Below, in pieces: positions 1 through 64,000 of a stretch of 64,000 nt of DNA. The DNA comes from Alphaproteobacteria bacterium. GTDB taxonomy: Bacteria > Pseudomonadota > Alphaproteobacteria > Rs-D84. The position numbers and the translations under genes were made by a program. The stretch lies in contig JBMNPL010000001.1 of the NCBI GenBank assembly GCA_050943575.1, positions 23,336 through 87,335 on the forward strand. The letters run 5' to 3'. Position 1 is the stretch's first letter. Each line of letters begins with the position of its first letter. The notes below the pieces were generated by a model. That model did no database searches and was not told the DNA's origin. It worked only from the letters and a program-made list of their open reading frames with translations.

Positions 1-801
1 TCGTTTTACTTTAGCGCCAAATTCTTGGGCGATTAATTCTGCGGTGTCGGCATCAATAGATTGGTTTTGTGATGCCATCATACCTAATTCCATTAATTTT
101 TTAATAACATTTCCTACTTTTTCAGCCATTGCAGCTGCTAAATCTTTCACAACAATAGAATCGCCCAATACAATTTCATGAACAATTTTCTTTGGCGCGC
201 TAAATTTTGCGCGTGCTTTTTCACGAAAACGTTTTAACGAAGCTTCGGATCTGCGACGATTTGAACCACGTATTTCAATTTCTTCATCTTCATTATCACC
301 AATGACTATATCGTGAATTGATATTTTACCTTTGTAAAAATCTCTATTTTTACGTCCAAAATCACTTTTGCGATTATCTTCGTCAGATTCACGAATGTTT
401 TTTTGAGAGGTTTTAAAACTTTTTTCAAAATTTCTATTATTCTTTACAGAAGTTTGTTTGTCTATTTCTTCATCACTAAATTCTTTTGCGGAAAGTCGCT
501 CTTTAATTTCTTCGTATTCTTCAGCTTCGCGAATAATTTCAGCCTCTCTAGCAGCGCGAGCCGATGCTTCTTTTGCTTCACGTATTCGACGTTCTTCCTC
601 GCGTGCTTTGGCAGCTTCTAGGACCGCACGTAATTTTTCATCGGCAGCATTTTTAGTAACATTTGGCTTTTTTGGCTCATCTCGTAATTCAAGGTTGCCA
701 GGCGCAACAATGCGTCGACGACGTTCTACAAAAACAGCATCGCCCTTTTTGCTTTTAACCGCATCTGTTGTTACTGATTTACCTAGTGTAAGTGTCGCCA
801 T
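1..801 (-). CDS. infB: translation initiation factor IF-2, N-terminal part; gene continues beyond window start
   Basis: Minus-strand ORF is open from the ATG at 801 to position 1. Translation gives a Lys/Glu/Arg-rich N-terminal region ending ...SIDADTAELIAQEFGAKVKR, typical of IF-2. Lies immediately downstream of nusA, as in the conserved nusA-infB operon. Confidence 0.85.
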   Translation of the reverse strand, partial: MATLTLGKSVTTDAVKSKKGDAVFVERRRRIVAPGNLELRDEPKKPNVTKNAADEKLRAVLEAAKAREEERRIREAKEASARAAREAEIIREAEEYEEIKERLSAKEFSDEEIDKQTSVKNNRNFEKSFKTSQKNIRESDEDNRKSDFGRKNRDFYKGKISIHDIVIGDNEDEEIEIRGSNRRRSEASLKRFREKARAKFSAPKKIVHEIVLGDSIVVKDLAAAMAEKVGNVIKKLMELGMMASQNQSIDADTAELIAQEFGAKVKR

Positions 802-823
802 TATTTTCTATCCTTAATTTTTT

Positions 824-2380
824 TTATTCTTCGTCATTAGTTATTCCGAATGCTATTTCACGAGCTTTCATAATAACGCGCTCTGCTAATTTTTCTGACA
901 TATTATCTTCACCCAGAATTTCTACTAATTCATCAGAAGCTAAATCTGCCAAATCTGCCAAAGTATTTATTCCAGCAGCACCTAACTTCATTATAACCGG
1001 ACGTTTAACAAAGTCAAAGTTTAACAAATCATCTTTTATTCCTAATTTACGTCCCTGTTCAAAATAATCATGTTCTAGTTTTTCCAGATAAGCTTTGGCG
1101 CGTGTTTGTAATTCTGATACCAGTTCTGAATTAAAGCCTTCAATGCTTTCTAGTTCTTGTGTTTCAACAAAAGCAATTTCTTCAATTGTTCTAAAACCTT
1201 CGGTTATTAATAAATGTGCTATCATTTCATCAACATCTAAACCGCGTATAAACAATTCTGTTTTTTCTTTAAATTCTTTAGCACGTCGTTCTTGTTCTTC
1301 TGCTTCACTCATAACATCAATATTCCAACCGGTTAATTGTGATGCCAATCTAACATTTTGACCACGACGACCGATGGCTAAACTTTGTTGATCTTCATTT
1401 ACAACTACTGCAGCAGTGTGTTTATCTTCATCGATTATAATTTTTGCAACTTTAGCTGGTTGCATAGCATTTACTATAAATACAGCAGGATCCTCACTAT
1501 AAAGAATAACGTCTATTTTTTCTCCATGACATTCATTAATAACTGGTTGAATTCGTGTTCCTTTCATACCAACAGTCATTCCAACCGCATCAACAGATGG
1601 ATCGTCAGTTTGGACAGCAATTTTTGCGTGTGATCCTGGGGCACGAGCAACAGATTTAATTTTTATAATACCTTCGTAAATTTCAGGAACTTCTTGAACA
1701 AATAATTTTTCCATAAATATAGGATGTGTTCGGGTTAAAAATATTTGAGGACCGCTATTACTGCGGGCAACATCCATAATTAATGCACGAACACGATCAC
1801 CAATATTTAATCGTTCGCCTGGAATTAGTTCAGTTCCGCGTATATACCCTTCGGCTTTACCATTAATATCGACAAAAACATTGCCAAATTCAATACGTTT
1901 AACAACACCACTAATTATATCGCCAATATTATCTTTAAATTCTTCAAATTGACGTCCTTTTTCAGCATCACGAACACGTGCGGTCATAATTTGACGTGCT
2001 GTTTGAAATGCCATACGACCAAATTCTGGTTCAGGTAATGAATCTTCTATTATGTCACCAATTTGCGGATTTTTAGAATATTTACTAGCTTGTTCAACAG
2101 TTAGCATAGTGTTTGGATTATATAAAGATTCTCCAAAATCGTCTGTTCCTACGGTTTCTGGAGATTGAATTACTTCAAATAAACGTCGAACATGTATCGC
2201 ACCGTTTTTACGATCAATGTTTGCGTTTATATTAAATTCTTCACCATATTTTTGTTTTGCTATTTTAGCTATGGCTGATTCTAAAGATTCAAACACGATT
2301 TCGCGTTCAATTTGCTTTTCTTGGGCCAAGTTTTCAATAGCTAGCAATAAATCTTGACGTGGCATGGACACAAACGACAT
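824..2380 (-). CDS. nusA: transcription termination/antitermination factor NusA
   Basis: 518-aa ORF with NusA N-terminal, S1 and KH regions (e.g. ...GDRVRALIMDV...). infB lies directly downstream. Confidence 0.95.
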   Translation of the reverse strand: MSFVSMPRQDLLLAIENLAQEKQIEREIVFESLESAIAKIAKQKYGEEFNINANIDRKNGAIHVRRLFEVIQSPETVGTDDFGESLYNPNTMLTVEQASKYSKNPQIGDIIEDSLPEPEFGRMAFQTARQIMTARVRDAEKGRQFEEFKDNIGDIISGVVKRIEFGNVFVDINGKAEGYIRGTELIPGERLNIGDRVRALIMDVARSNSGPQIFLTRTHPIFMEKLFVQEVPEIYEGIIKIKSVARAPGSHAKIAVQTDDPSVDAVGMTVGMKGTRIQPVINECHGEKIDVILYSEDPAVFIVNAMQPAKVAKIIIDEDKHTAAVVVNEDQQSLAIGRRGQNVRLASQLTGWNIDVMSEAEEQERRAKEFKEKTELFIRGLDVDEMIAHLLITEGFRTIEEIAFVETQELESIEGFNSELVSELQTRAKAYLEKLEHDYFEQGRKLGIKDDLLNFDFVKRPVIMKLGAAGINTLADLADLASDELVEILGEDNMSEKLAERVIMKAREIAFGITNDEE

Positions 2381-2396
2381 TTTTAACTCCTCTTGT

Positions 2397-2432
2397 TAAA
2401 AGAGCGGGGTTTTTTGAACCCCGCTCTTAAAA
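2397..2432. terminator. perfect GC-rich inverted repeat (aagagcggggtt / aaccccgctctt) between argS 3' end and nusA 5' end
   Basis: 12-bp perfect stem with 6-nt loop, flanked by A/T runs on both strands. Probable argS terminator, or attenuator for nusA. Confidence 0.5.
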
Positions 2433-2504
2433 ATTTATTTAAGAACAAGTTAATGTTACACATAAAAATGTATAAAAGCAAGATTTTTTTCAAATTAATT
2501 CTAA

Positions 2505-4202
2505 TTACATTTCAGATGGTATTTTTAATCCCATTAAATCAATAGCTGTGTATAATGTTTGGTAAGCATTTTTAGCTATTTGCAATCTATATTCACGGGT
2601 TTGCTCATTAACATCATCACGTAAAATTGGGCATTCGTGATAAAAAGTATTTATCAATTGGCATAAATCGTAAGTGTAATTTGCAAGAATATTTGTCGCG
2701 CGACAATCAAATGCAAATTGGATAATACGATTAAAGTCCAAAATTTTTAAAATCAAACTACGTTCAATTTCGCTTAGTTTATAATTATATTCAAGTTTAA
2801 TTTTTGTTATTTCGTTTTTATTTTTTCGCAATATACTTTTTAATCTGACAGCGGTATATAAAATATATGGTCCTGTACGACCTTCAAATTGAACAACATC
2901 ATCAGCATCAAAAATATAATCTGATTTTACATCATGTATTAAATCATTAAACTTTAATGCAGCTATTGCTATCATTTCAATAGTTTCTTTTGGTAATTTT
3001 TTACCAGATTCTATAACACGTTTATGTGCAGCATTATTTACAATTTCAATAATATCTAATAACCCAGCAGCATTGCCGTCCCTAGTTTTTAATGGGCCAT
3101 TTTTACCATTAATTGTTCCAAAATATTGATGTTCTAGTTGTTCAGGTTTAAATAATCCGATTTTATGTGCAACGCGAAACACTTGTTGAAAATGTAAAGT
3201 TTGACGCACATCAGTTAGATAAATAACACGATCTGGATTATCGTTTATTTTTCTGTAATATAATGCTGCTAAATCAGTCGCATCATAAGTATCCGCACCG
3301 CGAGAATTATAAAACATAAATGGTGGCATTGGCGCGGTATCGGTATCTTCACGTATTACTACGATTTGGGCACCATCAGATTCTTGTAGTAAATTTTTAT
3401 CACGTAGTAATTTTTCAACAGGTGCTAAATACTTTGATGCATTGGCTTCACCCAATGTATTATCAAATGGCAACATTCCTAAGCGATTGATAACATCATT
3501 CATTGCTTTTAATGATATTGGTATAAATGTGTTATAAAGAGCGGTCCATTTTGAGTCGCCATTTTGAAATTCGGCGGTAATTATTCTGGCGCGATCTAAA
3601 AATTCAGAGTTGTTTTTCGCATATTCTACAGCCATCGGGTAAAAACTATCCAGCTCTTTTGCGGTTATGTTTGTTATGGCATTTTTTTCAATCCATGCCA
3701 TAACTAATCCCATTGGTCGTCCCCAATCACCAATATGATTGTAAGATATTGTTTTATGCCCCAAGAATTTCGCAATACGATTTAAAGTATCACCAACAAT
3801 AGATGTGCGTAAATGTCCAATATGTAAGGTTTTTGCAACATTATATGCGCCATAATCTAAAACAATAGTTTCAGGATTGTTTATTTTAATATCTAATTGT
3901 TGATTTATATAGTTAAAAATAAACTCATCTTTTAATTTTATATTTATAAATCCTGGACCGGCAATATTGATTTCTGAAATAAAATCTAATTTTTTTAGAT
4001 AAGGTAAAATTATTTCCGCAATTTGTCGTGGAGATTTTTTTAATTGCTTAACTAAAATCATTGCGATATTTGTTGAAAAATCACCAAAAGATTTATCTTT
4101 TGGGATTTCTATAATTATGTTTGATAAATCTACTTTTAGTAGTTCTGGTATTGTTATTAATGTAGATTTAATATTATCAGATATAAATTGATAAAGATTC
4201 AT
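2505..4202 (-). CDS. argS: arginine--tRNA ligase
   Basis: 565 aa, class I HIGH motif (LHIGHLRTS), ArgRS-like N- and C-terminal anticodon-binding regions, ends ...SEM. Confidence 0.95.
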   Translation of the reverse strand: MNLYQFISDNIKSTLITIPELLKVDLSNIIIEIPKDKSFGDFSTNIAMILVKQLKKSPRQIAEIILPYLKKLDFISEINIAGPGFINIKLKDEFIFNYINQQLDIKINNPETIVLDYGAYNVAKTLHIGHLRTSIVGDTLNRIAKFLGHKTISYNHIGDWGRPMGLVMAWIEKNAITNITAKELDSFYPMAVEYAKNNSEFLDRARIITAEFQNGDSKWTALYNTFIPISLKAMNDVINRLGMLPFDNTLGEANASKYLAPVEKLLRDKNLLQESDGAQIVVIREDTDTAPMPPFMFYNSRGADTYDATDLAALYYRKINDNPDRVIYLTDVRQTLHFQQVFRVAHKIGLFKPEQLEHQYFGTINGKNGPLKTRDGNAAGLLDIIEIVNNAAHKRVIESGKKLPKETIEMIAIAALKFNDLIHDVKSDYIFDADDVVQFEGRTGPYILYTAVRLKSILRKNKNEITKIKLEYNYKLSEIERSLILKILDFNRIIQFAFDCRATNILANYTYDLCQLINTFYHECPILRDDVNEQTREYRLQIAKNAYQTLYTAIDLMGLKIPSEM

Positions 4203-4220
4203 TTATAAATATTCCATTAT

Positions 4221-4246
4221 TTAAAAAACCGCGCCATGCGCGGTTA
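4221..4246 (-). terminator. rho-independent terminator downstream of rpmG
   Basis: aaccgcg-ccatg-cgcggtt hairpin followed by a T-run on the minus strand. Confidence 0.6.
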
Positions 4247-4248
4247 AT

Positions 4249-4431
4249 TTACGATGGCATTTTTGTTTCTGTAAATATAACATGTTTACGAAGTTTTGGA
4301 TCGTATTTACGCATTTTTAATTTGCCTTGGGTATTTTCAGATTTTGTATTTTTTGTTTTTGTATAAAAATATCCAGTTTCTGGATTATTCATTTTTATAA
4401 CAATCTTTGACCCTTTTTTCTTATTTGCCAT
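4249..4431 (-). CDS. rpmG: 50S ribosomal protein L33
   Basis: 60 aa; ...TGYFYTKTKN...KLKMRKYDPKLRKHVIFTE matches the bL33 pattern. Confidence 0.9.
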   Translation of the reverse strand: MANKKKGSKIVIKMNNPETGYFYTKTKNTKSENTQGKLKMRKYDPKLRKHVIFTETKMPS

Positions 4432-4589
4432 TTTAATAACCTTTTATTTTTAGTGATTTTATTTTAAGACATGATTTATTGAAAATCAATCAAAATTTTA
4501 ATTAGTTTATTAATATGGTAAATTAAGTAATTATTAGTTGTTTTTATAAAACTATATAGTTACAATTTATCAACCAAAAAGGTTTATAT

Positions 4590-6176
4590 ATGATAAAAAA
4601 TATTTACGAAATGTTATACAAAGCATGCACAGAAAATAGCGCACGCATATTTTTTGTTCGTCAAGGTGAAACATATAAAGATTTATTAACAGCGGTAAAA
4701 AAACGTGCAGTTTTATTGGCAAAAAAGTTTAATATTAAAAAAGGTGATGTGGTTGCAATTTTATCTGGAAATACTCCAGATTTTATAAAATCTTATTTTG
4801 CAATTGTTTCTCAGGGAGCGAAAGCACTTATGTTGGATACAGGGTTATCATCATCAGAGCATCTGAATATGATGAAATATACAGATTGTAAATTGGCATT
4901 AGCTCAAAAAGCGTATTTTATAGATGGTGGGCCACAAATGTTTGATATTGAGACATTAGATTCTGCAGATGAAAATGATTTTATTGCGACAGATGTGCAT
5001 CTAAATGATTTAGCTATGTTATCATTTACCAGTGGTTCAACTGGGAATCCAAAAGTTGTTGGATTAACACATAGTAATATTGTGTCATTAGGTGAAGGTT
5101 CAAAATTTTATAACCCTGTAATTCATCCTGGGTATATGTTTTATGGTTTTTTACCTTTATATCATATTTATGGTGTGGTTATAAATATCATTTCTCCTAT
5201 ATCTTTAGGGTGTTCGCTATTATTACAACCTGTTTTGAACCCGAAAGAATTTATTAAAGATTTTCAAAAATATAAACCAGAAGTTATTCCTGCGGTACCA
5301 CGCGTATGGGAAGGGTTTTATAAAAAAATTATAGACGGATTAAAACAAAAGCGAGTTTATTGGTTAGTGCGTACTGTTGTTGGGTTACGTAGTTTTTTTA
5401 ACTTTATTGGTTTAGGGGCACTAGTCAAAAAAGTTACACAACCAATTCATAATATTTTTGGCGGACGAGTTAAAGTTTTGGTTTCAGCTGGTGCAACATT
5501 AAAGCCAAGAGTTCGAGAGTTTTTTGAAAAATTAGGTTTTGTAGTCGGTGATTGTTATGGTTTAACAGAAACTACAGGTCCTGCATATTTTAATTTTCAA
5601 TTTAAATTACCAAATGGCAAAACTTATTATGCTGGACCATTACCAGATAATGAAATAAAAATTCATAATCCGGATAAAGAAGGTGTTGGTGAAGTTTGGG
5701 TTCGTGGTAGTTTAGTTATGCCATGTTATATCGGGAACAATGAGGCTAATGTTGAATCTTTTGAAGATGGTTGGTTTAAAACGGGAGATCTAGGAAAATT
5801 TGATAATAAAAAGCGTTTGATAATAAAAGGGCGTAAAAAGCAAGTTATAGTTTTGGAAAATGGTAAAAATATTTATCCTGATGAATTAGAAGATTTATAT
5901 CTACAAAATGACGAAATATTGGCAGCCGCAATTTTAGAACGAGTAATAAATGGCAAAATTGTTGCATATGGTGTGTTTCAAGTAAAATCTGGTACAAGTG
6001 TTTCAAAGGTTTCGTTATTATTAAAAGCATCAAATTTGATGATTGCACCATATAAATGGGTTACACATTTTGCAATAACCGAAGAAGAACTACCAATGAC
6101 CAGCGCAAAGAAAATAAAGCATCATGAAATATCAGCTATGTTGGATAGAGGTGAATTTAAAAACTTGTCGGATTGA
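4590..6176 (+). CDS. AMP-dependent synthetase/ligase (long-chain acyl-CoA synthetase-like)
   Basis: 528 aa with AMP-binding motifs FTSGSTGNPKVV and CYGLTETTGP. Confidence 0.85.
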   Translation: MIKNIYEMLYKACTENSARIFFVRQGETYKDLLTAVKKRAVLLAKKFNIKKGDVVAILSGNTPDFIKSYFAIVSQGAKALMLDTGLSSSEHLNMMKYTDCKLALAQKAYFIDGGPQMFDIETLDSADENDFIATDVHLNDLAMLSFTSGSTGNPKVVGLTHSNIVSLGEGSKFYNPVIHPGYMFYGFLPLYHIYGVVINIISPISLGCSLLLQPVLNPKEFIKDFQKYKPEVIPAVPRVWEGFYKKIIDGLKQKRVYWLVRTVVGLRSFFNFIGLGALVKKVTQPIHNIFGGRVKVLVSAGATLKPRVREFFEKLGFVVGDCYGLTETTGPAYFNFQFKLPNGKTYYAGPLPDNEIKIHNPDKEGVGEVWVRGSLVMPCYIGNNEANVESFEDGWFKTGDLGKFDNKKRLIIKGRKKQVIVLENGKNIYPDELEDLYLQNDEILAAAILERVINGKIVAYGVFQVKSGTSVSKVSLLLKASNLMIAPYKWVTHFAITEEELPMTSAKKIKHHEISAMLDRGEFKNLSD

Positions 6177-6187
6177 TTAAGTTAATA

Positions 6188-6218
6188 AAAAAGACGATAT
6201 TTAAATATCGTCTTTTTG
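6188..6218 (+). terminator. rho-independent terminator of the acyl-CoA ligase gene
   Basis: aaagacgatat-ttaa-atatcgtcttt hairpin followed by a T-run. Confidence 0.7.
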
Positions 6219-6233
6219 ATGTTTTTTTTTAAT

Positions 6234-6776
6234 TTATCTTGTTTCGTATACCATATCTATATCTTTTATTTTTGATTCATTTGTCCATGCACTATTAGAA
6301 TCTGATATCCGCATTCCTGATGATAATTGTTCAGCTTCTTTCATATCCATATCTCTTATTCGCATTCCTGATGACAAATTTTCTTGCGGTGCCATATCTA
6401 TATCTTCTAAGCGTCCTGTGTTTTGTATACAGCAACTTCTTTGCAAATTGATAATTTGTCGTTGTAAATCAATAATTTGTTGTTGTAAATCAGTTATTTG
6501 TTGTTGAACACCATCATCTGTTCTATTTAACTGAGTTCTTAATGCTGATTGTTCTTTTTGTATTAATCTTAAATCATCTTTTAATCCTAAATCATCATGC
6601 CTTAATTTTGCAATTTCTTTCGTTTGTGGTTTTGCATCAATATTAGAATATATGATTTTACCTGCTTCTTTAGCATTAGAATCAAAGTTTTTATTCATTT
6701 TCATTACTGGCATACTTGCAGTTGCGACACCACAAATAGACATTATTAATGCGAATATTGATAGTTTTTTTAACAT
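6234..6776 (-). CDS. secreted coiled-coil protein, paralog 1 of a tandem triplicated family
   Basis: 180 aa. N-terminal signal peptide MLKKLSIFALIMSICGVATASMP is conserved with the two neighbouring genes. Coiled-coil heptads (DLQQQIIDLQRQIINLQ). Internal repeat LSSGMRI[RS]D near the C-terminus. RBS aaggaaag upstream. Confidence 0.7.
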   Translation of the reverse strand: MLKKLSIFALIMSICGVATASMPVMKMNKNFDSNAKEAGKIIYSNIDAKPQTKEIAKLRHDDLGLKDDLRLIQKEQSALRTQLNRTDDGVQQQITDLQQQIIDLQRQIINLQRSCCIQNTGRLEDIDMAPQENLSSGMRIRDMDMKEAEQLSSGMRISDSNSAWTNESKIKDIDMVYETR

Positions 6777-6813
6777 TGTTTTCTTTCCTTTGTTTATATA
6801 AGTTCAGTTATTA

Positions 6814-6842
6814 ATTTTATCATAATTAAATGGCGATTCCAA
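6814..6842 (-). promoter_or_regulatory. sigma70-like promoter of paralog 1 (-35 TTGGAA, 17-nt spacer, -10 TAAAAT)
   Basis: Same box sequences and spacing are conserved upstream of all three paralogs. Confidence 0.4.
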
Positions 6843-6865
6843 GAATATAAATTAATTTATTAAAC

Positions 6866-6893
6866 AAAAACACCTCATTTGAGGTGTTTTTTA
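6866..6893 (-). terminator. hairpin terminator downstream of paralog 2
   Basis: aaacacctca-ttt-gaggtgttt followed by a T-run (read on the minus strand). Confidence 0.5.
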
Positions 6894-6912
6894 TAAACAT
6901 ATTTGATTATTT

Positions 6913-7245
6913 TTATTTATGATATTCATTAACTTGTTGTTGCAAATCAATTAATTGTTGTTGTACACCATTTATCATGGCTCTTAATTCGTCATTTGTT
7001 TCTTTTATTTTAGCAATTTGAGCTTCTAAATCAGAAGTTCTTTTGTCTATTGATGATATATCGCTTTCTATTCTAGAAAGATCAAGATTATTAGTTTTAT
7101 CCTTTTTATTAGGGGTTTTGTTAACAATTTCAGTTTTTTTAAGATCTGGTGATTTCATTTTTATTGTTGTTGTTGTTGGCATACCTGCTGTTGCAATGCC
7201 GCAAACAGACATTATTAATGCAAACATTGATATTTTTTTTAACAT
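6913..7245 (-). CDS. secreted coiled-coil protein, paralog 2
   Basis: 110 aa. Signal peptide MLKKISMFALIMSVCGIATAGMP. Coiled coil VQQQLIDLQQQVNEY. RBS aggagaaacc. Confidence 0.7.
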   Translation of the reverse strand: MLKKISMFALIMSVCGIATAGMPTTTTIKMKSPDLKKTEIVNKTPNKKDKTNNLDLSRIESDISSIDKRTSDLEAQIAKIKETNDELRAMINGVQQQLIDLQQQVNEYHK

Positions 7246-7272
7246 GGTTTCTCCTCTTTTGTTCAGTTGTTA

Positions 7273-7301
7273 ATTTTATCATAATTAAGCTGTAATTCCA
7301 A
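7273..7301 (-). promoter_or_regulatory. sigma70-like promoter of paralog 2 (-35 TTGGAA / -10 TAAAAT, 17-nt spacer)
   Basis: Conserved boxes. The -35 box sits in the loop of an AT-rich inverted repeat spanning 7278-7313. Confidence 0.4.
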
Positions 7302-7320
7302 ATTAATTATGATAAATGTT

Positions 7321-7638
7321 TTATTTTCCCCCGCCATCAAGTTTATCTACTCTCTCTTTTAAATTATTAACTGTTACACTTAAATCATTTATTTGTTTTT
7401 CTAAACTGTTTATTTTTGAAAAATCTATTTTGGATATTTTTCTTTTTATAGTCTCTATTTCTTGTCTTATATCTTTAGTACATTTTTCGCATTCATCTTT
7501 ATTAATAACTGTTGATTGGTTTGCTCCAGCAACTTTAGGTTCTTTGAGATTAAAATCTGTTTTCATTACTGGCATACCTGCTGTTGCAATACCGCAAACG
7601 GACATTATTAGTGCAAATATTGATAATTTTTTTAACAT
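7321..7638 (-). CDS. secreted coiled-coil protein, paralog 3
   Basis: Start set at the internal MLKKLSIFALIMSVCGIATAGMP (ATG at 7638, preceded by RBS gagggagaaa), not the longer ORF start at 7677. Coiled coil LEKQINDLSVTVNNLKERVDKL. Confidence 0.7.
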   Translation of the reverse strand: MLKKLSIFALIMSVCGIATAGMPVMKTDFNLKEPKVAGANQSTVINKDECEKCTKDIRQEIETIKRKISKIDFSKINSLEKQINDLSVTVNNLKERVDKLDGGGK

Positions 7639-7667
7639 AAGTTTCTCCCTCTTTTGTTCAGTTGTTA

Positions 7668-7696
7668 ATTTTATCATAGTTAAGAGATAATTCCAA
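7668..7696 (-). promoter_or_regulatory. sigma70-like promoter of paralog 3 (-35 TTGGAA / -10 TAAAAT)
   Basis: Same conserved elements and spacing as the other two paralogs. Confidence 0.4.
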
Positions 7697-7760
7697 GAAT
7701 TTATTAAATAAAAAACACCCTATTTTAGAGTGTTATATATTTTTTAATACTGAAATATAT

Positions 7761-7836
7761 TGGTGGATGATGAGGGACTCGAACCCCCGACCCTCTCGGT
7801 GTAAACGAGATGCTCTACCAGCTGAGCTAATCATCC
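7761..7836 (-). tRNA. tRNA-Val (anticodon TAC)
   Basis: Minus-strand cloverleaf: GGATGAT acceptor, TAGCTCAGCTGGTAGAGCA D-arm, anticodon loop TTTACAC, GGTTCGAGTCC T-arm, encoded CCA. Close match to canonical bacterial tRNA-Val(UAC). Confidence 0.9.
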
Positions 7837-7845
7837 ATATTTAAG

Positions 7846-8145
7846 TTATTCTGGCAATGGCATACCAGCCGTCGCACTAGACATAACTTTATCAATTAAA
7901 TCATCCGCCTTGGATTTCGCATCGTTAAATGCTGCAGAAATTAAAGCAGTTATTGTTTCAATATCTTCTTTTATCAAATCTGGGCTCAAAGTCAACTTAA
8001 TTAAATCGTATTTGCCACTCATTTCAACAATTGCTAACCCATTACCTGCTATACCCTTGACACTAGATTTCTCTAATTGATTTTGGGCATCTGAAACTTT
8101 GCTTTGTAATTGTTTAGCTTGCTCCATCAATGCTTTCATATCCAT
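7846..8145 (-). CDS. ybaB: YbaB/EbfC family nucleoid-associated protein
   Basis: 99 aa; ...GNGLAIVEMSGKYDLIKLTLSPDLI...DIETITALISAAFNDA...GMPLP matches the YbaB pattern. Start codon overlaps the pnp stop (TAATG). Confidence 0.85.
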   Translation of the reverse strand: MDMKALMEQAKQLQSKVSDAQNQLEKSSVKGIAGNGLAIVEMSGKYDLIKLTLSPDLIKEDIETITALISAAFNDAKSKADDLIDKVMSSATAGMPLPE

Positions 8146-10298
8146 TATTTTTTCTCCTCGGTACCTGTGTTTTGATTTATTCCTTTCATAGAAAGACGAG
8201 TTTTGCCACGTTTATCCATACCCATATATTTTACAAATACTTTATCACCCTCTTTTATTTTAGCTTCTTCAATTGTATTCAAACGTTTGCCAGTTATTTC
8301 AGAAATATGAACTAATGATTCAAAATTTCCGTTCATAATTTTAACAAATAAACCAAAATCCTTTAATCCAGATACAATACCTTCATAAATTTGTCCAACT
8401 TCTGGTTCAGCAATAATTTCTTTAATTTTTGCCATAGCAAGTTCAGCATCAGCTTTATCAGTTGCCATAATTTTTATTGTACCATCGTCAGCCAAATCAA
8501 TATTTGTATTAGTTTCTTTGGTTAATGACTGAATAACACTTCCCCCTTTACCAATCACATCGCGAATTTTATCAGGATTTATTTTCATTGTAAAGGCTTG
8601 TGGTGCATGTTCAGATAAACTCTTACGCGGTGTTTTAATCGCTTTGTTCATAATACCTAAAATATGCATACGACCATCTTTGGCTTGTGCTAATGCTTGC
8701 TTCATTATTTCAAATGTAATAGATGTAATTTTAATATCCATTTGTAAAGCTGTGATACCTTTATCAGTACCAGTTACTTTGAAATCCATATCTCCCAAAT
8801 GATCTTCATCGCCCATAATATCAGTTAAAACTTCAAATTCATCACCTTCTTTAATTAATCCCATAGCAATACCTGCAACTGGTCTGGTAATCGGAACACC
8901 GCCATCCATTAAAGCTAATGTAGTTCCACAAACAGTTGCCATAGATGAACTGCCATTTGATTCTAAAATATCGGATACTACGCGAATTGTATAATCGAAC
9001 TTTTCTTTGGATGGTAACATAGGATTAATAGCACGCCATGCTAATTTTCCATGCCCCAATTCACGACGTTTTGGTGCACCAATGCGTCCGATTTCACCAA
9101 CAGAAAAAGGCGGAAAATTATAATCCAAAATAAACCGTTCATCAAATGTTCCGTCTAAAGATTCGTCTGGGCGCGCATCCTTGTCATTACCCAATGTTAA
9201 TGTAACCAAAGCCTGAGTTTCACCACGTGTAAATAATGCAGATCCATGTGTGCGTGGTAAAACACCAACTTCGACTTCAATCGGACGAACTGTTTTAGAA
9301 TCACGACCATCAATACGTGGTTTTTTATCTAAAATATTACGACGCATAATACGAGCAGTAATCGCATCAATGATTTCACCAGCCCATGCCAATTGTAATT
9401 CAGTCGCATCAATAATTGATGCACGTGCATTAGTTTTAATCGCGTCCATTGCAGCATATCTTTCTAGTTTTGAAGATATTTTTAGTGTCTCGGTAATTTG
9501 ATCAGCAAATCTTTCAAGATCAGATTCTAAAGATTTATATTCATCAGAGCGTTCTGAAATTGTCCATGCTGTATTACCAACTTTTTCTTTTAATTCATTA
9601 ATCGCTGTAATAACAGGTTGAAATGCATCGAAACCGAATTTAACCGCATCTAACATTTCATCTTCAGTTAATTCTTGTGCTTCGGATTCTACCATTAATA
9701 CACCATCTTTTGTTCCAGCAACAACAAGTTCTAATTTAGAATCAGTTATTTCTTGTTTAGTTGGATTTAACAAATATTTACCATTTGCATAACCAACGCG
9801 TGCCGCACCAATTGGGCCCATAAACGGAATACCAGAAATAGATAATGCGGCAGATGCTGCAATCATAGCCAAAATATCAGGTTGATTTTTCTTATCATAT
9901 GATAAACAAGTAACTACAATTTGTGTATCATTTGTAAATGTTTCTGGGAACAGCGGGCGAATCGGGCGATCAATTAAACGTGAAATTAAAGTTTCGTTTA
10001 ATGAAGATTTTCCTTCACGGCGATCACGACTACCCGGTATACGACCAGCTGATGCAAACTTTTCTTGATAATCTACGGTTAATGGGAAAAAATCTTGACC
10101 TTCTTTAGCTTCGCGAGAAGATACAACAGTTGCTAGAACCATTGTTTCACCCATTGTAGCCATAATACTACCCGTTGCTTGTTTGGCAAAACGACCAGTT
10201 TCTAAAATTAATTTTTCACCACCAAATTCAAGTTCTTTACGAATCGGATTATTCAAGGCATTTTTGGGTGCCTTGCCCCCAAGTAAACCAAATAACAT
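8145..10298 (-). CDS. pnp: polyribonucleotide nucleotidyltransferase (PNPase)
   Basis: 717 aa with two RNase PH domains, a KH domain and C-terminal S1 domain (GDKVFVKYMGMDKRGKTRLSMK). The N-terminus appears 15-20 aa longer than typical PNPase, so the true start may be an internal TTG. Confidence 0.95.
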   Translation of the reverse strand: MLFGLLGGKAPKNALNNPIRKELEFGGEKLILETGRFAKQATGSIMATMGETMVLATVVSSREAKEGQDFFPLTVDYQEKFASAGRIPGSRDRREGKSSLNETLISRLIDRPIRPLFPETFTNDTQIVVTCLSYDKKNQPDILAMIAASAALSISGIPFMGPIGAARVGYANGKYLLNPTKQEITDSKLELVVAGTKDGVLMVESEAQELTEDEMLDAVKFGFDAFQPVITAINELKEKVGNTAWTISERSDEYKSLESDLERFADQITETLKISSKLERYAAMDAIKTNARASIIDATELQLAWAGEIIDAITARIMRRNILDKKPRIDGRDSKTVRPIEVEVGVLPRTHGSALFTRGETQALVTLTLGNDKDARPDESLDGTFDERFILDYNFPPFSVGEIGRIGAPKRRELGHGKLAWRAINPMLPSKEKFDYTIRVVSDILESNGSSSMATVCGTTLALMDGGVPITRPVAGIAMGLIKEGDEFEVLTDIMGDEDHLGDMDFKVTGTDKGITALQMDIKITSITFEIMKQALAQAKDGRMHILGIMNKAIKTPRKSLSEHAPQAFTMKINPDKIRDVIGKGGSVIQSLTKETNTNIDLADDGTIKIMATDKADAELAMAKIKEIIAEPEVGQIYEGIVSGLKDFGLFVKIMNGNFESLVHISEITGKRLNTIEEAKIKEGDKVFVKYMGMDKRGKTRLSMKGINQNTGTEEKK

Positions 10299-10471
10299 TT
10301 TTTCCTCTTATTTTAAAATTTTTGTTTAGCAAGAGAAAAATTATTCATTCTTATTAGCTTAATCTACAAATAAAAATGAATAATCCCTTTTCTCTTACAG
10401 TTTGTAATTATAAATCAAAAACATCGATTTGCAAATAATATAAAAATCCCCTGTAATTAAAGGAATTTTTA

Positions 10472-10753
10472 TTATTTGCGTAAACCTAGCTTTTTAATTA
10501 AAGCTTCATAATCAGCCGGATTTTTCTTTTTAATATAAGCCAATAATTTCTTGCGACGATTAACCATCAACAACAAACCACGTTTAGAATGTTTGTCCTT
10601 GTGATTGTTTTTCATATGTTCAGTCAGGTTTTTTATGCGCTCTGTTAAAATTGCAACTTGAACAGGAGCAGACCCACCATTATCTTTATCACTAATTTTA
10701 TTTTCAGTAATAAGTTTTGATTTTATATTTTTAATAAATGATTTAATCGACAT
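10472..10753 (-). CDS. rpsO: 30S ribosomal protein S15
   Basis: 93 aa; ...[47 protein letters not shown]. Confidence 0.9.
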
Positions 10754-11624
10754 TGATAATCCTTTTTGGTTTTAAAACACTGTTTTGAACTATCCCAATT
10801 CCAATAAATCCATTATCAGAATAAACACGAAAAAGCCCATTTTTTACAAAAGTAGCTCTTGTTAAAAAAACGCCGTGTTTGAATAAAACAGCATCGTTTA
10901 TATTTAGATTCAAAACCGGAATGTCGCCCAGTCCAAAATCTATTCGCTGCAAATACTCATTAATTGCTGCGCGACCGCCATTATTAAACAAATTTTCTAG
11001 AAAATCAAGTGTCCGAGTGTTTTTTATATTAAAGCCATTTGTTTCTGTGCGGCGAATACTGGTACAACTGGCAATAGTTCCACATTTTTCAGCAATATCT
11101 CTCGCTAGGGAACGAACATAAGTTCCTGAAGAGCATTTAACAATAAACGAAAATGAATTTATAACTGTTAAATCGTAAATATGAACAAGACGTGGTGGAA
11201 TATTAGGATTTTTACCACTTATGGCCATTTTATATGCACGTTGACCATCAATATGTATAGCACTAAAATTTGGTGGTACTTGATTATAACTACCGATAAA
11301 CTCATTACAAACTTGTTGCAAGATTTTATCTGATAAAAATTTTAAATTATCATCTTGTTTAATAATTTTTCCAGTCATATCTAAGGTTTCTGTTTCAACC
11401 CCCCATTTAATAGAAAATATATATTTTTTATAGTCGTTTGGAAAATATGGAATAATTTTAGTAGCCTCATTTAATGCGATTATTAATATACCAGATGCCA
11501 TCGGATCTAGTGTTCCGATATGCCCGAATTTTTTTGCATCAAACATACGGGCAATTTTATTACCAGCCATACGGCTGGAAATACCACTTGGTTTATCTAA
11601 TAAAACAAATCCAGAATTTTTCAT
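10743..11624 (-). CDS. truB: tRNA pseudouridine(55) synthase TruB
   Basis: 293 aa with catalytic motif [13 protein letters not shown]. Confidence 0.9.
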
Positions 11625-14128
11625 TCGCCAAATAACGATAGTTGCGCTGGTTTTTTATCTTTATCACGAGATATAAATACATCAGAAGGTTTTTCTATAC
11701 CAAGTTCCCCTTGAAGATTTTCACGAATATATTGTTGACCTATGTTGTTTTCCAATTTTTTTAAAATCATTTTTGCTCTGGATATAACCTGATCTGGCAT
11801 TCCAGCCATTTGAGCAACATGAATTCCATAAGAACGATCTGCGAATCCAGATGCAATTTTATGCAAAAAGATGATTTCGCCATCATGCTCTGCAATTTGA
11901 ACGTTTAAGTTTTTTAATTCATTTAATGGTATTTTTGTTAGTTCATGATAATGTGTTGCGAACAATGTTCTTGGTTTTAATTCGTTTAAAAATTCTAGTA
12001 CAGCTTGTGCGATAGCCATACCATCCCAAGTCGCAGTTCCGCGTCCTATTTCATCAAAGATAATAAAGCTTTTGTTTGTTGCACGATTTAAAATATTGGC
12101 AGTTTCTTGCATTTCTACCATGAAAGTTGATTGCCCTGCAGCCAAATTATCAGATGCCCCGACACGCGAAAATAATTGATCACAAATACCGATAGTTGCA
12201 GATTCTGCAGGTACAAAAGAACCCATATGTGCCAAGATTGTTATTAACGCATTTTGACGTAAATAAGTAGATTTTCCAGCCATATTGGGTCCAGTTAATA
12301 AAGCTATTTTTTTATCATTTAAATTACAATTATTTTTAATAAACTGATTGCCTGATTTATTTAATATACTTTCTATTACTGGATGACGTCCGGCAATTAT
12401 TTCAAAATCATTACCATTAGTCATTGTTGGGCGAACCCAATCATATTCATATGCAACTTTTGTTAATGCTAGCCATACATCTGTTTCAGCTATTAAATCT
12501 GAAATTTGTAATAATTCGTCAGAAATTTCACGAATTTTTTCAATTAATTGTGCAATTATTTCAGCTTCTATGGCTGCTGCTTTATCAGCGGCACCACGAA
12601 CTTCATTATCCAAATCAATCAGATGTGCTGTGGTAAATCGCATATTGTTTACCATAGTTTGTCGATGAATAAATCCAGATTCTGGACGCATTAATACATC
12701 TGCACGAGTATTCGGAACTTCTATATGATATCCTAATATATTGTTAAATTTTATTTTTAGAGCATTAATACCAGTTTTTTTAATATATTCTGCTTGTAAT
12801 AATGCGATTGTTTTTTTAGCGCCATGCGCCATTTGTCGCATATTATCAAGTACATCGTCAAATCCATCGTTAATAATTTCACCATCACGGAAAAAAGCCG
12901 GCATATTATCTGATAAAGCTTTATCAAGTTCTAAAGCAAACGAGTTAAAAGTTTTAATTTCTTTAAATTTAGCACTTAAAATTAAATCTAATTTTTCACC
13001 AATAGATTTTATAGTTGGTAAAATGTTTAAAAAATCAGATACTATATGTAAATCCCGAGGTGTTCCGCGCCCACTAATAAGTCGTGTTATCGCGCGCCCT
13101 ACATCAGGTAATTTTGATAACTCATCGCTCATAGATTTAAAAATTTGTGTGTTGGATAACAAGTAAGTAATATGTTCTTGTCTACGGTTAATTTCTCTAA
13201 TATCTCCAGATAGTTGTCGTAAAAATATACGTAATTTTCTTGCCCCTGCCGCTGTATGTGTTTTATCTAAAATATCCAATAAACAAGTACCGCCCTCATT
13301 CAATACAGAATCAATTTCTAAACTTTTCCAAGATGCTAAATCAATTAATAATTGTTTTTCAACACCAAACCGATAAGGTGTACGAAATATAATATTCGTA
13401 TCACGCTGAGTGTTGTTTAAATAAGCTGCTAACAATTTATCTGATAAAGTTGGAGTGTTAAAAATTGGTAAAATTTTATTTGTAATTGCATCAATATCAG
13501 TTCTAGAATATAATTTTTCATAAACAGGTGTAGTTGTAAAATGTTCACGTAAACGTACAATTTCCAATGTTTCAGCTAATTTTTCGGGATAAATAATTTC
13601 TGCCGGAGCAATTTTTGAAATATCATCAAAAAGATTTATAGTTTCACCGATAAAAAATTCACCAGTTGAAATATCACATCCAGAAAAACAATAACCAGAT
13701 GTTTTAGATTGTGCAACAGCTACCAAAAAATTTGATTTTTTGGGGTTTAATAAATTATCGTCAGTTAATGTTCCAGCAGTCATAACGCGAACAACTTTGC
13801 GTTCAATTTGTTTATGTCCACGAGCTTTTGCTTCTTCTGGGGTTTCCATTTGTTCGGCTAATGCGACACTAATACCAGATTTTACTAGACGTGCAAAATA
13901 GTTATCAGCTGCATGCCATGGAATACCACACATTGGAATGTCATTACCACGTTCATCTTTGCCGCGACGAGTTAAAACTAAATCTAAAGTTTTGCTAATA
14001 ATTCTCGCATCATTAAAAAAGGCTTCATAAAAATCCCCTAGACGAAATAATAAAACAGCGTCTGGATTTTCGGCTTTCATATCCAAATATTGTTTCATTA
14101 CAGGGGTAAGAGTTAATTTTTTAACCAT
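11621..14128 (-). CDS. mutS: DNA mismatch repair protein MutS
   Basis: 835 aa; N-terminal mismatch-binding region (GDFYEAFFNDA) and Walker A motif TGPNMAGKSTYLRQ. Confidence 0.95.
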   Translation of the reverse strand: MVKKLTLTPVMKQYLDMKAENPDAVLLFRLGDFYEAFFNDARIISKTLDLVLTRRGKDERGNDIPMCGIPWHAADNYFARLVKSGISVALAEQMETPEEAKARGHKQIERKVVRVMTAGTLTDDNLLNPKKSNFLVAVAQSKTSGYCFSGCDISTGEFFIGETINLFDDISKIAPAEIIYPEKLAETLEIVRLREHFTTTPVYEKLYSRTDIDAITNKILPIFNTPTLSDKLLAAYLNNTQRDTNIIFRTPYRFGVEKQLLIDLASWKSLEIDSVLNEGGTCLLDILDKTHTAAGARKLRIFLRQLSGDIREINRRQEHITYLLSNTQIFKSMSDELSKLPDVGRAITRLISGRGTPRDLHIVSDFLNILPTIKSIGEKLDLILSAKFKEIKTFNSFALELDKALSDNMPAFFRDGEIINDGFDDVLDNMRQMAHGAKKTIALLQAEYIKKTGINALKIKFNNILGYHIEVPNTRADVLMRPESGFIHRQTMVNNMRFTTAHLIDLDNEVRGAADKAAAIEAEIIAQLIEKIREISDELLQISDLIAETDVWLALTKVAYEYDWVRPTMTNGNDFEIIAGRHPVIESILNKSGNQFIKNNCNLNDKKIALLTGPNMAGKSTYLRQNALITILAHMGSFVPAESATIGICDQLFSRVGASDNLAAGQSTFMVEMQETANILNRATNKSFIIFDEIGRGTATWDGMAIAQAVLEFLNELKPRTLFATHYHELTKIPLNELKNLNVQIAEHDGEIIFLHKIASGFADRSYGIHVAQMAGMPDQVISRAKMILKKLENNIGQQYIRENLQGELGIEKPSDVFISRDKDKKPAQLSLFGE

Positions 14129-14201
14129 TGTATCGTAAAATTTAAACTTAAAAAAACATAAAGTAAAGTTTCTTTATAAAAATTATATTTATATTTTAAG
14201 T

Positions 14202-14390
14202 TTAAATTTTTAATTTCTCTATTTTTAATTCCGCATCTTTTAGTAATTTTTCACAATATAACTTAAGCTTCATTCCCTTTTCATAAGCTTGTACGGAATC
14301 TGCTAGTGGTAGTTCCCCAGTTTCCATTTTTTTTACTAATTCGGTTAATTGTTTATATGCATCTTCAAAAGATAATTTGTTTTCTTCCAT
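14202..14390 (-). CDS. xseB: exodeoxyribonuclease VII small subunit
   Basis: 62 aa; LSFEDAYKQLTELVKKMETGELPLADSVQAYEKGMKL matches the XseB pattern. Confidence 0.75.
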   Translation of the reverse strand: MEENKLSFEDAYKQLTELVKKMETGELPLADSVQAYEKGMKLKLYCEKLLKDAELKIEKLKI

Positions 14391-14477
14391 AATAAACCCT
14401 CTTTTGAAAAAAGATTACTATTTAAACTCTAAATTTTCAACTTTTAACTTAAAATAACATTAGAGTTGCTTTATTTA

Positions 14478-15539
<1,062 letters not shown>

Positions 15540-15625
15540 TCAAAATAAATCGTTAATACATTTCTCTCGCAATAATAAAGCAGAATTTGCAAAATGCAAT
15601 TATTATCTTATAATAAATAATCATT

Positions 15626-15982
15626 ATGAGACAAACAATAAAAAAATATAAAGATTTTATTATTCAAGAAAATAATTCTGTGGTTAAAACACCGCTTTTT
15701 ATTATTCGTTCGCGCCCAACATTATGGGATGGAAATGCAAAATATGGTTTAGTTACTACAAAAAAAACATTTCGTCTTGCTTGTGAAAGAAATCGTGCCA
15801 AACGTTTATTACGGGTATGGATTCGTGCTTGCGAATCATTGATGAATCCTGATATGGATTATATATTTATTGCGCGTACTTCAATTTTAAACACAACTTT
15901 ATCTATCGGAATTGAAACGATGAAAAAAGCTTTACAACAATTGTCAAATAATGATGAAAAAAATCGCCCTGCTCTTAATTAA
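15626..15982 (+). CDS. rnpA: ribonuclease P protein component
   Basis: 118 aa, basic; ...[13 protein letters not shown]... RnpA motif. No rpmH upstream; rpmH is at 45.3 kb. Confidence 0.85.
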
Positions 15983-16169
15983 ATTTTATCAAAATGGAAT
16001 TTCACCATTGTTTGGTGGTCGCGCTGTTTGTCGTTTTTATCCGTCTTGTAGCGAGTATACAAAACAAGCAATTGAAAAATATGGTGCATTTCGTGGAACA
16101 TGGTTGGGATTAAAAAGAATTTTACGATGTCGACCCGGTAGTAGTTTTGGATATGATCCCGTTCCTTGA
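15951..16169 (+). CDS. yidD: membrane protein insertion efficiency factor YidD
   Basis: 72 aa with [10 protein letters not shown]...RILRCRP...GYDPVP signature. Overlaps the rnpA 3' end. Confidence 0.85.
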
Positions 16170-16223
16170 CATCTGTTTCAGATTTGCTACAATATTTTTT
16201 GCATTATAATAAAGGATATTGTT

Positions 16224-16682
16224 ATGTCATTTCGTTCAACAGTAAAAGCCATGACCAAAATTATGGATGAAATGGGGCTTACTGAACTTGATTTAGAACG
16301 CCAATTTTTATTTGGCATTTATCGTAAGCACGTTCACCTTTCGCGTCAAGGTGCAACTACCCCTCCAGCATTTACAGCTGTGCCCACTCCTGCCGCTCCA
16401 TTGGCAAAAACATCTGGTGATACAATTTCAAATTCTGATGAATGTTTAGCAAATGCTATTCGTTCACCAATGGTTGGTGTTGTTTATTTAGCACCAGAAC
16501 CAGGAGCAAAGCAATTTGCGACAATCGGGCAGAAAATAAAATCTGGTGATACAATATGTTTGATCGAAGCTATGAAAACATTTAATCCGGTTAAAGCCGA
16601 TAAAGATGGTGTTGTAAAAAAAATTTTAGTTTCCGATAGTCAGGCGGTTGAGTTTGATACTCCATTAATGGTGATAGAATAA
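16224..16682 (+). CDS. accB: acetyl-CoA carboxylase biotin carboxyl carrier protein
   Basis: 152 aa with biotinyl-lysine motif IEAMKTFN and Ala/Pro linker. Confidence 0.9.
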   Translation: MSFRSTVKAMTKIMDEMGLTELDLERQFLFGIYRKHVHLSRQGATTPPAFTAVPTPAAPLAKTSGDTISNSDECLANAIRSPMVGVVYLAPEPGAKQFATIGQKIKSGDTICLIEAMKTFNPVKADKDGVVKKILVSDSQAVEFDTPLMVIE

Positions 16683-16683
16683 A

Positions 16684-18036
16684 ATGGCAGCTATAAAGAA
16701 GATTCTGATAGCTAATCGTGGGGAAATAGCCCTGCGGATTATTCGTGCATGTCGGGATATGGGTATAAAAACAGTTGCTGTTTATTCTTCTATAGATAAA
16801 ATGGCTTCTCATGTTCATGTTGCGGATGAATCTGTTTGTATAGGTCCTGGTCCAGCAAAAGATTCTTATCTTAATGAATCTGCCATTTTAACAGCAGCAT
16901 TACTTACCAATTCTGATGCGATTCATCCTGGATATGGATTTTTATCTGAACGCGCTGGGTTTGTCGAAAAAGTAGAATTGCATAATTTGATTTGGATTGG
17001 TCCTAATGCTAATATGATTGCAAAAATGGGTGATAAAGTTGCCGCTAAAAAAACAGCTATAGAATGTGGATTGCCCGTGGTTCCTGGTAGTGATGGTGCT
17101 GTAGATACACTGGAATCTGCTTTGATGTGGGGTGAAAAAATTGGGTATCCAGTTATGTTAAAAGCATCAGCTGGTGGTGGTGGAAAAGGTATGCGTTCGG
17201 TTATGAATGCATCTGAAATGGCAAAACTATTTCAATTAACCAAACAAGAGGCCAAGGCTGCTTTTGGTGATGATACTTTATATATGGAAAAATTATTATT
17301 GCATCCGAGGCATATTGAATTTCAAGTTTTAGCTGATAAACATGGTGGAGTTGTAATTTTTGGGGAACGTGATTGTTCTCTTCAACGTAAAAATCAAAAA
17401 GTTATGGAAGAATGCCCCGCAGCTGCATTAACCACAAAACAACGTGATGATATGATTGAAATCTGTCGCGCTGCGGTTAAAAAAATGGGATATACAAATG
17501 CAGGTACCTTGGAATTTATGTTTGAAAATGGTAAATTTTATTTTCTAGAAATGAACACTAGATTACAAGTAGAACATCCTGTTACAGAAATGGTTTATGG
17601 TGTGGATCTTGTTCGTGAACAGATCCGTATCGCCCAAGGGGAAAAACTTGGTTATAATCAAGGTAATTTAATTCAAAATGGGCATGCAATTGAATTTCGT
17701 ATCAATGCAGAAGATCCGGAAACATTTGTTCCAAATCCCGGAACAATCACAACATATAATCCTTCTGGTGGATTAGGTATAAGGATTGATTCAGCGGTTT
17801 ATAATGGGTATATAATTCCGCCAACTTATGATTCTTTGATAGCAAAATTAATTGTTTGGGCACCGAATCGTCCGGCTTGTTTATTACGTGCACAAAGGGC
17901 ATTGGATGAATTTATAATAGAGGGTGTAAAAACAACAATTCCGCTACATCAAAAGTTATTACAAGCAAAAGATGTAAAATCTTTAAATATTGATAATCAT
18001 TGGTTAGAAAAATTTTTAGCTAATACAAATAAATAA
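16684..18036 (+). CDS. accC: acetyl-CoA carboxylase biotin carboxylase subunit
   Basis: 450 aa ATP-grasp biotin carboxylase (KASAGGGGKGMR; EMNTRLQVEHPVTE). Confidence 0.95.
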   Translation: MAAIKKILIANRGEIALRIIRACRDMGIKTVAVYSSIDKMASHVHVADESVCIGPGPAKDSYLNESAILTAALLTNSDAIHPGYGFLSERAGFVEKVELHNLIWIGPNANMIAKMGDKVAAKKTAIECGLPVVPGSDGAVDTLESALMWGEKIGYPVMLKASAGGGGKGMRSVMNASEMAKLFQLTKQEAKAAFGDDTLYMEKLLLHPRHIEFQVLADKHGGVVIFGERDCSLQRKNQKVMEECPAAALTTKQRDDMIEICRAAVKKMGYTNAGTLEFMFENGKFYFLEMNTRLQVEHPVTEMVYGVDLVREQIRIAQGEKLGYNQGNLIQNGHAIEFRINAEDPETFVPNPGTITTYNPSGGLGIRIDSAVYNGYIIPPTYDSLIAKLIVWAPNRPACLLRAQRALDEFIIEGVKTTIPLHQKLLQAKDVKSLNIDNHWLEKFLANTNK

Positions 18037-18062
18037 AACCGCTTATCTAAGCGGTTTTATTT
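18035..18062. terminator. bidirectional terminator between accC (+) and infC (-)
   Basis: aaaaccgctta-tct-aagcggtttt hairpin with T-runs on both strands. Confidence 0.7.
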
Positions 18063-18612
18063 TGCGGGCGCAATAATAATAGATCTTGTTCGTTCATCAG
18101 GTTTTGATTTAGATTCTATTGTCCCTTTATCCCCGATTATTTGTATTACACGTTCAAAAAGGTTTGTAGTAGCACCGGAACGTGCACCAATTGCTAAAAC
18201 TCTTTTACTACCCTTTGTCATTACTGATATTTTAACTTTATCGCCTTCATTCAGAAATTCAAAAACTTTTTTCATTTTAATTTTTAAATCATTTTCTTCA
18301 ATAAATGGTTTTATCCAAACCTCTTTCAATTCATTTGTTTTTTGATTTTTACGCGCTTCGGATATTTTCTTTTTTTGTTCGTATTTGTATTTTCCATAAT
18401 TCATAATTTTTGCAATCGGTGGTATATTATTTGCATTAATTTCAACTAAATCCATATCAGCATCAATCGCCATTTGTAAAGCTTGTGCAGTCGGCATAAC
18501 GCCAAGATTAACACCTGTTTCAGATATTACTTGAATATTCTTTGCAAGAATTTTATTGTTTATACGCGGACCTAAATCACGGCGATTATTTCTATTAAAT
18601 GTTGTTTTTATT
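18057..18612 (-). CDS. infC: translation initiation factor IF-3
   Basis: The in-frame region upstream of the first ATG (Met at 18497) encodes RINNKILAKNIQVISETGVNLGV, which aligns to the IF-3 N-domain. The gene therefore probably starts at an AUA (or similar non-AUG) codon near 18612, just after a GGAGA RBS. E. coli infC similarly uses an AUU start. Confidence 0.8.
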
Positions 18613-18653
18613 GTAGTCTCCTTTTTATAGTTATACGTTGAGATTTTAGACGT

Positions 18654-19337
18654 TTATTCTAGAGTTTTCAACAATTTTTGCAACTGTTCCCAAGCAAATC
18701 TTTTTAAATCCGGTTTTAAAATCATATGATTGGGACTAGGAATTGAAAATTTTTTAATATTTAAATTGTTTTTCAATTGATATTTTTCAGCTAAAACCCC
18801 CAATGTTAAAATCACTTTCGGTATAGTTAATTCTATAAATTTATCAATAAAAGGAACAGTTAAAGATAATTCTTCTTCGGTCGGCGTTCTGTTCCCTGGT
18901 GTGCGCCAAAACATTAATGGACATATTGATATTAAATTTCTATTTGTACCAATAGCATTTAACATTTTTTCAAAAAATTCACCAGTTGTCCCAGATAAAA
19001 TTTGCCCAGATTCATCGTCTTCAGACGAGGGGGGATCGGTTAAAACTAATATATTCTCCCCGATAGTTGGCAAAATAGTATTTTTTGCGAACATTTTTAA
19101 TGGATGATTAAAATTATTAATTTCTTTACAAAGTTCGGAAAAATTATTCACTTTGTATGCAATTTCTTTCGCCGATAATATCGAAATTGGTGCAATCGGA
19201 GCTATAGTATTTGTATCTTCATTTTTAATTTGTTCAACAACTTGTTTTTCTTGTTGAAAATCTTTTGATAAAATAGAATTTAAAAGTTCCCATTTAACAC
19301 CAGATAATTTTAAATCATATAATAAATCAATTTTCAT
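18654..19337 (-). CDS. uracil-DNA glycosylase superfamily protein (family 4-like, cysteine cluster degenerate)
   Basis: Start set at the internal MKIDLL (ATG at 19337, RBS aaggga). Motifs GENILVLTDPPSSEDDESG...GTTGEFF and IPSPNHM resemble UDG family 4 motifs A and B. The longer ORF start (to 19547) overlaps pal. Confidence 0.55.
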   Translation of the reverse strand: MKIDLLYDLKLSGVKWELLNSILSKDFQQEKQVVEQIKNEDTNTIAPIAPISILSAKEIAYKVNNFSELCKEINNFNHPLKMFAKNTILPTIGENILVLTDPPSSEDDESGQILSGTTGEFFEKMLNAIGTNRNLISICPLMFWRTPGNRTPTEEELSLTVPFIDKFIELTIPKVILTLGVLAEKYQLKNNLNIKKFSIPSPNHMILKPDLKRFAWEQLQKLLKTLE

Positions 19338-19413
19338 AAGATTTTCCCTTGATTTTTCATAGAATAAGATGTAAAGTAATACTTGAACCAAAAAAATACA
19401 AGGGAGTATTTTC

Positions 19414-19833
19414 ATGAAAATGCAAAAAATTATAATGTTGGCAGGCGTAGCTGGCTTGTTAGTAGCATGCGGTGGTGCTAATAAAATTGTTGAACCATCT
19501 GATTTGAACGAACAACGTGCTTTTTTTGATTTTGATTCTTCTGTCATTAATGAAGAAGCGCGAAATAATTTATTGGGTCAATCTTTGTATATGAAGAATC
19601 ATCCAGAAACCAAAATTCAAATTGCTGGTAATTGTGACGAACGTGGTACAACAGAATATAACTTAGGTTTAGGTGCGCGTCGTGCTAATGCAGCAAAAGC
19701 TGTTATGGTTAAAGATGGTGTTGAAGCGAAACGTATTTCAACAATTTCTTATGGTAAAGAACGCCCATGGAAATTAGGTAGTGGTGAAAGCGTATGGAAA
19801 ATGAATCGTAATGCAACCACAACCGTAAAATAA
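19414..19833 (+). CDS. pal: peptidoglycan-associated lipoprotein Pal (OmpA family)
   Basis: 139 aa, lipobox LLVAC; OmpA-like FDFDSS...IAGNCDERGTTEYNLGLGARRA...SYGKERP. Confidence 0.85.
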   Translation: MKMQKIIMLAGVAGLLVACGGANKIVEPSDLNEQRAFFDFDSSVINEEARNNLLGQSLYMKNHPETKIQIAGNCDERGTTEYNLGLGARRANAAKAVMVKDGVEAKRISTISYGKERPWKLGSGESVWKMNRNATTTVK

Positions 19834-19861
19834 AAAAGTTCGCTTTTTAGCGATTTTTATA

Positions 19862-19898
19862 AAGGACAAAGGAAAATTCCCTTTGTCCTTCTTTCTTG
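19862..19898 (+). terminator. terminator downstream of pal
   Basis: Perfect 11-bp inverted repeat aaggacaaagg / cctttgtcctt with 7-nt loop, followed by a T-rich tract. Confidence 0.6.
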
Positions 19899-19931
19899 CA
19901 ATCTTTTTTTCTTGAGATTATACTTTGAAGT

Positions 19932-20996
19932 ATGAAGATTTTAGATAGGTATCTATTAAAAAAAATTACCTCATTTTTTATAATGTTATTACTAGTTTTA
20001 ACTGGTCTTGCTTGGATGTTACAAATTTTAACAATGCTTAAGATACTAGTTCAAAATAATGTTAGCATGGGTGGTTTTTTAGGTCTAACTATGATGATGA
20101 TACCTTTTATTGCTACTCTTATCATCCCATTTGCTTTATTTATAGTTGTTATGTTTGTTTATAATCAATTAATTATAGATCGTGAAATAACTGTTATGGT
20201 TGGATCCGGTTTATCGCCCGCTAGGATAGCACGTCCTGCATTATTATTCACAGGTATCTTAACAATAATACATATTATTTTAAGTGTGTGGATTGTTCCT
20301 ATAACTCAAGAAAAATTTTATAAAAAGCAATGGGAAATGAGGTATGGACTAGCTCATCTAGCATTACAAGAATCATCTTTTAATGAATTAACAGATAATT
20401 TAGTAGTGTTTGTAAATAAAGTTAATGATAAAGATATTTCAGGTTTAATGTTGTTTGATAATCGTAATCCTAAAAATCAATTAGTTACATTGGCAGAAAA
20501 AGGAAAATTGATATCAACCACCCGAGGAATGTCTATTGTTATGGCAAATGGTTCTGTCCAAGCTTTTGGGGATTCATTTATAATCGGAACTTTTGATTCT
20601 TTTGATATGGATATGAATATATCAGATAAACAGACAAAACTCTCTTTTAAAACACGTCGTATTTCTACATCACAATTGATTAATATGGCAAGCAACCCGG
20701 GTGATTTAAAATCATCTGAATACAAACTATTAATGTCAGAGTTATCAAATCGGTTTTTAATGCCATTTATGAATTTAGTGTTTGTGTTAATTGCCACATT
20801 GGTTATGTTAAAAACATCACTTTTAAGAAGAAGAATTAGTTTGTCCCCATTAATTGCAACAACAAGTATGGCATTAGCTATGGGTTTATTTATGACTTTT
20901 TCTGGTATTATAGAATCGTTTTTTGGTTTGGTTATTTTAACAGTACTAGAATTTGTTCTTATAGGTATTTTAACTTTTGTTTTGTTAAGAAAATGA
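19932..20996 (+). CDS. LPS export ABC transporter permease, LptF/LptG (YjgP/YjgQ) family
   Basis: 354 aa polytopic membrane protein starting MKILDRYLLKKI... with the LptF/G periplasmic beta-jellyroll region. Only one copy in this window. Confidence 0.8.
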   Translation: MKILDRYLLKKITSFFIMLLLVLTGLAWMLQILTMLKILVQNNVSMGGFLGLTMMMIPFIATLIIPFALFIVVMFVYNQLIIDREITVMVGSGLSPARIARPALLFTGILTIIHIILSVWIVPITQEKFYKKQWEMRYGLAHLALQESSFNELTDNLVVFVNKVNDKDISGLMLFDNRNPKNQLVTLAEKGKLISTTRGMSIVMANGSVQAFGDSFIIGTFDSFDMDMNISDKQTKLSFKTRRISTSQLINMASNPGDLKSSEYKLLMSELSNRFLMPFMNLVFVLIATLVMLKTSLLRRRISLSPLIATTSMALAMGLFMTFSGIIESFFGLVILTVLEFVLIGILTFVLLRK

Positions 20997-23017
20997 AAAA
21001 AAAATATATATTTTTTATTTTAACTTTATTTTTTTATACAGTTGGTAATGCAACTAGTTTGGATACAAGTGCGCCAAAAACAATATCTGCACCAAAAATA
21101 GAATATAATATTGGTTCTAAATCAGTTAAGACAAGTGGAAATACAAGCATTACAAACCAAACAGGACAAAGTATAAGTTTAATAGATGCTTATTTAAGTG
21201 AAAAAAACTCCGAAATGTCAGGTAAAGAAGTTGCATTATATCTTACAAAACAGACGCGAATAACTTCTGAAAATATAGCGAAAAATGGAGATATAACAAC
21301 GGCGTTACATTTGACTTATACAACATGTGCAAATTGTGGAGACTCTGTAGATGCATGGATGATTTCCGCATCAAGATTAAAACATGAAGATTCAAAAATG
21401 AAGATAACTTTTTATAATCCAGTTTTATGGGTTTATAATGTCCCGCTTTTTTGGTTCCCAACTATGAGTTATCCTGATCCACGTGTAAAATACAAAAGTG
21501 GTTTTTTATTTCCATATTTAAATTCTACGAATAATATGGGAATGCAATTCAATTTACCTTTTTATATAAATTTTTCAGACAATCATGATGCTACTATTAC
21601 AGCAGCATATTTGACTAAAGAAAACATGTTATGGCAAATAGAACATCGTTTAAATATGGTGCGCTCTAATATGATAACAACTGGATCATATACACATAAT
21701 AAAACAAGTTTGGATAGATGGCATATTTTTAACAAAGACTTAATAGAACTTGGTGATAATGCACGTTTATATTTTTTCTTTGATAGAACATCAGACAAAA
21801 CATATTTACAACAATATGATTTTTATAATAATCAACCATATTTAGATTCAGGTGCACGTTTAGAAATGTTTACATCTAGAGGATATACAACCATGGATGC
21901 ACATTTTTTTCAAGAATTGCGAGTTTTAAATCATAATTATACAAATCCATCAGGTGATATATTACCTAATATTCATGGCGTTTATCAGACTAAACCAATA
22001 TTCGGAGATTCTTATTTTTTGTTTATGGGGGATATTTTAGGGATAAATAAAAATAATTCAGCCAGTCAAAGACTAATAGGGTCAGCTCAAGTAATATCAC
22101 CTTGGATATTGCCATTTGGTCAAAAATTAACACTTTCAACCTCTGTGCGATATGATGTTTACAATTTTATAGATACACCTATTTATGGTGTTTCAAATGA
22201 TTTTTCAGGAATTCGCACTCGTTTTTTACCATCAGGTTATGTTCAGTGGTCATTACCATTTATTAAAGGTGGGGATAATTGGACTCATATAATAGAACCA
22301 AAGACTAAATTAACAATACAACGTCGTTTAAAATCTTCCAGTTTTGTAAATATAGATTCAGCAGGTTCTTTACTTTCCGATGTTATGTTGTTTTCTGATA
22401 ACCGTTTATCTGGATATGATTTGTGGACTAATGGAAATTATGTAGATTATGGTATGGGTTGGACAGCTTTTTCTATAAACGATAAGCGTTCTGAGTTATT
22501 TGTAGGACAAAGTTATGACTTTTTTATTCCTGGTAAATTGGATCCAAATTCCGGGTTTCATAACGGGGCTTCAGATTATGTTGCGCGTGCCGCCTTTTAT
22601 TCTGATGAATCATTCAGTTTTTTAAATAGGTTTAGATTTGCTAATTCCGATTTAAGCTTACGTCATTTTGAATCAAATGTGCGTTTTGGGATTAAAGATT
22701 ATATTGAATTAGGGTATATCAGAGCAACACAATTTACAGATGCGCTGGTTTTAGATAGAGTAATAAGTGAAGCCGTTGTAGGTGGAAGTGTCAAAATTAC
22801 CGATAGACTTTCTTTTCGTACTCGTATAATTTATAATATATCTGATAGTGGTATACAGCATCTAAATACAGGTTTGTATTATGAACATCCATGTTATACT
22901 ATGTCTTTAGAATATTCCAAGGATGGGGCTGAACGTATTTATCCTGATGGCGAAAATTACTATGGTGGAACAAGATTAAGGTTTAAATTTGCATTAAAAA
23001 TCAATGAGGGAAAATAA
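20993..23017 (+). CDS. lptD: LPS-assembly protein LptD (OstA)
   Basis: 674 aa with signal peptide, OstA-like N-domain and large beta-rich C-domain. Conserved lptF/G-lptD-surA neighbourhood. Confidence 0.75.
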   Translation: MKKKYIFFILTLFFYTVGNATSLDTSAPKTISAPKIEYNIGSKSVKTSGNTSITNQTGQSISLIDAYLSEKNSEMSGKEVALYLTKQTRITSENIAKNGDITTALHLTYTTCANCGDSVDAWMISASRLKHEDSKMKITFYNPVLWVYNVPLFWFPTMSYPDPRVKYKSGFLFPYLNSTNNMGMQFNLPFYINFSDNHDATITAAYLTKENMLWQIEHRLNMVRSNMITTGSYTHNKTSLDRWHIFNKDLIELGDNARLYFFFDRTSDKTYLQQYDFYNNQPYLDSGARLEMFTSRGYTTMDAHFFQELRVLNHNYTNPSGDILPNIHGVYQTKPIFGDSYFLFMGDILGINKNNSASQRLIGSAQVISPWILPFGQKLTLSTSVRYDVYNFIDTPIYGVSNDFSGIRTRFLPSGYVQWSLPFIKGGDNWTHIIEPKTKLTIQRRLKSSSFVNIDSAGSLLSDVMLFSDNRLSGYDLWTNGNYVDYGMGWTAFSINDKRSELFVGQSYDFFIPGKLDPNSGFHNGASDYVARAAFYSDESFSFLNRFRFANSDLSLRHFESNVRFGIKDYIELGYIRATQFTDALVLDRVISEAVVGGSVKITDRLSFRTRIIYNISDSGIQHLNTGLYYEHPCYTMSLEYSKDGAERIYPDGENYYGGTRLRFKFALKINEGK

Positions 23018-23839
23018 ATGAGAAAAATACTTTTGTTTTTAATTTTATTTTTAGCACCTTATACATTAAATGCCGCTAGTGTTATTGCAACTATAAATGG
23101 AACCCCAATAACAGATGCGGATATAGATGCCAGGGTAAAATTAATGAACGCCCAAGGACATAGTTATATCGATAATCGTAGACGCGCACTAAATAACATT
23201 ATAGATGATAACGTAAAAATAAAACATGCTGAAAACTTTAAAATTATCCCGACAGATAGTGAGGTAAACAAACAGTTAAAACAAATGGGCTTATCTGGTT
23301 TATCTGAAACTGATCGAGAAATGGCAAGATTTGCTATACGTGCAGATATGGCATGGCAAATGATTATTGCACGTACAATAATCCCAACTATTGTTATATC
23401 CAAAGAAGAAATAGCAAATGAAGTGGCAGAAATTGAACGTGTTAAGGGGTTGCCATTAGAAATAACCTTCATTCGATTGTTAAACGTGCCAGAATCGGTT
23501 GCAAAAGTTTTAACTTCACCAAAAAATTGTGAAGATGCGATTCGTATGGCTGAAAATTTAGGTGGTTCCCCACAAAAATTAGTGTTGCCACAGTATGAAC
23601 TTTCAAGCGATATTCGCTCCCAAATGGCTGGTTTAGATCTTTTAAGATGGTCCGAAAAAAAAGACAATTCAATTATTTTAATTTGTAGCAAAAAGAAAAT
23701 GAAAGAATATGCCCAATTAGATGAAGTTTTAGAGCGTAATGCTATATGGAAAAAAGCCATGTTTCAAGGCGATCAACAATTAAAACAACTACGTAGAAAG
23801 GCGGTAGTTGTTATTATGGACAATAGGTATAAAATTTAA
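23018..23839 (+). CDS. SurA N-terminal domain-like periplasmic chaperone
   Basis: 273 aa with signal peptide. Position downstream of lptD and SurA-like N-terminal region. No clear parvulin PPIase domain. Confidence 0.5.
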   Translation: MRKILLFLILFLAPYTLNAASVIATINGTPITDADIDARVKLMNAQGHSYIDNRRRALNNIIDDNVKIKHAENFKIIPTDSEVNKQLKQMGLSGLSETDREMARFAIRADMAWQMIIARTIIPTIVISKEEIANEVAEIERVKGLPLEITFIRLLNVPESVAKVLTSPKNCEDAIRMAENLGGSPQKLVLPQYELSSDIRSQMAGLDLLRWSEKKDNSIILICSKKKMKEYAQLDEVLERNAIWKKAMFQGDQQLKQLRRKAVVVIMDNRYKI

Positions 23840-24900
23840 TGAAACAAGTTCTTTTTAACCTTACTCAACCTGAATTAGAAAAGTTTATAACAGATTTGGG
23901 ACAACCAAAATTCCGTACAAAGCAGATTTTAGAATGGCTCGCGCGTGGTGCCCCAGATTTTTTAGTAATGAAAAATTTACCAGAATCATTACGTATACAG
24001 CTGAACAAAATCGCGACCACCCTGCCCTGTAAAATAATACAAAAATTAACATCAATAGATGAACAAACAACCAAATTTTTGTTAAAATTATATGATGGCG
24101 AATTAATAGAATCAGTTTTAATGCGTACAAATTACGGTAATAGTGTATGTATTTCTAGTCAAGTTGGTTGCGCTATGGGGTGTAAATTCTGTGCTAGTAC
24201 ATTACTGGGATTAAAAAGAAACTTGACCACAAATGAAATGTTGGCTCAAGTTTTAATTTCACAATGGGTATTACGTGGCGCTGATAAAACACAAAAATCA
24301 AATGGTGACCCGAATAACAATGATGTGTCTCATGTGGTTGTTATGGGCACAGGTGAACCATTGCAAAATTTAGAAAACTTAAAAGGTTTTTTAGAACGTA
24401 TAAATTCCGAATTAAATATAGGTTGGCGACGTATAACAGTATCAACTTGTGGAATAGTTTCAGGGATTAATGAACTTATAAAATGGGGACGTCCGATAAA
24501 TTTGGCTATTTCTTTACATGCTGCCACTAATAGCACACGTAATGAATTAATGCCGATTAACAAAATATATAATTTAAATGAAGTTCTAGATGCCGCATTT
24601 CGATTTTCAGAAAAAACAGGTCGACAAATAATGATAGAATATATTTTACTAGCTAATAAAAACGATTCGGAACAAGATGCTGAAAATTTAATCAAATTAC
24701 TAAAAGGTAAAAATTGCATGGTTAATATAATTCCATGGAACACGGTTTCTGAACGTAATTTTATCGCACCCAGCACTAATATAATTCACAAATTTCAAAA
24801 TATATTATTAAAAAATAGTATTCATGTACGAATTCGCCGAGAACGTGGCGCTGATATTAATAGTGCTTGTGGACAATTACGAATAAATAATATTGTATAA
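23839..24900 (+). CDS. rlmN: 23S rRNA (adenine2503-C2)/tRNA methyltransferase RlmN, radical SAM
   Basis: 353 aa with radical-SAM CAMGCKFCAS motif and RlmN N-terminal region. Confidence 0.9.
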   Translation: MKQVLFNLTQPELEKFITDLGQPKFRTKQILEWLARGAPDFLVMKNLPESLRIQLNKIATTLPCKIIQKLTSIDEQTTKFLLKLYDGELIESVLMRTNYGNSVCISSQVGCAMGCKFCASTLLGLKRNLTTNEMLAQVLISQWVLRGADKTQKSNGDPNNNDVSHVVVMGTGEPLQNLENLKGFLERINSELNIGWRRITVSTCGIVSGINELIKWGRPINLAISLHAATNSTRNELMPINKIYNLNEVLDAAFRFSEKTGRQIMIEYILLANKNDSEQDAENLIKLLKGKNCMVNIIPWNTVSERNFIAPSTNIIHKFQNILLKNSIHVRIRRERGADINSACGQLRINNIV

Positions 24901-24990
24901 TCAATAACTTATCAATTATTTCTTGAGAAATAATTTTATTCTTGCCAAAATTATATATTTTAGGTATTTTTATAACGAAGGAAATAAAAA

Positions 24991-25776
24991 ATGGCAAAAA
25001 TAATCGCGTTTGCAAATCAAAAGGGTGGGGTTGGAAAAACAACAACCGCTATAAATATCGGTGCTTCTTTAGCCGCAATAAAACGCCGTGTTTTGTTAAT
25101 TGATCTAGATGCTCAAGGGAATGCTGGGACAGGTCTCGGGTTTGTTCGTGCATCGCATACACAAAATGTTTATAATGTAATTATGGGCTTAGATTCTGCA
25201 GCAAATAACATTCTTTCGACTGCTATACAAAATATGCATATTTTGCCCAGTAGTCAGCAATTATCCGGTGCAGAAGTAGAATTGTTAGATATAAATAATC
25301 GTGAATATCGACTACGTGATGCTTTGGTTCCGATTGTTGAACATTATGATTATATTTTGTTAGATTGTCCCCCTGCTCTAGGATTTTTAACATTAAACGC
25401 ATTAACTACAGCAGATTCTTTGATTGTTCCATTACAGTGTGAATTTTTTGCTTTGGAAGGTATTCAAAGTTTGATGGGGACTGTTAATGAAGTTCAAAAA
25501 AAATGGAATCAAGGTTTAGGTGTTTTAGGCATTGTTTTAACAATGTATGATCGGCGTTATGTATTAACCAAGGCCGTAGAAGAGGATGTTCGTAAAACTT
25601 TTGGCGAAAAAGTTTTTAAAACGGTTATTCCAAGAAACGTTAGGATTTCAGAGGCCCCAAGCCATGGGAAACCTGCTTTATTTTATGATTTTAATTCTCC
25701 TGGAGCTCAAGCTTATTTGCGTTTAGCATCCGAGATTGTAAATATTTGTGGTGACAAGGGAGGTATAAATGTCTAA
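24991..25776 (+). CDS. parA: chromosome partitioning ATPase ParA/Soj
   Basis: 261 aa with deviant Walker A KGGVGKTTTA. Confidence 0.9.
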   Translation: MAKIIAFANQKGGVGKTTTAINIGASLAAIKRRVLLIDLDAQGNAGTGLGFVRASHTQNVYNVIMGLDSAANNILSTAIQNMHILPSSQQLSGAEVELLDINNREYRLRDALVPIVEHYDYILLDCPPALGFLTLNALTTADSLIVPLQCEFFALEGIQSLMGTVNEVQKKWNQGLGVLGIVLTMYDRRYVLTKAVEEDVRKTFGEKVFKTVIPRNVRISEAPSHGKPALFYDFNSPGAQAYLRLASEIVNICGDKGGINV

Positions 25777-26641
25777 ATTTGGATTAGGTCGCGGATTAGC
25801 TGATTTGCAAAAAGAAATGGGTATAATGCCTGAAATATCTGTTTTATCCGGTGTGGAAAGAGTTGTTGTTCGTAATATTCCGATTGTGGCAATAAAGCCA
25901 AATCCAAATCAGCCAAGAAAATCATTTGCACCTCAGGAATTAGAAGAGTTAGCAAATTCAATACGTGAAAAAGGTGTTTTGCAACCGATTTTAATTCGCA
26001 GTATTACAGATAAAAACAACCAATATGAAATTATCGCTGGTGAACGTCGTTGGCGTGCCAGTAAAATGGCAGGATTGGCTGAAATACCAGCATTAGTGAA
26101 AAAATTAGATGAGATTGGCGCAGCTGAAATAGCCTTGATAGAAAACGTCCAGCGGACAGATTTAAACGCGATAGAAGAAGCTGTAGCATATGAAAATTTG
26201 ATGGAAAAGGCTGGTTATTCGCATGAAGATATATCTCGTTTAATTGGCAAATCAATTAGTTATTTGCGTAATATTTTACGTTTATCTACATTACCAAAAT
26301 CTGTTAAACAGATGGTGATAGATGGAAGGTTGTCTGCCACACATGCAAGAACTTTAGCTGTTGCAGATAATCCAGAATTATTAGCAAAAAAAATACTTAC
26401 TGAAAATTTATCTGTAAAAGAAACAGAAAATTTAGTTAAAAAATCAAAAAGAAGTGATAAAAGCAGATCATTTTCTGGAAATAGTCAAAATTTGATAGAA
26501 ATACAAAAGCTTGAAAAACAGATTAAAAAAAATATAGGTGTTTCTACAAAGATATTAATAAAAAGAAATGGCTCAGGGAGATTAGTTTTGAGTTTTGCTA
26601 ATCGTGCTGAATTTGAAAAAATAATAGGTAAATTACAATGA
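25769..26641 (+). CDS. parB: chromosome partitioning protein ParB/Spo0J
   Basis: 290 aa with ParB box IIAGERRWRAS and HTH. Confidence 0.9.
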   Translation: MSKFGLGRGLADLQKEMGIMPEISVLSGVERVVVRNIPIVAIKPNPNQPRKSFAPQELEELANSIREKGVLQPILIRSITDKNNQYEIIAGERRWRASKMAGLAEIPALVKKLDEIGAAEIALIENVQRTDLNAIEEAVAYENLMEKAGYSHEDISRLIGKSISYLRNILRLSTLPKSVKQMVIDGRLSATHARTLAVADNPELLAKKILTENLSVKETENLVKKSKRSDKSRSFSGNSQNLIEIQKLEKQIKKNIGVSTKILIKRNGSGRLVLSFANRAEFEKIIGKLQ

Positions 26642-27534
26642 AAGTCGGAATAATTGGTGCTGGCGCTTGGGGAACAGCATTAGCAAATATAGTAGCACAT
26701 TCTGGTAATCAGGTTGTTTTATGGTCGCATAATAATAAAAATGAGATTAATAAAAAACGTCGAAATTTTAGGTTACCTGGAGTTATTATTTCGCAAGAAA
26801 TAGTTGTGACAGATAAAATAATAGATATTTCCAAGACTGATATTTGGTTATTAGCCACCCCAACAAAATTTTTTAAAAACACAGTTAAAAAGTGTCAGTC
26901 TTTTTGGAATAAACAACCTATAATTATTTGTTCTAAAGGAATAGAACCAAAATCAGGCAAGTTATTATCAGAGGTTGTGAATGATATTATTAAAGGGTCT
27001 GAAAAGTATATTGGTATACTGTCTGGGCCACAATTTGCACATGAGGTGGCGTTGGGAAAATTAACTGGTAGTACAATTGCTGGTAGCGCAAATGTTCGAA
27101 AACTAGCACATTTTGCATTAAAAGAATTTTATTTAGAAGATTCTTCTGATATTAATGGTGTGCAAATTTGTGGTGCTGGGAAAAATGCGATTGCTATATT
27201 GTTGGGATATTTAGATGGTATTAATGCAGGAGAAAATGAGAGAGCATTAAAATTGACATTGGTCTGGCAAGAAATTATACAATTTGGCCGGCTTTTTGGG
27301 GCAAATATAAAAACTTTTAATATGCTTTGTGGTATTGGGGATTTATTTTTAACAGCATCAAGTAAAACTAGTCGTAATTATTCAGCAGGACTATCCATCG
27401 CAAAAAAAGAAAAAATAAAAGGTACTGTTGAAGGTGTTGCGGCATTAAAATGGATTGTAAAAATTTCTAATTCTAATAATTTAGATTTAAAAATTTTGAA
27501 AGATTTTTATAAATCGAATTCATTATTTTTTTAA
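26638..27534 (+). CDS. gpsA: NAD(P)H-dependent glycerol-3-phosphate dehydrogenase
   Basis: 298 aa with Rossmann fold MKVGIIGAGAWGTALA. Confidence 0.85.
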   Translation: MKVGIIGAGAWGTALANIVAHSGNQVVLWSHNNKNEINKKRRNFRLPGVIISQEIVVTDKIIDISKTDIWLLATPTKFFKNTVKKCQSFWNKQPIIICSKGIEPKSGKLLSEVVNDIIKGSEKYIGILSGPQFAHEVALGKLTGSTIAGSANVRKLAHFALKEFYLEDSSDINGVQICGAGKNAIAILLGYLDGINAGENERALKLTLVWQEIIQFGRLFGANIKTFNMLCGIGDLFLTASSKTSRNYSAGLSIAKKEKIKGTVEGVAALKWIVKISNSNNLDLKILKDFYKSNSLFF

Positions 27535-27644
27535 TATGTTTTTATTTGAGAAGTATTTATATAAATTCATAATAAACAAATCAAAAATCTTATTAAAAAT
27601 AATTTTTATAAATATAATTTAGTCATATAATTTTTAATTATGAT

Positions 27645-28232
27645 CTAATTTGATTTTATATTATAAATATTTATAATAAAACCATCACCAGTTTTTGATG
27701 AAATCAAACGATAATTAAACTTATATTTTTTTCGCGCCTCAATAATTTCTTCTTGGATTTTCGCGCCTTTTAATAAATATGCAGATGTTGCAAATGCGGC
27801 AATATAATCCAGTATGTTTTTTAGTGATGAAAAAGCTCTGGCTGTAAAAATAATTTTTTTTGAAGGGTTGAATTTTGTTTGTTTTAAGTATATTTCAACT
27901 CTTTCATTTACTATAGTTAAATTTGGTAAAGCTAATTTTGATTTTACTTCATTTAAAAATCGAGTTTTTTTACTAATTGATTCAATAGCGATAACTTGCC
28001 ACCCTAAGATAGCTAAAACAACAGATGGGAAACCTGCCCCGCTACCTAGGTCTATAATAATTATATTTTTGGATTTAGGTAAATAGTCAGCAAGTTGGGC
28101 AGAATCATCGATGTGTCTGTTTTGTATATTATCTAGTGTACTAGATGCAATTAAATTCATTTTTGTCTGCCATTCTCGCAGAATTTGTGAATATAAATCA
28201 AATTTTTCTTGTATTTCTGGTTCGTATTTCAT
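27645..28232 (-). CDS. rsmG: 16S rRNA (guanine527-N7)-methyltransferase RsmG (GidB)
   Basis: 195 aa with SAM motif IIDLGSGAGFPSVVLAIL. Confidence 0.85.
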   Translation of the reverse strand: MKYEPEIQEKFDLYSQILREWQTKMNLIASSTLDNIQNRHIDDSAQLADYLPKSKNIIIIDLGSGAGFPSVVLAILGWQVIAIESISKKTRFLNEVKSKLALPNLTIVNERVEIYLKQTKFNPSKKIIFTARAFSSLKNILDYIAAFATSAYLLKGAKIQEEIIEARKKYKFNYRLISSKTGDGFIINIYNIKSN

Positions 28233-28246
28233 AAACTGATTATACT

Positions 28247-29893
28247 ATGAAAATATTAAGAAACCAAAAAAAATCATTTACTATTGCTAGTACTATATTA
28301 ATAGTCAGTCTAGTTGTTTTGGGTGTTGTTCTTTGGGGACAATTACAAAATAATGATAGTTCTGAATTATATATATATCCAGAAAGCGAATTTGGAAATT
28401 ACTTAGCTATAAAGCACGCTATCTGGGTTGATGATTTTGATTCTGTTATAAATCTTTCAAATCGTTTAAAGGCTTCTGGTGTATCGTCAGTTCAAGTTGA
28501 TGTGGCTATAGGACGATTTTTATCAGGAGATTTTGATTATTCCGCAAAAGTATTATCAGGTGAAAAAACATTACCTGCACGAATCGCTTATACAACATCT
28601 TTATTAAAATTAGATGACTGGGATAAGGTTTATAATCTTTTTTCTAAAGATAGTTCACAAATTTTAGTGCCGTTAAGAATTTGGTCAGCTGTTGCTATAG
28701 GTAAAGAATCTGAAGCGCTTAAAATTATAAATAAAACAAATGCGTCTGAGAGTTGGAAATTATTTGCTCGTGGAATGGTTTATGCTGAAACTAAGCGTCC
28801 AAATAAAGCTAAAGAGTGTTTTGATCAAATACCATTAGAATTTTTTAATTTGAATGACTACTTGTATTTACTAGGTTTTTATGAGCAAAATGGCTTTAAT
28901 GTAGCTGCCCAAGAACTGTTTAAAGATTTTTCTGCCACACCGGGTGGCGCACTGATTCGTTCTTATAAAATAAGAAACATATATTCAGTAGGAATAAAAA
29001 AAGCATTGAGTTTCGGGCTTATTCAGAATGTTTCACACACGCCCTCAATGTCTTATTCTGGTGCATCGCTTATATTAATGCGTTTAGCACAGTCTTTAAA
29101 CAGTGGTGATAATGATGCTATTAATTATCATTTAGGAATGTATTTTTATACTTCTGGCTCCAAAGAGTATTTAAAATGTTTTTCAAATATAAATTCTGAT
29201 AGTGTTTATTATTTGTTTGCAATGATGAAAAACGCCGAAATTGCTGGTAATTTTAATAAAATGCGGAAAAATTTAAAAGCGATTCTTAAAAAGAATCCTT
29301 ATTTTATGCCGGCTTTACAAAAGTTAATTGCGATAAATTTACAAAAAGGCCGGTATAATGATGCGTTAGGTACTGTTAATAAAATATTAAAATTTTCAGA
29401 TTTATCCGAAAATGGATCTGAAAAAATAAAATCACACTTGTTGCTTATGAGGGCACGAGTATATTTTGCAATGGGTAAATTTGATAAAGCTCAAAGCGAT
29501 ATTTTAAAAGCGGGCGATTTAACCCCACAAAATCCAAATGTTTTGTTAGATATGGCAAAATTATTTGCAGCAAAAAAGGAAAATTTAGATAAGGCCTATT
29601 TATATACGACGGCTGTTATAAAGGATTCCCCATCAAATATTGATGCTTGGGATACTTTTTCTATGGTTGTTTGGGCTAAAGAAGGTGCATTTTCCGCATC
29701 TGAAATTTTGGAAAGAGTAGGGCGTGTTGCAAACGAAAATTCCGCATTGTTTCAACATTTGGGTGATGTTCGTGTTGAATTAGGTAATAAGGTTGGTGCG
29801 ATTGAAGCTTATCAGCGCGCATTAAGTTTATCCGAAGATGGTTTATCTTGTGGTGAAAGATGTCTTAAAAAGAAAATTAGAAGATTAAAATAA
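28247..29893 (+). CDS. membrane-anchored tetratricopeptide (TPR) repeat protein
   Basis: 548 aa with N-terminal TM helix followed by multiple TPR-like helical repeats. Confidence 0.55.
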   Translation: MKILRNQKKSFTIASTILIVSLVVLGVVLWGQLQNNDSSELYIYPESEFGNYLAIKHAIWVDDFDSVINLSNRLKASGVSSVQVDVAIGRFLSGDFDYSAKVLSGEKTLPARIAYTTSLLKLDDWDKVYNLFSKDSSQILVPLRIWSAVAIGKESEALKIINKTNASESWKLFARGMVYAETKRPNKAKECFDQIPLEFFNLNDYLYLLGFYEQNGFNVAAQELFKDFSATPGGALIRSYKIRNIYSVGIKKALSFGLIQNVSHTPSMSYSGASLILMRLAQSLNSGDNDAINYHLGMYFYTSGSKEYLKCFSNINSDSVYYLFAMMKNAEIAGNFNKMRKNLKAILKKNPYFMPALQKLIAINLQKGRYNDALGTVNKILKFSDLSENGSEKIKSHLLLMRARVYFAMGKFDKAQSDILKAGDLTPQNPNVLLDMAKLFAAKKENLDKAYLYTTAVIKDSPSNIDAWDTFSMVVWAKEGAFSASEILERVGRVANENSALFQHLGDVRVELGNKVGAIEAYQRALSLSEDGLSCGERCLKKKIRRLK

Positions 29894-29932
29894 TTTGCAA
29901 TTGTATATTAGTTTGTTATAATCTTTTCCGCT

Positions 29933-30009
29933 GGACGCGTAGCTCAGTTGGTTAGAGTATCTCCTTGACATGGAGGGGGTCGGAAGTTCGAGTCTTCTCG
30001 CGTCCACCA
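29933..30009 (+). tRNA. tRNA-Val (anticodon GAC)
   Basis: GGACGCG acceptor, TAGCTCAGTTGGTTAGAG D-arm, anticodon loop TTGACAT, GTTCGAGTC T-arm, CCA end. Closely matches E. coli tRNA-Val(GAC). Confidence 0.85.
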
Positions 30010-30018
30010 ATTAAGTTG

Positions 30019-30414
30019 TTAAATAACTTTTTCGAAATTTTCGCACAATAAATATTGTTTAATATTTCCCATTGTTCCAAAAACACGACAAATGTTTGGT
30101 CTTTTGTCATAACATAGGCATAATGTTTTTTTATCATACTTATTTTTTATTAAAAATGGGCAAGGTATATCTTTATGATGTACTAAAGAATTGTAATCAC
30201 TCAATCGATCTATTTGTTCTTGATAATTTTTATTATATGGTAAATAAAATATTTCTGTAATATTTTTACTACGCTGTAAAGGTAGCTTTTTCCACATTAT
30301 CCCTAATTTTCTGGCAATCTTTTTTACAGAATCCCTCTCAGATGCGGTAAAAGCAACTGAACAACAACATTCACCACAATTTTTACAACTCATAATTTCA
30401 CCTTTTATAGACAA
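30019..30414 (-). CDS. YkgJ-family cysteine-cluster protein (CxxCxxCC)
   Basis: 131 aa with CKNCGECC motif typical of the UPF0153/YkgJ family. Confidence 0.65.
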   Translation of the reverse strand: MSIKGEIMSCKNCGECCCSVAFTASERDSVKKIARKLGIMWKKLPLQRSKNITEIFYLPYNKNYQEQIDRLSDYNSLVHHKDIPCPFLIKNKYDKKTLCLCYDKRPNICRVFGTMGNIKQYLLCENFEKVI

Positions 30415-30517
30415 ATATATTAAAAAATTATACTTTTGTCAATAATATATAGTTAAATGGTTGAATTTTGATAAATATTCGATATACTTATTTATTAAAG
30501 CAAAAATGAGAATAAAA

Positions 30518-32524
30518 ATGCAAAAAAAATATCTTATCACCAGTGCATTACCTTATGTAAATGCTATACCTCATATTGGAAATTTTATAGGTAGTGTTTT
30601 ACCGGCGGATGTTTATGCCAGATTTATGCGTGCACGTTATGGGGCGGAAAACGTTTTGTTTGTATGTGGTGCAGATGCGCATGGTAGTCCTATTATCATA
30701 AGTGCCAAAAAAGAAAATATATCGGTTCTCGATTTGGTTAAAAAATATCATTCATTACATTCAAAGATTTTCGAAGAATTTCATATTTCTTTTGATGGCG
30801 GATATGGAACTACTCATACACCAGAACAAACAAAATTAGTTCATGAATTATTTAATGCTTTGGATAAAAATGGTTTTATAGAAGAAAAAATAACAATACA
30901 ACCATATTCTGTTGACGATAAAATGTTTTTAGCAGACAGACAAATTGAAGGAATATGCCCAAAATGTGGGTATGAAAAAGCTCGTGGGGATCAATGTGAT
31001 AAATGTGGAGAATTATTAGATCCGTCAGATTTGATTGATCCATATGCTACGGAGAGCGGAAGTCATAACATTGAAATGCGTGAGACAAAAAATTTATTTT
31101 ATCGTGCGGACAAAGTAAAATCAGATGTTGAAAAATGGTTTAATAAAACTGCGGAAAAAAATGGTTGGTCAAAATATGCGATTGGGGCAACAAAAAAATA
31201 TCTTTCTGAAGATATACCAAATCCATCAATTACGCGTGATTTATCATGGGGAATCCCGGTAAATAAATCTGGTTATGAAGATAAAGTATTTTATGTTTGG
31301 TTTGATGCGCCTTGGGGGTATATTTCTATTTCTCAAAATGCTAATAAGAATTGGGCGGATTGGTGGAAAGGTGGTGATAATTGTCATTATGTTCAATTTA
31401 TGGGTAAAGATAATATAAAATTTCATTCTTTATTTTTCCCTGGACAGAAGATTGCTTGGTCAGAAGCTGATTGGAAAAAAGTTGATGTATTAAAGGGGTC
31501 TTGTTTTTTGAATTTTGAAAATAATAAAATATCTAAATCTGAAAACCATGGAATCTTTCTGGACCAAGCTATAGTTGATGCACCGGCAGATTGTTGGCGT
31601 TATGCGTTATTGGCATCTGCACCAGAAACAGACGATACAGATTTTACAATTCAGCGTTTTGCAGATATTGTTAATAAAGATTTAAATGGTATATTAGGAA
31701 ATTTTGTATCTCGTGTTTGCAAAATTACGGAGAAAAATTTTGGAAATATTATTCCAAAAAAATCAAATAAATTTAATCTGGAATTGGAACAGAAGTTAAA
31801 TAATATATTGGTCGATTTAACAAATGCGTTGGAAGTATGTGAATTTCGTAAATCAATTGAAGCTTTACGTTTACTTTGGTCGTTAGGTAATGAATTTTTT
31901 ACTAAAGAAGAACCTTGGAATTTAGTTAAAACAGATTTATCATCTGCTGGGGCAGTATTAAATGAATGTTTTCAATTGATTGATTTTTATGCGCGTATTT
32001 CTGCACCTTTTATTCCAAATACTGCGAAAAAAATGCAAAGTATATTTTTAAATGTACAAAATGATTTATCATGGCCAAAAAAATACGAGCGCAGAATTGC
32101 AGATAATATGAATTTTATAGTTCCAGAAAATTTATTTTCACGCATAGATGATATCAAAATAGCATCCATGACAGAAAAATACGTGAAAAAATCACCAAAA
32201 ATTATTATTGCAAAAATTTTAACTATTGAGCCACATCCAGATAGTAATCATTTACAAATTTTATCAGTAGATGCGGGGCAGGGGGCCCCATTACAAATTG
32301 TGTGTGGTGCACCAAATGCACGCGCTGGATTAATTTCTGTTTTAGCAATGGTTGGTGCAGAATTACCAAAGTTTGATATGCCATTATCCGCGCGAAAGGT
32401 TCGTGGTGTATTATCAAATGGTATGATGTGTTCGGCGGACGAGTTGGGTATTAGTAATAATCATGATGGTATAATTGAATTGCCAGAAGATTCTGTTATA
32501 GGTGCAGAATTTAAAATAAAATGA
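30518..32524 (+). CDS. metG: methionine--tRNA ligase
   Basis: Start set at MQKKYLITSALPYVN (ATG at 30518); the longer ORF begins at TTG 30461. HIGN (HIGH-type), KISKS (KMSKS-type), zinc knuckle CPKCG...CDKCG and C-terminal EMAP-like tRNA-binding domain. Confidence 0.95.
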   Translation: MQKKYLITSALPYVNAIPHIGNFIGSVLPADVYARFMRARYGAENVLFVCGADAHGSPIIISAKKENISVLDLVKKYHSLHSKIFEEFHISFDGGYGTTHTPEQTKLVHELFNALDKNGFIEEKITIQPYSVDDKMFLADRQIEGICPKCGYEKARGDQCDKCGELLDPSDLIDPYATESGSHNIEMRETKNLFYRADKVKSDVEKWFNKTAEKNGWSKYAIGATKKYLSEDIPNPSITRDLSWGIPVNKSGYEDKVFYVWFDAPWGYISISQNANKNWADWWKGGDNCHYVQFMGKDNIKFHSLFFPGQKIAWSEADWKKVDVLKGSCFLNFENNKISKSENHGIFLDQAIVDAPADCWRYALLASAPETDDTDFTIQRFADIVNKDLNGILGNFVSRVCKITEKNFGNIIPKKSNKFNLELEQKLNNILVDLTNALEVCEFRKSIEALRLLWSLGNEFFTKEEPWNLVKTDLSSAGAVLNECFQLIDFYARISAPFIPNTAKKMQSIFLNVQNDLSWPKKYERRIADNMNFIVPENLFSRIDDIKIASMTEKYVKKSPKIIIAKILTIEPHPDSNHLQILSVDAGQGAPLQIVCGAPNARAGLISVLAMVGAELPKFDMPLSARKVRGVLSNGMMCSADELGISNNHDGIIELPEDSVIGAEFKIK

Positions 32525-33045
32525 ATCAAAATGATAAAATTGTTTTAATGTCTTGTTGTGCACCTTGTTCTTGTGGCGCGATTAGTCAGCTAAAAGAGCA
32601 AGGTGTCGATTTTATAGTTTTATTTTATAATCCAAATATTTTTCCAGAAACAGAATATCAAAAACGTTTAAATGAGCAAATAAAGTATTGTAAAAATTTA
32701 GACGTTAAATATTATGTTGGTGATTATAATCATAATGAATGGTTAAAATGTGTTAATGGTTTGGAGTCTGAGCCTGAACGTGGAAAACGTTGTATGGAAT
32801 GTTTTAAAATGCGTTTTGTGTGGGGTGCACGTTGGGCGCAAAATAATGGTTATAATAAAATTATGTCAGTATTTGGTGTTTCAAAACACAAAAATCAAAA
32901 TCAGGTAGATGTTGCCGCAATTGATTTGGGGTTAAAATATATCCCATTCAAATGGGATGAACAAAAACGCAAAAAAATTAATCAAGAATCAGATTTTTAT
33001 CGGCAGAATTATTGTGGATGTGAATTTAGTCAAAAAATTAATTAA
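32521..33045 (+). CDS. queH: epoxyqueuosine reductase QueH (DUF208)
   Basis: 174 aa; LMSCCAPCS... cysteine motifs typical of QueH. Confidence 0.8.
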   Translation: MNQNDKIVLMSCCAPCSCGAISQLKEQGVDFIVLFYNPNIFPETEYQKRLNEQIKYCKNLDVKYYVGDYNHNEWLKCVNGLESEPERGKRCMECFKMRFVWGARWAQNNGYNKIMSVFGVSKHKNQNQVDVAAIDLGLKYIPFKWDEQKRKKINQESDFYRQNYCGCEFSQKIN

Positions 33046-34378
33046 ATGGGTTATCTGACTTTTTATATTCTATAAAAATTGGCAATTGTTCCCAATTCAT
33101 AGCTTTGGCAATTCCTTTACGTAAATATCTGGTATAGGATTCTGGGATATCTGATGCACCACCAACATGGATTGCTATTTTTATCGGTTTTGTTGAAATT
33201 TGAGATACAAATTTTATTTTCATTGGGCGTTTTAATCGCGAAAGTGGTGGTTGCCGAGCTTCTATCAATTTTTCAACAATACGATTTAATAATGAAGTAG
33301 GGGCTCTATTTTCTGATTTATCATATAATTCAAACAAACGTTTCATTAGATTATGTACTCCAGTTCCATTTTCGGCCGATATTGGTAAAATTATAGGGCG
33401 AATTATTTGATAAAACGAGTTTTTAAACTGATGTTTTAATTTTAATAATTTATTTTTTTGTTCTTCTGGTTCTATTAAATCCCATTTATTAAGAGCTATT
33501 GCTAATATTTTTCCAGCATCATAAACACGTGCAGCTATTCCCAATGTTTGTTTTTCAATATCTCCAATAGAATCCACAATTAAAATTACAATATCTGTTT
33601 TTTTTAGTGCGTCTAAAGATTTTAACGCAGACAAAGTTTCTAATCCATCAACAATATTTGATTTTCTACGAAGTCCAGCAGTATCGTTAATAATTATTTC
33701 ACGATTTAAATATTTTGTTTTTATTTCTATTGTATCACGAGTAACACCCGGTTCATCCCTAACAATTACCCGTTTTTGCCCCAAAATTTTATTCACAAAA
33801 GTTGATTTACCTACATTAGGTTGTCCCATTATTGTTATGCGTAATTTTGTATCTGTAGATAAAGTATTTTTATTTTGATTTTCAGGTTTATGTTGTTTAA
33901 TAAATTCATAAATTTTATCAAATCCTTGTTTATGTTCAGCACTGATCGGAATTGGTTGACCAAATCCAAGTTTATAAAATTCGTGCAAATCATTTGTGCG
34001 TTTTATAGATTCGGTTTTATTTACTAGTAAAAGAGTTTGATTTTTGTTTGATGCCTCTTTTCTAATACGTTTTGCCCATTTTAAATCTTCAGATGTTATA
34101 CCAATGCGTCCATCAACAACAAACAAAATAATATCAGCTATTCGAATAGCATTTAATGCAAATTCGGTTGATTGTTTTTCTATTTCTGTCCCTTTAACCT
34201 CTAGACCTGCGGTATCCATTACTTCAAATTCTAAATCCTCATATTTAGCAATACCGCTTAAAACATCACGAGTAACACCCGGTCTATTATGTACCAATGC
34301 ATCACGTGAACGCGTTAGCGCATTAAATAAAGTAGATTTACCAGTATTTGGTCTGCCGGCTATTACAACTTTTAACAT
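33038..34378 (-). CDS. der: ribosome-associated GTPase Der (EngA)
   Basis: Start set at MLKVVIAGRPNTGKST (ATG at 34378, RBS aggaaaa). Two tandem GTPase domains (GRPNTGKS and GQPNVGKS) plus KH-like C-domain. Confidence 0.9.
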   Translation of the reverse strand: MLKVVIAGRPNTGKSTLFNALTRSRDALVHNRPGVTRDVLSGIAKYEDLEFEVMDTAGLEVKGTEIEKQSTEFALNAIRIADIILFVVDGRIGITSEDLKWAKRIRKEASNKNQTLLLVNKTESIKRTNDLHEFYKLGFGQPIPISAEHKQGFDKIYEFIKQHKPENQNKNTLSTDTKLRITIMGQPNVGKSTFVNKILGQKRVIVRDEPGVTRDTIEIKTKYLNREIIINDTAGLRRKSNIVDGLETLSALKSLDALKKTDIVILIVDSIGDIEKQTLGIAARVYDAGKILAIALNKWDLIEPEEQKNKLLKLKHQFKNSFYQIIRPIILPISAENGTGVHNLMKRLFELYDKSENRAPTSLLNRIVEKLIEARQPPLSRLKRPMKIKFVSQISTKPIKIAIHVGGASDIPESYTRYLRKGIAKAMNWEQLPIFIEYKKSDNPFN

Positions 34379-34445
34379 GTTTTTCCTGTTGAAATATTTA
34401 TTTGTCGGCTCTATTATATACATAAGAAAAGGAAAAGGCAAAAAA

Positions 34446-35042
34446 ATGATGTCAAAGTTTAAGCGCTGGCTTCAGCATATAGTTCACATTTTGATTCAAC
34501 CACGTCAATTTTTCTCTAAAATTGTTGCGGATGGAAATTTAGAAGAATCAATGTTAAAGGCTTTTATGTATGGTCTATTAGGTGGAATAGCCGTTTTAGC
34601 TTTACAGTTAATTGGTGGTGCTACAATTACTTTTGCAGCTGTGTTTTCCAAATTAATAATAGTTCCTGTGTTGGCTGTTGCTTTATTGTTCCTATTAGCT
34701 GGAATGATGATGATGGTATCTGAAATAACGGGTGGTGAACGCGATTGGGAAATTGCTGTCAAAGGTTTAGCATCAGTATTTTTTATTTATCCTGTTATTT
34801 TGGTATTAAATTCATTGGCTTGGAATTGTACTAGTTTATGGATAGTAAGCATTTTGGTTGATGGGTATATTTTATTTTTGCTTTACAATATTGGTGTGTA
34901 TTGTATGAAAGGTAATAAAATAAAAGTTATGTTAGTTATCGGCGCATTTGCAATTTTTGCAATAACAATTTATTCAACAGATTATCGTTTGGGTTGGTTT
35001 ATGATAAAAAATACAGGTGCAGCATTAAAATGTTTAGTTTAG
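34446..35042 (+). CDS. Yip1-like polytopic membrane protein
   Basis: Start at ATG 34446 (RBS aaggaaaagg). About 5 TM helices after a hydrophilic N-terminus. The longer ORF-track start at 34044 is an antisense shadow over der. Confidence 0.5.
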   Translation: MMSKFKRWLQHIVHILIQPRQFFSKIVADGNLEESMLKAFMYGLLGGIAVLALQLIGGATITFAAVFSKLIIVPVLAVALLFLLAGMMMMVSEITGGERDWEIAVKGLASVFFIYPVILVLNSLAWNCTSLWIVSILVDGYILFLLYNIGVYCMKGNKIKVMLVIGAFAIFAITIYSTDYRLGWFMIKNTGAALKCLV

Positions 35043-35045
35043 TCA

Positions 35046-35076
35046 TAAAAATCCCACAATAGTGGGATTTTTATTA
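35046..35076. terminator. bidirectional terminator between the Yip1-like gene (+) and the porin gene (-)
   Basis: aaaaatcccac-aatag-tgggattttt hairpin. Confidence 0.7.
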
Positions 35077-36081
35077 GAATTTAAACATAAATCCACCAGA
35101 AATAAATGGCGAAGTATGATTCGCTGAAACTGCGCCGCCACTAGCCCAAATGTTCCAAAATTGATTAATTTTATATCGTAGAGAAATTATACCAGTATTA
35201 GTAAAATAGTTTGTGGTGTTATGAAATATACCAATTTGAGATCTTATATAAGATAATGATGCGGACCATCTTAGAAAATCATAACTGATTCCAGTTCCGA
35301 TAGAAATACCATCAGAAATCATATTAATTGGGTTTTTATCATATGTTGTTTTGGTGTTTAATCCCCAAATCCAACTGTTGTATTGTAAATTTAAGCCGGT
35401 TGAGATTTGTCCACGCCAATCGGCATTTGAGCGCGGTGCATAAATATCCCCAGCAAAATTGGTTGGTTTATCTACAAAGGATGCCCCCATTGATATCGCT
35501 AATTTTGTTTTTCCATCAGAAAGTTTATATTTGATTCCGAAATCGGTCGCACTATTAAAATGATGTTGTTTTAGTGCGAAAGAAATTCCAGTTTGTATGG
35601 GGCCTGGTGTACTTACAACATTTACACGAAAAGCAAATTGTGCACCAGATATGCTAGTACGTGAGATTGTTGGTTCTATATCTATAAAATCATAGATAAT
35701 TAAATCTTTATTTATGCGTAATCCACCAACATCGGGTAGCCCCAAACCAAGTTTTGTAGCGATTGTGTCAGTCCACCCTAATTCAGCGCGTCCCCATGGT
35801 GATTCAACATAAGTAAATGCGTCCATTACCGGTTTTTCTTGAGCCAAATACCATGCGCTATGTGATATAACAGCACCAAATAACCAATTTGTAGATTTAT
35901 GATAACTGGCTTGTGCACGAATATACCAATCGTTTGCAAAATCTGATTTATTATCCGTATTTACATATCCGGCAGTTCCATAACCGGATAATTTAATGTT
36001 CAAATTTCCGTAATTATTTTCTAATGCGTTTGCGGTGAATGATAAAATACAAAAAAACAAAGGTAAAATTAATTTTTTCAT
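35074..36081 (-). CDS. outer-membrane beta-barrel protein (porin-like)
   Basis: 335 aa with signal peptide, alternating amphipathic beta-strands and C-terminal ...GGFMFKF ending in Phe. Confidence 0.6.
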   Translation of the reverse strand: MKKLILPLFFCILSFTANALENNYGNLNIKLSGYGTAGYVNTDNKSDFANDWYIRAQASYHKSTNWLFGAVISHSAWYLAQEKPVMDAFTYVESPWGRAELGWTDTIATKLGLGLPDVGGLRINKDLIIYDFIDIEPTISRTSISGAQFAFRVNVVSTPGPIQTGISFALKQHHFNSATDFGIKYKLSDGKTKLAISMGASFVDKPTNFAGDIYAPRSNADWRGQISTGLNLQYNSWIWGLNTKTTYDKNPINMISDGISIGTGISYDFLRWSASLSYIRSQIGIFHNTTNYFTNTGIISLRYKINQFWNIWASGGAVSANHTSPFISGGFMFKF

Positions 36082-36989
36082 TTATTTGTTTCCGTTAAAA
36101 TAGCCTGTTGTAATTTTTTAAAAGCCCGTTCTTCAATTTGACGCACACGTTCACGTGAAATTCCATATTCACCCGCTAATTGTTCCAGAGTTTTAACAGG
36201 ATCAGACATCCTGCGCGCAATCAATATTGCACGATCACGTTCTGACAATTCGGCCAAATGTTTTTTTAAAAGTTTCATACCGGTTTTATGCATTTGAAGT
36301 TCTGACAATCTATCTTCGATTGAATCAGTTTTATCTTCTAAATTATGAAGAATATCGGCAGAATCAGGATCTTTGTATGCAGGGGCATTTAATGATATAT
36401 CGCGAGCTTCTAATCTTTTAGCCATACGTGAAACATCTGTTTCATTAATATCTAAATATTCTGCAATTTGTTTTGCTTCGTCGGGAGATATATTATTGTT
36501 CATTATACCAAGTGCACGTTTTGCCCTAGATAAATTAAAAAACACACGTTTTTGATTTGCGGATGTTCCGATTTTAACCATTGACCAATTTGAAAGAATC
36601 ATGTCATATATTTCTGCCTTAATCCAAAACATAGCATATGTTGAAAATCTAAATCCTTTTTCTGGATCAAATTTTTGTAAAGCTTGCATTAGTCCTAAAT
36701 TACCAGATGCTATTAAGTCAGATATCGGTAAGCCATAATTTTTAAATTCATAAGCGACTGTCACCACCATACGTAAATGAGATGTAATTAATTTTTCAGC
36801 CGCCGCTAAATCTTGTTTTGATGTCCATGCAGTTGCATATTCATATTCTTCTGTCGCAGTTAAAATTGGATATTTTTTTATATATTCAATATAACGTGCC
36901 AAAGAGTAATCATCTGAAATGACGGGCAGATTTGATGAAGTTTTAACAACTGGTAGCATTTTAGACATAAGCTTTATTATAAGGTACAT
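36078..36989 (-). CDS. rpoH: RNA polymerase sigma-32 factor RpoH
   Basis: 303 aa with sigma-70 regions 2 and 4 and RpoH box QKRVFFNLSRAKRAL. Confidence 0.85.
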   Translation of the reverse strand: MYLIIKLMSKMLPVVKTSSNLPVISDDYSLARYIEYIKKYPILTATEEYEYATAWTSKQDLAAAEKLITSHLRMVVTVAYEFKNYGLPISDLIASGNLGLMQALQKFDPEKGFRFSTYAMFWIKAEIYDMILSNWSMVKIGTSANQKRVFFNLSRAKRALGIMNNNISPDEAKQIAEYLDINETDVSRMAKRLEARDISLNAPAYKDPDSADILHNLEDKTDSIEDRLSELQMHKTGMKLLKKHLAELSERDRAILIARRMSDPVKTLEQLAGEYGISRERVRQIEERAFKKLQQAILTETNK

Positions 36990-37061
36990 GGATTAAAAAA
37001 TCAACTTGCGGATAGATGATAAAACTACTATGATTTTTACAAAACCAAAAGGAATAAAATA

Positions 37062-37745
37062 ATGGGAAATATGTTATCACGAAATAAAAAAATAAAACCT
37101 GTAAAGAAAACAATAGAAGAACATGCTGAAGATGCGTTGTATCGTGAAATAAGTGAAGAAGTTCATGCAGAAAAAATGTATAATTTTATAAAAAAACATA
37201 TTCGTACTATAATTATAGTTGCAATATTAATAGTAATTACAGTTGTTGTTTTTCAATTGTATCGTAATTATCGTTTAAGTGCTGCAAATGCTCAAGCAAA
37301 AATGTTTGAAACCGCAATCGCAATGCATGCGAGTGGTGATATAGATGGTGCAGATGCGGAATTTGCTCGTGCTGCCGCAAAGGTAGATGGCGGTATGGGC
37401 GATTTGGCTTTATGGGAATCTGCGATGATAGATTTGCGTAGTGGTAAAGGTATAGCGAAATTAGAAGCATTGTCAAAAAAAGGTGCAACACGCGATTTTC
37501 GTGATCTAGCATTAATCAAACTTTCAGCTATTCATGGTGATTCAATGTCAACAAAAGAATTTGAAGATTTTTTATCACCAGTTTTAACAGAAAAATCACC
37601 ATTTTATTATACAGGTATGTTATTGGTAGCACAAAAATATATATCTGCAGATGATAAAAATAATGCGAATAAATGGTTGGATAAAATAATGAATAATAAA
37701 AAAACTCCGGCTGTTATTGCTGCAATTGCGGAAAGTTTAAAATAA
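37062..37745 (+). CDS. YfgM-like membrane-anchored TPR-like protein
   Basis: 227 aa with single TM then helical repeats. Sits upstream of a BamB-like gene, as yfgM-bamB does in other proteobacteria. Confidence 0.45.
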   Translation: MGNMLSRNKKIKPVKKTIEEHAEDALYREISEEVHAEKMYNFIKKHIRTIIIVAILIVITVVVFQLYRNYRLSAANAQAKMFETAIAMHASGDIDGADAEFARAAAKVDGGMGDLALWESAMIDLRSGKGIAKLEALSKKGATRDFRDLALIKLSAIHGDSMSTKEFEDFLSPVLTEKSPFYYTGMLLVAQKYISADDKNNANKWLDKIMNNKKTPAVIAAIAESLK

Positions 37746-37747
37746 TA

Positions 37748-38518
37748 ATGAAACAAAAATCGTTAATATTATTTTTATTAATATTTACACTAAGTGCATG
37801 TTCAAAATCAGATCCTATTTTGCCCGGGATAAGAACACCAGTGTTTGACACGTCTAGCAAGTCTGCCATATTAGGTAATATTTCAAAAAATATTGTAATA
37901 GATGGTTTTAATCGTATCAAAAATCCGGAACAACAAAAAAAGTATAAACAAAATTTAAATAATGAAATTTTTGAAGAACTTGCAGATGGGGAAAAAAGAA
38001 AAATATTTTCAGGTTTTCCAACAGATGTAAAAATAGATATACCAAGAACCCCATTGTTTTATAAAAATTTTGTTTATGCAGGATTAACAACAGGGGAATT
38101 AGTAAAAATTAACCCAAAAACAAGAAATGTTGAATGGGTTGTTGATATTTACAAAAGTATAGACATGTTAAGTGTCAATTCTGTTTTAGATATAGTTGCT
38201 CCGTTGGTAATAGATGAAGGTAGATTGTTTGTGGGTGGGGTTGGGCGTGCCTTCTGTCAAGTAAATATATCAAATGGTGATAAGAAGTGGTGCGCGGATA
38301 TATCTGTTGTTACACCTTTTTTAATTGCTGGTGATTTAGCTTTTGTTGTCGGGACTGATTTAAATTTATATGCGCTGGATACAAAAACTGGAGGAATATA
38401 CTGGATTGTTAAAGTAAAAAAATCAACCATGCCAAAAATACAATTAATTGATGATAAATATATTTTGATTGTAGGAAATCAAAAAATCGATATTATTACT
38501 GGTGTAATTGATGATTAA
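37748..38518 (+). CDS. BamB-like PQQ beta-propeller lipoprotein (short form)
   Basis: 256 aa, lipobox LSAC, PQQ-like repeats (LYALDTKTGGIYWIV). Confidence 0.55.
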   Translation: MKQKSLILFLLIFTLSACSKSDPILPGIRTPVFDTSSKSAILGNISKNIVIDGFNRIKNPEQQKKYKQNLNNEIFEELADGEKRKIFSGFPTDVKIDIPRTPLFYKNFVYAGLTTGELVKINPKTRNVEWVVDIYKSIDMLSVNSVLDIVAPLVIDEGRLFVGGVGRAFCQVNISNGDKKWCADISVVTPFLIAGDLAFVVGTDLNLYALDTKTGGIYWIVKVKKSTMPKIQLIDDKYILIVGNQKIDIITGVIDD

Positions 38519-39245
38519 AAATTTGGTTTTAATATTTCAAAAAATTATTGATTTTTTATTTCCTCCTGTATGTCCAATTTGTAAAAATTCAGTATCTCAA
38601 CATGGTACTATGTGTCATGAGTGTTGGGGTAAGTTTAATTGGATTTCAGATCCAAAATGTTATATTTGTGGTTATCCATTCCCAGCAAATCTAGATTTAG
38701 GCGATTATCCAATGTGTCCAGTTTGTGCGAATGGAAAAAACAAATTAGATTGGTTGCGTAGCGCGTGTGTTTATGATGATTTTTCCAAAGATATAATGTT
38801 ATCATTTAAACATGCAGGACAAATTCAATATCAAAAAATTATGAGTCGTGCTATGATTATGGCATTACAAGAAATAAATGAAAAAATTGATATTGTTATA
38901 CCTGTACCACTTTCAAATAGACGCTTGTTCAAACGTGGATATAATCAAGCAACATTACTTGCGTATCCGATTAAAAATTATTTTGGTGCCGTATTAGATG
39001 TTAATTCTGTAACACGAAAACATCGTCCAGATATGGGGCATAAAAATGAAAGACAACGTAAAGAAAATATTCGTGGAGTTTTCAGTATTGTTCATCCAGA
39101 AAAAATTTATGGTAAAACAATTTTATTAGTTGATGATGTTATGACAACTGGCGCAACACTGGCAGAATTAAATCGTGTATTAAAAAAAGCGGGGGCAAAA
39201 TCGGTAATGGGTATAACTTTTTGTCGAGTGGTTAGAGCTATTTAA
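38508..39245 (+). CDS. ComF family protein (double zinc ribbon + phosphoribosyltransferase domain)
   Basis: 245 aa with CPICKN...CHECW...CYICG...CPVC zinc ribbons and PRTase motif ILLVDDVMTTGATL. Confidence 0.75.
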   Translation: MMIKNLVLIFQKIIDFLFPPVCPICKNSVSQHGTMCHECWGKFNWISDPKCYICGYPFPANLDLGDYPMCPVCANGKNKLDWLRSACVYDDFSKDIMLSFKHAGQIQYQKIMSRAMIMALQEINEKIDIVIPVPLSNRRLFKRGYNQATLLAYPIKNYFGAVLDVNSVTRKHRPDMGHKNERQRKENIRGVFSIVHPEKIYGKTILLVDDVMTTGATLAELNRVLKKAGAKSVMGITFCRVVRAI

Positions 39246-39319
39246 TTAAATTGATTTTCATATTTTTGTGTGCTAATTTTATGTCTAAATCTGATTAATA
39301 AAAATCAAGAGGAGTTAAA

Positions 39320-39850
39320 ATGAGAAATATTTTACCTATTGTTTTTGTGCTTTTACCAATCACAACACATGCAATGCCATTAACAGGATTTTATCAAACA
39401 ATTGATGATGAAACGAATAAACCAAAATCGATTGTCGCATTATATGAATGTAAAGATTCAGATGATTCAGAATTGGAATTATGTGGTAGAATAGTTGCTT
39501 TATATGATTTAGAAACTGGTAAAATATCAGAAACTTTAAGTAAACCGGTTCGTGTTGCAGACAAAGTTAAAGGTTCTCCAAAAATGGCAGGGTTAGATAT
39601 TATTTGGGGTATGGAATGGGATTCAGATGATTTAGAATATTCTGATGGTAAAATAATGGATCCTAAAAAAGGTAGTGTATATTCAGCTTTGATTTGGCAA
39701 GATAAAAAAGATACATCAAAATTGCAAGTTCGGGGTAAAATTGGGCCATTTGGCAGAACACAAACTTGGAATTCTATGAAACTTTCAGATTTGCCGAAAG
39801 ATCTTCAAAAACTAGATACAAAAAAATGGAAAGTTGTAGTGATAAAATAA
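39320..39850 (+). CDS. DUF2147 domain secreted protein
   Basis: 176 aa with signal peptide; GKIMDPKKGSVYSALIWQ...LQVRGKIGPFGRTQTWN matches the DUF2147 pattern. Confidence 0.6.
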   Translation: MRNILPIVFVLLPITTHAMPLTGFYQTIDDETNKPKSIVALYECKDSDDSELELCGRIVALYDLETGKISETLSKPVRVADKVKGSPKMAGLDIIWGMEWDSDDLEYSDGKIMDPKKGSVYSALIWQDKKDTSKLQVRGKIGPFGRTQTWNSMKLSDLPKDLQKLDTKKWKVVVIK

Positions 39851-39876
39851 TATAAATTGCGCGTTTATATTTTAAT

Positions 39877-39905
39877 AATGCCGCGCTTGAACAGCGGCAT
39901 TTTTA
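39877..39905 (+). terminator. terminator downstream of the DUF2147 gene
   Basis: atgccgc-gcttgaaca-gcggcat hairpin followed by a T-run. Confidence 0.6.
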
Positions 39906-39938
39906 ATTGTAGAATATATTTAATTAATAAGGGTAAAA

Positions 39939-59004: not shown

Positions 59005-60245
59005 ATACACTAATAGATTCTATAGTTAATGATACTGTGCAGTGTTGGGGCTGTCGTGTGTTCGATCGTTTATTCCAAGTGATTTCTGCCGCCACCGCAG
59101 CAGTTTATGAAAAAATAGCATTTTTTGCCGTGATTTTATTATGTGTTTTTGTTGCTTTTTATGTTTTACATTCAGTTATAACAAATTTACGTTCAGCAGA
59201 AAAAATAGATCCAACATATGAAAGTTATTTTAAACCAGTAATAATAAACGCGTTATTTGTGGTCGCAATTTTAGGATTAGGAGTCATGATCCCAAGGTTT
59301 ATAACGACTGTTACTTTTGAACCAGTTGCTGATGTTACTTTAATTTATACACAGTCAATGTTGAATACAGATCAAGCAAAAGTTGATGAAAAAGTAGAAT
59401 ATGTTCCAGAAACAATGCCGGATGATGGATTTTATAGACCGCAATTACGCGATAAAATAATTATGCTGATGAAAACAAGTATCACTCAATTTCAAGCAAT
59501 GATGAAATTAGGAATGATAATAATGGATAGTGCTTTTTCTTGGAACGCTTTATTAGGAATTTTTGCACTTGTAAAACATATTATAATATTTTTTATGGGA
59601 CTTTATATAACTTGGGCATTTTTTAAATTATTTATAAAATTTTGTTTTTATTTTGTAGATGTTATAATTGATATGACTTTTTTCGCATTCTTTTTCCCAT
59701 TCATGTTGGTTTTGTGGGTATTTAAAAATTCAAAAAGTGCAGATTGGGTAAAAAATATGAGCAAGAAAATAACACCAACTTTTTTTAAAAATTTGATAAA
59801 TTCTATAGTTTCATTGGCGACTGTTGTGATAACTTATGTTATTATTATGGTTGTAATGGCCAAGTTTTTCACTGGTTCAAATAGCAGTAGTGCTGAATTA
59901 ACCGAACAAATAATGAATGGAACTATATTTGCCGGCGATCTTTCAGATGATAATTTGACTATGGTTACATTATTCGGTGTTCTAGTTCTGGTTTATATTG
60001 TTCAATATTTGGCAAGTAATATTTCGCAAGTTTCCAAGGCAATAACAGATACATTTGAAATTACAGATATTCATACAGATGGAAAATCAGCAGGTGAAAC
60101 AATGGGTGAAGATGCGTTAAAAATAGGGAAAAATACATTTGATTTTGCTAAAAATACCGGAAAAATACTTTGGAGTGCTGCTACAGGTAAAGAATCTGAT
60201 AAAAAAGAAGAAAATAAAGAAGCCTCTAAAACTAATAAAGAATAA
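59001..60245 (+). CDS. polytopic membrane protein P3, paralog array; tentatively VirB6/TrbL-like
   Basis: 414 aa with motif PRFITTVTFEPVADVT, multiple TM helices and a hydrophilic K/E-rich C-tail. Confidence 0.55.
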   Translation: MNTLIDSIVNDTVQCWGCRVFDRLFQVISAATAAVYEKIAFFAVILLCVFVAFYVLHSVITNLRSAEKIDPTYESYFKPVIINALFVVAILGLGVMIPRFITTVTFEPVADVTLIYTQSMLNTDQAKVDEKVEYVPETMPDDGFYRPQLRDKIIMLMKTSITQFQAMMKLGMIIMDSAFSWNALLGIFALVKHIIIFFMGLYITWAFFKLFIKFCFYFVDVIIDMTFFAFFFPFMLVLWVFKNSKSADWVKNMSKKITPTFFKNLINSIVSLATVVITYVIIMVVMAKFFTGSNSSSAELTEQIMNGTIFAGDLSDDNLTMVTLFGVLVLVYIVQYLASNISQVSKAITDTFEITDIHTDGKSAGETMGEDALKIGKNTFDFAKNTGKILWSAATGKESDKKEENKEASKTNKE

Positions 60246-60248
60246 CAT

Positions 60249-61709
60249 ATGTTGAAATCAAAATTGATCTTAATGGCAGTTAAAGCGATAATGTGGATTA
60301 TCGCCATAGGGGTTGGTATTTGGTATTTAGCATCAAGTATAAATGGAGATGCTATTACTTATGCAAGTATGGATCAGTTTTTGCAGGCAATTGGTGCATG
60401 CAATAATGGTGTGTGTGATATATCACAAGCAAATGGATGTTTTTTATGTCCATATGTCACACAACTGTTTAATGTAATTGGTATGGCAACAAAAGATTTT
60501 TGGGAAGCATTAGTTAATAATTTATGGATTTTAATAGCATTAGGTTTTGTGGTTTTTTTGTTTATTCACACATGGCAAGAAATGACCAAAGCGAATAAAG
60601 AAAATGTTAAAATGACAACCGAAGCCAGAAACTTTGATTTTAAAAACTGGTTTGATCCAGTGTGGAAACAATTGGCCAGAGTTTTATTTGTTGGTGTGTT
60701 TTTAGGTGCGTTAAGTTTTGGTGGGACAACAATTTTAAAAACAGTATCCGATATCACAATTCGCCCAGTTATGTTTGTTGGTTCTGAATTGGCTATGGCC
60801 GCAACAGGAACAGGTGCTAGTGCCAGATGTCCGGCACTAGAAACTCAAAATACAGATAATGTAATTGGTCCTGCATTAAAACCGTTTATGTGTGTTGTTG
60901 GAAATGCTAGTAGTGTTGTTTTAGCCGGTGCAGCAGGTGGATTTTCTTTGATGAATTTTGCATGGATGGGAATGGGGGGAGGATTATTTACTTGGTTGGC
61001 CGGTTTAGGATTAGTTATAATGTTCTTGTTCATTGGTTTCAGTTTATTATTTGATATTTTGAACGTTGTTTTTAGGTTGGTGTTTATAATTATATTTTTA
61101 CCCGTAATTATTGCTAGTTATGCGTATGAAAATGTTTGGAGTTTGTTAAAAGGGACTGTTGGTAAAGCTGTAGATATGCTTGTTAATTGCGCAGTTAGAG
61201 TTATTGCTATTACATTAAAAGTTTTGATAATTTATGCAATAGTTGCATATGCAGCGGATGAATATTTTCCTGGCCCACTAGACGGATATTCTGTAATCAC
61301 TCCACCTGGATTTGCTGGGATGCAATCTGCGGAACATTCATCAAATAAAATTGTTGCCAAGGTGTTTATAGATTGTGAAAAAGCGTCAGTTAAAGATGGA
61401 AAAATGGATAAAGATTTATTCAAAACATGTTTTAAACGTGAAAGTACAAGTATTGAAGCTATGCATCCAGGTGCATTTGATTTTATGAGACATGGATGGG
61501 ATTTCTTTATACTAATGTTGGGCATATTCTTGCTATATTTTTATGTTATTAGCAAAAAAATAGATGAAATTCTTATCGGTGATGGGATAGGGAAAGAACC
61601 AATATTTCATATAGGTAGCTCATTCAAAGAATTAGGACAAAAAATATGGAGTATTCCATCAGGTATAATTAAAAAGATTACAGACGCAATGGCTGCAGCA
61701 AAAAAATAA
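60249..61709 (+). CDS. polytopic membrane protein P4, paralog array; tentatively VirB6/TrbL-like
   Basis: 486 aa with Cys-rich first periplasmic loop (CNNGVCDISQANGCFLCP), multiple TM helices and short basic tail. Confidence 0.5.
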   Translation: MLKSKLILMAVKAIMWIIAIGVGIWYLASSINGDAITYASMDQFLQAIGACNNGVCDISQANGCFLCPYVTQLFNVIGMATKDFWEALVNNLWILIALGFVVFLFIHTWQEMTKANKENVKMTTEARNFDFKNWFDPVWKQLARVLFVGVFLGALSFGGTTILKTVSDITIRPVMFVGSELAMAATGTGASARCPALETQNTDNVIGPALKPFMCVVGNASSVVLAGAAGGFSLMNFAWMGMGGGLFTWLAGLGLVIMFLFIGFSLLFDILNVVFRLVFIIIFLPVIIASYAYENVWSLLKGTVGKAVDMLVNCAVRVIAITLKVLIIYAIVAYAADEYFPGPLDGYSVITPPGFAGMQSAEHSSNKIVAKVFIDCEKASVKDGKMDKDLFKTCFKRESTSIEAMHPGAFDFMRHGWDFFILMLGIFLLYFYVISKKIDEILIGDGIGKEPIFHIGSSFKELGQKIWSIPSGIIKKITDAMAAAKK

Positions 61710-61721
61710 TAAAAAATAAAA

Positions 61722-63014
61722 ATGGCTTTATTTAAATTAAATTTTCAAAAGAAAAATATATTGCACAGGCTTGTGTCGATTGCTTTTTGCTTGTTAGTTG
61801 TTATATTTTTATCAACCCCATTATATGCTGAAAGTAATACTCCCAATGTTGGTGATATTGCAGATTATGGTGTTTGGGCAACTGAAAATAATAAACAGCT
61901 TGTTATAAATAATATATATTCAGATATAGATACATTTTATACACCAATCGTTGATAATTATGTCCCTGTAGAAGCACGAGTAGGTAAATCACTAATTGGT
62001 GCATTGAAAATTATTGGTGATGTGTTACAACGTAGTTTATTTAACTTTATTCAAATATTTTTATTAGTTCTGTTCGCTTTTTGGTTGATGTTTGAAGCAT
62101 ATAATTTAATTAAATCTAATGGCGATGTAAAAAAAACAGCGATGGAAATTGTAAAAAAAACTATATTAGTTTTAATTTGGATTTGGGTTTTAAATAATGA
62201 TCCTGGAAAAATTTTTATGACTATATTTGGGCCGATTATTAGTGCCGGAAGTTATGCATCTGATTTAATTTTAAACTCTATTGCTGGTGCTGCGGGAACT
62301 AGCCTGCCAGACACTTGTGATGCTATACGAAATTTTATTAGCGATGATAGATATACAGCAGATTTAATTTGTATGCCGACACGATTATCTGGGTTCTTTT
62401 ATACTTGTATTTCAGCAGGATTTAAATGGATGGCTGCAGGTATTGGGCGTAGTGCCCTAACATTTATTGCTGGTGCGGTATTTGTAGTTATATTTGCTAT
62501 CAATATATGGAAATTTGCATTGTTGGCATTAGGTGTTATTGTTGATTTATTTTTAGCAATAATTTTATTACCATTTACCGCGATAAAAGAATGTTTCGGC
62601 CAAGGAACTAGTTTACAAGGTGTTGCAGGTAGTATATTTACAGCCTTTGCCGGATTATTTAAATCAGTTAGTTTAAATGATCAAATTCAACGATTTATCC
62701 GCGCAATAATTTATTTTATTGTATTATCTATAATGGCAGCAATTGGAGCAGCATTATTGGGTGGCGTAGTAAGTGCTGATTTATCGGCTGCTACACCATC
62801 AGTTCAAAGTGATAGTTTTATGTCTGTATTAATAGTCGGTTGCTTGGTGGCTTATCTGGTTTCTAAATCGGCAAAAATAGCTGAAGATTTAGGCGGAAAA
62901 ATAGATGACTCATTTGGTAAAAAAGTTCAAAATGATATAAAAAATCTTTGGGACAAGACGAAAAAGCAAGTTACAGATTGGCGAGAAATTTATAAAGAAC
63001 AAAAAAAAAAGTAA
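61722..63014 (+). CDS. polytopic membrane protein P5, paralog array; tentatively VirB6/TrbL-like
   Basis: 430 aa with signal-like N-terminus, multiple TM helices and Lys-rich C-tail (KEQKKK). Confidence 0.5.
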   Translation: MALFKLNFQKKNILHRLVSIAFCLLVVIFLSTPLYAESNTPNVGDIADYGVWATENNKQLVINNIYSDIDTFYTPIVDNYVPVEARVGKSLIGALKIIGDVLQRSLFNFIQIFLLVLFAFWLMFEAYNLIKSNGDVKKTAMEIVKKTILVLIWIWVLNNDPGKIFMTIFGPIISAGSYASDLILNSIAGAAGTSLPDTCDAIRNFISDDRYTADLICMPTRLSGFFYTCISAGFKWMAAGIGRSALTFIAGAVFVVIFAINIWKFALLALGVIVDLFLAIILLPFTAIKECFGQGTSLQGVAGSIFTAFAGLFKSVSLNDQIQRFIRAIIYFIVLSIMAAIGAALLGGVVSADLSAATPSVQSDSFMSVLIVGCLVAYLVSKSAKIAEDLGGKIDDSFGKKVQNDIKNLWDKTKKQVTDWREIYKEQKKK

Positions 63015-63067
63015 ATTGATAATTGATAAATATTAATGCAAAATAGATAAAATTTATAGAGGGGAAA

Positions 63068-64000
63068 ATGTTATCAACAATATTATCTAATCATGGTTAT
63101 GAACTTAGCGGTGGTTTATCTTTTGCTTGTGGGTTTGCAGCTGCTTTTATAATAATGTTAATATTTGGTCGCAAATATATAAATGCTATGCGTCGCTGGC
63201 AGAAAAAAGGACAACCAATTAGTGAAAATGTTCCACAATCCCATTTAATAAAAGCAGGCACACCAACAATCGGGGGTGGTTTATTATTATTAGCCATCAT
63301 TGTATCTAGTATTTTATTTATGGATTTTACAAATCCTTTTCCGTGGATTGCGATTGGTTCATTAATTTGGTTTGGCGTGATTGGGTTTATGGATGATTAT
63401 AAGAAAATAACCAGCCAAAGTAAAAAGGCTTCAAATGGATTATCACCAAAAATGAGATTGTTATTAGAGGGGTTAGGAGTTGTTATATTGGCATATTGTA
63501 TTAATTCAGTTATGCCTATTTATCTACCTTCTTATTCAATCGCTTTCCCTGGCGGTTATATTTTCCCAATAGGTATTTTGTTGTATTTTATTTTTGCTTA
63601 TTTTGTAATTGCTGGGACTGCAAATGCTGCAAATATAACCGATGGTTTAGATGGTATGTTATCAAAAATATATTTACCTATACTAGTTGTATTGCTTGTT
63701 GCTTTATTTGGTGCAACACGTATAGGTTTCATACCAAATTCTTTATTGTTACCAGATAGTGCAGCATTGTTTCCAGTTTTAGGTGCAACTTTTGGTGCTT
63801 TGATTGGATTTTTATGGTTTAATTCATCACCAGCACAAATTTTTATGGGTGATACAGGTAGTTTAGCATTAGGCGGTTTTGTCGGGACAATATCAATGTT
63901 GTTAAAAGTTGAAATTATAATAGGTGTTGCAAGTTTAATGATGGTTACAATTTTACTATCCAGTTTTATTCAAACATTTGTTTATAAATTAACCAAAAAA
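63068..64000 (+). CDS. mraY: phospho-N-acetylmuramoyl-pentapeptide transferase MraY (N-terminal part; continues beyond window end)
   Basis: RBS agagggg before the ATG. GFMDDYKK and NAANITDGLDG motifs. Collinear with E. coli MraY. Confidence 0.9.
   Translation, partial: MLSTILSNHGYELSGGLSFACGFAAAFIIMLIFGRKYINAMRRWQKKGQPISENVPQSHLIKAGTPTIGGGLLLLAIIVSSILFMDFTNPFPWIAIGSLIWFGVIGFMDDYKKITSQSKKASNGLSPKMRLLLEGLGVVILAYCINSVMPIYLPSYSIAFPGGYIFPIGILLYFIFAYFVIAGTANAANITDGLDGMLSKIYLPILVVLLVALFGATRIGFIPNSLLLPDSAALFPVLGATFGALIGFLWFNSSPAQIFMGDTGSLALGGFVGTISMLLKVEIIIGVASLMMVTILLSSFIQTFVYKLTKK

Follow-up and report, generated by a model that had tools for sequence, protein, structure and literature searches.

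A lineage-restricted array of putative exported coiled-coil proteins with conserved promoters and leaders and hypervariable mature parts in an uncultured alphaproteobacterium

Results

Gene array and expression signals

Three adjoining genes of an uncultured, low-GC alphaproteobacterium found in biogas reactors are best read as an envelope coiled-coil family evolving through recombination. On balance, we somewhat favor an origin in which a vertically inherited, lineage-restricted gene was amplified in place to three transcription units, each encoding a small exported coiled-coil protein of the envelope. The window analyzed here is the whole 64,000-nucleotide stretch of DNA. The three genes lie on the minus strand, each with its own extended -10 promoter, 5′ untranslated region (5′UTR), and 20-residue leader, and the tandem reading frames of 180, 110, and 105 residues reported in a preliminary description of this DNA were recovered as follows, together with their flanking signals.

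6234-6776, minus strand: unit 1 coding sequence, 180 aa (NCBI ACOX7D_00130, hypothetical protein)
6913-7245, minus strand: unit 2 coding sequence, 110 aa, C-terminal EYHK
7321-7638, minus strand: unit 3 coding sequence, 105 aa, C-terminal GGGK (NCBI ACOX7D_00140, hypothetical protein)
6802-6842, minus strand: unit 1 promoter block (hexamers 6814-6842)
7261-7301, minus strand: unit 2 promoter block (hexamers 7273-7301)
7656-7696, minus strand: unit 3 promoter block (hexamers 7668-7696), with the conserved AACTGAAC after the -10 box
7761-7836, minus strand: tRNA-Val(TAC), directly upstream of the array (ARAGORN; Rfam tRNA model, 69.9 bits)
7714-7734, minus strand: intrinsic terminator after tRNA-Val (terminator scan; RNA fold -11.1 kcal/mol)
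6866-6891, minus strand: intrinsic terminator after unit 2, followed by a U-tract (RNA fold -15.3 kcal/mol, z = -5.1)
6188-6217, unstranded: bidirectional intrinsic terminator serving unit 1 and the convergent AMP-binding (acyl-CoA ligase) gene (-13.3 kcal/mol, z = -6.0)
7275-7316, unstranded: perfect 14-bp inverted repeat TTTATCATAATTAA / TTAATTATGATAAA (repeat search; RNA fold -14.4 kcal/mol, z = -6.8)

All three promoters comprise a -35 TTGGAA, a 17-nt spacer, and a -10 TAAAAT, as first described, and each -10 is also preceded by the TG of an extended -10 element. The surrounding 41-nt block, TTGGAAT-N6-TTAA-N-TATGATAAAATTAA-N-AACTGAAC, occurs exactly three times against zero expected (100 shuffles), and the leader DNA likewise occurs exactly three times where none would be expected by chance. 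These counts argue against the concern that the shared promoter and leader are chance artifacts of the sequence. A Shine-Dalgarno sequence lies in the short 5′UTR of each unit, and paralogs are 80-84% identical over promoter, UTR, and leader. The ribosome-binding contexts, originally called identical, are similar but not identical, as the unit 1 5′UTR carries a 10-nt insertion relative to units 2 and 3. In strains L003, L004, and L005, the unit 3 promoter block is 100% identical. Judged by sequence, the promoter and ribosome-binding site look strong, and the conserved promoter, UTR, and leader at each gene point to three independent transcription units.

The 3′ half of the tRNA-Val terminator and the TTTAATAAATT that follows it belong to the repeated unit, being common to the terminator upstream of unit 1 in the alignment. 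No canonical terminator was found after unit 3. The 14-bp palindrome sits just past the unit 3 stop codon, lacks a U-tract, encloses the unit 2 -35 box, and overlaps the unit 2 -10 box. Unit 3 can alternatively be read as a 118-aa protein from an ATG at 7677, a codon that falls within the -10 box.

Leader and export signal

The leaders occupy the following positions.

6717-6776, minus strand: unit 1 leader, 20 residues
7186-7245, minus strand: unit 2 leader, 20 residues
7579-7638, minus strand: unit 3 leader, residues 1-20

Each leader is of the Sec type, with a signal-peptidase-I site A-[TS]-A at -3 to -1 relative to residue 21. This site is kept in every member of the family, including the paralogs, the sister-species genes in L010 and L011, and the distant member P0145, and its conservation supports the signal peptide that had been proposed. 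In a diderm such as this host, which has LptD and LptF, the leader indicates export to the periplasm only; LptF, LptD, and MreB are all encoded within the window. Leader residue 15 is an invariant Cys. The lipobox [LVI][ASTVI][GAS]-C, applied as a regular expression modelled on PROSITE PS51257, was nevertheless failed by 9/9 members tested, because the residue before Cys15 is V or I, and we give only a small chance to non-canonical lipidation at this position. Between paralog leaders, dN/dS was 0.09-0.22, pointing to selection that preserves the leader.

Mature proteins

AlphaFold2 monomer models of the mature parts predicted a disordered Lys/Thr/Asn-rich linker of ~30-35 residues followed by one helix of 54-68 residues. 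For unit 2, the linker spans residues 21-55 and the single helix residues 56-109, with helix pLDDT >90. The unit 1 helix covers residues 53-120 and ends in a CC pair, after which the C-terminal tail is disordered, and in the mature part of unit 3, a coiled-coil helix comes after a CEKC motif. Cys pairs (CEKC, CC, SCSC) mark helix ends in several members. The helix is amphipathic, and its heptad core is mostly Ile at a and Leu at d, a pattern that alone would favor dimers under the Harbury rules. Models and heptad register together support the initial view that the mature parts are probably coiled coils.

That view also held the mature regions to have diverged almost completely. Their hypervariability is real, but the divergence is not complete, as all units retain a common architecture and a GVQQQ[IL]xDLQQQ block recurs in units 1 and 2 with 87% identity over 46 nt. 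The internal LSSGMRI repeat reported in unit 1 was found in two copies, within a tail that differs between strains.

6234-6416, minus strand: strain-specific unit 1 C-terminal tail, which includes both copies of the LSSGMRI[RS]D repeat
6300-6332 and 6351-6383, minus strand: the two copies of the LSSGMRI[RS]D repeat, 82% nucleotide identity

Variation between strains

Hypervariability of the mature parts extends beyond paralogs to strains, where it is set against near-identical flanking DNA. Promoters and leaders, including the UTR, are 98.5-100% identical between strains, and the neighboring AMP-binding gene is 99.56-99.94% identical, versus 53-90% for the unit 2 mature alleles. Six unit 2 alleles, 90-105 aa long, occur across the strains. 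Differences in the mature parts comprise indels, all of them in frame, mosaic segments, and whole-domain replacement. The unit 1 tail shows 49.6% nucleotide identity, a random level, to L003, L006, and L007, yet the DNA upstream of the tail is 99.7% identical and that further downstream (window 2375-6220) is 99.92% identical. No copy that could have served as donor of this tail was found in the window or the compared loci. In L004, the unit 1 leader is joined to a different mature domain, and in L016, unit 2 has a new linker. The unit 1 leader of L006 carries unit-3-type codons downstream of a unit-1-like upstream region, a mosaic that we count as suggestive of gene conversion.

The mature-part dN/dS of ~0.5-1.5 rests on 10-30 substitutions and fits relaxed constraint or diversifying selection alike. 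Among the contigs compared, several were assembled at low coverage and contain frameshift errors (L007 and L016) or a palindromic artifact (L006). The frameshifted variants P0133, P0279, P0010, and P0275 were not taken as phase variation, because contigs L007 and L016 have 0.3-1.7x coverage and broken housekeeping genes.

Relatives and taxonomic range

The tRNA-Val(TAC) gene, correctly placed beside the array from the outset, holds the same position in L003, L006, L010, and L012. In the sister species L010, a single 198-aa ortholog lies between tRNA-Val and the AMP-binding gene, and in L011, a 121-aa gene adjoins the AMP-binding gene. The promoter core CTTAATT(A/G)TGATA(A/G)AATTA is retained in the sister species. 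Across genomes, the locus holds one unit (sister species), two units (the related strain L006), or three. From the single sister-species ortholog at the same site and the two-unit strain, we infer that the array arose by in-place duplication. In some relatives (L012, L015), the syntenic site contains no member of the family, which is therefore not essential clade-wide.

On the evidence of sequence searches, the family is restricted to one lineage. An exhaustive HMMER scan of 1.84 billion proteins returned close relatives only, with no homologs outside the lineage; matches outside the family were long proteins with multiple coiled-coil stretches and were set aside as compositional. A single genuine distant member, P0145 on L009, was retained. 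No family was reached in Pfam, NCBIfam, PHROGs, or PADLOC, which gave only sub-threshold coiled-coil noise; every listed Pfam match fell under its gathering score, and the sub-threshold coiled-coil matches to DUF3450, Fib_alpha, IcmG/DotF, JetC, LmuB, and spanin were not accepted. These results sustain the suggestion that the family is uncharacterized.

A leader scan of GTDB species representatives matched only an unrelated Bacteroides lipoprotein starting MLKKLSIFA (L002). In JGI metagenomes, a protein-pattern scan returned nothing and a promoter DNA scan gave one chance match, on the phage-like contig L008. A scan of viral contigs was negative. The automatic JGI/IMG names "RNase H-like nuclease," "EnvC," and "CwlO-like" were rejected as coiled-coil artifacts. 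Profile searches of the PDB gave only weak heptad matches (E = 1e-4 to 1e-2), all within the helix.

Discussion

In the explanation that we favor, the proteins would be exported by Sec and their leaders cleaved, and the helices would then assemble as parallel coiled-coil oligomers, which may be disulfide-locked in the oxidizing periplasm. The resulting rods would measure ~8-10 nm and lie in or on the cell envelope. Copy number would shift via unequal recombination between the repeated 5′ modules, these being kept uniform by selection for expression and export plus gene conversion, and the mature part would be diversified by recombination with divergent alleles. The driver of this diversification is probably an external pressure from phage, grazers, or host.

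No part of the genomes of uncultured bacteria is less well understood than their small, lineage-specific exported proteins. The population data mark this locus as recombining and diversifying much faster than its surroundings, and in cultured organisms, such a pattern usually flags an interface with phages, predators, or hosts. The array is also a clean natural case of a conserved expression-and-export cassette combined with a mature domain that can be exchanged, found in a diderm and lacking Mycoplasma-type recombinase machinery. For this clade in biogas reactors, it could be used as a marker for strain typing.

A related but rather unlikely possibility is that the proteins form a surface-exposed, antigenically variable coat or decoy rods, with copy-number change and allele swapping evading phage, grazers, or host. 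Such a coat would make the array functionally comparable to the Borrelia erp/UHB families. A conserved 5′ module on a mature part that is hypervariable at strain level would suit this role, as would the presence of one, two, or three units depending on the genome. There is also a precedent in the Mycoplasma vpma, vsp, and vlp families, whose clustered paralogs show strong conservation of the 5′ untranslated region and of the sequence coding for the signal peptide, against little or no homology among the mature regions, often with repeats (PMC2268961). Like M. agalactiae vpma, M. bovis vsp, and M. hyorhinis vlp, the array sets a conserved 5′UTR and leader on divergent mature parts, and these are unalignable or 53-90% identical, matching Vsp/Vpma-type divergence. 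No sequence homology links them, however, and whereas wall-less bacteria make Vpma, Vsp, and Vlp as lipoproteins, the array proteins lack a lipobox and their host is a diderm. Vpma and Vsp depend on Xer1-type site-specific inversion around a single promoter; the array units are co-oriented direct repeats, each with its own promoter, and no recombinase adjoins them. The models, consisting of linker and helix only, contain no beta-barrel or outer-membrane anchor, and no route across the outer membrane was found, which further argues against surface exposure.

We attach little probability to the array encoding an analogue of Braun's lipoprotein (Lpp) in an alphaproteobacterial lineage, a class without Lpp. 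Lpp occurs only within a subclade of Gammaproteobacteria (10.1101/2021.05.31.446380). Like Lpp, the array proteins appear small, exported, and probably highly expressed from a strong-looking promoter and ribosome-binding site, with one long heptad helix whose modelled length of 54-68 residues is about that of mature Lpp. A weak local similarity to E. coli Lpp was also seen (33% over 30 aa, 10/30; pairwise BLASTP E = 0.001), although it goes no further than the level of coiled coils in general. Most members would share its terminal Lys: 5/6 distinct C-terminal sequences end in Lys, namely EYHK, GGGK, LQKK, TMQK, and QSHK, from units 2 and 3, P0008, L010, and L011. We downgraded this as a sign of Lpp-like attachment because a terminal Lys is also found in 15 of the 48 long open reading frames in the window (31%), and members of one family do not count as independent cases. 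Arg, moreover, is the last residue of both unit 1 tails, and one of them has a 60-residue disordered tail. The lipobox rule fails, Pfam LPP (PF04728) gave no match, and Lpp was not among the top 60 PDB profile matches. Unlike Lpp, the hypervariable array proteins carry a disordered N-terminal linker of 30-35 residues and belong to another bacterial class; such strain-level hypervariability, along with absence from relatives, is unlike a housekeeping tether. Lpp is defined by a parallel trimeric coiled coil, and the array proteins, modelled as monomers only, were each predicted as a single long helix.

It would similarly be a long shot for this alphaproteobacterial lineage, whose genomes are apparently small, to have evolved an Lpp-like envelope strut independently. 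One end of the rod would sit on peptidoglycan via the C-terminal Lys and the other on the outer membrane, linked by the flexible basic linker or by non-canonical lipidation of Cys15, and heptad-scale indels between strains would tune the width of the periplasm. Were such struts real, they would add to the ways of organizing an outer membrane and cell wall without Lpp.

Least credible is a horizontally acquired tRNA-Val island encoding secreted effectors or toxins, to which the adjoining tRNA-Val gene, the very narrow taxonomic range, and the varying locus content among more distant relatives might point, but against which stand the L010 ortholog, which occupies this very site and shares the promoter core and leader, the housekeeping or metabolic neighbors (PNPase, YbaB, tRNA-Val, and the AMP-binding ligase), a GC content of 28.7% that is ordinary beside the 29-37% of surrounding windows, the negative viral-contig scan, and the mere coiled-coil noise from PHROGs and PADLOC. 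The idea that the array is DNA acquired at a tRNA hotspot accordingly lost its support: of the marks of a tRNA-linked island (integrase, direct repeat of the tRNA 3′ end, atypical composition, absence from close relatives), none was seen at this locus. No integrase or recombinase occurs among the neighboring genes, and there is no att-like copy, since a repeat search of 5800-8200 gave no repeat involving the tRNA-Val gene.

Other coiled-coil systems bear a looser resemblance to the in-place amplified envelope family that we favor. Parallel, often trimeric stalks such as trimeric autotransporter adhesin stalks, reovirus sigma-1, and GCN4-pII fusions share the Ile/Leu heptad core and supplied the best, though weak, PDB profile matches; unlike these stalks, the array proteins have no head or membrane-anchor domain, and the matches reflect heptad composition, not homology. 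Phage i-spanins (Rz-like) resemble the array proteins in their apparent layout, with a hydrophobic segment at the N terminus, a coiled coil in the periplasm, and Cys residues. An i-spanin identity was rejected: the PHROG spanin match (E = 0.006) had no matched stretch passing alone and was not significant, and the flanks hold a housekeeping context with no phage genes and no holin, endolysin, or o-spanin nearby. Unlike in i-spanins, the hydrophobic segment of the array proteins carries a conserved AXA cleavage site.

Three transcription units beside tRNA-Val

Units 1, 2, and 3 are minus-strand genes beside tRNA-Val, each with its own promoter, 5' UTR, leader, and mature part.

Features of the array (positions in the window)
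6188-6217: intrinsic terminator after unit 1, rated good, common to the convergent AMP-binding (acyl-CoA ligase) gene
6234-6776, minus strand: unit 1 ORF, 180 aa
6866-6891: intrinsic terminator after unit 2, rated good
6913-7245, minus strand: unit 2 ORF, 110 aa
7321-7638, minus strand: unit 3 ORF, 105 aa
7714-7734: terminator after tRNA-Val
7761-7836: tRNA-Val(TAC)

Unit 3 can also be read as 118 aa from an ATG at 7677, within the -10 box; the 105-aa start aligns with those of units 1 and 2 and has a Shine-Dalgarno sequence ahead of it. The block TTGGAAT-N6-TTAA-N-TATGATAAAATTAA-N-AACTGAAC was present in exactly three copies (6802-6842, 7261-7301, and 7656-7696), as were the first 38 nt of the coding sequence, with no copies of either expected in shuffles. 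A consensus scan placed the promoter hexamers TTGGAA and TAAAAT, separated by 17 nt, at 6814-6842, 7273-7301, and 7668-7696, in agreement with the preliminary description, and found the TG of an extended -10 element at all three sites. The ribosome-binding-site contexts, previously called identical, are merely similar, and the unit 1 UTR has a 10-nt insertion.

No canonical terminator was found after unit 3, where a perfect 14-bp inverted repeat stands instead (7275-7316; TTTATCATAATTAA...TTAATTATGATAAA). This repeat overlaps the unit 2 promoter; it is an inverted copy of the unit 2 -10 region and lies just upstream of the unit 2 -35. Its predicted RNA fold has an energy of -14.4 kcal/mol (z = -6.8) and lacks a U-tract, and the repeat is 100% conserved in four contigs of related strains (L003, L004, L005, and L007). 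It could be an operator or a divergent antisense promoter, or else terminate or stabilize the unit 3 transcript.

In all three units, codons 2-4 (TTA AAA AAA) form an A7 or A8 tract (7229-7242, 6760-6773, and 7622-7635). The sister species L011 has A7 (2395-2410), against A8 in the sister species L010 and in L009, a contig bearing a distant family member; in L011 the canonical ATG is thereby out of frame, and the reading frame stays open only if translation starts at an upstream ATG overlapping the Shine-Dalgarno sequence. This could reflect slipped-strand phase variation or a homopolymer assembly error. Separately, the neighboring YbaB ends in ...SSATAGMPLPE, and over 22 nt its last codons (7858-7879) match the leaders' ATAGMP cleavage-site region at 82% identity. 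The same C-terminus is present in L010 and is therefore native to YbaB; the resemblance may be coincidental or may reflect the origin of that part of the leader.

A family confined to one lineage

In the NCBI annotation ("MAG: Alphaproteobacteria bacterium"), the three genes are listed as hypothetical proteins (ACOX7D_00130, 00135, and 00140). No model in Pfam, NCBIfam, PHROGs, or PADLOC scored above threshold, and the matches listed were coiled-coil noise; the automatic JGI/IMG names were spurious. A word-indexed profile search of 5.8 billion proteins returned ten clusters, all of the same lineage. When 1.84 billion representatives were scanned exhaustively with an HMMER profile, the matches were only family members, a more distant fragment (P0145, on L009), and long repetitive coiled-coil proteins, which we rejected as compositional. 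Profile matches in the PDB were weak, covered the helix only, and were mostly to parallel trimeric stalks.

Predicted export and structure of the mature proteins

The leader opens with M-L-K-K; a hydrophobic stretch of 16 residues comes next and closes with A-T-A, after which come G or S and then M-P. A-[TS]-A occupies positions -3 to -1 throughout the family, its more distant members having ASA|A, ASA|F, and ASA|V. By established signal-peptide rules, we infer that the proteins are exported by Sec and cleaved by signal peptidase I after residue 20. None of the members tested passed a lipobox regular expression that we wrote after PROSITE PS51257, since the residue preceding the invariant Cys15 is Val or Ile. 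As the window comes from a diderm chromosome, a Sec leader shows delivery to the periplasm only.

AlphaFold2 modeled unit 2 as disordered over residues 21-55 with a single helix at 56-109 (helix pLDDT above 90), and unit 1 as a helix at 53-120 followed by a 60-residue tail of low confidence that is probably disordered. A heptad scan gave an unbroken register, mostly with Ile at a and Leu at d. Many members carry Cys pairs at the helix ends (CEKC in unit 3, CC in unit 1, SCSC or SCGC in L011 and P0145, and KC/KCC in L010), which suggests interchain disulfide staples if the protein is exported.

The mature regions had been described as almost completely diverged; they are divergent, but not entirely unrelated, as a single architecture fits every one of them in alignment and a GVQQQ[IL]xDLQQQ block (87% nucleotide identity) is common to units 1 and 2. 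The LSSGMRI repeat reported within unit 1 is real (6300-6332 and 6351-6383).

Strain-level variation of the mature parts

The locus is present on six other metagenomic contigs of biogas and anaerobic-digester origin. Segments were compared with MAG GCA_012799735.1 (L003).

Nucleotide identity of window segments to L003
Right flank (6220-2375): 99.92%
Promoters and UTRs, all three units: 100%
Leaders: 98.5-100%
Mature unit 3: 99.2%
Mature unit 2: 95.8%, plus in-frame indels
Unit 1 as far as CCIQNT: 99.7%
Unit 1, last 183 nt: 49.6%, the random level

The unit 1 tail is of the LSSGMRI type in the window and of the DDQPLGIAVNKLPQASQGMQ... type in L003, L006, L007, and L016; the two have in common only a faint PQ..S.GM motif. 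In L004, unit 1 has an identical leader and a wholly different mature domain, and the unit 2 linker of L016 has been exchanged for another. Such sharp changes in identity are indicative of recombination with divergent alleles. The claim of hypervariable mature parts beside a conserved 5' cassette was borne out: the ligase gene is 99.56-99.94% identical between strains at the nucleotide level, whereas six unit 2 mature alleles (90-105 aa) share 51-90% protein identity with 4-25 gap columns (53-90% when compared with the window's allele). In good-quality contigs every indel is in frame, which indicates that the genes are maintained. Nei-Gojobori dN/dS was 0.09-0.22 for leaders between paralogs, about 1.5 (window versus L003) and 0.95 (window versus L006) for mature unit 2, and 0.5 for mature unit 1 between strains; with such small counts, the mature-part values alone would not prove positive selection.

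L006, a strain about 88-90% identical to the window, has two units: directly after tRNA-Val a unit-2-like gene, then a unit-1-like gene. This contig (ENA ERZ27250894 k141_1994382) is a perfect palindrome in which the two units recur in reverse orientation around about position 1283, an assembly artifact that truncates the unit-1-like gene (P0009); we used only one half. Its unit 1 has the unit 1 upstream region with unit-3-like leader codons, and its unit 2 has a unit-1-like spacer, a mosaicism that points to gene conversion among paralogs. The 3' end of PNPase together with YbaB (8579-7846) is only 97.3-97.5% identical to L003, versus 99.92% on the opposite flank, which places a strain-level recombination breakpoint at or in the array.

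Orthologs at the same site in sister species

L010 (ligase 86% identical) keeps the order ArgRS, L33, ligase, X, tRNA-Val, YbaB, PNPase, where X is a single 198-aa gene whose product has a related leader (MLKKISMVALLVSVCATASA|A), an internally repetitive coiled coil, and Lys as its last residue. In L011 (ligase 85%), a 121-aa member adjoins the ligase, and P0145 is of the same type as these single-copy genes. The sister genes keep the -10 core CTTAATT(A/G)TGATA(A/G)AATTA, and their 5' UTRs contain a CTG(A/G)AAC motif that lies just downstream of the -10 in the window (6802-6809, 7261-7268, and 7656-7663) and is a possible marker of a regulatory site or of the region where transcription starts. 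Their retention in single-copy genes argues that the promoter is ancestral and constrained, and not a mere by-product of recent duplication.

Among more distant relatives, an EamA transporter occupies the site in L012, with no unit there, and L013 and L014 were not syntenic. In L015 (ligase 79% identical), a 139-aa OmpA-domain (peptidoglycan-binding) protein (5622-6041), convergent with the ligase, stands in place of a coiled-coil unit; it may lie there by coincidence or be a further small envelope protein filling the same slot.

A proposed origin and its alternatives

On balance, we lean toward in situ amplification of an ancestral single gene by unequal recombination, first to two and then to three independent transcription units, the product being a small coiled-coil envelope protein exported by Sec and signal peptidase I. 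Selection for expression and export, plus gene conversion, would keep the 5' cassette uniform. The mature part, a flexible basic linker and one helix of about 8-10 nm that probably oligomerizes and may be disulfide-stapled, would diversify through heptad-scale indels and recombination, presumably owing to contact with something outside the cell. The gene anatomy, conservation pattern, ancestry, and structural class are shown by the data; export, the cleavage site, oligomerization, localization, and the selective agent are inferred.

Of known systems, the Mycoplasma vpma, vsp, and vlp loci come closest in logic, joining a conserved 5' UTR and signal peptide to unrelated mature regions (PMC2268961). 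Those products are lipoproteins, whereas the array proteins fail the lipobox test; there, a neighboring recombinase switches genes around a single promoter, an arrangement that we sought at the array and did not find. A truly surface-exposed variable antigen system is a conceivable but unlikely reading of the array, as we found neither an anchor nor an outer-membrane route.

Still less probable is an Lpp-like strut. Helix length, a strong promoter, and the C-terminal Lys are suggestive of one, but 31% of long ORFs in the window also end in Lys, the last residue of unit 1 is Arg, and relatives can dispense with this hypervariable family. Lpp is limited to a subclade of Gammaproteobacteria (10.1101/2021.05.31.446380), and the array proteins fail membership on both lipobox and sequence, leaving a likeness in architecture only. 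An acquired effector island, in line with the earlier proposal of DNA acquired at a tRNA hotspot, is very improbable and unsupported, given the L010 ortholog at the same site, the lack of an integrase adjoining the array or of repeats involving the tRNA-Val gene (repeat search, 5800-8200), and the ordinary GC content of the array region.

We take the array to be a clustered family of variable, presumably exported proteins based on a coiled-coil protein not described before. Its pattern at the population level is clean, but the type of phenomenon is already familiar.

Chromosomal context

The window belongs to the core chromosome of a diderm and is ordinary in content, encoding NusA, ArgRS, PNPase, TruB, MutS, MreB, AccC, LptF, and LptD, as well as RlmN, MetRS, Der, ValRS, and GyrA. 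GyrA and the ligase place the organism among uncultured low-GC MAGs labeled "Alphaproteobacteria" or "Rickettsiales." By the same match lists, the clade includes one species that is common in human gut (Hadza) metagenomes, with longest contigs of 0.85-0.95 Mb, and in L014 a 514-aa ankyrin-repeat protein adjoins the ligase; these hint at small genomes and possibly an association with a eukaryote. Five long ORFs (273-486 aa; 23018-23839, 35074-36081, 43131-44477, 56348-57691, and 60249-61709) had no NCBIfam match at E <= 1e-5 and are further uncharacterized proteins of the lineage. GC skew turns from negative to positive at about 14000-16700, with a cumulative minimum near 16 kb, and gene orientation changes from minus to plus strand at about 15.6 kb, which could mark a replication origin. 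A second change in skew and orientation lies near 50-56 kb.
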